From: Basidiobolus meristosporus CBS 931.73
Lineage: Eukaryota; Fungi; Basidiobolomycota
Direction: 5' to 3'
Length of the DNA: 64,000 nucleotides
Assembly: GCA_002104905.1 (NCBI GenBank)
Contig: MCFE01000020.1
Span: 1-64,000 of the forward strand
Shown: positions 1-64,000 of the stretch, piece by piece
Numbering within the stretch: the first letter of the stretch is position 1
How the letters are laid out: the number at the start of each line of letters is the position of its first letter
Position numbers and translations under genes: made by a program
Notes under the pieces: generated by a model
Told to the model about the DNA's origin: nothing
Databases searched by the model: none
Seen by the model: only the letters and a program-made list of their open reading frames with translations

Positions 1-312
1 ATGGGATCTGGATTGAACTCTTCATTGGAAGTCTCCCGTTTCAGGACCTCGTAGGATTCGTTAAAACCGTTGACATGAAGAAAGTCAAGGATGGCGCGTT
101 GTCTTTAAAATAGAAAATCAAAAGGATGAGTGAGCTGATGACGCTATATTCTGGTCTGGATTCCGAAAGGAGAGGGGGCAGATGGGTCCAAGAGAAGATC
201 AGGGAGGTTGAGGGGAATTGGGCCTGCACTGAACTGAACGGCATAGAAGGAATATCAGGAAGGATACGTACAGCTCTTCTCGTTGACGACTCGACAATAA
301 GGAGGTCGACAT
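1..312 (-). CDS. nudF: 5' end of LIS1/NudF/Pac1 dynein regulator (LisH N-terminus); gene continues beyond window start
   Basis: Manual splice: ATG at 312, exon 272-312, intron 103-271 (GTACGT...TTTTAAAG), exon 1-102 gives MSTSLLSSRQREELQRAILDFLHVNGFNESYEVLKRETSNEEFNPDP, which matches the LIS1 N-terminus (human [28 protein letters not shown]). Absent from the ORF track. Confidence 0.85.
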
Positions 313-1100
313 ACTTTTACTACTTCTTCCGAAGGACTCGCTTTGTTAAACAAGGTCTTTCACTCGTAGCTCAAACGTCGAATAAGCAATTGCTTTGGCA
401 CTGCGATGGTTCCCAAAACTTAAGGGGGAATGGTGCAAGCTAGATGATACGGAATTTAGGGCCTGATCGGGATCCCCTAGATTGAACGAATTATGCGGAT
501 GTTTTTCTTGGGAACTCTGCTGATGTTGATGATGATGATGATAATGGCGAGTTATACGTGCAATGGCCATTGCCATAGCCCTGAGCTTGAACTCAAATGC
601 CAAGCACCCTGTCCGTAGTATCCAGTAGCCCTGCTATGCCATCAGCTTTCCACAACCTGGTGACGTTAGTGCGGGTGCAATCTAACCCTGGATGATACGA
701 ATTTGTTTACCTTCGGGGTCACGTGCGCTGGGTGGACTCAATGTTGACAACTGGTGCTCACTACCAATGAGAATCATCGGGGCATGGGAATAACATCGAT
801 CTTATATTTTATATAGGTAAACGAGACATTAAGGTGAGAGGTGGAGAGTAAGCAACGAACTTCTAAACTGACTGCAATATATGATGGGTTAGGCTACAAT
901 ATGATAGGGTAGGGATGGATAAATAGATAGCTTCTCTGTTTCCAAAATGGTTCGGGTCAGGTGAACAAAAGTCGCTCATTAAATTACAGTATGGAATGTA
1001 GCTGACGAGCGAGGTGTAATCCAGCAAAGTGCAGAGTGGTTGTACAGAAAATGGTGAAGAGAGGAAGAGTATGTAAACGAAAGTATTATGGAAGAAACGA

Positions 1101-4100
1101 TTAAAGATCTCCGACAAATGGATTCGTTAGCTGTGTTCTGGAGGAGGTTAGCTTCTCTTCGGCAGATGGGCTATCGGTTTCGGAATGGCTTTCGAGAGAA
1201 CCGCGCCGGAAGCCGAACATCCTTTGGATTTCTTGAATACGAACATGCTGCGAGTTGTCTGGCTCAGTTCTGGTTTGCTGTCCTAAGAGCTCTTCAAAGG
1301 AAGCGACCGACTCTCTATAAGAGATACGTGAGCTGCTTCGTGGAGATTGGGGCTGAATGTTGCTAGACACGGGCGACCTCATGTCTGGTGATTGAAATTC
1401 TCCCGAAAGATTAGAAAGGCTCCTTCGGATAAAGCTCTGGAAATACTTGCTAGCTTTACCGAGGCGTTTTTCAAACTCCTCATGGGCCTCTGGCTGGGCC
1501 TGCAATAGCTCATGTAACTCGCTCACACCTTGCTTGGTGTGCTTTCTATCGTAGATGAGCTCAAAGATTCTATCCAGCCTGCGGTTCATCTGGTCCGTAG
1601 CGGTCATCTCTTGATTTAGATTAGTTCCTTTAGCGTTATTCTCATCCCATTCGTCACCATCGGGGCAATTCTGCGATTCAGCAGCTCTTGAGTGACTCTC
1701 GTCCTCAGAGAGGATATCAGCCCTAGGCTTCAAAGCCCCTGAAGCAGCGAAGGTGGGAGGCATGGAAGGGCTGCTACTCACTCCATTAGCTTCGATGTTT
1801 GGAGATCCGGATGCCGAGGAGCTGCTTTTAGCTTTATCGAGGTACGAGCGCAGGTAAACCACCACGAGAGAAGACTCTGGACTGGGGATTAATGTAACGA
1901 AATTCAGCACGTCTGTCTGCAGGGCACCTGCAGCATGGAAAAGCACGGCCTTTGCAGTTTTCATGGGGTTATCTTGGGTGGTAAGTCCCTTGGCATGGGC
2001 CTTCTTTCTCCACTCGGTGGGGTTGACACGTGTCAGGAATTCATGAATCATCAGGAACAGGCGATTCAGATCGATAGTACGTTGCTCAATGTGAACCTTC
2101 AAGGATCTCGACGATTTCCAAATGCATTTCTGCACTACGTCGAAGAGCTTGTACTCATCGGACTGGGTAATGGGTGTGTCCAAATCCTTGGGCCGATCAA
2201 GAAAATCGTTTAGAGTTCTCTCGTAGAGATCAAAGAGCGCTTGATACAGAACGTTTTGGTCCGTGTGGTCAATGATCTTTGTTAGGAGAGTATTAAGGGT
2301 TTTGTCCATGGATGGAGAGTTCGAGGTTTGCTCTACTTTCTGCAAATCCTCCAACAGCAGAAGTTTGAGGACTTGTTGGATGGTGTTCTCCAGAACATCC
2401 ACTCTAAGATCGTAAGCAACATCTTTCTTCATAAACATCTTGGTGAATACCAGAAGCATATGCTTTATCTGCCTGCACCAAGGTTGAGAGTTCAGCTCCG
2501 GCTCTTCGAAGAGAATATGGATCTTTAGGGTCATTGCCGACACGATGTTGTTCAGGTTAGGCAGAAGAAGGGTATAGTCGTCGTTAAGAATATCTCCGAT
2601 GCTCTTCATCAACAAAACGATCTCTGAGGCATCGGCGGTGGTAATTTTAGATGCGAACATGTCTACCCTGTGTCTGTCCACCTTAGGCTGGACGGGGCCG
2701 AGCTGAGCCGTGGTAGGCGTAAAGGCATTCTCAAACAGAGGGGCACGAGAAACAGCCTGTGGCGATTGGTATTCATGGAACGCCGGGGTTTGCGGTAGAT
2801 CGGGTGTTCTTCTCTCGGGTGTCATCTCCTCTTTACCCAAGCCTCCTGGTCGAGGTAGGAAAGACATTGGCCTATGGGGCTTGGGCGATGATGAAGGTGA
2901 AATCGACAGTGACGAGGAGTTTGACAATGCGGACGAAGGTCTAGGGAACAAAGATGGCTTCGCCAAGGATGACGATGGGCGTGGGAGAGCAGGAGAAGGC
3001 TTGGGTAGAGTGGACATGGGACGTTGCAGACGAGCTGGCGATTTCTCGAATTGCGATTCGGAATGGCCAAGCGAAGTTCCTGCCCTTGGTATAGGTAGTT
3101 TAGACTGCGGGGTAGATGGACGGTCCTGGGGCTTGGGCAATCCAGAAGCAAAAGCGGTGGGCGGCTTACTCCTTTTCAGCTTCTCGTCGAGCATCGTCTT
3201 TTCCTTGTCGCTTAGCTTGCCGGTGTACTTGTATATGGTGTCACCAATCTGCAGGTAGGCTTGAACGATGGCACTCAATGCATTGTTACGGACCTGTGCA
3301 TCCCGATCTCCAATGTGAGAGGCAATCACAGGGAAGCTCTTGATGGGAATGACATTGATTCCATTACCCTTGATGAGATTGCTGAGCTCGTCAAGACATT
3401 CTGCTCGAGTACGAGCATTCTTGGACTTGAGGCCATGCTCCAGAATAAACATGACCACCTTGTTAGGGCTGTAGAGATGATAAATCTGCTTGAGAATCGA
3501 TCGCAATTGATTTCTGAGCGCCTCTTTCGGTTCACCAAGCTTGTTGATCAGCTGGGGTAGGAAGGCAGAGGCTTCATACTCGGAAAGGTGATACCCGTCC
3601 TCGTCAAGCAAGCTAATCAAATGCTCCAGGAAATCCAGCGTCTTCAGCGACAAGCTGGTGTTGGTGTCGTAAAAACGAAGCGTCGTATACTTCAACAACG
3701 TGTCGGAGTTGGCGATGTAGCGCTCCTTAAGATCCTCGAAGTCGAGACCAAACCTATCTTGGGCATAGTGTCTATTGGCAATGCAATCATCCAACGCAGT
3801 CAGACCTGAAAGCATGTCGCGATCCCGATTGTGTTCCATGCTAAACAATAGCTTGTGAATATCCGGGTTAAAGTGGGGTCTCATCTGGTCAGTTAGTAGA
3901 TCCACAAGGTCCTGCCTGACAGCGTCGAAGACCCATTTATTTTGGTTCCTATCTTTATCGGCGCGGGTACTTTTGGCTCGAGCGTCGGAGGTTAGGATTG
4001 GTGGCTCGCTGTCCATGCTAGGGGAGGGGGCTTTGAGCTGCGTCGGCGGCGGCATCATCGATTTTCTTTTGTTGAGGATGGCGCGCGGTTTTAGATTGGG

Positions 4101-7100
4101 TGCTGAGACGGGAGGCTCATCGCCCTTTGAGTTTCTGTTGGGTGATGGTGGAGGGATGACGGTTGCGCGTTTCTTTTCGATGATCGATGAAACCGACGTA
4201 GGTCCTTTCTTTATGTCCGAAGGACCAGAAACCGAGCGTTTCGAGTCCGATGAATTACTCGCGACCGAAGAAGGTCTTTTGAACTCCGCCTTTTTATCTG
4301 TAGGGCTGATCTTTCCCGGTCCACCTGCAGGCTTCGATGAGGCGGCTCCAGCAGGCTTCATGCCATCAATAATGGCAAGCACTGTTTGAAGGGAAGAGCC
4401 TTTAAGTGCGGTAGAACATTGATCTCTGACTGAAGAATAGCCCACATTTTTTATCAGGATAGTGAGAACAGATTGCGCGTGCTTGCGAACGTCGGCACTA
4501 CGATCCTGTAGACACTGAAAAATGGGACGCACCAACGATGAAAGATCAGAAAGCTCAACGCCTTCACTCTCAAGAGCGGTCAGCTTGTCGCTTAGCCAGT
4601 TAAGTAGATCCTTTCGCAAGACGGGGGAGTCTGGGACAAGAATAGTTCCGATAGCTGGGATCATAGGGGTCAAAGTGCACGATTCGTTGAATTTCTCTAG
4701 TGCGTTGATAGCAGCCGCGCGAACATGTGCCTTGTTGTCCGATAGACAGCCCAATACACTTGGAAGAACTATACGACAAGGCTTCTCAAACGGTTGACCC
4801 ATGGCAACCGCCATAGTAGAAAGAATCTCCAAGGTAAGAATTACTAAATTCTTATTGCTATCTCCCAGACGGCCTTTCAGTGCCCCGGGAAGATCGCCAA
4901 CAGTTGGTTTGATTCTCTTATTGGCCGCCTCTAAGATTTTTTGAATTTCGTCCAACCCTTCCTTTCGGACCTTCCAGTTACCATCCTCAAGTAGCTTGAG
5001 TAGTTTGCTGTTCATTTGAGAGCTGATGTCCACACGGGGAAAGAGGTCGTCAAGAAGATCGACGGACTTCGTAGCACCCCCTTTGCTGCTGGGTGCAGCA
5101 GCAACAGTTTCCAATAACGCAAGCCCTTTGACGGGCTCGGGTGGTGTTTGACCTGCTACCTTGGCAAACTCCGCGTCAATGGTCGACAGTTGTGTAGAGC
5201 TGAGTTCTTGGACAAACGAACGAATATCAGGTCCGACGTACATATGTAAGCAACCCAATACCGAAACCGAGTTATTTCTCACGGCAGCATTGGAACTTCC
5301 AAGGGCGGTCTTTAGGAATTCAATAAGCTCACGTACATCCAAACCAGCAATGCCAAACTCCAAAAGGGTTTCCTTAACCCAGATAAGAGAGTCGGCTAAA
5401 ACTTTGGGACTCTTGGCTTTCTTCCAGGATTCATAGCTGTGATGGAGAACAAATTGAAGAGAGTACTTCTCGCCGTAGGCACAGAAACATTCACCAGCGG
5501 GCTTCTTTAATTTGATGTCTCCAAGCTTCTCAGCCATACCTGCTACGGTCAAGACGGCACAACCCTTCGTAAAGGAGAGTGCTTTCTCGCAAAGTAGCTG
5601 GAAGATTCCATACATCTTGGTGGACACCTGGAAATTCACCTCTTTGAAGCCAGGTTTCTTTACCAGTTGCCGCACGATTAGTTCCGGTTCGGTACTCTCC
5701 AGGTTTTCCTCAAGGTGGGCATGCAAGGACTCCATGGCTGCTAGTCTGCTCTTCCAATTGCTAGACAAAAGCTCCTTAAGAATAGCGTCCGGTATTACAT
5801 CGGGTACATGAGCCTCAAAATCATCATTAGAATACTTGAATCTGATGGGCTCGTCTGGCTTAAGCTTGGACACGACAACTTTGACTGGGCCGGCTTTGGA
5901 AGTAGCTGCTGGTTTAGGTGCAGGCTTCGGGGGAGCTTTGGGCGCTGCCGAAGCGGCTGGCTCTTCAGCAGAAGCTGGCTTTTTGGCCAACCGTGCGGCC
6001 AACCTTGCTGGTGGCTTGGCCTTGGGAGCGACCGGAGCGCTTGTGAGCAAATCTTCATCAAGTCCGCCATTGTCAATTGATTTAATAGCTTCACTGGCTG
6101 TGGATGCAGGAGCGGGTGCGGGCTTTCGTGGTAGTGGTGCAGGCTTCTTTGCAGCTGGAGTAGGTTTCTTGGGCACAGCCTGCACAACCTTCACCTCAGC
6201 TTTCTCGAAATACTCTCGAACCTTAGCTTCTTTAATCTTGTCAAGCTTTTCAATGAAAGGAGATAGGACCTTTTCGCCCACTGCTTTCATCAAAGTACCC
6301 AACCCCTCTGCTGCAGCATCACGAACGTTGGTGTCGCCGTCATCGAGGCCTTTGAGAAAGAGCTCGCTAATCCATTTTACCTCGCCCTTACCTGGCGCTA
6401 CCTTGATGGTTTTCAAATTACGGGTAAGCCATCTGTGTGTCTCCGCCTTTACTTGAGGGTTCTTGTGTCCTGAAGCAGCTGTGACCTCTTCCACAAGGTC
6501 CGATAGCTCTACTGAACTGAAAACAGCATCGAGACAAGCACGTAGAGCATCCACAACGGTTTGCTTTTTCTCCTTGAGCTTTTCCAGAACTGGAGGGACT
6601 ACAGTACCTTTGTGAGGGCCGAAATTTTTTCGCAGACCAAGAGCAATGGCCTCAATACAGTTGGCAGCGACCGTCCCCACCATCACGTTAGCGTCGCCAA
6701 TGCGTTTTGCCAAAGCAGCGATTAGCTCGGAATAGTTGTCATCAGCCAATTTGGGGGCCTTGACGATGGTGAGCAACCCCTCAAGAGCTTCTTTTCGCTC
6801 CTTCCACTTAGTGGAGGCTAAATCAGTGAAAAATGATGGTGACAACTTCTTCAAGGCATCTACTGGATCAGCTAGATCATAAGGATCGATCTCATTGTCT
6901 TCACTTGGCATTGAGCTTCCATCTACTGCATTATCTTTGAGAGGGTATTGTTATTAGATGATTAGGATCGGCCACAAGGAGCACATCATTAGGCTTACCG
7001 CTTTCTATGGTAGACTCGTTAGCAGAGGCCTGAATGGCTTGGTGGGATCTTAGTAATCTCTCTGCCACCGGCTTCTCAGCAGGGAGCTTTTCAAACGCCT

Positions 7101-7928
7101 CGTTAAGCTCTTTGATCTATCAGCTGATTAGCAAGGTTCTCTTGATAGCTGTGTCGATAGTGTGGGTATTGCGCTTACCTGAACGGGCTTTAGATCTTGA
7201 AGTGCCGGGTTGAGGGCAGGGCCGAGCCATTTGTAGAGTTCGATTACTAGTTGGGTGCCTTCAGCTCTTACGTTTTTGTCCGCATGGCCAAAAATCTTTG
7301 CCAATATTTTGAGAATAGGCTTGACATTTACCACCTTCGCGCCGTACAATCGAACGATCTCCTTTAGGGCAAACACTGTAGCGGCCACTATTTTTGGTAC
7401 TTTACTATCCAACCCAGCCATTACACTCTCCACTACTGGGTCCGGAGCATCAATCTCAATATATAGTAGCAGCAGCTCCACTGCTTTAGCTTTCGTGCCT
7501 GCACGGGTACTTCCAAAACATTTTTCCACGATCCCTGGAACAACGCTTTCTCTGGTTCTATATGAGAATTGAAGCGTCACTATGTGGGCACCTTAAGAAG
7601 CCTCTACTATGGTGATCCTTACTTGGTAGGTGTAGGGGCGTTTTCAACGTAGGCAGTCACTGCAGTTAGACCAGCCTCTTGTGCGGCAACATTAGAGTCA
7701 GTGACGAGCTTTTTGAAGTGCTCACTGTATTTGTCAAACTCTGCCTCCTGATCTGTAGTTTTGTACAATTTCGTCAGCTCTTCATAAGCCTCCAAACGAG
7801 CTTTCCAGACCTATTGAGAGGCGGACGTTAGACATAGCGAACTGTATGAGGCATGCTGAGCAGAGCTACCTTACCTTATGGGTAATTTTTTCCTCAAGTG
7901 GTAAGCTAGAAAAGTCGTTATCGGCCAT
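1101..7928 (-). CDS. STU2: XMAP215/Dis1/Stu2/CKAP5 microtubule polymerase, multi-TOG (about 2200 aa)
   Basis: ATG at 7928 (MADNDFSSLPLEEKITHK|VWKARLEAYEEL), four small GT-AG introns, then a 5.8-kb exon containing ORF 1101..6911. TOG signatures WKERKEAL, WKSRLAAM, WKVRKEGL and RTRAECLDEL; ORF 7128..7580 is part of TOG1. Confidence 0.95.
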
Positions 7929-8927
7929 CTTTGATGTTTACAGATAACGAGGAGATTGCTAAAGGTGGGGTAGGTTGCTAATCTCAACAGTCTAAGGGGA
8001 ATTGTCAGGAATGGCAAGGAAAACTAGGTAAGAAACACCAAGAGTTGAGAAACCAATTGCGAAAGACAGCAGAATATGAGTGAAAAACCTGTAGTTGCGT
8101 AGTGAAACTTGTACAGTTCGGAAGGCAGGTATATGTATAATCCGAAGAGAAATTGGAATCTAAACAATTGTACTGTGGTCAGAAGAACCAGTTGCTGAAC
8201 GATAAGTAGTAGAAGTACGGACAAAAACAACAATAATATAGACAAAATATCCAGAAGTGTTAACTTGGGCTGGATTGTTGTTTAAGGAGTAAGGCGGATT
8301 GACCGCTAGAGTGTGTAGAGATCAACAAACCTATTGTGTATAATAAGGTATGAAAAAAATAGGGAAGTTCCCAATCGATCAGGCTTATAAACAACAACAA
8401 TTCGCAATGCCAATAATTTTAGGATTTTGCGTGCTGGTTGAAATATACGTGGACATCGATGTAAGTACACCCAGAATTGGACATAGTTCCGCATTTCCCA
8501 TGATTATTAACCCCCTTTCTTGATGAATATGCTGGATGCGCCCAACGATTGGTTAGCATGTGGTTGCTCATAAGGTAAGCTGTAGGTGTCCACCTTAACC
8601 AGCATCGTCAGACATCACTGCCGATTCAGCAGGATTTTCCCTCCACAGGTAGCCGTTACATGCAGCAGTGAGATTTGGACTACTGCTTTCAGTATGAATG
8701 AAATATAGGTAAATCGAGTTATGTATGTGTAAGAATTTATTATCTATTTGGAATAACATGAATGATTTATGAGACTGGATGTTGTGGGATATACTCTCTC
8801 TAGGATGATGGGTAATATTAAGAGAGGGTGCCATTAATATTATACAATGTGCATTCGATGCAGAAATACCATTGAACCAAGGATCACCGTGAATGCAAAT
8901 ATCGAACGATGCAGAGCAGATATGATT

Positions 8928-10268
8928 TTACAACAAGCCCCGTAGAGTACGGTACTTATTGTACTTAAGGATGGCGACGGTAACTGAGCATAGGAACATG
9001 CCTATCGCGACATACAGAATGGACCAATGATAGGTATAGTGTGGCGCAGTCATATCATACAGAGCGCCGGCAATGAAAGCCCCCAGACAGTCGCCAATAG
9101 CAGTGGAGGCATACAATGCACCAGCGACAGTAGCAAGGTTCTCGGTACCAAATAATAATGCCGTGACCACAGGGAATTGACTGGGGAAAGCACCGCCGAG
9201 AAAGCCGAACACTACCATGTAGATAATCAACGGTGCAACCGTAGTGGTGAACATCCACAGGAAAGAAAAAGCACCTGCCATAAAGAGGGAGATTCCAAGA
9301 ACATTCATACACCCGAGCTTATCGGCAATAAATCCGGTGCCAATACGGCCAGCAGCAGAAGCAGCATTTGCGCAAGCGACCAGCATAGCACCTTGATTGA
9401 CACTCAAACCAACGAACACTGCGTAAGATGGCATGTAGAAGAAGGGGACAAGGTAAGAGAAGCCGGTAAAAAGGCCAGTGCCAAAGAAGATCCAAAACCT
9501 GAGGGTTTTGAAAAAACTGTATCCTTGAGAATCCTTCTCGGTGTGTTTCTTGGGGAATATCCTTCTCTTCACAAGTAGTGAGGCAATGAGCAAGAAGAGA
9601 AGCGCGAACAAGGCCAACACCCGCAAAGCCCACCTGAACCCTAATTTGTCGATCAACACCTGGGTAATTGGACTGAGAATTAATCCACCGATTCCTGATC
9701 CTGCCACTGTCATACCGGTAGCAAGACCCCTCTTCTTGTTGAACCACTGGGGCGGAGCACTGATGGCTGGAGGGTAGCAGAGAGAGGCACCCATACCGTA
9801 GAGCACACCCTGAGTGAGGATGAGCTGCCATATTTGCGTACAAAAGGAGGCAATGATCAAACCGGCAACTAGAATGCAACAACCGATGGTTATGGTTGTT
9901 CTGTATCCAAAGCGATCAGCTAGGTTCCCCGTAATCAAGGTTGAGAAGGCCAAAACACCAGCGCCTATGGTGCCAATCAAGGATATAGTGGATGGACTGG
10001 AGCCTGCAAAGACTACATTTGTGTAATGTTCCTGAAAGATGCCAAATGTGGTTTGAATCCCGAATGCGACAACATGGATTAGGTGACCACCCAAAACCAC
10101 CAGCCAGCCACGACCGCCTTCCGGGTACGTTTCGTCTAATTCGACAACAGCCTTCTCATTATCTTGCGACTTCGTTACATCAGGTTCTACCACTAATGTA
10201 GAGGCAGATCTGCTATCGTTTGGATTTTGGAGGAACGTAAGGGAGTTCTGATTTTCGGATGAGTCCAT
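8928..10268 (-). CDS. MFS transporter, monocarboxylate porter (MCH/MCT) family
   Basis: Intronless ORF with about 12 hydrophobic segments and the motifs YPEGGRGWLVVLG, GNLADRFGYR, QWFNKKRGLATG and GFIADKLG. First ATG is at 10268; the track start at 10274 is GTG. Confidence 0.9.
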   Translation of the reverse strand: MDSSENQNSLTFLQNPNDSRSASTLVVEPDVTKSQDNEKAVVELDETYPEGGRGWLVVLGGHLIHVVAFGIQTTFGIFQEHYTNVVFAGSSPSTISLIGTIGAGVLAFSTLITGNLADRFGYRTTITIGCCILVAGLIIASFCTQIWQLILTQGVLYGMGASLCYPPAISAPPQWFNKKRGLATGMTVAGSGIGGLILSPITQVLIDKLGFRWALRVLALFALLFLLIASLLVKRRIFPKKHTEKDSQGYSFFKTLRFWIFFGTGLFTGFSYLVPFFYMPSYAVFVGLSVNQGAMLVACANAASAAGRIGTGFIADKLGCMNVLGISLFMAGAFSFLWMFTTTVAPLIIYMVVFGFLGGAFPSQFPVVTALLFGTENLATVAGALYASTAIGDCLGAFIAGALYDMTAPHYTYHWSILYVAIGMFLCSVTVAILKYNKYRTLRGLL

Positions 10269-10794
10269 ATACACTGATGCAAGTAAAAATAATAGGGTGC
10301 CGTTTTATTCTACAGACACATGGTACTTATATACTTTCGATATTCCTTCGAACTTCTACCTTATTTCGGTGAAGAAACTCTCCTTTTAGCTCGACAAGGT
10401 CTCCAGCGCAGTAACCATTTGAGTTAATGTTAATTTGGTGCTCTATTTAGAAATTACCAACTTGCTTGATTGATCGTTTTAGTCATTTCTATCATTCCGG
10501 TATTTCTATCCTGAATTCATTGGCCAATCATTGCTTCTTTTTCAGAGCTCATTTACCATTACAGGATGTAAACAACATACTAATTCGGAGTAATATGCCC
10601 CATTTTTTGGGCTGGCCAAATTGAGCAATATCTACTCAACAACCTAGCGTGTTGGTAGGTGGTGAAAGAGGGAGAGAGAGAGCAACGGAGAGAAGGTATC
10701 ATCCAAATAGTAGCTATTGAAATCCTCATATCGACTCCTGGGCGAATGATCCGAGTGCAGTATGTATCCTTCTCTCACTGATGGGCATCATGAG

Positions 10795-10852
10795 TGACTC
10801 ATATAACGAATGCGGAAACTATTCCATGACTTTTCCAGTGTTTTCTGACTCA
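10795..10852. promoter_or_regulatory. Two TGACTCA (Gcn4/CpcA/AP-1-type) sites upstream of the MFS transporter
   Basis: TGACTCA at 10795-10801 (inside ATGAGTGACTCAT) and at 10846-10852. Function is inferred only. Confidence 0.25.
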
Positions 10853-11499
10853 TGATTGGTTGATCCTTGGGCAAGATAACACAGAATCCGGGGTACGGTC
10901 CCTAATTCCATCGAACTTTCACACATCTAATAGGACTCCGATAAGCCATGTTACAGCAAATCTTTAGAAGATCTATCTAACTCAATTCTTCCGTATCTTC
11001 CTCACAACACATGAAATTCCTAAAATCTCTTGTGTTCCATCAGTGCAATCTTTGGGTTACTTTGACCTAGGTTCCAGCTGATCGACGTAATCTTTGCGAC
11101 CTTTTTGAGCTGTGTACAGACGATCTTGGGTCAGCTCGGTATCCTGTTGTGTGTCATCGTGAATAGGGAATCCTATATATGCCCGCTTGTCTAGATTGCG
11201 ACATTTCTCATGACCCATAATTTTCTCACACTCGAGGGCTTTTATTCTGGAGGCTCGTTTACCTTTTTTGAAATCATGGATGAAATTCGGTGATAGATGG
11301 CCTTATCATGTAGACAATCCAATTTGTGTGTTGGTAGTTCTGTGGAAATCAGTAGAAGAAAGTGCCAGTCCAAAAAATTTGATCGATCAAAGGGTAAGAT
11401 AGGTAACAATCATGATGAGACAGTCTATGTATGCGCATACATCGTGCTATGTGGCATATATATATAATTTTCAAATCTCATCATTTCTGGTAAGTCACC

Positions 11500-14400
11500 A
11501 TGGATATCGATGAATTGCTTACTGAAATCGAAGCTGAAGAATATGATGTTTATCAAACTATGACGGACATTCAACCACAAGTAATGTGGAACTTTTCGAA
11601 CTCAAATTCTGCTGGTAATGTTGTCTGTGACTTTGGGGTATTGATGTGTACTAACTGTATAGTAGCAACGCTCTACTCCAGTACCTTGGAGGAGCCAGTA
11701 AACACCCGGCAAGTTAACTCCGAGTATTCCTATTTGTCAACCGAGCTAATACCCTATCCAGATATCAAATACCAACAGCTCCATCAAGGGGTAAATTTTA
11801 ACAAGATAAACCCACTAACCATATATTCTCATACACCCTTGCAGTGAACGAGAATTCCGGATATACGCCAAGCAGTCATCAAGTTTCCCACACTATGATA
11901 GAACCATATGAGGTAATCAAGTGCTTATCCGATTTGGTATGTATCTACACACCTCATAACTATATTTAGAAGAATCCTAGAAACGCTCTGGCACGATACA
12001 TTCCGAGATCCACATTTGGCCAGTCAAGTGAGTAATAATTACAATGTTCTAAAAAAAACATCTATGTAGGAAAGTAGTTCATAGAACTCCATCAGGTATC
12101 AAAGAACCTTCGAAAGAATTTCTTCAAGATGCCGCGAACACACAGGATATGGCACTAAGATCAGTGTCTTCACTCCGTAAGCCACAATTTTCCTAAATCT
12201 AAACCAAATACATTCATTCATCATCGTTGCCGGGATAGCGGAACGTTTCCATAGCTTGTTTCCATTTCGGACTTTCAACAAGGTGCAGTCTCAATGTTTC
12301 GACTCGGTGAGTTTCTATGGCTTCTCAAATAGCAATATTGGCTCCTCACCGACAAATTTGTATCAGGCTTTACATAGCTCAGTGAATATGGTTATCAGTG
12401 GTAAGAGGCCTTCTACAGCGTCCACAAGGATCATTACTGAGATATTCATCACAAAGCGCCCACCGGGTCCGGAAAAACATGTGTCATGGAACTGGCCATT
12501 TTAAAATTGTTGATGAGTAATAGATTCAACAATGCCAAAATTATATACATGGCACCTATCAAAGTTGGCCTTCAACGATTATTTGCAATCCTGCCGAATA
12601 TAATTAATTCGTTGTTTGAAAGGCGTTATGCTCGGAGAGAGCAGCTGATTGGGAGCAGAAGTTCCGACCGTTTGGGTTGAGTTGTAAGGTACACGTTTTG
12701 ATTCCACGAATTTGGCCGAGATTCATTTGATTATCATTAGGTAAGGAGCTTACCGGGGATACAACTTCGACAAGTATTTTCGATGTCAAAAAGTGCAATA
12801 TCATGTGAGTATTCGTAGTGATACTATCTCTCTACGCTAATATTAACTGGTCATGAAGAGTAACCACACCCGAGAAATGGGATTCGATTACAAGGAGATG
12901 GTAAATAGATTGAGTGACGTGGGAAAATAGTAACTAAATTGAATTTAAGGCCAGATCATCAATCGTTCATGAAAATGATCCGATTATTCATGGTGATGAA
13001 ATGAAGATCTGCCAGCTTTTTGTACGTTACTAAACATATGTGTAGGTGGACGAAGTACATATACTCAACGAGAAGCGTGGTGCTGCTCTTGAAGCAGTGG
13101 TATGTCTTCCAATATTCATGCCTCAATATTTGCCTAACTATTTTTTCTAGGTGAGCAGAATGAAAGCCATCAGTAACCAAATCCGCTATATTGCCATTTC
13201 AGCTACTGTACCCAATGTAACCGATATAGCGGAATGGTTGGGTGAAGGCCTGCCCAACGAAAAGCCAGGAAAAAGCTTCGCGTGTGTCAAGTGCTTCGGA
13301 GAGGAGTATAGACCAGTGCAATTAAACCGTTTTGTTTACGGGTACCCCACCAACAATGCTTCACCGTTCCTATTCGATCGCAACCTTAACTTCCGGTAAT
13401 GCAAGTTCCAAGAGAATCAATGTTCAATAGCGACTAAACTAATCCTGTTACATGAGACTGGCTGAGATCATACGTAGTCATTCCTCAAGAAAACCGACAC
13501 TTGTGGTAAAGATTGATGCAGGATAGTTTCATTTGGCGGTGATGTCAATCTATTGGAAGTTTTGCAATACTAGAAAATCTGCGCAGTTGGCATGCGACGT
13601 TCTTGTAGCTGATGGTCAATTAAGAAGATATCTTAATGATGGGAGCCAGGCCAAGTCCACAATGTTCGTAAATCACTAGCAGTATCCTGCATATGCACTC
13701 ACACAAATTTGAACTTTTGCATAGCCTTGAGCAATCGTGTCGGACGGTGAAGGATAAAAAATTACAAGGTACCTTGATTTCATTTTCATTTTTCATTCCC
13801 AAAGTTCAGGGGTTTAGTAAGAGGTGTAGAGTATATTAGGGCCGGAATAGCCTTTCATCATGCCGGACTTGATTATAAAGATAGAAAAGTAGTCGAGCAG
13901 TTATTCCTTAATAGCCATTTGAAAATTATATGTAGGTTACACTTTTCGGCCTGTGGTTTTAAACCCATTTAACAATTTCTTTAGGTACGACAACTACGCT
14001 AGCAGTTGGTGTATGTGTTGCTCAGTCTAAAATATGTTATTGTTCCGTAAATAATTCAACGTCTTTGGTGGACAGGTTAACTTTCCCGCATATCTAGTTG
14101 TTGTCAAGTCCACGTTAGGTTAAGAAACATTAGTTACAATAACTGGACTCTCTATCTTAACAATGCTTGTAATGTCATATGCAGGATATAACAACTCAAA
14201 GTATCAAGAGTATTCCGAATTGGATATCCTCCAAATGATAGGCAGGGCTGGACGTCCTCAATTTGATAGTACTGGTGCCGTTGTGATTATGACGTCAAGC
14301 GAGAAAAAAGAGAAATACGAGCAACTGATCTCGGGAAAAGAGACAATAGAAAGTAGGTCAGTGATAGAATCCGATCAAAATCAAGGTCGGAAATTTGGAC

Positions 14401-17095
14401 TAACCATGATCAAGTTTACATGAAAACCTGATTGAACATCTCAACGCAGAGATATGTTTAGGGACAATAACAAGTGTAGAAGAAGCTGTAAAATGGTATA
14501 CGTACAACAGTACAACTTGGCGTGCTGCCTTATTTAGCCATGTTTTAGGTTGAAATCAACATTCCTATACGTTCGCATTAAATCGAACCCTGCATATTAC
14601 ATGGCTGATGCTAAGCACAAAGCTCAACAAAACTCTGAAAAGGCCCTGGAAGGTATGTGCCATCAGATGCTTTAATCATCCAATCTATACCAGTCGGTTG
14701 AACCAGTACGTACGAAGGAATTGGTGTAAATGGCTTGGCTTCCCTTGATAAAAACGCATTGATTTCCATGAATCTGACAACAAGTAAGATCACAGCGACA
14801 GGTTTGTTATAAATTATTTGGGTAGTCTCCAAGCCATAAGGCTGATCATTTGAAGCTTTCGGAAAATGCATGGCGAAATATTACGTAAAACTGGGAACAA
14901 TGGTCCATATCTGCCAAATACCTTGGGCAGCCTCAATGAGAGATCTGGTGAGAAAGTTACAATCTTGGTCGAAATATATCCATGCAGAACTAATCGTTCC
15001 CTGATGAAGCTGGAAATCCTTTCCAAGGCAGAGGAATTTAGCGAACTGAGAATACAGTCAGGAGAGAAGTCAGCATTGAATAAGGAGAATAAGAATGCTT
15101 CTCTCAAGTACCCCTTGAAAGGGAAAATCAAAACTGTCGATGAAAGAATCTTTCTTATCATTCAGGTAGATGAATTGGTGTCGAATCAAAAGTCTTGAAT
15201 TACTACTAAGTTACCCTCTAGTTTATGCTAGAAGGTATTACCTTCTCGGAACCGAAAATCCAGTCGGCTGTAAATCAAGATACAAACATCATTATACTAC
15301 ACGGAAGTAGAATTCTGAAATGTAAGCAACAATCGGATTTAGCAGGTGATCTGGCTAAACTTGCTCTATAGGTGTAATTGAGTGTTGTCTTGAGAAAAAG
15401 GATCCAGTGGCATTAAAGAACGCAATCAGCTTGTGAGAAAAGTCAATGGAGTATTCGGATTAGACTACAGTTAACCACAGGGATTATACAACGAATAGGT
15501 ATCGGTGTTTGAAGGCCAAATGTTGGGAAAATTCTCCCGGGGTTTTAAAGCAGATCGAGAAAATCGGTAAGTGGCAGTCACTTCTTTGAATTGTGACCAA
15601 GTTTTGCTTAGCTACAGGTTAGGCCCGCAATCCGTAAGACAGTTATGTAACGCCAGGATTAGCTCATTGGAAAAGCTGGGCGAGACCGATCCGCACAGAA
15701 TAGAAATGGTAGCTTCTATTGTTTAGGTAACCGCCTGGCGTTAACGAAATTATCTTAGATTTTGAACAGAAATCCTCCTTTTGGACATCAGGTAACCGAC
15801 TCTTCATGGCACTGGCTAGAGTATATGACAGGATGTAACCTAAAGATTAGATTCTGGAGTCTTTGCATTCGTTGCCAAAATTCACGCTTGCCATTAGAAA
15901 GGTAACGCTAAGGGTATTGAGTCTAGTTCGGGCATGCATTGATGAGTATTTCTCCAAGTTTAATGAGTATACATCCAATGAAGAGTATGAACTGTTGATC
16001 ACCCTAGGGTTGAAAAACAAAAAACTCAAAACCACAAAGAATGGGGTGGCTATCTGGGCAATATTCTTAGCAGCAACTTCGGAGGGTAGTCTACTAGACT
16101 ATAAAAGAATGGCGTGGGTTTTAAATTGATTGTGCTTCGCGGTACATCACCATATACTAAGGAGGCCTTAGTGTTTCTAAGCTACAGGAGCCCAAGAATT
16201 TCAGGATCAAGTTAAACCGTAATGACGCCATTGGTGATGTACACTTCTCAGTGCTTTGTGAAGACTACAGTAAGTCATACGCATTCGCACTCTTTTACTC
16301 ATGTTCTCACCGATCTATAAGTTGGGCTGGATATTTATTATGAATACAACATCGACACCCATGCTGAGCCTAGCGTTAATGTAGATACCAGTAGTCCTCA
16401 GGTAATTAATTTCAGCGTCCCTCTCTATTAAAAAATCATAATTAACGTATCTATCCTAGGACGTCAATCTGTTCTTGGAGGAACAAGTACATTATCCAAA
16501 GGAGCCACCTACTATCAAAGCCTGTGAGCATCACTGTCTTAACAAATCTACATGCGCTCACAGTTGTTGTAAGCGTGGCCTCGGTAGCGTAGAGCACCTG
16601 CAGATTCAAAGGTACTTATTTCTGGTTCAATGGATGGCTTACGGGATAAGGTTTAATGGTGTGAGAGAGCAGAGAGAGGCCACATAAACGAAGACGACAA
16701 TCAAACGTAAAGAAACCCATGCTTCCAACAAGTCACACCAAGTCGACAAAATTAGGCAGCTCTAGCCTGTCCGTTCGTGGTAGTATATTATAATCTTAAT
16801 CTTTCCAAATATACCATTTACATCTAGCAATTCCATAGCTGGTGGTAAGCAGCCGCTGGAGGAGAGTAGTTCTCAAGAGTTTGTATCTTTTTCTCCTAAA
16901 CAAGCGGGTGTGGCCAAGGATGCCCAGCTTGCGGATCTAAATGACAACGACATATTTGCATTGCATCATATGCCAGTGCTGGACCTAACCGAGGAGGATC
17001 CACAAAACCCTAGCTCCGTATTTTCCAAGCCCTTGATGAAGAAAGCGAATCGCAATCTATTCACTGACGTTCCCAGCTTTTTTGGCGATGTGTGA
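11500..17095 (+). CDS. MER3: Meiotic DExH helicase Mer3/HFM1 (more than 20 introns; exon limits partly approximate)
   Basis: Spliced fragments give APTGSGKTCVMELAI, VDEVHILNEKRG, RYIAISATVPN, GIAFHHAGL, QMIGRAGRPQFD and ENLIEHLNAEI, a Sec63 region, and the C-terminal CEHHCLNKSTCAHSCCK cluster typical of fungal Mer3. Confidence 0.9.
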
Positions 17096-17951
17096 ACTCC
17101 CTGCTCATCTTGTGTGTCTCCGACTGGACTATCGGAGTTCCCATGAAACGATGACTTGATTCCACTCTGACGCGCTTGACAACGGGCATTCATTTTTGGA
17201 TCCTACCCCGCCCATAAACACTTACCTCAATAAAAATACGGTAGATTATTAATGCACTCACTCTAACTCGAATACTGATAAGCCACTTCTCTCTTGTATT
17301 TATGGTCTGTTGTTGGGGGACTGCAGAAACAATGCATAGCTTCTCCGTTTGAAGGTTACAAGTAAATTCCCTAGAGAGTTGGACAGTGTTTTACACATAC
17401 CACCAATTTCGTACTCTCCTGGTCTCTCATTTGATCATTTACCTTCGCCAGACATGACTCAAAATTCCACCAGCCTGAATAAGTGACTTGCTTTATTTTA
17501 GACACCTCTAGTTGGATAAGGCTCTGTGAGTGTCCATTAGCTCACCCCATCCTCCATCAAACTCTGTATGAATCTTGATGTCCTTAATGTGACAAATAAT
17601 TGGAATGGTGTCAAGGATACCCAAGTGAAGTAGAGGTTTATCAATCAAGTTAACCAAACCAAAGAAGCATGGACTATCTGAAAGTGGAATGGCGCAGGAC
17701 TTTCGAGATACTTGCTGCATAGGCTGCAGGTGTATGTTGCATAGGCAAGAGCTGGGTTCTTGTAATCCAAGATATGCTGAACAAGACAAAGTTGCTGAGC
17801 CTGAGAGGTACCAAGGACAATTTTCATAGGATATTTGGATTTGGGCTATTGTGAAACTTCGGGAAGAGTCTTGTCATAAGAAATTTAAGGTCTATTAATA
17901 CCTTTTTGTCTTTACCAAGTTACCAATCAAATGTTCTGAAGTAGTTGATAG

Positions 17952-18292
17952 TGTTGTTCTAAATTTCGTAATTACACCTAAATATTCATTTAAGTTGGTC
18001 ACTTAGATCATAGACTACAAATCATAGAGAATTCGGGCCAAATTCCTTGCTGGGATTTACTTGGACTATTTCACCAGAATATCAGGTACCCAGGACATGA
18101 AAAATTGATATGTTGTACTAACAGTCCCACACTTTGCACACATGTACCTAAGATCTTTTCAATCACATTTAATGTGTTTTTGCAAAGACCATGTAAAAGT
18201 ATAAATAGTCCTTTTACACTTAATGGATCATTGAGTAAAAACCACATAATCTGTTTGTTCTCTCAATCACCTCCAGTAACTTCAGAACTCTT
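17952..18292 (+). repeat. Left arm of a ~340-bp diverged inverted repeat
   Basis: AAATTTCGTAATTACACCTAAATATTCATTTAAGTTGGTCACTTAGATCATAG... aligns with the reverse complement of 18659-18993 (AAATTTCGTAATCACACCTAAAATTCACTTGACTTGGTCATTTAGATCATAG...). Confidence 0.85.
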
Positions 18293-18658
18293 ACAACAAG
18301 TATATATAAAGATAGGTACAAGTCGATGGCAACAGAATCTACCCATTTTACATACAAATCCAGGTATAGGAAATGAAACAACTAATGGTGTGTATCAGTA
18401 ATGTTTAGTAAAAAAGCAGGGGTTGCATTTTGGAAGGTTGTGAAAAGTGTAAAATTCAAGTATCTTTGAGTCATACCGACCCTTAGAATATTTTCAAACT
18501 TGGATTTATTGTTGAAAGCCTTAACTTTTAGTAATGGGCAAAAGATGATGTTCCACCATGCCAAGTCTATTTTGCCTAGCATGCAAGTGATGATCTCAAG
18601 CTTTCTCAACAGACCCCGGGCTTTATGATGCAGCTTCCAAGTACATTCCTCAGTGTTT

Positions 18659-18993
18659 GAAGAGTCTTGGAGATATTGGAAGTGATTGGGAGTACAAGTA
18701 GTTTATGTGGTTTCACTTAATGATTTATTCAATGTAAAAGTAGTATTTATACTATTACATGGTATTGGCAAAAAGATGTAGAATATGTTTAGGAAGGTCC
18801 CAAGAGCATGAGTGCAAAGTTTGGGGCCGTTTGGAGAACTTTATATTTTTGCCAAAACATCAGTATCCAGAACATGAAATATTGTTGAGTAAATCCCGAC
18901 AAGGAATTTGGCCAGAATTCTCAAAGATTTGTATACTATGATCTAAATGACCAAGTCAAGTGAATTTTAGGTGTGATTACGAAATTTACAACA
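18659..18993 (-). repeat. Right arm of the ~340-bp diverged inverted repeat
   Basis: Reverse complement matches 17952-18292; roughly 80% identity in the outer third and lower inward, estimated by eye. Confidence 0.85.
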
Positions 18994-19339
18994 GTCATAA
19001 ATTTGTACTGAAAGTATAAATATACAATTTTCACTTGGTATCAGCCCTAGTACACCTTTCCCAAGTCCCCAGGTCAGCCTGCAACACACTACATTCATGA
19101 CCAAAATTGTATGTTCATAGGATAAGGGTTACTATTGGCCTATCACTGATCCATCATGCAGCGGAGCCTAATATCTTGTCTAACCTAAGCAGCATTTCAT
19201 GAAGCATGTTCGATCGGGGCTAGAATAATCTAATGTTGTTTACTTGATATTATTGTTTACTACTTCATTTGCGGTTCCATTAACCTTCAAGGAGCCTAAT
19301 AGCAATATATACTTTCTCCTTCACCGGAACGAATCCAGT

Positions 19340-20255
19340 ATGTCAGAGCAAACTGAACTAGACTTCTCCACACAGGACTTGGATCTTTATGAAGTGCTTC
19401 AGATCAGCAAGGAGGCTTCGCCCAGCGAGGTGAAGCGAGCCTATTATAAATTGGCTCTACTACACCACCCGGATAAAGCCCGAACAGATGTGGAGGCCTC
19501 GAAGCTGAAGTTTCAACAGATCGGGTTTGCTTACGCGGTACTAGGTGATGCCAAACGTAGGAGCCACTACGACCGAACTGGCTCTACAGAGGAGGGCTTG
19601 CTGGACGATGTGGAAGGCAGGGACTGGACCGCGTATTTCCAGGAATTATTCACCAGCATCTCCACGGAGAGCATTAAAGAGTTCTCGGAGAAATACAAAG
19701 GTACGTATGTTCGCAGTGGTCCTCCCCTTGTCTCTTTACTAACTCTGAGCCCTCCCCTCGCCGTGCGCAGGCTCCACCGAAGAATACGAGGATCTGATTT
19801 CGGCCTATAAAACTCACAAGGGAGATATGGACCTGATCTTGGGCTCGGTGATGCTCGCGGAGGTCGATGATGAGGATCGCCTACGTGAGATATTGCTCTC
19901 CGCCATCGAAAAAGGAGATATCGAAGCGTACAAGAAATTTACCAAGGTCGATAAAAAGGCTAAAGCACGCAGACAGCAGGCAGCCGCCAAGGAGGCGAAG
20001 GAGGCCGAGGAGTTGGCTCGGGAGCTCGGCTTGGATAAGAAGTTGAAACGGAAGAAGACAGAGTCTGACGAGGATTCCCTTCGTGCGCTGATCCAGCAGC
20101 GCAGCGGCAAACGAATGAACCAGCTGATGGACAGCCTGGAGGCCAAGTATGCCCCAAAGGAGACTAAAAAGGGGAAGAAGAGAAAAACCTCGGCCAAGGA
20201 GCCCTCGGAAGAGGAGTTCAAGGCACTGCAAGAGAAACTCTTTGCCCGCAAGTGA
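19340..20255 (+). CDS. DNAJC9: J-domain co-chaperone, DNAJC9-like (histone chaperone)
   Basis: ATG 19340, J domain with HPD motif (LLHHPDK), intron 19701-19770, then GSTEEYEDLISAY...GDMDLIL and a Lys/Glu-rich C-terminus with LRALIQQR. Confidence 0.85.
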
Positions 20256-20447
20256 TGAACGATCTTTATTTATGTACAGCTTGACTCATACTGACTTTCA
20301 AGAAATTCTTTTTATTAAACAAAAGCGCGTGATTGACTATCCAGCAAATAAAAACATCTATTCATCAAGGAATACTATACTGTACATGGAATTAAGATTG
20401 GGATTGGGGCTGGCTTCGGCTTTGGTTTACATCGCGAGGCCAACTCC

Positions 20448-21869
20448 TCAGACATCTTGTTGCAACGAATTGAATACTTTCCAAAAGAATACACCAGCGT
20501 CTCCCTTGGAGAATGAAATCGCTTTGGTCAGATACCCTGGCAAGATCTGCATCAGAGCCGCATCAGCCTGGTCCAGCATGGGCTCAAAGTGATACGAATC
20601 AGGGTCGTCATGCTCCAGCCGTAAAATATACCGAAAGGCTGCGGTGGTGCCAGGTTAGTGTTCATACTCACTATGCGTTTAGCATTCAAGCTGGCTTACC
20701 TCCATTGCGGCCGTTCTGCTCGCATTCCCAAGTGGTGACGTCTTTCTCGTGTTCCATGGATACGACCTGTAGGCCGGCGAGCTCCTTGTACAGTCCCAAG
20801 GATAACGTGAGATCGTCCTGCTTATGAACGGCGAGCTTGCGGTTCTCGGCTTGTAGTTGTTCAACTAGTGATAGAGGTTACGAAGCTATCCACGCGGGTG
20901 GTCAGTGTGAAGAAACTTACTTTGCTCCTTAAGCGACTGGATGTCCTCCTTTTGCTTTTGAATAAGGATCTCTTCCTTCGCGTTGGTCTTGGACTTCTTC
21001 AGTGTCGATATTTGCGCCTTCAGTTGGCTGACGAGATTGTCCGAAACTAGAACGGTGGTTAGTAAGCCTGCTGCCGCCAGAAATACCAATACACTCACAT
21101 TTGAAGCGGTCTTGTGCGTTTCTTTTGTATTCTCCAAAGTTCGTCTCAGCCTCCTGGATACCGATACGCTTCAAGTCCTCGTATCTTTCCAACAGGTCAC
21201 GGTACTCTCTCTTGACCTTAGGAAAAGGTTTAATTGGCTACTGCGTTGTGCCAGTGTAAAATTCGTGCTACTCACCTTTTGTAGATCCTCGGTATCTGCA
21301 AGAGAAGATTTACCAACTGCATCTGATCTATTGGTACGTTTTGCTCTGGGCTTGTCGAGCGTGGCGGCGCCGTCGCTGTCACCTTTGCTAGTCTCTCTTG
21401 CTCTTTTTCTAGGAGGAAGCGGGGAGTGATTGGCCGTATATACTACCGCGGTTTCCGGATCTCTGGGTGGCGAAACCAAAACAGAGAACTCCGGGGAATC
21501 TGGCACTGTGTCTCTCTTCAACGCACCAAAGCTAACGGATTTGCGGGATTGCTTCTTTTCCTGCCTAGATGGTTTCGGTGGGGTTGATTCCCTCGAGTCT
21601 TCATTTAACAAGATTTTCGCTTCGGCGCGTGAAACTAGTAGACGGTTACAAAGATGTGAGTTCTGCACGACACATGAAGGCGAAACGTGACGTATACTCA
21701 CTTCCTTTGGCAGGTTTGCTCTCCTCGGAAGGCTTTACTGCAAGAGGATTTAGTCAATTCGCCTGAGACAGTAATAGCACAAAGTTCACTGGGCGACACA
21801 CATACCTGAGGCGGACTTTTTTTTCTTTGCCGCGGTACTTCTTCTGGCTTTGTAGAAAGGGCGGGGCAT
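20448..21869 (-). CDS. CSM1: Monopolin subunit Csm1/Pcs1 (coiled coil plus RWD-like domain) with basic low-complexity N-terminus
   Basis: Spliced C-terminal exons read LGLYKELAGLQVVS...WECEQNGRNG-AFRYIL...ILPGYLTKAISFSKGDAGVFFWKVFNSL, which fits the Csm1 domain pattern. N-terminal splicing is uncertain. Confidence 0.75.
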
Positions 21870-22427
21870 TTTAACGTGAGGCGGGGGGAGTTGATCACGA
21901 TAGTGAAGAGGAAGAAAATATTGAGTTGGTCTGGAGTCAAAGAGGGGAATATCTCTTCTAGAACAGACAAGGAAATGTCGGGGGAAATAAGCAAATAGTT
22001 TAAAACAAACCACCAACGCTCATACAGAACACGAACAACGGGATAAAGAATTTTCGCGTATGGACACTATCCAACAAACAAGCCCTCAATATGTGACCAA
22101 TCAACACCAAAGCTCGTCTCATTGTTGTGATTCAGTATATTGTTAGAATCATGGGCCTGAGTCAGCATAAGGGCGATCGTTAATCCAGGTTGATATTCAG
22201 GTTAAGTTGAGGGGGAAGCTTCCATTAGGTTCTTATAGAGGTAGCCAATGGTGTAGTAAAACTAGGGAGTTGATAATCAAATCTTACATAGCAAAGGTCG
22301 TTGATGTACGAGGTCATTTGATTCTTCTGATTAGTTAAATATGGACGACATCTAGATAGATACCATCTCCGATCAGTTGTTACCATGCCCCCAACCATCT
22401 CGAGATGATTTAATTCGTGATTAAAAA

Positions 22428-22435
22428 TATAAATA
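22428..22435 (+). promoter_or_regulatory. TATA box of malate synthase copy 1
   Basis: TATAAATA starting 66 bp upstream of the ATG at 22494. Confidence 0.55.
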
Positions 22436-22493
22436 CTTCACTAGGTACGTGAAGGAAAGTTGCCAGACTTCTTAAATTTAAGAGTTTCATATT

Positions 22494-24131
22494 ATGTTCA
22501 AGACTACGATTGCCGGAATTTCTATCCTCAGCAAGGTCAAGCCAGCTCAGGCTGAGATCCTCACTGATGATGCTCTTAGATTTGTAGCCACCCTTCACCG
22601 TGCCTTCAACCCCACTCGCTTGGCCCTCCTCAAGCGTCGTGAAGAGCGTCAACGAGAGCTCGACAACGGTGTTCTCCCCGACTTCCTCCCCGAGACCGCA
22701 TACATCCGGAATGACCCCAACTGGAGAGCTGCTCGCCCAGCCCCTGGTCTCGAGGATCGTCGTGTGGAGATCACTGGCCCGGTCGACAGAAAGATGGTCA
22801 TCAACGCCTTGAACTCCGGTGCCAAGACCTTCATGGCCGACTTCGAGGACTCCTCAGCCCCCACCTGGGACACCGTCCTTGATGGTCAGATCAACATGCG
22901 GGATGCCCTTCGTCGCACCATCACCTTCACCGCCCCCAATGGCAAATACTACAAACTCCGCGATGACGGCAAGGTTGCCACCTTGCTCGTGCGGCCACGT
23001 GGATGGCACATGGAGGAGAAGCACTTGCTGATCGATGGCCAGCCTTGCTCGGCCTCCATCTTCGACTTTGCCTTGTACTTCTTCCACAACGCCCGCAAGT
23101 CCATTGAGATCGGAGCCGGGCCCTACTTCTACCTGCCCAAGATGGAGTCCCATCTCGAGGCCAGGCTCTGGAACGATGTGTTCAATGCCGCCCAGGACAC
23201 CCTCAACATCCCCCGCGGAACCATCCGTGGCACCGTGTTGATTGAGACCATCCTCGCCTCCTTCGAGATGGACGAGATCATCTACGAGCTCCGTGACCAC
23301 TCCTCCGGACTCAACTGCGGCCGCTGGGACTACATCTTCTCCTTCATCAAGAAGCTTCGCCAGCACCAAAAGTTCGTCCTGCCTGACCGTTCTGACGTCA
23401 CCATGACCTCACCATTCATGGACGCCTATGTCCGCTTGTTGATCAAGACCTGCCACAAGCGTGGAGTGCACGCCATGGGAGGCATGGCCGCCAACATCCC
23501 CATCAAGAACAACCCGCAGGCCAACGAGGCTGCCATGCAAAAGGTTCGCAATGACAAGCTTCGTGAGGTGAAGGCCGGCCACGATGGTACCTGGGTTGCC
23601 CACCCCGACCTCGTCAAGATCGCCACCGGAATCTTCAACGAGCACATGGCCACCCCCAACCAGATCCACATCCGTCGTGATGATGTCGAGGTCTCTGCCG
23701 CCGACCTTCTCAACAACAACATCGAGGGAGGCAGGATCACCGAGACCGGTATCCGCAACAACATCTCCGTTGGCCTCGCCTACATCGAAGCCTGGCTCCG
23801 TGGTCTGGGATGTGTCCCCATCCACAACCTCATGGAGGATGCCGCCACCGCCGAGATCTCTCGCTCCCAGTTGTGGCAATGGGCCAAGCACCAGGTGAAG
23901 ACCGCCGAAGGCAAGCAAGTCACCCCACAATGGCTCTTGCAGCTGCTGAACGAGGAGACCGACTCGCTGAAGAAGCAACTCGGCAACAAGTATGCCAGCT
24001 ACAAGTACGATCTTGCCAAGAAGTACATGGCTGGACAAGTGTCAGGCAAGAACGAGGACTATGCTGACTTCTTGACCACCTTGATCTACGACGAGATCAC
24101 CACCCTTCCTTCCACCAAATCCAGACTCTAA
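22494..24131 (+). CDS. MLS1: Malate synthase A, peroxisomal (copy 1, C-terminus SRL)
   Basis: 545-aa intronless ORF with [40 protein letters not shown] and [12 protein letters not shown]; PTS1 -SRL. Confidence 0.98.
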
Positions 24132-24447
24132 ATCTCCAGTCCACCAAGATGCACATCGTATATTTCTCAATGTCCCACATACTTCAATTCGCATTCCCAA
24201 GGGGTCACCACCACGAAAAGTAAATAAAACCCACGTCCCAAAAACGGAAATTCCCAAACGGGCCGGAGGTGAATTGAACCGAATTTATTCATGAAGTATC
24301 CAACATTGACACGCCACCCTGGTAAGCTGGGTTTCTCGACTCGATGCGATGTAAAGAAGGTGGGCTTTCATTCCCGTCGATAAAAGTCACGGTTAAAATC
24401 ATATAAATTAAGTATATTACATTTCAAATGAAAAATCGCTGGTTTTG

Positions 24448-27355
24448 TTAATACCGTGGTGGTCTAAAGCCTCCCTTGCTCCCACCTCGTTGGGGTGGGC
24501 GGTCGTACGGGCCGCCTCTACCACGGCCGCTCTGGAAACGAGGCGCTCTATTGTTGTCGTTCATCGGACCACCTCGGCCTCGTGGGTCAAAGCCCCTGGA
24601 GTTGTTCCCAGCATGAGGGGGTGGCGGTGGTGGCGGTGAAGAGTTTTCATTGAACCTTCTCTTCCCATATGGCGGCGCCCCTTGGTCTTGATATCCACCT
24701 CTCATAGGCGGTCCTTGGTCCGGATAGCCATGTGAAGGCCCGGTAGGGTGTCGATTAAGTCGTGGGTCTTGGGGGGGACCATTGTCGTTGTAACCTCTTT
24801 GAGGGCCACCATCATTAAACGATCCTCGAGGGCCTTGTGGGGGTGGAGGCGGTCTTGAGTCGAATCCACCCCGAGGTCCAGAAGGAGGGCGAGCACCATC
24901 AAATTGACCTCGAGGTCCACCCATAGAGCTATTCGACGGAGGACGTGACGAAAAGTCACCAGGTGGACCTTGTCGTGAAGGTGGGAAAGAGGGTTGCCCA
25001 GCTCCGGAGGGAGGTCTTATGCCGGGTGGCATATTATTGGATGACCTATGTTGCGAATGGAATGAGCCTCCATGACCACCCATCTGACCAGGAGGGCCAT
25101 TCGGTCTAAACGGATAATCGTTTGAAGGTGGACCACGATCGTGCATGGGTCCATTGCGAGACTTGGCCATGCCGAAGCCAGGTAAAGGTCCATTTCTATC
25201 ATGAGCATTTCCAAGGCCAGGCGGGGCAAAGTTATCTTTCTTGTTGGCTGAGCCCTGGTAGTTTTTGTTGTGGTTGAGCATGGACAGGCCGGGGACGTGA
25301 CTGTCTGTAAGGGTGGAGTTGATGTTAGTACAAATATGATAAAATTGGGAATCAAGATCACATCAGATAACGAACCTTCTTCCCAATGTTGCTCGCTAGC
25401 ATTAAGGCCATCGGTTTTCTCGTCAGTTTTTTCGGAGGGGTCACCCGGCCTTTCACGGGTCCAAAATTTGGTCGAGTGGTCGTTGGAGCCTGAGGCGATA
25501 ATATGGCCAACTGGATGCCAATCCAATGACCAGATATTTTGCTCATGAGCTCCATCGATATTAGCAACAGCTTGGTCATTTCTTTCAACCAGATGACCAC
25601 GGTTAGTAAACAGCTGCCGATGTAACTCCAATAATAAAACTCACCCTATAAGCCAATATGTGAGTGAACCTTCAGAACCACCAGTAGCCAGTAGCCGTTC
25701 GTGGATTGGGTGCCATGAAAGTGCTTTACTCGAGTTAGTACAAGAACGAGGACTAAATACGGCACAATTTCACTCACAAGAAAGCTCCTCCTTTCCGCTT
25801 CTAAATGTCTGAAGTTCCTTCATCATTCGAATGTCATAGACCTTCATCATTTGATCTCGAGCAACTGTGGCGAGCCAATTTCCGTTCTTGTTCCATTCTA
25901 TACCACTTACGGTGGCCTTGTGACCGTGTCTAGCGCAATATGTTAGTTAGTGGCTTCAGTTGACCGAACAACGTACGGAAAGCTTACAGTGTAGTCAAGT
26001 TTCGCCCGGATTTAGGATCCCACAACTTCACCAGGTTATCTTTCGACCCAGAGGCAAGAAGCGCCTTAGATGGGTGCCAGTCCACGCATTTGACATCCCA
26101 ACCGTGACCTAAAATATTCCATGGATAAGGAAACGTAGCACATTTACCGATAGGGTCACAATTAGGCTGCACCTGTTAAAATTCTTTCCTCTATGCCTTC
26201 GTTGAAATTCCAAATTTTGATGGTTCCATCATCCGAACACGTAGCAAATTTGACATCAGTAGGTGAAAATCTACAAGACAAACTTGAGTCATTAATTCAA
26301 GTGGCGCCGAAGTGACCAACCATTACTGACGCTATGTCACGGATTGCCTCCTTGTGGCCTTGGAATACTTTGAGATTGTTCATATTAGACTGCCAATACT
26401 TGATAACGCCACTGTGATCTGCGGTTACCATCCAATTGTCGTTATGGGTCCACTCCATGGCTCGCACAGCAGTGTCATGAGCCTAACAGAGTACTGATAA
26501 GTAACCAAAAATGTGACTTCAGGAAACCTTGACTAACCTGAAGAATCGTTTCAAAATTGAAAGTCAGCCCGTTCCAAAGGGTAAACTCTCCACTAGTGGA
26601 GCCGGTAATTAAACGTCTACCTTCCGGGGTCCACTGGAAGGGCAAATAATATCAACGACTAATTCATGACCTGAGTCTCGAAAATTGCAGCGCTAGCTTA
26701 CCTTAACAACATTGACTGGGCAACGAATCTTGTTCGTTGAAGTATGCACGAACTTGGTGGCGCCGGAATCCACGGGATTATTTAAGTGAAAAGAAGTGGG
26801 CAATAGCTATTACGTAGCAGACCAGGTATGATTTTACGACCAAGCAGATAGAAGTCCCAAAAAAAACTTTATTATTAGATGGATTGCATATATACAAAAC
26901 GAATCAAGAATTACCGGTGCGTGTGCAACCTGGCAATATCAGAGAAGTCAAAAACTTAGTCAAAACAGGCACTTACGTTTACGATGAAGTTGGGATTGGG
27001 TCTAAGAATAGGCAGATCTCTATGATCTCTAAGAGTTGGACGAAGCTAGCAAAAAATAAAAGCTGTTAGTGATCAACGCAGTCTTATCAATATTCCCATA
27101 CGTGACGAGAGGGACACCATAACGAGGGCAAACAAATAGACAATAATTTTATCCTACCTCTGTTCCCAATGCGATCGAGGAGTTATAGTCGACGGTACGT
27201 CGCTGGATGGCTTTACGTAGACTTTTACCATCAAAAGTCATACGATTTGAATAGCCCATCCCTCCACCACCACCCATACCGCCTCCAGGATTATGACCTC
27301 CTCCTCCGCTTCCGCTGCTACCTCCACCTCTTCCGCCACGATCGTAGGCAGGCAT
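24448..27355 (-). CDS. PFS2: Polyadenylation factor subunit Pfs2/WDR33 (WD40) with Gly/Pro/Arg-rich tail
   Basis: ATG 27355; [71 protein letters not shown] and [31 protein letters not shown]; multiple GT-AG introns. Confidence 0.95.
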
Positions 27356-27793
27356 TTTCAATAAGTCAACTTCGTATGTGCTGTAAAAGGTATTTTGTAG
27401 ATGTATATGTAACTCGTATGACGCGAAAACAAATATTTAAAAAAGAGTCAGTCTAATGAATCATCAGCACATTAAATTCATTCGAAGTGGTGATCTCAAA
27501 TTTTTCTTCAGTGGGCAAAACTGATACGTATACAGTATGTACTGATAGATATATAATCATTTCCTAATACAGCATGTAATGGGTAAAGATCCTTGGTTGT
27601 ATATTTAAGTGAGATTTGAAACCACGTTCAATGCTATTTGAGGAGGGAGGGGTGACCTGGTTCATCCTAATTGGATACCGCCAATAGTTTTAATGTGTTT
27701 ATTAACAAGCAGAGACTGCCGTATTTTTGTGGCGATATTGAATGCTGATGCAGAGTGTCATGTTTACAGGATACTAAATGTTCGGTATAATAC

Positions 27794-29431
27794 TTAGAGT
27801 CTGGGTTTGCTGGAAGGGAGGGTGGTGATCTCGTCGTAGATCAAGGTGGTCAAGAAGTCAGCATAGTCCTCGTTCTTGCCTGACACTTGTCCAGCCATGT
27901 ACTTCTTGGCAAGGTCGTACTTGTAGCTGGCATACTTGTTGCCGAGTTGCTTCTTCAGCGAGTCGGTCTCCTCGTTCAGCAGCTGCAAGAGCCATTGTGG
28001 GGTGACTTGCTTGCCTTCGGCAGTCTTCACCTGGTGCTTGGCCCATTGCCACAACTGGGAGCGAGAGATCTCGGCGGTGGCGGCATCCTCCATGAGGTTG
28101 TGGATGGGGACACATCCCAGACCACGGAGCCAGGCTTCGATGTAGGCGAGGCCAACGGAGATGTTGTTGCGGATACCGGTCTCGGTGATCCTGCCTCCCT
28201 CGATGTTGTTGTTGAGAAGGTCGGCGGCAGAGACCTCGACATCATCACGACGGATGTGGATCTGGTTGGGGGTGGCCATGTGCTCGTTGAAGATTCCGGT
28301 GGCGATCTTGACGAGGTCGGGGTGGGCAACCCAGGTACCATCGTGGCCGGCCTTCACCTCACGAAGCTTGTCGTTGCGAACCTTTTGCATGGCAGCCTCG
28401 TTGGCCTGCGGGTTGTTCTTGATGGGGATGTTGGCGGCCATGCCTCCCATGGCGTGCACTCCACGCTTGTGGCAGGTCTTGATCAACAAGCGGACATAGG
28501 CGTCCATGAATGGTGAGGTCATGGTGACGTCAGAACGGTCAGGCAGGACGAACTTTTGGTGCTGGCGAAGCTTCTTGATGAAGGAGAAGATGTAGTCCCA
28601 GCGGCCGCAGTTGAGTCCGGAGGAGTGGTCACGGAGCTCGTAGATGATCTCGTCCATCTCGAAGGAGGCGAGGATGGTCTCAATCAACACGGTGCCACGG
28701 ATGGTTCCGCGGGGGATGTTGAGGGTGTCCTGGGCGGCATTGAACACATCGTTCCAGAGCCTGGCCTCGAGATGGGACTCCATCTTGGGCAGGTAGAAGT
28801 AGGGCCCGGCTCCGATCTCAATGGACTTGCGGGCGTTGTGGAAGAAGTACAAGGCAAAGTCGAAGATGGAGGCCGAGCAAGGCTGGCCATCGATCAGCAA
28901 GTGCTTCTCCTCCATGTGCCATCCACGTGGCCGCACGAGCAAGGTGGCAACCTTGCCGTCATCGCGGAGTTTGTAGTATTTGCCATTGGGGGCGGTGAAG
29001 GTGATGGTGCGACGAAGGGCATCCCGCATGTTGATCTGACCATCAAGGACGGTGTCCCAGGTGGGGGCTGAGGAGTCCTCGAAGTCGGCCATGAAGGTCT
29101 TGGCACCGGAGTTCAAGGCGTTGATGACCATCTTTCTGTCGACCGGGCCAGTGATCTCCACACGACGATCCTCGAGACCAGGGGCTGGGCGAGCAGCTCT
29201 CCAGTTGGGGTCGTTCCGGATGTATGCGGTCTCGGGGAGGAAGTCGGGGAGAACACCGTTGTCGAGCTCTCGTTGACGCTCTTCACGACGCTTGAGGAGG
29301 GCCAAGCGAGTGGGGTTGAAGGCACGGTGAAGGGTGGCTACAAATCTAAGAGCATCATCAGTGAGGATCTCAGCTTGGGCTGGCTTGACCTTGCTAAGGA
29401 TGGCGACACCTTGAACCGAAGTTTTAGACAT
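27794..29431 (-). CDS. MLS1: Malate synthase A (copy 2, C-terminus PRL)
   Basis: 545-aa ORF whose core is near-identical to copy 1; N-terminus [14 protein letters not shown]; TATTTAA about 56 bp upstream. Confidence 0.98.
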
Positions 29432-30025
29432 ATTACTTTAGGAAACGAAGTACGAGAATGGGTAGGAAAAAGTGCTGACGCTAGAATTAAATACATAGCA
29501 GAGTAGGACAAATCGATGCTGCTTCCAATGAAACTGCCACTCACCACACAATATCAAGTTGCCTGTAATAGACATTTGCTGGCATCTAATGTCATATTTC
29601 AAGCACCTTTGCTATGCCAAAAATTGGCCGATTTCTAAATACGACTTGTAGATGAAGATGGTATCGATTGTAGATTGATTTACCTCTTATAAATGGGTAG
29701 CTATCGTCGGGATATTACCGCAGTGTTAGCAGCCGTTTTTGTGGGGTTCGTTGCAATTTATTCAAATACTACAATATACATCTACTGCTTATGTTAGACC
29801 AGATTATCATTACGAATCAATCTGCCTAGGTAGATTAATATACACTTGGTTGCACTCTCAAGGAATTCCTGGTATCTATCAATGAAGAATTGGAATCATG
29901 AAAATACTTGTACTTCGACAATGGTTTAATTAATAATATGCTAGATACATGCGACAGATAATTTTGATTACATTTTGGGTGAGAGGAAATGCAGATATAA
30001 TGCAATAAAGTGATGAAAAAGAAGC

Positions 30026-31663
30026 TTAAAGCTTGGATTTGTTGGAAGGAAGGGTGGTGATCTCGTCGTAGATCAAGGTGGTCAAGAAGTCGGCATAGTC
30101 CTCGTTCTTGCCTGACACCTGTCCAGCCATGTACTTCTTGGCAAGGTCGTACTTGTAGCTGGCATACTTGTTGCCGAGTTGCTTCTTCAGCGAGTCGGTC
30201 TCCTCGTTCAGCAGCTGCAAGAGCCATTGTGGGGTGACTTGCTTGCCTTCGGCGGTCTTCACCTGGTGCTTGGCCCATTGCCACAACTGGGAGCGAGAGA
30301 TCTCGGCGGTGGCGGCATCCTCCATGAGGTTGTGGATGGGGACACATCCCAGACCACGGAGCCAGGCTTCGATGTAGGCGAGGCCAACGGAGATGTTGTT
30401 GCGGATACCGGTCTCGGTGATCCTGCCTCCCTCGATGTTGTTGTTGAGAAGGTCGGCGGCAGAGACCTCGACATCATCACGACGGATGTGGATCTGGTTG
30501 GGGGTGGCCATGTGCTCGTTGAAGATTCCGGTGGCGATCTTGACGAGGTCGGGGTGGGCAACCCAGGTACCATCGTGGCCGGCCTTCACCTCACGAAGCT
30601 TGTCGTTGCGAACCTTTTGCATGGCAGCCTCGTTGGCCTGCGGGTTGTTCTTGATGGGGATGTTGGCGGCCATGCCTCCCATGGCGTGCACTCCACGCTT
30701 GTGGCAGGTCTTGATCAACAAGCGGACATAGGCGTCCATGAATGGTGAGGTCATGGTGACGTCAGAACGGTCAGGCAGGACGAACTTTTGGTGCTGGCGA
30801 AGCTTCTTGATGAAGGAGAAGATGTAGTCCCAGCGGCCGCAGTTGAGTCCGGAGGAGTGGTCACGGAGCTCGTAGATGATCTCGTCCATCTCGAAGGAGG
30901 CGAGGATGGTCTCAATCAACACGGTGCCACGGATGGTTCCGCGGGGGATGTTGAGGGTGTCCTGGGCGGCATTGAACACATCGTTCCAGAGCCTGGCCTC
31001 GAGATGGGACTCCATCTTGGGCAGGTAGAAGTAGGGCCCGGCTCCGATCTCAATGGACTTGCGGGCGTTGTGGAAGAAGTACAAGGCAAAGTCGAAGATG
31101 GAGGCCGAGCAAGGCTGGCCATCGATCAGCAAGTGCTTCTCCTCCATGTGCCATCCACGTGGCCGCACGAGCAAGGTGGCAACCTTGCCGTCATCGCGGA
31201 GTTTGTAGTATTTGCCATTGGGGGCGGTGAAGGTGATGGTGCGACGAAGGGCATCCCGCATGTTGATCTGACCATCAAGGACGGTGTCCCAGGTGGGGGC
31301 TGAGGAGTCCTCGAAGTCGGCCATGAAGGTCTTGGCACCGGAGTTCAAGGCGTTGATGACCATCTTTCTGTCGACCGGGCCAGTGATCTCCACACGACGA
31401 TCCTCGAGACCAGGGGCTGGGCGAGCAGCTCTCCAGTTGGGGTCGTTCCGGATGTATGCAGTCTCGGGGAGGAAGTCGGGGAGAACACCGTTGTCGAGCT
31501 CTCGTTGACGCTCTTCACGACGCTTGAGGAGGGCCAAGCGAGTGGGGTTGAAGGCACGGTGAAGGGTGGCTACAAATCTAAGAGCATCATCAGTGAGGAT
31601 CTCAGCCTGAGCTGGCCTGACCTTGCTTAAGATTGATACACCAGAAACTGCAGTTTTGAACAT
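30026..31663 (-). CDS. MLS1: Malate synthase A (copy 3, C-terminus SKL)
   Basis: ATG at 31663 gives 545 aa ([17 protein letters not shown]); TATAAATA at 31715-31722 on the minus strand. Confidence 0.98.
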
Positions 31664-31862
31664 TGTTATGAATCTTCTTTTCGAACCAGAAAGGCTTTCG
31701 CGCACCAGCGACTATATTTATATCAAAATCAATGCGAGCAAAATAAGTACGGAGCTAGCGTCATCATGGTAGGCATTGACATTAGAGGAAGGTTGTATTG
31801 ATTTGTCTCGGCAATTTCGGGTATGACAAGCATTCCTTACCAACCATTGGGAAAATTTCTTG

Positions 31863-32451
31863 GATAATCAAGCGTTGAAATTTGTGACAATATGTATAAC
31901 CGATTATCTTGAAGTGGCGTTGCATGAAATAATGTTTAATGATGGGTAATCGCGGTGTGATATAATTTTTCCCCTCAATCAGACGTTATCCATCGGACGA
32001 CAACGATTATCATACCCAGATTATCGTTAGTGGGTAACTATGAACTAGAACTCAAGAGGTTTGCACTGGTTTGCCTGGAGATGATAATCAGTGTACATTG
32101 TTTAGAGCAGTTAGTCATTCAATATCCTGTAATAATTGTAGCACCCGAGGATTAAGTCATTACCAACTTTACACATTCGGTAAAACTACCAAGTGATTTC
32201 TTATTTACCAGGGCGAAACTGTTTGGGAGCGTTGATTTTTTGGGCGGACTCATCCTGTATTACTCCAAGATTGCTAGTTGCCTATGCATTGGTGGATCAA
32301 CTCCAATTAGTACAAGCCATGAGATGAACCTACATGTTAGATCCGAGGAATGGGAAGTGAGAACTCCAACTTAAATGACAGCGCCACTCCGAAAGAGGCT
32401 CTTCGAGGTTTCTTCCGTTGATATCCCTTAAGCCACCCAAAATAGATTATC
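31863..32451. promoter_or_regulatory. Cluster of six GATAATC/GATTATC motifs in the divergent promoter of malate synthase copies 3 and 4
   Basis: Exact 7-mers at 31863, 31902, 32005, 32019, 32083 and 32445; single copies also at 22272 (upstream of copy 1) and 29802 (upstream of copy 2). Confidence 0.5.
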
Positions 32452-33003
32452 TAGGATAACCCGAAATCGTGTGACAGCCTTACTTGCCGAAGTTCATGTT
32501 GCTGTTTCGTGTCCCTTTCCATATACAGCACACTCAGATCACCATATCATGACCAAGCGGCGGTCAATCGTGTTCTTTGTTACTGTTCCTAACCGTACTC
32601 ATTAGTGGAATTATGCAAATTTGATTATGTCGAACTGATACTATTGCCGATAAATTTCTCACACTTTCCCTTGAATCCGCTCCAATGATATTTCACCAAG
32701 ATTTGCTGCGTAGAGAAATCGAAACATTCTGCTAATTAGTAGAAATTCAATATTCCTGGTTGTGTTTTGCACAGCATTCAGGGTCAGTTGAGGACATCAG
32801 TGCAATGTGTCGTTCGAGTGAATTTGATTGTTAATACATGTGACCGGCCTCAAATGGCTGCTGAAACATTCGGTAGTTGATGTAAATTTGATGGCATGTG
32901 ATATCACCGAAAAAAGAAGTCAAGTTACAAAGGCGCGAGGCAAGATATAAAGGCGACATCTAGCTTCGAGTCACTACATCATTTCATTTTCACAACCAGC
33001 AAT

Positions 33004-34642
33004 ATGTACAACACTTCAGTCTCTGGTATTTCTTTCTTGGCTCCTGTCAAGCCAGCCCAAGCTGAGATCCTCACTGATGATGCTATTAGATTTGTAGCCA
33101 CCCTTCATCGCGCCTTCAATCCTACTCGTTTATCTCTCCTCAAGCGTCGTGAAGAGCGTCAACGAGAGCTCGACAACGGTGTTCTCCCCGACTTCCTCCC
33201 CGAGACTGCATACATCCGGAACGACCCCAACTGGAGAGCTGCTCGCCCAGCCCCTGGTCTCGAGGATCGTCGTGTGGAGATCACTGGCCCGGTCGACAGA
33301 AAGATGGTCATCAACGCCTTGAACTCCGGTGCCAAGACCTTCATGGCCGACTTCGAGGACTCCTCAGCCCCCACCTGGGACACCGTCCTTGATGGTCAGA
33401 TCAACATGCGGGATGCCCTTCGTCGCACCATCACCTTCACCGCCCCCAATGGCAAATACTACAAACTCCGCGATGACGGCAAGGTTGCCACCCTTGCTCG
33501 TGCGGCCACGTGGATGGCACATGGAGGAGAAGCACTTGCTGATCGATGGCCAGCCTTGCTCGGCCTCCATCTTCGACTTTGCCTTGTACTTCTTCCACAA
33601 CGCCCGCAAGTCCATTGAGATCGGAGCCGGGCCCTACTTCTACCTGCCCAAGATGGAGTCCCATCTCGAGGCCAGGCTCTGGAACGATGTGTTCAATGCC
33701 GCCCAGGACACCCTCAACATCCCCCGCGGAACCATCCGTGGCACCGTGTTGATTGAGACCATCCTCGCCTCCTTCGAGATGGACGAGATCATCTACGAGC
33801 TCCGTGACCACTCCTCCGGACTCAACTGCGGCCGCTGGGACTACATCTTCTCCTTCATCAAGAAGCTTCGCCAGCACCAAAAGTTCGTCCTGCCTGACCG
33901 TTCTGACGTCACCATGACCTCACCATTCATGGACGCCTATGTCCGCTTGTTGATCAAGACCTGTCACAAGCGTGGAGTGCACGCCATGGGAGGCATGGCC
34001 GCCAACATCCCCATCAAGAACAACCCGCAGGCCAACGAGGCTGCCATGCAAAAGGTTCGCAACGACAAGCTTCGTGAGGTGAAGGCCGGCCACGATGGTA
34101 CCTGGGTTGCCCACCCCGACCTCGTCAAGATCGCCACCGGAATCTTCAACGAGCACATGGCCACCCCCAACCAGATCCACATCCGTCGTGATGATGTCGA
34201 GGTCTCTGCCGCCGACCTTCTCAACAACAACATCGAGGGAGGCAGGATCACCGAGACCGGTATCCGCAACAACATCTCCGTTGGCCTCGCCTACATCGAA
34301 GCCTGGCTCCGTGGTCTGGGATGTGTCCCCATCCACAACCTCATGGAGGATGCCGCCACCGCCGAGATCTCTCGCTCCCAGTTGTGGCAATGGGCCAAGC
34401 ACCAGGTGAAGACTGCCGAAGGCAAGCAAGTCACCCCACAATGGCTCTTGCAGCTGCTGAACGAGGAGACCGACTCGCTGAAGAAGCAATTCGGCAACAA
34501 GTATGCCAGCTACAAGTACGACCTTGCCAAGAAGTACATGGCTGGACAAGTGTCAGGCAAGAACGAGGACTATGCTGACTTCTTGACCACCTTGATCTAC
34601 GACGAGATCACCACAGTTTCCAGTGATAAGTCAAGATTGTAA
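33004..34642 (+). pseudogene. MLS1: Malate synthase A copy 4 with a +1 frameshift (pseudogene or sequencing error); C-terminus SRL
   Basis: GTTGCCACCCTTGCTC at 33484-33499 versus GTTGCCACCTTGCTC in the other three copies splits the gene into ORFs 33004..33618 and 33329..34642. It is otherwise intact, with TATAAAG at 32946. Confidence 0.8.
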
Positions 34643-34812
34643 ATTATACACAGTCTCGAATCTTTCTCACTCAATTGTAAAATTATCATGTAATAAGTTT
34701 AACTCACCATAAGTGATATTCTAATGTAAACAGTTGGAATATGGTACAAAAATGATATCTTCTGCATAAAAAAACTATTCACACACCATCCACTTAATTT
34801 GCTAATGCAGAT

Positions 34813-35833
34813 CTATTTACTGGTTTGTAGACCTACAATGGGGTTGTACGGCTTTGACTTGGATTTCTTGGATTTGTTAACTGAATTTATTGGCCCGGTT
34901 GATGCTTCGAATATGCCAGCAAGGATTGGACATTCAGTCGGTTTTACTAAAGTAACGGAAGTAGTAAGCATCATTGGCTGCTTTAAGTTCATACGATGTT
35001 AACGAGTGAGTCCCGATATTAGAAACATGCGTGATTAAATTGGCGAGTAGGGACAAGTGTATGATAGCTTTAGGAGTATATTGCTGCATTTATCTCCTTT
35101 TCCGTTCCATGAGTAGCGGATGATGCTGGTGAGTGGTTGTAAAATAGGTATGAGACAATCAAGTTACTACACTTTCTGGGAAATTATCTAACCAATCTGA
35201 CAATAACTCTTTACACCACATGATGTCTCTGGCATGAAAATCAGAGTGGCCTTGGGGCACCAAGTGGTTACGTGCAGTTCAGGATAAATGACTAGATAGC
35301 GTCATGTCGTATCGTTAATAATGAATAAAATGATACGCCGAAGTTTCTTGACCACAGCCACCAAAGCGATCTGGTGTGAACAGCATCTGTTTGCGGGTAG
35401 AAGTCCACCTACACTTTCCCTTTTTCGTCAGACAGCAATAGAGGTTAACGACAGTAACACAGAAAAAGGTGGTCAGTGGTCAAACCCTCAGGCTCTCTAA
35501 GCTCCTTTGAACCTATGAAGAACCGTGTTAGAACGAGCTCCTATCAGAAGGTTCTCTTTACTCACCTCGTACAATCTGCGGAAAGTTACAGCATTTCTGT
35601 GCTGATTTCAATTCTCATGAAACAATAACTCCCGCGTTTTGCTTCCGAACAGAAATCTTTGCTGGGTAGCGTTCTATGAATGAAAACTAAGGTTTTCGGC
35701 TTGTCATGCATACTAGATGTCTGCAATCGGTTCCTCGGTATAAGTTTGCTTGGTGCTCGTTAACCTTCTTCCGGGTAAATGCCTGGAGGTCCAGTTCAGT
35801 TGACGTAGCCTCTTTACTACCTGCCGAAATCAT
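34813..35833 (-). other. Possible small multi-exon gene of unknown function
   Basis: Protein-like short open segments flanked by GTATGC/GTGAGT donors and YAG acceptors; no fully consistent gene model obtained. Confidence 0.2.
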
Positions 35834-36196
35834 TGCTCACACGAACCCACCTTTTAACCAGTGTACAGACTAGGGATTATTTCAATGTGAAACTTGAATG
35901 AACGGAAGAGCACGATGGATTAAAATAAACACTCAATGCCATGGTCGGTTGATCTTTCCGTTTATCCACTTCCCACCCAAATTGGCAGGAATTCAGGGCG
36001 GAATTTAGGATATCTAATAAAGATGGCCCTTGCAAGGTCGGTATGTAACATAGCGTATATGCACTCATTGGTCCGACTGAATAATGAGGCTGATATTTGA
36101 ATTACCTCGCACTACAGCAATCAACCCAAAAAATATACAAGTGTAGCAGACCTCCTAGTTGGCTGTTCATACCTTGTTTTCATCGCTCCCAGTGAG

Positions 36197-37231
36197 ATGG
36201 CCTCGAAACAGCAAGAGAACGTATTTTTATTTGTACCCAATATCATCGGTAACGTCTGTCTGGTTGTTGCTTTTAGAGCCTGTCACTGATGTTCTGCTTT
36301 CAGGCTACTCCCGCATTGTATTAGCTGCGATATCTCTCTACTACATGCCAGATGCACCAGTATTCTGCGTCGCACTATACTCATTATCCTGCTTGCTTGA
36401 TGCTGTTGACGGTCAAGCAGCTAGATATTTTGGCCAATGTAACTTTACTGAGAGTTGATTATGGTACGCAGCCAACTCATCATGGCTTTACTCGTTTGTA
36501 TATAGGTAGTAAGTTTGGAGCTGTACTTGACATGGTGACTGACCGGTAATGAGTTTACTTGACTTGTGAAAACCCCGATATTCCCTACTGACTGTTATGG
36601 CAGCTGTACTACAACCTGCCTGATGTGCTACTTGGCCCAAGTTTATCCCAAATGGTCTCTCTTGTTTCAATTCCTCATTTCCTTGGATTTGAGTAGTCAT
36701 TACATGCATATGTATAGGTACCGCACTTTTTCTATTTGGCACGTTGAGAATATAAGCTTATCATACCTTCCATAGCACCCTTTCCTCAGGTGTATCCTCT
36801 CACAAAGTGATCTCCAAGAAGCAAAACTTCATTCTTCGGGCCTATTATTCCAACAACGTAAGTTCAATCAAATCCATTCGTGAGAGGCCTTCACTTCCAA
36901 GCCACTAAACATCCCACCCAAGCTTGTTCTTTTCTCCTTCTGTGCAGGCAATGAATTGTTTTTCATCTTCCTCTACATCCTGGCGTTTTACACTGGCCCC
37001 GAAGGTGAAGCACTTGCTCAAGCCACGAGTTACATCCAATACTGTACTAATACCTCTGCAGTCTTTAATGTCGCAGGTGTTTCCGTCTCCTTAATTCATA
37101 TACTGGCCTTTTTGACTTTTCCCATCTGTGCCATCAAACAAATCATCAACTGTATTCAATTCGGTGGGGCTGCAAAGACCCTCGCTAAAATTGATCTAGA
37201 AGAGCGCCAGAAAGCTGCTAAGCAGCAATGA
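36197..37231 (+). CDS. PIS1: CDP-diacylglycerol-inositol 3-phosphatidyltransferase (PI synthase)
   Basis: Spliced MASKQQENVFLFVPNIIGYSR...LLDAVDGQAARYFGQCSKFGAVLDMVTDRCTT...LDLSSHYMHMY contains the CDP-alcohol phosphotransferase motif; 5 introns. Confidence 0.95.
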
Positions 37232-37698
37232 TAGATGGTACGTGGTCAGTATGCCACCTACAACCCTCTTCTCATCACAGCTTCCAGCATCCATTGCATT
37301 GAAATCTTAGATAATAAATGGCACCAATTAGGTTTCGTACATGAATTGATTGATTTCCAGACTGTGTTTATATGAACGGCCATGGCTGAATATTTATTTC
37401 TAATCAGGTCGCTGATTGGTGGGGAACATTCGAGATACATAAATTCTATTGAGAGCTATATAAAGAGAAAGGAGGTGCGAGAAAATTTCATCTCTTGACT
37501 GTTTACTTGAGTTGGACGGATTTTTTTCTCCCTTGTTAGGTACAGAAAAAGGAACGAAAGGTGGACATTTTTGGTTTCTGTTCGATACATAGTAACTTTG
37601 CATCGACTGAAACTCCCTATTCGCTATCTCGAGCTCTTGATCGCTTTTAATTTCCTCACCTGTCGTGCAGTTACTTGAACCACTTGGTGTTGATTTCT

Positions 37699-38685
37699 AT
37701 GATGACTACCCCGGCCAATACTCCCCGCCCTCTTCCCAATCAACCTCATCCTGACTTGAATGTCAAGATTATGTGTAAAGAATGCAAAAACCCCGTGCCA
37801 AATATTGTGGAAGAGTTCGCGTCTGGGGATCTTGTGTGTGGCGATTGTGGGCTAGTGTTGGGCGATCGAATCATCGATACCAGGTCCGAATGGCGTACCT
37901 TCGCAAACGACGACGGAGACGATCCTTCTCGTGTAGGTGCCGCCGCCAATCCTTTACTTAGCGGCTCCCAGCTAGACACAGTAATCTCGAAAACGGACGG
38001 TGGGTCAGGAACAGCCCGAGACTTGAGCAAGATTCAAGGTCGCTCCTCCGCCGTAAAAGGCGAGCGTAACCTGGTTCAGGCCTACAAAGAAATCTCGGCC
38101 ATGTGTGATGCCATTGGTTTACCCAAGCTCATTGGGGATATTGCCAAACAGCTCTACAAACGCGTGGAAGACGAGAAGCTTCTGAGAGGAAAGCCCAACG
38201 AAAGTATCATAGCCGCGTGTATTTTCATTGCTTGTCGTCAGGAGAATGTACCAAGAACCTTCAAAGAAATCTGTGCCTTGACCCAGGTACCCAAGAAGGA
38301 AATCGGCCGTTGTTTCAAGGCTTTGGCTCGTGTGTTGGAGACCAATGTCAACACCATGGGCAGTGAGGATCTGATGTCTCGCTTCTGCTCCAATTTGAGC
38401 TTGCCAATGGAAGTTCAGAGAGCTGCCGTTGACCTTACCAAGAGAGCCAAGGAGGTTGGAACTTTGGCTGGTAAAAGTCCGGTTTCCATCGCTGCTGCAT
38501 GCATTTACCTGATCTCCAACCTATATCAGATTCCAAAAACCACCAAGGATATCGCGCCAGTTACTGGTGTTTCCGAGGTGACCATCAAGAATGCTTACAA
38601 ATACTTGTACAACACCAAGGAACAACTCATTGACCTCAGTAGCATCAAATCTGGCTTATCTTTTGACAGTCTCCCCCACCCTTAG
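37699..38685 (+). CDS. SUA7: Transcription initiation factor TFIIB
   Basis: Zn ribbon CKEC...CGDCG, B-reader DTRSEWRTFANDD...DPSRVG and two cyclin repeats; intronless. Confidence 0.97.
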   Translation: MMTTPANTPRPLPNQPHPDLNVKIMCKECKNPVPNIVEEFASGDLVCGDCGLVLGDRIIDTRSEWRTFANDDGDDPSRVGAAANPLLSGSQLDTVISKTDGGSGTARDLSKIQGRSSAVKGERNLVQAYKEISAMCDAIGLPKLIGDIAKQLYKRVEDEKLLRGKPNESIIAACIFIACRQENVPRTFKEICALTQVPKKEIGRCFKALARVLETNVNTMGSEDLMSRFCSNLSLPMEVQRAAVDLTKRAKEVGTLAGKSPVSIAAACIYLISNLYQIPKTTKDIAPVTGVSEVTIKNAYKYLYNTKEQLIDLSSIKSGLSFDSLPHP

Positions 38686-38840
38686 ACGGCGGGTTCGAAG
38701 CCATTCTGTAAATAAATCAACCAATTTCGCCTACAAGTTTATTTATAGAGACAAGCAGAGGGAGAGACTCTAGACAACTCAGCATTCTAATAATCTTGAT
38801 AAAAATACAGATGAAATTTGTTTCTTGCTACCATTTGCAG

Positions 38841-41388
38841 CTACTCGTCGGAGAACATCCCCTCGTCAGACATGAAGCTCTGGTCCTCCTTTAGTTTGGG
38901 ATACAGGCTGTCGCTCTTTGGAATTTGGGAACGTGGTTAGAGTTGAGTTGGTGAAAATGACACGATGGTAATAGCGCACTCACCAGATTTGGGCTGATCG
39001 AAGTGCCAACCCATTCCCACACACGATGAGGCTCACCACGAATCTCGGTCACGCCTGAACGCACATTGCTGTTTGTCTCTACGATTTTTCGTACCTTGTC
39101 CCAGATATGTTTTCGTTGCACATGGTTGTGCATCGAGCGGAGTAGCACATCTCTCAGTTGGACCACAGAGACTGCGCTAAGCGGCTGTTGGACTGGGTCC
39201 GCGTAGTGAAGATTCTCTTGCTCGGCTAACCGGACCAGCACCTGCTGTACCAGGTCGCGCACTAGCTCCTTTTCGCTAAAATGCGCTGAAAGACAAATGT
39301 TAATCACTGGCTTCCGACATCTGCCAAACGCCAAACTTACTGTTGTATCGAGCAATTGCATAGATTCCTGCGGCGACCACCATAACACTAGCCCCGATCT
39401 CCTTCAAGTAACCAATCAAGAAGGCATAAAATCCTTTGCGAAGACGACACTGCAAGGGATACTTGGGATCCAGCGAAAGGAAGTACAGCTGTTTGTTCGT
39501 ATCGCTCATTATTCTGATGCGCTGCTGCTGTTCGGTAAGATCACGAAGAACCGAGGACCAGATCTCCTCGATCTCACCATCCTGTATACGGGTGCCGCTT
39601 ACTATCAGTCTCTTCAATTCGACTTCAGATACCTCAGCTTGAGCACGTTTGTTTACATCACACTCTGCTTGCCCTGCCCGCTCCCCAAGGATTTCCTTGA
39701 CCAGCTCGACGGTAGAATCAACTTTGGCTAGCAGAACCGTGTCGGGAACACATTTTACGTGCAAAGGGTTTACCACAGAGACGAGTGGGTTTACTTTCAA
39801 AATGTAATTCCTATCGCATGACACGAATTTTCCGTTTCGACACACGGCATGAGACGGGCATGGGGTGCATTGTGGATAAAAGATGGCCAGGTTACTTCCG
39901 GATGGACCTGATGGGTCACAAGTTAGGATCGGAGATATATCTACCTGTTAAAGTAGTACTCACCTGCATCAGATTCATGTTCGCAGTATCCAAGGGCCAT
40001 GTTCTTTTGGCGTAACCAGAACAGATAGGCTCCTAGGACTAGTCCCAGGAATAACCATAAAGAGCTCCATTCATATTCTACTCGAGGCTCGCGATGGTGG
40101 TGGCGACGACGGCGAGTGCGTCTCTTTGGCTTGACAACTTCCGGTTCGGCCTGTTTCTTGGGCTCGTGCTTTACTCTTGCGAAGGAAGGGCTCATGAATT
40201 TTCGGGGACCTGTGGAGTTGACTATGGATGATTGTTGAGGAGTGACTTCAATTTTAGGTTTATCCTCTAGGGCGACTACTGGGTCGGCATTGCTGGTGAT
40301 TGGAGAATCCGGCTGAGGCTCTGGTTTGGATAATTTCTTGGTCTAAAGAGAGTTACACTACTGCCGAGGAATGCTCGCTCGATTTTGGCCTACCTTAACT
40401 TTCTTTTTCTTCCGCACGTTCGGCGTCTCGCCCCCGCTTTGGAATGGATTTTCGTCGGAAAACACGCCTGGATCAGCCACCTGCAAGAAGTCATCGTTGT
40501 AGTTCTACTCACGGGACGGGTTGGAAGTATCAAGGGTTTACCTGTTCTGTGGTAGTCTGCTTGGCTTTGGAAAGGGTCTGAGCATTCGATTCAGGTTCTG
40601 GAGTAGTTATCTGAGACACACATAGTAAAAATATAAGCGTCCATTGTATCGAGTCTAGCCGAATGGGATAAGTACCTCTGGATGTGGATAAGAGTTTGGA
40701 AGTGGCGAGAAATCATCGGAACTAAATCCAGGGTCATCCACACTAGGAGTATGAGATGCTCTGTGACTTTGCGAGCGTAAGCTTTCCCCCTCTGAGCTTA
40801 GAATGGTGGTTTTGTCGACGGGTATTTTGGTCTGGCAATTTGGTGAGTACCGCTTCATAAATATGGCCGATATCGATCGAGAAGCTTACCTTGATCTTAC
40901 GTCTAACTGTGGCTTGGCGGGGAGGAGGTGACAATTCGCCATCGGAGCTTAATAGTTCGAACTTTTCGACCGCGGATCTCTACAGAACGGAAGATCGATT
41001 AAGAATGGCGGAGCGACCAAGAAAAAAAGTGCTACGTACCACACGCCCCCGTGAATTGGGCGTAGGGCGGACTGGAGAGGGTGAAGTGCGCTCGGGATCC
41101 TGAGCAGGAATTGAGTACAAGCTACTTTGTTACAAACGAGTGATCCGAAGCAAATACCTTATCGAAACCGACAAAAATCATGCCTCTATTGCTAGGCTTA
41201 ACATCTTTCGCCTCCTGCAACCACATTTCGGCGTTTGGGGTGACGTAGGCATCAAACAACTCTATCAAAGTTGCCTTCTTGCTGTTGGCATTGAAGGGGA
41301 TCCCATGTTTAAACAATATTCTTCGCAAATCGACAACCCTGACGGAGTTGGGATCGAAGCCGGGCTCAAGGTAACTGAGATCGTCCAT
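38841..41388 (-). CDS. SRC1: Inner nuclear membrane LEM/HeH protein, Man1/Src1/Heh1 family
   Basis: N-terminal HeH (YLEPGFDPNSVRVVDLRRILFKHGI), two TM segments and the MSC C-terminus (VRSGVTEIRGEPHRVWEWVG). The last spliced exon ends ...GMFSDE* at 38841. Confidence 0.88.
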
Positions 41389-41836
41389 TCTTTTGCTTGC
41401 AGTAAGCTAAGAGCTGTTTCACTTCCAGTGGATTGTTTTCAACCCGTTAGATGGAAGTACAGAAAATATTGGGAATCGTATGTCAAAACAACATACAACC
41501 TCCATAGCCAATTAAATGTCGGCGTAGCCGCCATGAAATAATGTTGAGTGATGTGTCTGGGCTATTTTGCTAGACTACGGTAATTAATTAGTAGACCCCA
41601 CCTATTTGACAGCAATGCCATCTACTTCCGGATAATATATTTACTGTGCTCTCATATACGGCTCAGGGGGTATGAGTTTGTTGTACATGCTTGTGCATGT
41701 GTTGTTTCAAGGATGGTGATGGCCTTGTGACTGGCTTTTCCCGGGATCAGAATACCTAATTTCCTCTCTAAGTTGGTAACCCCGCTTAGAACCAGTGTTA
41801 TCCTACAGCCTTCGTTAACAATCGACTTCCAGGGAA

Positions 41837-43748
41837 ATGGAAAGCCCAAAGCAACAGAGAGTATTGGCTCTCCAAATTGAACCTTCCAAGCATGCAGGAA
41901 TATTCAATTTAGGTATGTTACCTTACTGCCCATTCCGAGCAACAGGCCAAACAGTTAAGCGCATGACACAGGTATGCCTATCGGAGATGCCATTCAGATA
42001 ATTAAAAAAGAGGCTACCCAAATCTCAAAGGTGGAGCTAAAGTATTGCGCCGAAGTAGGTATCATCCACAATGCACTCGCTGTACAAAACTAACCGTCTT
42101 TCGTGTTTACAGAAGCCCTTGGAGCAAGATTTGGTACTGAACTTGGTGGAGAATGGTATTTGCTTACGGTTCGAGCCTTCTTCGCAGAGGTTGAAATGCT
42201 TGGTTTTAAGCAAGTTGGAGGAGGTGAGGCTATCTTATCAAGAGCATGAATTCAAGTAAGACATTGGGATATCATCACAATGTCACTCTCATCAATCAAC
42301 TGTGATATCCCTACTAGTTCCAAAGCCAATGTCCCAACGTACTTCCTGATAGATAAGCTATTTGGGTAGGCTAGACCTGTGCTGCTCTGGATTCGACAGC
42401 TCTATTGACATGTATGCTTCGAGCCCCACCCATCCAGGGGAATTTGATGAAAAGCAGTCGGAATATACCCTACAGTATCCTGTGAGTGTTGCCCACCATT
42501 CGTTAGTACATTAGGTGTCAACTCTTATTGCTTGCTAGGGAGTTTCATTTGTGTTCCCAATCCCCGAGAAACACAAGCACCACTACGCAAGTGGAGGTTA
42601 GTCTAATCCTTGGTATCTACAGGCATAGAGGGTTAACAATGAATACAATCAGCTATGATAACGGGGTTCCCTGATGGCACTACTCCCGTTTGCAACCGGG
42701 TCTATGTCTATCATGGTCCCAGTTGGCAGAAATCGTTCTCTCCCCCATTACCGATTGGACTAAATACCGATAATAGGTGCAATGTGGTGGTCGACTGCGT
42801 ACTGATTGACGTTAGTAGGCACGATTGTGGAAATTCGCATACTGGACTAACTGCGTTTGTCATAGTTCGACAAGAAGGTTCTGCTTCGTCATCCCGGTGA
42901 TCGAAAGACCAGGATAGAGTTTTGCGTGACATCAGCACAGGATGTAATCACCAATCTAGGCCAGCCTAATGAGGTTTTTCACAAGCGGGACGATAGTATG
43001 AGAATCCATTCACGTTTGGAGCCTGGAAAGGGTTGTATTGGTGCGATTTCCGATGGTTGCTTGATGAGCAGAAGAGAGTTGCTAAACAGCCCATAAACAT
43101 AGGTGAAGCATCCAATGACTACTTCTATATCTACTTTCAGCACGGGTTCGATTTGCTGTTCGACGCTACTACCCATTGTTGCAAGAAGATTGTTTTGCAT
43201 GCCAATTTCCCTGGCCACATCGATTTCGGCAAGTTAGTACCACTCCACTCACGCCACATTCTGTGCCATGCGCTGAGGTTTCTTGCATCAATCAGATATA
43301 GAAAATGCCCCTTTCAACTGCTTTCGCATCAGAGTAGGCCCTCTTTCCTTGAGCGTTGTTAACCGAATACTTACACACAGACCCGCTATTTAGTCTCGAA
43401 GTGTGAGGCGCTGGAAGATTTGCCTTCCGGATCGGCCACCATCATTCCTGATAGCCTTGTAATATACATGCTCCCTTGGCTCTCAATTGGAACGGCCAAT
43501 ACTAACCAACTTCTGCTGGGCTAGTGGGACCAGGTCAAAAAGGTCTACGGCCAACCAAACTCCCGACCAGCGATGTTTGCACGCCGACCCAGTGGCCAGA
43601 ACCCCTTCGGGCCCACCGAACTCAATGGCTACGACGGCGGAATGGTATTTGAGGTGATTTCATGAAATTTGTGACTTGTTGTTCGGAAGATTGACTGGGT
43701 GTTTAGGTCATGAAGAACAATCATATCGCGACGGTGATTGTATTCTGA
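41837..43748 (+). CDS. UPF0183 / PHAF1 (C16orf70)-like protein
   Basis: Spliced GMPIGDAIQII...DLVLNL..NGICLRFEPSSQRLK, LFGPTHPGEFD, YFYIYFQHGFDLLFDATTHCCKKIVLHANFPGHIDFG and FEVMKNNHIATV follow the UPF0183 pattern. Confidence 0.85.
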
Positions 43749-44214
43749 GCATGCAGTAAGCTTTATTCAGGTCCTCTGATCGAGCGCTGAGTTCAGTGTA
43801 TTTTTAACTTAATAAATTCCACGGAAAATGCACGTTTCACTCGTAACCACGACATGACTGAAGGGCAACCGTTTTGCGTGAGCTCTATCCAACAAGTATT
43901 TATTTTGGTGGGTTGACGGCAAGCACGTCAAAGTAGGGATGTAGCTAAACAAATTTCCTTAATATTCTGGATCAGACTTAATTATCTAGTTGGCAAATGA
44001 CACTCGTATTCGTAGAAAATAGGCCTTGAATTTAGCAGTCTTCCGTTGTGTCTTTTCTCTTTCCCTCCCCAAACCCTTACCAATTCTTCCCAGTAATTTC
44101 CCCATTCCAGCCCGCACATCTGTTCGCCATCTCCTGGCCACCAAATAAAAGTGGAGGAATTCTGATTTAGCCACCTTGTTGTTTCTCGACAAGGACTCAC
44201 TGTCAAGGAAATTC

Positions 44215-46278
44215 ATGTCGAAACATTCACCACATCTACCTTTTGATTTACCGCCTCGCCCAAGCTCCTCCAGTAGTACCCGTTGTACCCCCATCGTTAG
44301 TGTTAGCCCTATAATAGCTTCAGTCAAAACAATCAAGATGCACTCGCAAACCACCCTAACCACCTCTGCTGACACGGATCACTCCCCTTCCTCGCCACCA
44401 CCATTACCTTCGCGAACGCAAACCGCTTCAGAACAGGCCCTAGACGAAGCCGGCTCAGCCGCATTTAGCAAAATCCAGACCATAGCACGGGAACAACGGA
44501 GCAAATTGGTGGAAATCAATTTAACCCAACGAACCTCGGCCATGGCAACTGTGGCCAGAACAAAGGGGTTCGAAATCAAAGACAGGGCCTACGAAAAGGG
44601 TACAGAGTGGACCAAACTCGGCAGAGATGCTTATGAGAAATGGAAAACCCGCCACTCCCAAGGTATACGGTCAGATAACTACTGGTTGTTGCTGCAGTCA
44701 AGTTGAACCTGTTAGGCCTTGACTCTCCTCAAGTGAGGTGAAGCACAACCCTTTTCAGTGGTCGTCAAGTATTGATAATTTTTATTTTAGAGGAACTCCG
44801 TAGCGGAGTCGCTGGCAGACGTTTAAGTGAAGGCCCGATCTTTGGCCAACCTCTCGAGATCGCAGTTCAACGGTCGAGGATAGATGAGCAGTGCCCAGTT
44901 CCTGCAGTCGTTATCAGGTGTATCGAGTATCTCGATTGCAATGGTTAGAAGTGATAGTGATATGACCCTGGATAAGAGCTATTCTAATTATCCACTCGTC
45001 GTAGGTCTGAACGAAGTAGGATTGTACAGAGTCCCAGGGAGCACTAAAGACGTTACACGACTCAAAGCCATCTTTGACGAAGGTATATTCCATCCAAAAT
45101 CCCAACTCAAACTGCGATGCTGACTGACTTCCCAGGCAATGATATGGACTTGTTGGATAGTGATGAAAACCCCAACGCTGCAGCGACACTATTGAAGATG
45201 TACCTCCGCGAGTGTAAGTAGATTCTGAGCTTACAGCCCCACTGTGATAGATTACAGCTAACATTAGGCCATACTGCTCGCTAGTACCCGATCCCATTAT
45301 CACCCAAGGTCTCCTTCCCAACTTCAACGCATGCCTACCTCAAACTGCCGGTCTTTCTCACGAAGAACGACTAAAGCTGATGGAGAATGTACCGGCAAAG
45401 CTGGCCCGTGTGGCAGAGCAGCTACCAGAAGCAAATTACCATCTACTACATTGGCTGATGTCCCATCTAGCTCGACTGGATTTCTACAACACACAGAACA
45501 AAATGACGGTATCCAATCTTGGATTAATCTTTTGTCCAACCTTGTTGATCAGCTCAGTGTTGTTCACCGCATTTGTAAACCACGTCGGCACCATTTTTCC
45601 ACTTCCTCGAAAGTCCACCCCACAAGCTTCCAGCAGCCCGGCATCAGTGACGCAGAGTTCCCAACAGACCATCTCCAGCGAAGGTATGAGTAAATTGAAT
45701 GAGCCGGTATCTGTCGTTCAGATGACTAACTATGTGTTTGCTTTCATCAAGCAACGCCTAACAAGCATCCGACTACTAGCGGCGAAGTCCAGCCAGCAAA
45801 CTCAAAGACATCGGATGGAGACTCAAATTCATTTGTCTCTCCTAGACCCGACAGCACATCTACTGAGAACCTAATCGATCTATACGCCACAAGAGGTACA
45901 ACATCCGACGAATCACCATTCAGTCATGGGCAGGACGTCGAGCCCAATCCTGCCCCTGCCAACAAGCCTGCCGTTAGCCGAACCCCCACCTCAGGATCGA
46001 ATGGGAAAGGGGATTCCGGATTAATAGGCATCGATATTGATGGCAGTGGGTTACACATGGGGGTACTGAATCTCAACATCCGACGTTCGCCTGCTGTTCG
46101 AGGCGGGACTCTCGCGCCCGTACCCAATTCCAATATACCAAGCGTGGCCGATCCTTCCCCAAACCCCACTGTCCAAAGTCCTGCTCTGCCCTCAAGGCCA
46201 GCTCGCTTAACTCGAAAGCTGACCCCCAGAACAACCACGCAGTATGTGAAAGATATATTGGAAATGGTGGACCACTGA
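44215..46278 (+). CDS. RhoGAP-domain protein
   Basis: PIFGQPLE...VPAVVIRCIEYL, GLNEVGLYRVPGS (arginine finger), LPEANYHLLHWLMSHL and NKMTVSNLGLIFCPTL. The C-terminus may extend to 46429 through one more intron. Confidence 0.88.
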
Positions 46279-46545
46279 TTTCCAACCATCTTTGCCTCAG
46301 TCACCCTGTAATTGTGCGCCCTCTGTCTCTCTCAGTATCTACCCGACCCCATCCTCATCCCCATCCCAACACTACCACCCGTATTCACAGCCCCACCCCC
46401 AACATCCCTGTACTGAACATGAGTTTTGAAATGAACACTGATCATACTCATTGGACTTTCATATTTATATGGAAATTACGAAAATAGTCGTAGGAATAAC
46501 ATGAGTGAGGAAGAGAGGACATGTGGCAATGTATATAGGAAAAAA

Positions 46546-46574
46546 GAAGGGAAAGGAAGGGAAGGGAAGGGAAG
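46546..46574 (+). repeat. (GAAGG)n microsatellite, about 6 units, between the RhoGAP and eIF4G 3' ends
   Basis: GAAGG GAAAG GAAGG GAAGG GAAGG GAAG. Confidence 0.7.
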
Positions 46575-46794
46575 TATAATAAACAAAATAATCACATCTG
46601 GCGAGAGGTAGACGAGGGAAGCGAGGGAGTGTTGTGGGGAAGAGACGAGTAGTGGTCATATGGGGTTTATTAGCAATCGATATTCGATACGATGGAAAAT
46701 GTCGAGATATGGCGGATTGGCTTGTTTTACGAGGGGGGTTTTCTGGAGATTGCGGTGGCGGTGGCGGTTGCGGTTTCTGGTAGACTGGGGGATT

Positions 46795-49700
46795 TTAATT
46801 CGTCTTCACCAAGAACTCCAATTCGTTCTTCTTCAGGAACTCCTCTATTTTCTCGTCAGATTGATGCGCCTTGGGCAACACCTTGCTCCATTCCAATCCA
46901 GACTTCTGGAATTTTTCGGTCAATGCGTCGGCTCCAATGTCGGAGGAAAGGCGCTTGAGATATTCACCAAGCACCTTGTTCGAAGGTGGGTTGATACCGG
47001 GGGAAGGTAGAAGAAGCTCGAGAATCTTGGGGAGATCCTCCATTTCGATGGGTGTTCCGGCCATCATGGCTCCCATATGGCTGTAGGCTTGTGGAACATC
47101 GATGGCAATGTCCTCCAAGAACTCCATAACCTCGACGATACCAGCAACATATGATTCACGGCTGATTACCTCTTCAGAAGATAACTTCTTGAACAGCTTG
47201 ATAACTGCATCAATATCCTTCTGCTTCTTGTCCAGAGCTTCGTTAATAAACTCGGACACAACCAAGGAATGGAACTCGTCAGAGCCAAGCTCCTTGATAC
47301 AAGTGATGACCTCGGGAACGTCTTGGACGGACAAGTACTCCTCGACCATAGCCTTGACCTTGGGCTCGGCTTGCTCCTTAGTGAGCTTGGCTTCCTCGGC
47401 CTTGGTCTCTTCAGGAACAGGTACGCTTCTAGGGCGAAGGTTCAAGGGTTTACGCTCAAACGGCTTGTCCTCCTTACGTGGGCTCTCAGAAGACATGAGG
47501 GCACTGAACATGTTGCCAGAAGGTGGCTTGGGCTTGGGCTCTTCCTTACCCTTTGCTTCGGATGATTTCCATCCCTTGCTGCCACCGCCTAGAGCACCGA
47601 AAACACCTCCACCAGGGCCAAGACTGACATTAGCACCGCTCTTGCTACGAGTCAAGTTGCCAAAGGCAGTCAGATCCCCCGTCTTGCGAGAAGAAGGAGC
47701 GTTTCCAACAGTGTTCCAACCATCCGGACCTTGGCCAGGAGGTCCACGTCTCTCACGGCGCTCGGAATTGGCGCGGGAAAGCTGTTGGTTGATGGGAGGC
47801 AATCTGCCGCCGGAGCTGGCAGTCTTCTTGAGCATCTCTGCGTTCTCCTCCTTCTGCTTCTGAGCATCTTGGTGAATTTGAGAGATGGTCTTGGGACCAG
47901 CAACCTCACGACGGGGAACCCACTTGTTGGAACGTAGATCAATCACATCCAACAACATGAAGCGAATTCTGCTGTTCAACTTCTTGTTGACGGACATCTC
48001 CTTCATGCGTTGGAAGTAAGCGTCCATGTAATTCTTCGCCTCCTTGCGGTCAAGTTGCTTGCCTACAGTAGTCATCAGCTTGCACAAACTTTCGGTTTCT
48101 TCCTCCTCGGGGGTTTGGACATTGCTCAACAGTCTCTTGATGCATTCGTGCATGATGCGTTCGGTCAACATTTGCAATTTGAAGAGCTCACCAATGAATG
48201 CCATCAAACCAAGACCTCTACGCTTAGCCTTAGCGGCGATGTAGTACTCATCAGTCAAGAGAGCATTGGGGTTATCCAAAGAGGAACCGTCAGGGAGATT
48301 GACCTTCCAACCCTTTTCGAACTCTTCTTGGCATCTGCTAAGAAGATATTTACGGAAGAGGGCGCCACCAGCGACAGGCTTGTTGTCCTTGCCTCTGATA
48401 CCCTCATCCATAACATCGGGGCTGATCTTGTCCATCATCTTTCTGCAAAGAGATGCGTAGACCATAATGAAGTTGGGCTCATCGGTAGCCTTTTCGAAGA
48501 TCAGCTGGATAATGGTTTGAAGAGAAGAGCCATTCTTCTCCTCGATCGATTTGTCACCAAGCTCGATGATCTTATCGGAAATAGACTCGAACTTTTCAAG
48601 GGTCAACTTGTTCAAAAGACCATTAACCTTGCGGCAAAGGACTTCCTTAGCATCCTTCTCCTCTTCAGCATTGTTTTTGGTAGGAACCCAACGTTCTTTG
48701 GAGAATGCAAGAGGAACAACCTCGTCAAGAGGGATGGTTGGTCCACCTTGTTGTTGGCGTTCACCCTTACCCTTGTGGCGGCCGGAGCGAGAACCGCGGC
48801 CCTCACGGCTGCCCATACCAGGCATGTTGTTGCTACCGCTAGCAGATCTACCACCCATGGAGCCACGGTTGAATCCACGACCTCCAGCACCTTGGGAAGC
48901 AGCAAACCTTTCTTCGCTGGTCTTAGGAGTATGCTTAAAGGATCCCATATCTCCTGGGAATGGAGAACCCTTAGGTCCTCCTCCACCACGTCCCCCACGT
49001 CTGCCGCCGCTGCTAGCAGAACGCTTGTCATCACGAGCATTCTCCTCAATACCGAGTGATTCAAGAGTAGGCATGTTGTTGGGTCTATCTTTGCAGACAT
49101 CCTTGAATTGCAACAAGAAGGAGGCATCGTACTTGAGAGTACCTGATTCTACCAAGCTCTTGGGTGCAGTGATATTAGGAGGATAAGTGACTTGGTTAAG
49201 TTGCTCTGGATTGAGAGTACTGGCATTATTAATAACAGGGTCAGCAGGCTTCTCTTCTTTCTTTTCAGACTTGGCTTCAGGCTGGGCAGTAGCATCTGGT
49301 TTGTCCTCTTTGGGAGCTTCTGCCTTAGCCTCGGAAGTTTCAATTGGCTTGGGCTCTTCCTTTGCTTCAGCTTCAGGAACCACGGCCTCCTTCTTCTCCT
49401 CAACCGATTCAGGCTCCTCAGTGATTTCCTGAGTGCCAGTAGTAGTATCAGGTACTTGGGCCTCTTCCTCCTTGGCCGCCTCCGGAACACTTTCTTCCTC
49501 GACTTGAGGTGTCTCATCGCTCACAGCCTCCTTTACCTCAGAGACTTCAGGAGTGGGCTCTGCTTTCTCTTGGGGAACCTCCGCGGCAGACTCATCCTTC
49601 TTATCACTTTCCTGAACATCAACTACAGGCTCAACCTCCTTCTCAGCAACGGGAACAATGGCTTCATTTTCGTTGGTCTCCACCTTTTCTTCAACCGAAA

Positions 49701-51090
49701 CTGGCTCCTCAGGCTTAACCTCTGATACAGGAACAGCAACTGATTCTTCAACCTTCTTGGGGGCTTCAACCTCAGCTTTGACGTCTGTCTCGGGAGCTTT
49801 AGGGGTCTCCGCTTGTTGTTTGGCGGCGGGGTTGACAATAGGGATTGCCTTAGATTGAGTGCTCTGTGGAACAGTGAATGTTTCTTTGGTATCAGCTGCT
49901 TCATCCTCCTGGTCCTTCTTTTCTTCGGGTTTTCCGATCTGAGCCTTGGGCTTGGAGGTGGCGGGAGAAGTGGCTGGAGCCTCTTTATTGCTAACAGGAG
50001 GAGAACCCTTGAGGTCAACAACACCACCAGTCTTGGGATTGACGATTCTGATGGCCCTGTTAGATTGAGGTGGAACAAAGGTGGGAGCACCAGTGTTCAA
50101 GCGAGGCTGGACACCTGGAGGCATAACGGGAACAGGGTATGGAACAGAGTACACGGGACGGTAGAATCCTTGTTGACCGCTAGGATCAAATGGTGGTTGA
50201 TATCCAGGATATTGGTATGGGTACTGAGCCATAGAAGGAGACATGGGAGGCTGGATAGGGCTGTGCATGGGCTTATCTCTGGCTCTCTGTTGAGGAGAAA
50301 AAGCAGCAGGTATAACAGGGCTAGTGGCCATACCAGGAGATCCGGGAACTGCGTTCACAGTCATTGGAGACTTGGGATAGTGATGGGGGCGAATATGAGG
50401 CTGATTGGAGGGATGAGGTTGGTGACCTTGACGAGGGGAGTATTGATGGGGTTGAATAGGATGAGGCGCATGGTGGGCACTGGGAGATTGAGCTGGACGA
50501 GGACGAGGAGAAGGCTGTGTCAACTTGGGTGGCTCAACATTAGTGGTTGGGGTAGGTCTGGGTTGAGAAGACGCTTCAGCCTGAGGCTTGCGCGCTGGTG
50601 CATTACCAGCGTTTTTGGCATTGGAAGAACCAAAGACAGGCTTAGCAGCTTTGTTACCAGCAGCAGGTTGTTCCTGTTGTGGGGTAGCAGCTTCCTTCTC
50701 GGGTACCTTGGTAGAATCAAGAGACTCCTTGGCTGATTCTGTAGAAGCATTGGCAGGTGCAGCTTGGTTAATGGAACCAAACTGGATTGCAGGTGCACTC
50801 CCAGTAGATGGCTGACGAGCAGGAAATTGCACTCCTGATCCTTTAGAGGCAGAGATGACTGGCTTCTTTACCCAAGCATTAGGCACAGGTGCAGATTGAG
50901 CGCCACTTCCATTAGATTGAACTGCCTGCTGCTGTTTAGGTTGGGAATTGGGTTTTTCCGATTTGGGTTGGGGGGCTTTAGCAGATTGTGGTTGGGAAGA
51001 TGGAGTAGAAACAGGGTTCTTAGCTTTCTGTGCTAGTTGAGCGTAAGTAAACTGTGGTGTGGTTTTGTTGGAGCTGGGTTTGGGATTCAT
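46795..51090 (-). CDS. TIF4631: Translation initiation factor eIF4G (eIF4E-binding motif, MIF4G, MA3)
   Basis: 1431-aa intronless ORF with KYDASFLLQF (YxxxxLphi), KVNGLLNKLT..FE and FIGELFKLQMLTERIMHECIKRLL, plus a C-terminal MA3-like region. Confidence 0.97.
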   Translation of the reverse strand: MNPKPSSNKTTPQFTYAQLAQKAKNPVSTPSSQPQSAKAPQPKSEKPNSQPKQQQAVQSNGSGAQSAPVPNAWVKKPVISASKGSGVQFPARQPSTGSAPAIQFGSINQAAPANASTESAKESLDSTKVPEKEAATPQQEQPAAGNKAAKPVFGSSNAKNAGNAPARKPQAEASSQPRPTPTTNVEPPKLTQPSPRPRPAQSPSAHHAPHPIQPHQYSPRQGHQPHPSNQPHIRPHHYPKSPMTVNAVPGSPGMATSPVIPAAFSPQQRARDKPMHSPIQPPMSPSMAQYPYQYPGYQPPFDPSGQQGFYRPVYSVPYPVPVMPPGVQPRLNTGAPTFVPPQSNRAIRIVNPKTGGVVDLKGSPPVSNKEAPATSPATSKPKAQIGKPEEKKDQEDEAADTKETFTVPQSTQSKAIPIVNPAAKQQAETPKAPETDVKAEVEAPKKVEESVAVPVSEVKPEEPVSVEEKVETNENEAIVPVAEKEVEPVVDVQESDKKDESAAEVPQEKAEPTPEVSEVKEAVSDETPQVEEESVPEAAKEEEAQVPDTTTGTQEITEEPESVEEKKEAVVPEAEAKEEPKPIETSEAKAEAPKEDKPDATAQPEAKSEKKEEKPADPVINNASTLNPEQLNQVTYPPNITAPKSLVESGTLKYDASFLLQFKDVCKDRPNNMPTLESLGIEENARDDKRSASSGGRRGGRGGGGPKGSPFPGDMGSFKHTPKTSEERFAASQGAGGRGFNRGSMGGRSASGSNNMPGMGSREGRGSRSGRHKGKGERQQQGGPTIPLDEVVPLAFSKERWVPTKNNAEEEKDAKEVLCRKVNGLLNKLTLEKFESISDKIIELGDKSIEEKNGSSLQTIIQLIFEKATDEPNFIMVYASLCRKMMDKISPDVMDEGIRGKDNKPVAGGALFRKYLLSRCQEEFEKGWKVNLPDGSSLDNPNALLTDEYYIAAKAKRRGLGLMAFIGELFKLQMLTERIMHECIKRLLSNVQTPEEEETESLCKLMTTVGKQLDRKEAKNYMDAYFQRMKEMSVNKKLNSRIRFMLLDVIDLRSNKWVPRREVAGPKTISQIHQDAQKQKEENAEMLKKTASSGGRLPPINQQLSRANSERRERRGPPGQGPDGWNTVGNAPSSRKTGDLTAFGNLTRSKSGANVSLGPGGGVFGALGGGSKGWKSSEAKGKEEPKPKPPSGNMFSALMSSESPRKEDKPFERKPLNLRPRSVPVPEETKAEEAKLTKEQAEPKVKAMVEEYLSVQDVPEVITCIKELGSDEFHSLVVSEFINEALDKKQKDIDAVIKLFKKLSSEEVISRESYVAGIVEVMEFLEDIAIDVPQAYSHMGAMMAGTPIEMEDLPKILELLLPSPGINPPSNKVLGEYLKRLSSDIGADALTEKFQKSGLEWSKVLPKAHQSDEKIEEFLKKNELEFLVKTN

Positions 51091-51553
51091 AACTTGAACG
51101 TGTGAAGTAAATTACAAAAAAGAAAAAGAAAAAAAGAAAAGGGAATCTGGGACTAAACGGTATGGAAGGAAACCGTTAAAGAGAATATCGTAAGGATGGA
51201 TACCAAACGAAGGGAAAAGTCGACGCTTTCTTAACGATCGAGGTTTTATAGATGGATGGTTTCGCAGCTAACTGGATAAATAATCCTTGCGAATACCAAT
51301 AGTTTTCTTTAGAGGTGGAAAACTAAAAGAGTGTCAACACGTAGTGATGCTCTTAAGGGGGTAGAAGATCACCAAAACTGCGGGCACTTCTCGGAGTGAT
51401 CGCTTCATTTTTTTTATTTTCGTAATGTAAGAATTTTTTTTCTAACCAAGATAAATATGTTATCCATCTCACTTAAGCCTCTGTATAAATAAATGGTTTT
51501 TTTTCTTCCCATAAATGGAAGCCCTTCAATTGACCAAGTGCTACGCATGGTTG

Positions 51554-51702
51554 GCAACAGATAGCTCTTGACTTGCGGAGGCAACGCAAGTAGGGGCAGT
51601 GCTCAAACTAGCTGCGCCCTGTTGCACTTGATAACCCATGCTCTGGTGGCAGCTATCAGGTGCGTCATCGTCCGTGATCAGAAAAGGGGATGATTTTGAC
51701 GC
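51554..51702. ncRNA. Candidate structured RNA element (four or five adjacent helices), family unknown
   Basis: Pairings: GCAACA/TGTTGC, ACTTGCG/CGCAAGT, GGGGCAG/CTGCgCCC, ACTTGATA/TATCAGGT and GCGTCATCGTCC/GGATGAtttTGACGC. Confidence 0.25.
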
Positions 51703-52029
51703 TTAGGAATTGGCGATGGCTGCGTTGTTATAACAGCGCTCTCTGACCAATAACCCCCAAGATGCTCTGCTGGGGCAAATTTTTCATTTCAGGTTTATTG
51801 TATCAAAGATCCGATTTGACCTGTAGGATGTTGTAGGGTGTTGCAGTGCGGTGATTACTAATGGGCGTATTATCCATGATGCTAGCTCAACCCACCCCAT
51901 GACTAGCTTTGCGATCCATTGCAATTGACGTACGAATATTCAGCACAAAGCAGAGGGATGGTGGGAACAAAGGGGTGATGTGGATGGAGTGGTATGAAGG
52001 ATCTTTTGATGTGAGCTCTGCCATTCGAT

Positions 52030-53960
52030 TTAAACAAAGCACCATACTTCTAGACGGTCGCTCAGCCCCGAGTCTGCGTCATCATCAAGAAGGCCGCGGG
52101 CAAGGTCCAGATCGTCTTGATCAGTAATTAAGACCAATTCATCATCCTCATCTCGGTACTTCAGCTTTACCGAGCCATCGATCCCAAATTTCTCTTTGAT
52201 ACGATTGAGCAGCCCATCGAATGTGACATTGTAGTCCACCAGAATAACCCGGGTATCGGTGTGATGGCACTTCACCTTGAGCTACATACATTGTTAGTTT
52301 CCAACACGGCGATGGTAGATTACTATTCGACTTACTTTGCCCTTGGGAACTCTGACCGATCTGGTGGAACTGAAGAGTGAGATGGCGTCTTCAGCGGAGC
52401 CTAAGCTTGAGGTGGGTGAGGTGCTGAGCGGAGATAGGGCAGGAATGTCCCCCTTCTCATATCCATTCAGAGGATTACTCGGTGCATGTGTAGCCAGGGG
52501 TGAATGGGCTCTGGGCATCGATGCTAGGGCTGCATTGATGTCCAGTTTGGGCACTTCATGGTCATTTCCAAACTTGCCGTATCCAGCAGCGGTGTTGTGG
52601 CGGACCAAGTTAGGTTTGGCACGGAATCTCTCCGCAGCTCTAGAGTTGGTACGACGTAACGAGTCTCCAAGAGTGGCACGGCGAACAAGTGATGGTTTAG
52701 GAACAAGGTTCGAAACGTTGTTAGCTGGATGATTGGCGGGGAGAATCATGTCTGGGATATAGTTGCTGTCGGTCTCCTCATTGGCAGCAAGTGCAGCCCT
52801 GGTGAACTGGTTGTTAGCATATGGATTGGATTTAAACTCCCGCAAGGTAATTGCTTCCGCCATGGGCTTTCCGAAGCCTGACTTTACGGAGGGAACTGGG
52901 CTTGTGGTAGCCATGTGAGTTGCCTGCAAGTTAAAGACCATGGTTAGATTCATGATCACCTCAATTCCACTTTTGGATACTACCTTACGAACAAGCGCAC
53001 CCTTAAAACCGGTGAAAGTGTCCTTGTCATCTGCAGCTGCAATCAGCTTCGAGTTGCCAAGATAGTCGACTTTCTTCGAATTCTTGATCTTACTCTCACA
53101 GGGTCGGTACAGAACCCCACGGGGAATGCTGAAGAAGGGACAGTCCTTGAAAATAGCCGCCACCAAGGTTAATATTGGAGAACGCTGAGGCATTTTTCAA
53201 GGCATTACCTGCGCTTTGTTATCTATTGCTCTATCGATGATGCTGTGCTTTGATGTTTGTTTCTCCTTTTGTGCAGCCAGCAGATCATTCATTCCCAGAG
53301 CATCCTCTCCCAAATAGAAATAGCATAAGGCTCGATTGAACAATACTTCGCATGAAAACAATTTGAATTCGAGGCCCAGTTGTGCGTAGTCGATGTATAG
53401 GTTACCACGAAGATACTGCAGTCAACTTTGTGGTTATTTTTGGCTGCATCTTAGATAGCACAGAGTTGCAGAACTACATACCAACAAGGCATCGTTAAAA
53501 TCTTCAAACGCTGCCTCGAAATCTTTAAGAATCATATTGGAAACACCCTTTTGAAAATAGGCAACGGCAAAATATTGATCTTGTTGTAAGGCCGATGTGT
53601 AAGCCCGCACCTGTTGACAATGAGGATGAGAGACGGTTGTGGCAATAAAGGCAACCTGTTGATGCTTACAGCAGACTCGTGTTCGTTTAGGGTGCTTAAG
53701 ATGACACCGATATTGAAGAAAATCTTTGCAGACTCGCCAACGCTCTGGGTGGAACGGGTCAGTACGGAGGCATAGAAGCTAGAACGCCAACACTAAGTCT
53801 GCTTTACCTCAAACAGCTCAAGAGACGTTTCGTATTTCTTCTCGTCAAATGCTCTGGCAGCTAATTGCCATTGTTCGAGCTCCAACTGCCAAACAATAGC
53901 AGATTAGTTCTCTTCCTAGCACAGGGTATGCCACATACAACCAACCTTCATTAACGACAT
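52030..53960 (-). CDS. noxR: NADPH oxidase regulator NoxR (p67phox-like; TPR repeats plus C-terminal PB1)
   Basis: Spliced MSLMKLELEQWQLA...KIFFNIGVI...DQYFAVAYFQKGVSN...LRGNLYIDYAQLGLEFKLFSCEVLFNRAL; PB1 region VKLKYRDEDDELVLITDQDDL. Confidence 0.92.
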
Positions 53961-55078
53961 GGGAATAATATATTAGGTATAATAAAGTTCTATAAAGTAT
54001 GGATAAAATACAGTCTCAAAACGATGCGCGAGCAAAATGGTAAAGGAGAAAATCGGTAGCAATGGGGGAGTTCCAGAGGTTAAAAGGTGAGTAAAGCTCA
54101 AGCAACTCTTGGTCAATCGACGAGTGGATTAATCCTTCAATATAGATTAGGAAATGGCAAGTAAGGGAGGAGTGGAGAATTTATTTCTTATTAGAAGGAA
54201 CCTGCAAATTCTCTAAATGCGTGGCGGAAATCATATCCCGATCTATATATTATCAATTAAAATGGCCACCAAATTAGTTGGATATCCAGGCTTCTGTGCC
54301 TCATTAGGTTTCAATAGATCTCGGCTGTGCAACTCCGAATATTAAATAAACTATGGATTGGTGCTAAATCGAAGGGCATGATGTATTGGATCTGGCGGAT
54401 CCGGCCATGGCAATACCATTGGACACACACCTGTCCATCTAAAGTCACAAATCTCCTTTGCGCTAACAATAAGGAAATAATGCCTTAGGCGATATTTGGT
54501 GGGATTTATTGAATGCAGAAAACGTCACAATGTAAAATAGGACCTGCATCCGAGCTTGGCTTATGGCTTTTAGGTGTAACGTGTGATAGAATGGTGTGTG
54601 GAAGGGGAGTTTGGCTAGTGTTTTTGCCTAGTGCTTTAAAGCACTTCACGGCGTCACATGGATTCGCTATTCGAAAAAAGGGTTAGAACGTTGCTGTAAA
54701 TTAATCCAAAACCAAATAGGTTTCGCTTCGGCGCATATAAAACGTCTCCCCATATATTAATGTTAGACAACTAAGTGCTTCAATATCAGCCCTTAGTTGT
54801 ACACACCTCCTTTGATAAGGTTTCAATCAAGACGATGTGTCGATAAGTACTATGGGATACTTGGTTGGTTACTCGGAGTTTATTGGGTGTTCCGTATTTT
54901 TACGCGCTAAACCAGCCTACTGTATGATCAGTCGGTTATTTATAGCTCGCATGGGAAGAATAGCCAATACTGAGGGTCAATCAAGTTTACTGCAGAACTT
55001 AGTTCCTGCGCGCATAAACTAAGGTTTATTAATAGGCTTTTGTAAATCACAAGGGCATGATGAACACATGCTCGATAA

Positions 55079-58000
55079 TCAGACTTCCACCATGGCCGGG
55101 GCTGGTTTGACGAAGATCGCAAGCTCTTCGTTGTTGAGGCTAACCCCTTCGTGCTCACTTCCAGGCTCCACTAGTCTCAGCTTTGGGACTGTCAATTTGC
55201 CCGGGGCCAAGGCATAGCCATTAAATCTGAGCTTGGTGATGCTGAGCGGGAGTAAACGAACAAGATGCTGCTTGTAACCGGAAAATATCAGATTATTTGA
55301 TGCATCGAGGATGGCAACCAATTCCTGCATTTCGGACGAGGTGTTCTCAATGTTGTAGACAAAGGTGAATGGTGTGGCAAGATATATCTCCGTAGGGGCA
55401 TCTACAAAGGATCAGGTTACTATCGTTCGGGCAAAAGTATAGGAGAGGAAGTCAACCTAGCGTGATGTTTAAAGGCGACTGCGTCATTCCAACACGCGGC
55501 ACTGTCAAAACTGTGTTGAAGATATTCTCTTTGAGCGTGGGGTGTGGTTGTCGACTAGATAAACAGGTCAAGAGGAAATCATCAGTCAAGTGCCATGGCA
55601 AAGTGTCATGGTGATTTGCTTACCGTTTCCACGCGATCTCTATATGGCCTATTTCCACACTTTCCTTGAGGGTAGTAATATCCTCAGTCTCGAATGACAT
55701 CAAGTGACTGCAACTGAACACAGAACCAGGCTTGAATACTAGAAATTCACTCAAGTTGAATAAACATGATAAAGCTGCACGATTTGTGCTTTTAGTACCA
55801 GTACTCTCTTCTTTTGCGACTTGAGAATTAGAGATCAGTGATATTGTAGTGTTACTTGGACTCGTTGGTTTCTGTCGCAGATCAGTGTCAATGGGTTGTG
55901 TAGTTGATCATGCTGAGACAACTTACTGCGATTTTAAGTTCAATATTCTGCACTTCCAAATCAGCCAATGCTATACTCTTGATCTGGGTTACGAGTAGGT
56001 TGTGCTCTGTTCGAGAGAGGGAGTCGGGGTCATTAGGGGCAAGGAAGTTTTCTGGGTATACTTTGAACTCTGTCTGGAATGGTTGCTGGAACTCGATCTG
56101 CAGAGTCTCTCGTTTTTCATAGACGTTAAGCTGGTCATTGATAATGTCGGGTGAGTCCAGGTAGTATCGTAACGTGAGCGTGAGTAGTCGTTCACGTGGC
56201 GGTTGACTCCCCCGAATGAAGAAGGTTAACCGTTTCTCTCCCCCAGGGTTAACTTGGCCCAAATCATGGGTAAAAGTCTGGTCAGCGGATTCGAAGGTTG
56301 GGTCCATGCACGTCACATCGCTCACACGTTGGCCAGCTCCAGACTTGATTTCAGCGGTGAGCGTGGTCTGCGCCCTGTGTTCCTCTTGGCTGATTATTGT
56401 TACGTTCACAGGGAAAGCTTCGTCCAGAAGTGCAACTTGTTCACATTCAATATTCATCTCCATTTTTGGTTTTCGATGTGTTACCCTGGTTTAGAATGTT
56501 GGCGATCAATCCCACATCCCATATTTGGATGTACCAGTGTCATTGTACAGAAAAAGCGAACCTTAGTGTAGTGCGATCCTCTGCCTCATCAAGCGTGACA
56601 AACCTCTTGACTACTGAAGGATAGATATTAGTACTGTGACTGTGGCTGTGACTATGTTATGCTATCCTACAAGTCTTACCATCATCGTTGGTTTGGTCCA
56701 CCTGCAGCCACTTCGCTTTCTTGAATGTCTCATCATGCCCCGTGAGCGGATAGTTTAGAGTAAGTTGCCATCCAGGAGTGGAAATATGGCAGGATATAAC
56801 CGCAACCTGTTATATATTGTAAGACCGTGTGAATATCCGGGTGGCACATATCCACGCATACTAACCTTGAGCTCGGCTATCTCCCTTGGAGTAATGCTCC
56901 CTTCAATAACCTTGACACATTCATTTGAAAGCCGCAAATCTACTTCTTTCGACCAGGCAAGTCCATCATCAGTCTCTTTTTGTTGGGCATCTTTTGCATC
57001 GATCCATACACTTCCTTTCAGCTCGCTCGCCTCATCCGACACATGATGGAAGTGATGATCAAAGCTAGAGTCATTGAATACCAAACGCAATGAGGATATT
57101 TCCAATGGTAGTGGACAGCTGGTGGTCGCAGTTAACTGAAACTTGACTGGGGCCCCAACAAAAGCATTGCCACGCTCAAACTGGATTCCGAAATGAACAA
57201 ATGTGTTCATCTGATCCAAATCAATAATCATTGGAATTTGCTGGTTGTCGTCTGTCTGTCTTGATAGTATTTCGACCAGTTCACGCTGATAACCTTCACG
57301 CATCTCGATGTTGAGAGTGACTTCATCAGAAAGAAGCTCGATCAAGTATCCGATCGCGTTCTTCCATAATTTGAGCTCTCTTGAGCAAACAAGTGAACTG
57401 TGCAGAATCGAAGCAAGAATTGTACTCCAATTCTCTTTTCGATACGTTTTGGCGATGCGTTCGAAAAACCTACGGAAAGCAGTTTGGTCAGCAAACAGCA
57501 GATCAACGATGAGCAAAGATTGGGCTCCTACTTCAGTGCCATTTCAAATTTCCCTCCCTCGTAGTAGGATTTGGCGATTTCAGAGGCCAGGAAGAGCGTC
57601 ATTCTTGCGTTTTTGTACTTCTTGAACTGTTCGTAGCTCTTAGTTAACAATTCGATAATGATGGCCGTATGGTCAAACTTTTTTTCTGTGTTTATGCTGT
57701 CCTGGGTGCTCAGGTCGGTGCTCTGAAGGTTGGTGGGGGGTAAATATTGTGAATGTGAAGGAAAACACATGGAAGAGAGTAGCTGCTTACCTCAGATGCC
57801 TTTAGAAGACAACGTCTTCTTTCCATGCTACAGGTGGCAGAAGAGTAATAATAGAAGCCAGCATGCTGTATTACCAATCCTGGATATACACCACCTCCGA
57901 CCGTAGCCGGATGACCGCTGCTGTATCCTGTTCGTAGATCAGGTAAGCCTGCTCCATTAACATACATGTTCGATGCCTGCTGCTCAGGAGAGGGGATTCG

Positions 58001-59724
58001 CATCCCATGTTTAGTGGCCAGTTCCACCAACTCAGCAAAAGCGCGATATCTGTTTGGCGAGAATCAGACATGAAATGGATATAATTAAGATCAGGTAGAA
58101 CAAAGCATACTGTTTCGATAACCAGGCCCAGTATTCAAACGTTTCAGAGGTAATCCCAGCAGCAGTCAAGATATTTGAGAAGCTATCCAAGTGGCGTTGC
58201 ATTTGAATAAGAGAGGTGTTGGGGCTGTCCATGTAGAAGTATAACTTGCATATCTAAGAGCAGTATAGGTGGTTAGCTGCTCGTGTTATTGTAGAGATCA
58301 GTAAATGGACATGCCACCATACTTTGAGGTGAATTGCTTCGGCTAAAATCCGTGCTTCAGTCCATCTTTTGGTGTTCGGGATTATTGCAGGACATCCAGT
58401 AGTCGCAGCAACACTTGGGGAGAACATGTCAACCAAATTCATGTAGCAAGATCCATAGTATCTAGGGTTTTGGAATCTCGTTAGTCTATAATAGCCATTC
58501 GGTGCAGGGAAGAGCGGCTACTCACTTCAAGGCGCTATCAGGATCCTGGCGGAACTCGGCGAATGCGCCCATTTTGAAATCGTATCTCACTAGCCATCCG
58601 AGGTTCGATAAAGGCAACTCAGAGAGCTTCTCTGGGTTGGCATTTATCACTGGTGATTTTGGTGGTTGTGGGATGGGTATCCGCGACCTTTTCTTTTTCA
58701 TGAGCTTTCCCTTCTCCCGATAAAAGTTAATGGCGGGCTCGTATAACGATCTCTGTAAACTATTACATTGTTAATTGGCTATAAAATGGAAGTTTCTACT
58801 TGGATTCATACTTGCTGATGAACTCTTGAAGTTCGGGTGGCCCAAGTGGAGGCAGAACGAAAAAAGAATTTCTCTGATCGAGCCCTGATGCTCGTCGAAT
58901 GCTCGATATTCTATCTTCGATAGTGGGGTTCTCTAGAAGATAATTAATAGCATTAACCCTCTTGCTAACACCGATTCCTGATTATTAATTTTACCAGCAT
59001 CATGAACCCTTAACATAAGCACCATGGCAAACTTGGTCCCAGCTTCTTGAGCATTTTTTCTGGTGACGTAAAGGTTAGCGAGGGTGTTTGAGAAAATACT
59101 CGAGGGATCATCCCCACCTATGCTCAACAATTTCAGATACCAAGGTGGCGTCCTTCTCCCTCTCTAGCACGCTAACTGCTGCGAGGGGTCCAATGACTTT
59201 CTGCTCGTTATTGTCGTTCAAAGCTGGTAATTCCGAAAACATGACCAACACTCCAGGTTTAGTGTCTTGTTGCTTCCGAATCCACATCGGGCTCATGATA
59301 CCGTCGGGAAACAGAGGACTGGATTGCGACAGCGGTGACAATGGTGAATGGAAACCGCCTCCGGATTTATTCCGCTTCACTGGAAGCTGGAAATCCTGAA
59401 GTAGATTCACGAAAGTAAGGACTGATGAAGGCAAATATAATAAGTAGTTTAAAAATCTACCTTTGAAACGAACTGTATCTGGAACAAAGAATTCCCATTT
59501 CCTGCTTGGTTGGTTTCCCATACATTGGTGGTTGTCTTACTTTGCAACAAAGATATCAGATTCTTGTAAAATGTCTGTCGAGCTGGCTGAAATCTACTGA
59601 AAGCACTCGAATTTATGAAAGCATCTGTTGTACTGCCTCCCTTTTCAGCGCAAGTCGAAGAAAGCCCAGAAACGGCCATGACTGGCAATAGATGATGGGT
59701 GAATTCAGGCGGAAAAGAATCCAT
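55079..59724 (-). CDS. TRAPPC11: TRAPP III subunit TRAPPC11 (Foie gras/Gryzun)
   Basis: MDSFPPEFTHHLLPVMAVSGL, HSPLSP....PLFPDGIMSPMW, GWLVRYDFKMGAFAEFRQD and FFERIAKTYRKENWSTIL; multi-intron. Confidence 0.88.
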
Positions 59725-60106
59725 CTTTGTTGGACGTTCTAATTTTCCTCTAGGCAACGATAGCTTGGATAGTATCCAGGAATTGGTAGTACTATTGGAA
59801 AATAGGAACACCCAGCTGTGACCAACTAATAGTGTCTGGCCGTGTGGTTTAATTCGTAGATTTGAAATGAATTGTCAGTTGTGTTTATGCAACCAAGCCA
59901 GCATGAATGATCAAGTTAATCACAATCATAACAAGATCTTGGGATCAGTGCTGCTCGTATAACCCTCGATAATAATACAACAGTTTTAAAAGATTTGTGA
60001 AAAACAATCTTATAATAAAACATGATTTTTTACAGATGACATAGGCATTGGCCCTGCGAATTCAACCTTGTTGCTGTCCGTCTGCTTCTCGACCTTCGAA
60101 TTTCCC

Positions 60107-63100
60107 ATGGTGAATAATAATGGTGCAGAGCAGACCAATGGTCTAACCAGTAATAATGAGGTAGAACCTACGAAGAATGAAATCGACGTGCCTAATGGTA
60201 CACTTCAAAATAATGACGAGATGGAGCAAGTAATGCATAACATGGTCCCTTTACGCCTGATCATCGAAAGACTAGTCAACCAAGCTTATGCCGATCTACA
60301 AAACCTAACCGAAGTGTAAGTTGCCTCTCTCTTCAAGTGGGTCGGAATCTGGGATACTTCTGGCCTTATGATGTTTTTCGCGTTAGTTTATTATATTTCC
60401 TTGGATCTACACCCTTCCCTAGTCTCAGAATATGATTTAGTCACTCTATTTTCGTATGTACTCATTGCCACGCGTCATCATCATCCTACTTGTCGATGAA
60501 ATGAATACCTGTGAACAAGTTTATGCTACTCGGTAGACAACCAATGCTAGTAAACGTATGCTAACTTGTTTGTTTGTTTAGACTGCCCGGAATGCCAACC
60601 GTAGAAAGAAAGCGCGCGATATTAGAATATTCACTTAATACACGACAACAATTCGTCAAGCTACTCGTATTGGTCAAATGGGCGGTGAACGCTGACAAAG
60701 TGCAGGAATGTCAGGTGGATAGTGATCGATTAACAGTAAACCATATAATATGAGTGTTAAAGGCTAAATTTGGCGCTCTTTCCGTTTCTATAGAATATCA
60801 TTGGTTTTCTCCAGAAACAGAATGAAGCATTTGCGAGAACAGTAGACGCACTCTATGGCATATACACAACAATGTCGCAAGCAAGGTAGGGTCTGGTTGT
60901 GTCTGTGGTTGCGCGTTTACTTGAGTAATCTTTTGCCTTGGTGATTGTAGAGTTCGAAACTACGATATCCTGACTGCTATTGATGTTCTCACTACTGGAA
61001 CTTACCAGCGGTTACCTACTATTATTCGGGTTTGTAGCTCTCTAGCTTTTGCGACTTACGGATGGTCTTTACTTATGAGCCTTGCTTTTAGTCTCATTAC
61101 ATTCCTCTTGATCCGATGGAAGATAACGATGTTGCTGGCACGCTGTCTAAACTGAATGATTTGATTCGTGTGCGTATGATTTGCAAGGAGACGCTCCCAT
61201 TACCCATGAACAAATACAAAATTGGTAAGTGTCGTGCGACTCCTAGAAACCAAGACGAGTGTAATTCAACAAGACTCATTATATTAGTTAACGGCCGTGT
61301 TGTATTTCGCGTTGAGCACGAATTTGAGGTTTGTGAATACTCTTTAGCTGATATGCACAGCTTTATTCATTAACGTCCGCGTGTTGCCAGGTATCATTGA
61401 CTTTGTTTGGTGCGGAGGAGGACATACCATGGCATATTATATCTCTCGATATCCTTGTATGCTCAGAAAAATCCAAAGTAGCTACAGGTAGATCAGGCCA
61501 CTCCCGTTGCAAACCGTAATAGAACCATAATTCCCCCTTTTTAATAGATATGGATACGTCGCTGACAGATTATCAAATTCGCAATTTGATTGTCAACGCT
61601 CAGCAAAAGCTGATTCCTCGACCTCCTAATCCACAGAAATCTTCAGTTCCGGAGCCAGAAGAGGGCCAGGAACAATCTACCGAGCCCAACCCCGAGGAAT
61701 CGCCAGAAAACCTCAAACTACCCACGTATCCTATGGTTCGGCTGTACGACTACCTTCGTATCCTTTTCCAACTTCCTATTGCCTACGATTATTTCAAAGC
61801 ACTACATCGCCTTAACCATCATATTTATAGATACTTTCTGCCTTTCAATGCAGCTAGAAGTTCTCTATCTACAGGTACCCCAATTCTTTCAAGCTCTCAC
61901 AACCTTTTCCATATGTTAAATCGTGGCTGTTCTAAGGCCTTGCACTTGGCAAAATCCCGGTGGGCTGAGAATCTGATTGTGGAAATCAACCAATTCCGTA
62001 CTTCCATCAAACTGAAGTATTGGTGGTTAGTGCGCTTCATATACTGAACCATATATGCCTATTTCATTGACTTGACTCCACGATTCCCAGCAAACGTCCC
62101 CCTACGACATGGAGTAGTATGCAAAACTCTTCGACTCAACCGACCGCGCTCACCAACTGCATCGAGATAAGCGTTGTGAATTTCGAGGATTACAATCCAC
62201 CTCAGTCTGAGGAGGACGACACGGAGGGCACCTCCCGCTCTGAGGCGGAAGATGACACCCCGTCACTAAAATATCCAAAAAGCGTACTTCGTGTCCGTTG
62301 TGAGGGTGGGGCTGATACGGATGGAAAAATGATTGATGCTTTCGAGATAAACCCCGGTGAACTTGATGTTGAAAACCTTTTGATGCGAATTGCCGAACTA
62401 CATGCGCGCGCTGTTATCACACGCTTCCGTGATATCTTGCTCAATTCTTCCTTCGTGAGTAATAGAATAGAATTTACAAAGGATGACCTTGAGATTTTGG
62501 ACGAGCAGCATATCGGAACGTCGAAGGCGCAATCGTCAACCTGCGGACTGCAGGTTCGTTATCGCCAAGATCGCTATCTCACATTGAATGTGGATATCCG
62601 AACCGGACGCGTGGTCATCGGGATGTCCGACAAGGTTATGCACGAAGGCGATGTCAAATTACGAGCACTTGAAGAAAAACTGAATGAGAATTTTGTTAAA
62701 TTGCCGAGCTTGCTGCTTGAGCTGAAGTATGCCACTTTGATCGACGATGTGGAAAACATGGCTCGGTATCTTGGCTTGGAACCATACCCTATTCTTCCGC
62801 TGCGAAACGAAGATATTGCCAAGTTTGGAACCACCAAAAGTCGCATGTTGTACCTGCAGTTTACACAACACCCAAGTTACTATCTTGTGGTCAGTATAGT
62901 GGAAAACGCACTGAATTTCCGACTTATAAGCCTCGGTTCACCTTTGAGTGGCTCTCATTTGATGACTCTTAGTAGCTCTGTGCAGCTCGACTTGACGTCT
63001 TTACTTCGCCATCATCAGATATCGACCCAGGTGGCTACCCAGGGCCCCATTAGCTCGCGTCCGTCAGGTGGTAATGCCAAGCTTCCTAGCAAGGAAGCAA

Positions 63101-64000
63101 ACGAACTCACGATAGATCTGGGCCTGTTGTCGAAAATAGATTCATTTTGTCGAGCTCGGATATCGTTCGAGAAGCTCGAGAAGCAGTTGACTGGGCTCAG
63201 CATTGAGTACAAATATATTCAACCGATGCCTCTGGCATGTCACCCGGCTGATTTTTGCGCGCAAGACACAGCTAATCCAATCTCCCAAGTTCCCTTTATG
63301 CAAATCAAACCCCGAGACATCCCTCTTCGTAACAAGGGAGCCGATTGCTCAGAGTTTGTTGTTGGCAGTCTTAATATCCGTCTGGCAGATTGGTATGCAT
63401 CAGGGAAAAGCACCTGTCAAGTATCCATGGAGACCCGAATCCTGTCTCAATCCATCCCTAGCATTCAAGATGCTGACCAGGAGGCCGCCAAACGCCTACA
63501 TTTCGACCACGAGTCTCGGATCCTCTCCTTCAAGTACAGCGATTTTGACAGCTGTATTTCGCAATTTCTTAAGGATTGGGAGACCGTTATCATGGTGACT
63601 CTACTTGCAAAACAAACATGCCCAATCGTGAACTACTTTGACCTCACATCACTCAAAGCGTCCTATGGGAAAGAAAGATTCTCTCTGGCCGTCCGCTGGA
63701 AAACATCGAAGGGCTCTGGGAGTAACCAGGGGCATTATACGCTCGCATTGGAGGAGAACCTCGGTCAGATCAAACAAAGAAACCCTCATCGCAAGCTCCG
63801 TTTTTGCCTCGAAGATTACCTGAACCAGACGAAGGATTTGAAAAAGCTGATCAATCTGCTTAATGACACCTTGCCTTTACTTCGTGTCCTGGACGAGCTC
63901 CAGCGAAAGAGAAACGCCACAGATACATTCGGAAAGGGACTTACAGTTATCCCACGTCACGCAACACACATAAGATTGCAATTTTCAACCAGGTGAGTTT
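60107..64000 (+). CDS. MED14: Mediator subunit Med14/Rgr1 (partial, runs off window end)
   Basis: VPLRLIIERLVNQAYADL, RQQFVKLLVLVKWA, YDILTAIDVLTTG, GRVVFRVEHEFEVSLTL and LYDYLHTFCLSMQLEVLYLQ (after splicing). Confidence 0.93.
61758..61830 (+). other. U12-type (minor spliceosome) GT-AG intron in MED14
   Basis: Donor GTATCCTTTT at 61758, branch site CCTTAAC at 61810-61816 and AG at 61829-61830. Splicing gives YDYL-H-TFCLSMQLEVL. Confidence 0.85.

Follow-up and report, generated by a model that had tools for sequence, protein, structure and literature searches.

An old malate synthase A gene array in Basidiobolus meristosporus, very probably homogenised by repeated gene conversion

Organisation of the malate synthase array

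Four intronless malate synthase (MLS) A genes, c1 to c4, lie in the window analysed, which comprises the first 64,000 nucleotides of contig MCFE01000020.1 of Basidiobolus meristosporus CBS 931.73. Some of the copies are inverted relative to one another and others form direct repeats. The features of the region are:

22494..24131, + strand: MLS copy c1, 545 aa, -SRL terminus, core ~22551-24103 (from ORF, repeats and Pfam)
25017..27355, - strand: WD40-repeat gene between the inverted copies c1 and c2 (called gene)
27794..29431, - strand: MLS copy c2, 545 aa, -PRL terminus, core ~27822-29374 (from ORF, repeats and Pfam), equal to deposited model P0126
29432..30025, - strand: c2/c3 spacer of 594 nt, with the c2 promoter and the c3 3' flank and one GATAATC at 29802
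30026..31663, - strand: MLS copy c3, 545 aa, -SKL terminus, core ~30054-31606 (from ORF, repeats and Pfam)
31664..33003, no strand: promoter region (1340 nt) between the divergent genes c3 and c4, with TATA boxes near -59 and -58 and six GATAATC
33004..34642, + strand: MLS copy c4, -SRL terminus, core ~33136-34614, frame shifted by an extra C at 33491
36197..37231, + strand: CDP-alcohol phosphatidyltransferase gene, downstream of c4

All four reading frames of the array described in the sequence-only reading were located, and Pfam confirms c1, c2 and c3, each of which contains all three domains (MS_N, MS_TIM-barrel and MS_C). The c1 protein is identical to the deposited P0121 and scores 813.6 bits against NCBIfam TIGR01344 (cut-off 594.5), covering profile positions 1-510 of 511. 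The solved malate synthase A structures 3CUX and 3CUZ align over their full length (E 2e-195 and 2e-165), and the active-site blocks are intact in the alignment to 3cux_A, at the level of blocks rather than of individual catalytic residue numbers. Compared with these structures, the fungal copies carry an extra short variable N-terminus and a PTS1-like C-terminal tail, with a PTS1-like tripeptide kept in every copy (SRL, PRL, SKL and SRL in c1 to c4). The family is peroxisome-targeted malate synthase A, with activity and location both predicted from sequence.

The nearest relatives are fungal malate synthases of Mucoromycota and other early-diverging fungi (69-76% identity), which rules out a bacterial origin of these intronless genes. 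Engineered expression cassettes, in which one ORF is set behind different promoters, are likewise ruled out, as the ends of the copies are homologous but anciently diverged; they are also contradicted by the wild-type JGI strain record and by the existence of a diverged duplicate locus.

Four copies are present, but c4 is not an open frame in the assembly owing to the 1-nt indel at 33491 (CC to CCC). This copy is either a pseudogene or the product of an assembly error, and no short-read contig was placed across 33491. Two deposited gene models of the array are artefactual: P0125 (c4) bypasses the frameshift by means of an invented intron and lacks the RPRGWH block, and P0124 (c3) is truncated at its 3' end. 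The CDP-alcohol phosphatidyltransferase neighbour also follows a single-copy MLS paralogue, m3, at a third locus of the assembly (L003) and the gene r1 of B. ranarum (L002), and no relics of further MLS copies were found by tblastn in the window or at these two loci. In B. ranarum, a 1559-bp contig that carries the core alone (L004) may represent several core copies collapsed into one.

Near-identical cores and diverged ends

The coding cores of the four copies are 98-100% identical in 50-nt bins, and identity drops to that of shuffled sequence (about 0.43-0.45) no more than one bin away from the start and stop codons, in agreement with the unrelated flanks and abrupt boundaries noted earlier. 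Codons 46-536 (1473 nt) contain nine substitution sites and one indel among all four copies, and the comparison of c1 with c4 gives seven substitutions and one indel, exactly the count of the sequence-only reading for this pair. The last divergent 5' site lies at CDS nt 57 (codon 19) in c1-c3 and at nt 132 (codon 44) in c4, giving c4 a 5' tract boundary different from that of the other copies, and 3' divergence begins at nt 1611-1614. The strong differences reported at the ends were borne out, the first 19 codons (44 in c4) and the last 8-9 codons having diverged to saturation. The proposed dS comparison of core and termini gave 0.006-0.019 in the core and about 0.9-1.4 in the first 19 codons. 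Identity runs are significant for all six pairs of copies (p <= 4e-4, permutation of polymorphic sites), and CDS sites 204 and 1410 carry all four gametic combinations.

A second array as a clock

A 9.9-kb alignment places window positions 19154..28895 (+) colinear with positions 6710-16455 of a second locus, L001 (contig MCFE01000209.1), at 82.5% identity and with the gene order DnaJ, Csm1, c1, WD40 gene, c2. The second locus is a duplicate of the left half of the array, in which the WD40 gene sits between the copies c1' and c2'; the contig ends within c2', and the age argument is direct only for c1 and c2. Flanks of the two loci differ by K 0.21-0.26. Core dS is 0.27-0.29 between arrays, in comparison with 0.006-0.019 within the window array and 0.04 within the second array, and the 5' end of c1 is 94.7% identical to that of c1' and 72% identical to that of c2.

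In a maximum-likelihood tree of the shared core, c1' and c2' group together (support 100/99) apart from c1-c4, and pairing by position is rejected: trees that hold c1 with c1' or c2 with c2' are 151 lnL units worse (p-AU 2e-6 and 9e-7). No conversion between the two arrays was seen, as they diverge evenly over the length of the gene, by 2-9 positions in each 90 nt. Together with m3, against which the core is saturated in dS, the assembly contains at least seven MLS genes (4 + 2 + 1).

Independent short-read evidence

All unique-to-core junctions in 29300-35200 recur in the short-read contigs of runs X1 and X2, and every variant listed in these contigs corresponds to the state of the second array. 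The 5' junction of c2 is matched by a contig covering 29360-30072 with zero differences, and the c3/c4 promoter region is spanned by one contig of 1490 nt with one extra A after 32909. Support for the junctions consists of contigs of runs X1 to X3 rather than of spanning reads, and core variants are unphased at read level. Window-type core contigs have about three times the depth of the flanks, which suggests three to four copies, this being a contig depth and not a copy count; short-read depth also hints that both arrays are multi-copy.

Gene conversion and alternative explanations

The sequence-only reading had proposed an old amplification kept under concerted evolution. This proposal is upheld by copies that cluster by array and not by position, and by flanks and ends far older than the cores. 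The presence of the same c1/WD40/c2 order at the second locus, with flanks at K 0.21-0.26 and a far lower dS within arrays, means that conversion is demonstrated and not merely deduced from near-identity. Taken as a whole, it is very probable that this is an old four-gene array whose cores were homogenised by repeated DNA-level gene conversion, with the later duplication, GC shift and functional outcome described here. Conversion among the copies would repeatedly overwrite the cores and keep them near-identical. The flanks would have lost all homology long ago, preventing tracts from spreading into them, and the outermost codons would escape conversion and diverge because tracts cannot extend into non-homologous flanks. 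A later duplication would have copied the left half of the array, if not all of it, to the second locus, after which each array would have been homogenised separately.

Near-identity could instead reflect youth, if ORF-sized duplications such as cDNA-mediated retrocopies had very recently landed at four sites. The absence of introns from all copies and the almost exact limitation of identity to the ORF fit such an origin, but identity stops inside the CDS and not at transcript ends, and homology continues into the first 19 and last 8 codons, which are nevertheless saturated (dS about 1). Neither poly-A tracts nor common UTR sequence occur in the flank alignment, and c1 and c2 already occupied the same positions in the second array, whose flanks and cores lie 0.2-0.3 substitutions per site away, making recent retrocopying extremely unlikely. 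Purifying selection on protein and codon usage with no exchange of sequence has a negligible probability: the enzyme does show strong conservation (75% identity to Mucoromycota proteins), but the same core has a dS of 0.28 between arrays, so synonymous sites are free to change, and it is saturated against m3. Constraint cannot yield a dS of 0.006-0.019 within an array.

It is also very unlikely that assembly or polishing homogenised copies that are in truth more divergent or fewer, through mis-placed reads. Such an artefact would be in keeping with at least one homopolymer indel error (at 32909) in 2.8 kb of checked unique sequence, with the suspicious 1-nt insertion in c4 and with a core depth of about three rather than four times that of the flanks. 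Against it, the independent short-read contigs agree exactly with all junctions and with several core stretches, the only alternatives among the listed variants are of the type of the second array, and c3-specific variants recur in a third run (X3).

GC shift in the converted tract

Homogenisation by conversion was accompanied by a shift in base composition limited to the tract. GC3 reaches 0.80 in the core, with a 5' gradient, against 0.46 in the unconverted ends (p 5e-13) and 0.53 in the single-copy paralogue m3. At four-fold sites the pyrimidine share is equal in ends and core (0.83 and 0.82), whereas C/(C+T) rises from 0.45 in the ends to 0.77 in the core (p 6e-6); only C is raised in the core (0.63), with G staying at 0.10. 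Changes fixed between the arrays number 48 W>S to 15 S>W, against 4 to 13 among unfixed changes (p 1e-4), the outgroups used to polarise the substitutions being saturated (dS above 1.2). The codon-biased eIF4G gene in the window prefers T, with a C/(C+T) of 0.38.

The tract-limited T-to-C shift is most likely the result of GC-biased gene conversion. Pyrimidine-ending synonymous codons would shift from T to C within the converted tract through GC-biased repair of heteroduplexes, and this biased repair would overlie a gene-wide preference for pyrimidine-ending codons. Plain GC-biased conversion is expected to raise G as well as C. The low share of G at four-fold sites (0.10) means that the bias must act together with selection against G-ending codons, or else be conversion-aided selection.

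For the GC3 shift only, a possible though rather unlikely explanation is translational selection for C-ending codons, strengthened where conversion pools the copies and involving no biased repair. The avoidance of G-ending and favouring of C-ending four-fold codons, together with probable transcription of the MLS family, agree with it, as does the theoretical expectation that selection on duplicates becomes more effective under conversion (reviewed in PMC3924837). However, the unconverted ends and the B. ranarum homologue r2 share the pyrimidine preference with T at or above C, and eIF4G, the sole other strongly biased gene at hand, prefers T. The last eight codons, in which there is no translational ramp, also have a GC3 of 0.5, compared with 0.8 in adjoining codons (binomial p 1.4e-4).

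Promoters, expression and possible function

The upstream regions of the copies have no alignable homology. What they have in common is a TATA box near -60 and the word GATAATC, which occurs in clusters and is the only shared promoter word to stand out. Eight of the 13 GATAATC sites of the window fall within 4% of it, the motif having been picked post hoc, and the word is not enriched window-wide (13 found, 9.3 expected). The evidence for expression comes from one run, X3, a probable transcriptome. It contains the c3-specific sites 1545 and 1572 along with 3' UTR sequence of at least 49 nt; c3 is the sole copy seen individually, and window-type transcripts are otherwise seen pooled.

The earlier proposal of one enzyme under four independent promoters is kept in part: the upstream regions are unalignable, but the TATA and GATAATC elements are shared, transcripts were seen only for c3 and for the window-type pool, and c4 may be frameshifted. 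The outcome appears to be several near-identical enzyme genes behind sequence-unrelated promoters, which could serve dosage, differential regulation or both. More speculatively, and with considerable doubt, the two homogenised arrays and the single-copy paralogue (~7-9 genes) might represent niche adaptation to glyoxylate-generating substrates, such as those from the breakdown of purines or urate in the excreta of reptiles and amphibians, with copies wired to different signals including GATA-factor nitrogen control, and with the array also recording GC-biased conversion at single-gene resolution in an early-diverging fungus.

Relation to known systems

Concerted evolution in yeast duplicates is described as leaving, as a rule, the coding region homogenised and the flanks no longer recognisable (PMC3924837). 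The array resembles the whole-genome-duplication paralogues of S. cerevisiae (ribosomal-protein and TEF-type pairs) in having homogenised coding regions behind different regulatory regions, but differs from those pairs in being a local array of four genes with inverted and direct members, accompanied by a second array, and in its internal clock (the later segmental duplication), its glyoxylate-cycle enzyme and its early-diverging fungal host.

The MLS1/DAL7 pair of S. cerevisiae consists of malate synthase A genes with peroxisomal targeting signals and different promoters, one controlled by the carbon source and the other, via GATA factors, by the nitrogen source, and is diverged rather than homogenised. 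Basidiobolus likewise has more than one malate synthase A gene with predicted peroxisomal signals and different promoters, but has cores that are at least 99.5% identical and at least seven genes.

GC enrichment is described for multigene families that undergo conversion, among them mammalian histones and Hsp70 (Galtier 2003, in PMC3924837; also PMC2720389). The array is similar in the elevated GC3 of paralogues with frequent ectopic conversion and in the over-representation of W>S among fixed changes. In Basidiobolus, by contrast, the shift occurs within one gene, is tract-limited with a 5' gradient, is almost purely T to C and is found in a fungus outside Dikarya.

Literature searches on Basidiobolus with malate synthase or gene conversion, and on malate synthase with gene conversion, returned nothing relevant and no description of the array, in line with the earlier statement that no prior account was known. 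The process at work is well known, and the array offers a clean case of it that can be dated, not a new kind of system. New are the third, single-copy paralogous locus, the depth hint of multi-copy arrays and the tract-limited T-to-C shift. The locus provides an unusually clean natural experiment on concerted evolution, in which the later segmental duplication dates the array, and the genes carry their own control in the unconverted ends, which separates codon selection from conversion-linked GC bias. Basidiobolus was already known for gene and genome duplication (PMC3281927), and the present analysis draws attention to an unexplained increase in gene number for a glyoxylate-handling enzyme in this gut-associated fungus. 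Conversion also distorts gene counts and gene trees for the B. meristosporus genome.

Layout and identity of the malate synthase genes

The window, the first 64 kb of MCFE01000020.1 (Basidiobolus meristosporus CBS 931.73, assembly GCA_002104905.1), carries four malate synthase (MLS) reading frames. The four genes of the sequence-only reading were thus located, but the last is not intact as assembled: at 33491 a CC run has gained one more C, which shifts the frame.

Malate synthase reading frames
22494-24131, + strand, MLS c1
27794-29431, - strand, MLS c2
30026-31663, - strand, MLS c3
33004-34642, + strand, MLS c4, frame-shifted in the assembly

The c1, c2 and c3 proteins are 545 aa each and contain all three Pfam malate synthase domains. 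The c1 protein scores 813.6 bits against the NCBIfam malate synthase A equivalog (cut-off 594.5) and aligns over its full length with two solved enzymes, 3CUX and 3CUZ, retaining the conserved blocks. The closest relatives outside the genus are fungi, chiefly Mucoromycota (~75% identity), and MLS is therefore a native fungal gene. The C-terminal tripeptides of c1 to c4 (SRL, PRL, SKL and SRL) are all PTS1-like. A WD40-repeat gene separates c1 from c2; c2 and c3 lie in tandem, 594 nt apart, and c3 and c4 diverge across 1340 nt. Elsewhere, the window encodes a single-exon 1936-aa XMAP215/Dis1-type TOG protein (1101-6911, - strand), an MFS transporter (8928-10274, - strand) and a 625-aa ORF without a Pfam match (62119-63996, + strand).

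Homogenised cores and diverged ends

Identity among c1-c4 is 98-100% throughout the core, with boundaries as abrupt as had been described from sequence: it drops inside one 50-nt bin, reaching the level of shuffled sequence no more than one such bin from the start and stop codons. The 5' boundary lies at CDS nt 57 in c1-c3 and nt 132 in c4, and the 3' boundary at nt 1611-1614. Across codons 46-536, the four copies differ at 9 substitution sites and 1 indel, in agreement with the approximately ten variable sites claimed earlier, and the earlier count for c1 against c4 (7 substitutions plus the indel) was obtained again. The proposed comparison of core and termini gave a dS of 0.006-0.019 in the core versus ~0.9-1.4 over the first 19 codons, and the identity run of each pair is significant (p <= 4e-4, permutation of polymorphic sites).

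A second array and concerted evolution

A second array, reached via its protein cluster, is present on MCFE01000209.1 (L001), which encodes DnaJ, Csm1, MLS c1' (+), a WD40 gene (-) and MLS c2' (-), the contig stopping within c2'. L001:6710-16455 is colinear with window positions 19154-28895 at 82.5% identity, the non-coding sequence flanking c1 has diverged from that flanking c1' (K 0.21-0.26), and the first 19 codons are 94.7% identical between c1 and c1' compared with 72% between c1 and c2. The order c1, WD40 gene, c2 is therefore older than the segmental duplication.

The cores show the opposite of the flanks and 5' ends, being similar by array and not by position. Core dS is 0.27-0.29 between arrays, 0.006-0.019 inside the window and 0.04 inside L001. 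A maximum-likelihood tree built on the shared core pairs c1' with c2' (support 100/99) apart from c1-c4, and enforcing c1+c1' or c2+c2' lowers the log-likelihood by 151 units (p-AU 2e-6 and 9e-7). Among c1-c4, each of the four possible allele combinations occurs at sites 204 and 1410, and the 5' tract boundary of c4 is its own, so that several exchanges with differing end points are needed. No exchange between arrays was seen, since the divergence between them is even along the gene.

Recent origin of the copies is contradicted by the presence of c1, the WD40 gene and c2 in the L001 duplicate and by the inter-array core dS. The near-identity of the cores is thus well supported as concerted evolution, not youth, which bears out the old amplification under concerted evolution proposed from sequence. 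In yeast duplicates under concerted evolution, a homogenised coding region within unrecognisable flanks is the usual state, as described in PMC3924837, and the Basidiobolus array resembles them in both respects. Duplication of genes and of the genome has itself been described in Basidiobolus (PMC3281927). The literature search found no paper on this MLS array, nor was one known to the sequence-only reading. The array is well supported as a real and datable case of a known process, for which the gene family and lineage are new.

Base composition of the converted tract

The window copies have a core GC3 of 0.79-0.80 and the L001 copies one of 0.83-0.85. Lower values are found in m3, a single-copy paralogue (0.53), in the Basidiobolus ranarum genes (0.53-0.55) and in the majority of the remaining long window ORFs (0.49-0.55). 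The unconverted ends have a GC3 of 0.46 (60/130) against 391/491 in the core (p 5e-13), and GC3 rises from ~0.5 to ~0.8 along the first 100 codons, where m3 is flat.

The shift is read as GC-biased conversion atop a gene-wide preference for pyrimidine-ending codons, GC enrichment being already known in converted families (Galtier 2003, as cited in PMC3924837; PMC2720389). At 4-fold sites the pyrimidine-ending share is 0.83 in the ends and 0.82 in the core, and C/(C+T) is 0.45 versus 0.77 (p 6e-6; p 8e-9 with 2-fold sites included). Selection for C-ending codons, its efficacy raised by conversion, is a less likely alternative source of the shift. The codon-usage control, an eIF4G-like gene (46795-51090, - strand; domains MIF4G, MA3 and eIF_4G1), has a strong pyrimidine-ending bias (G 0.06 at 4-fold sites) with T exceeding C, and the same preference, again with T above C, is found in the B. 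ranarum MLS homologue r2 (C/(C+T) 0.37 in r2, 0.38 in the control). Changes from A/T to G/C stand to the reverse as 48:15 among differences fixed between arrays and as 4:13 among variants not yet homogenised (p 1e-4), a weaker test as the polarising outgroups are saturated.

Paralogous regions and Basidiobolus ranarum

The 91% identical m3 protein (P0002) is encoded on MCFE01000041.1 (L003). The m3 gene and c4 have downstream neighbours in common, namely the genes for CDP-alcohol phosphatidyltransferase, TFIIB, PHAF1 and RhoGAP, and c4 therefore occupies a position shared with this single-copy paralogous locus. The matching locus in B. ranarum is L002. Divergence between m3 and the array copies is saturated. 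In total, at least 7 malate synthase genes (4 + 2 + 1) are present in the assembly. Three regions are paralogous: window 19154-44600; L001, corresponding to its left half (DnaJ, Csm1, MLS, WD40 gene, MLS; K ~0.2-0.3); and L003, corresponding to its right half (MLS, CDP-OH transferase, TFIIB, PHAF1, RhoGAP; saturated). Their arrangement suggests that large-scale duplication took place in two rounds.

The 1559-bp B. ranarum contig JASJQH010004840.1 (L004) is confined to the core (CDS nt 25-1583), where it matches c1 at 84.5% identity, and its end falls near where the B. meristosporus copies begin to differ. A multi-copy core that had collapsed during short-read assembly would have this appearance; L004 may be such a case, and the array would then be present in B. 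ranarum too.

Upstream regions

The upstream regions of c1-c4 do not align to one another, and a TATA box lies at -58 to -66 in three of them. GATAATC, which includes a GATA core, occurs at 13 sites in the window, not above chance; eight of these are in the MLS upstream spacers (2.6 kb), six of them in the c3/c4 spacer. This clustering was noticed post hoc and is a lead rather than a result.

GATAATC sites near MLS copies
31863-32451, including the pair 32005/32019, spaced 14 nt
29802
22272

The c1 site is retained, together with its surroundings, in L001 (L001:9784).

Short-read contigs, gene models and expression

Independent data came from contigs of older runs; on unique sequence, depth is ~100-125 in X1 and X2. 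Their contigs are exact over each unique junction within 29300-35200, save for an extra A after 32909.

X1/X2 junction contigs
29360-30072
31587-33075
34590 onward

The additional A, found in an A-run (ccgaaaaaagaag) in contigs of both runs, is a residual homopolymer error of the deposited assembly. Because this was one indel error in the 2.8 kb of unique sequence checked, there is a fair possibility that the c4 frameshift is also an assembly error; no contig spans 33491. The deposited c4 model (P0125) bypasses the frameshift via an invented intron, deleting 14 residues including the RPRGWH block, and the 3' part of the c3 model (P0124) is likewise distorted, the model ending early with a tail of foreign sequence.

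Window-identical core contigs have a depth of ~290-335, and the listed core variants, each the L001 state, are on contigs of depth ~260-430. Compared with unique sequence, these depths, which are not copy counts, suggest that each core type exists in several copies in the sample, and the second array probably includes more copies than the two assembled.

Run X3 covers genic parts only (27 Mb of contigs in total) and appears to be a transcriptome. Its depth is 171-214 for L001-type malate synthase and 82 for the window-type core, and a 3' end specific to c3, including 49 nt or more of UTR, is present at depth 9-24. A 412-nt X3 contig without differences from the window covers 34914-35200 and beyond, within the spacer, free of called genes, that separates c4 from the CDP-alcohol phosphatidyltransferase gene.
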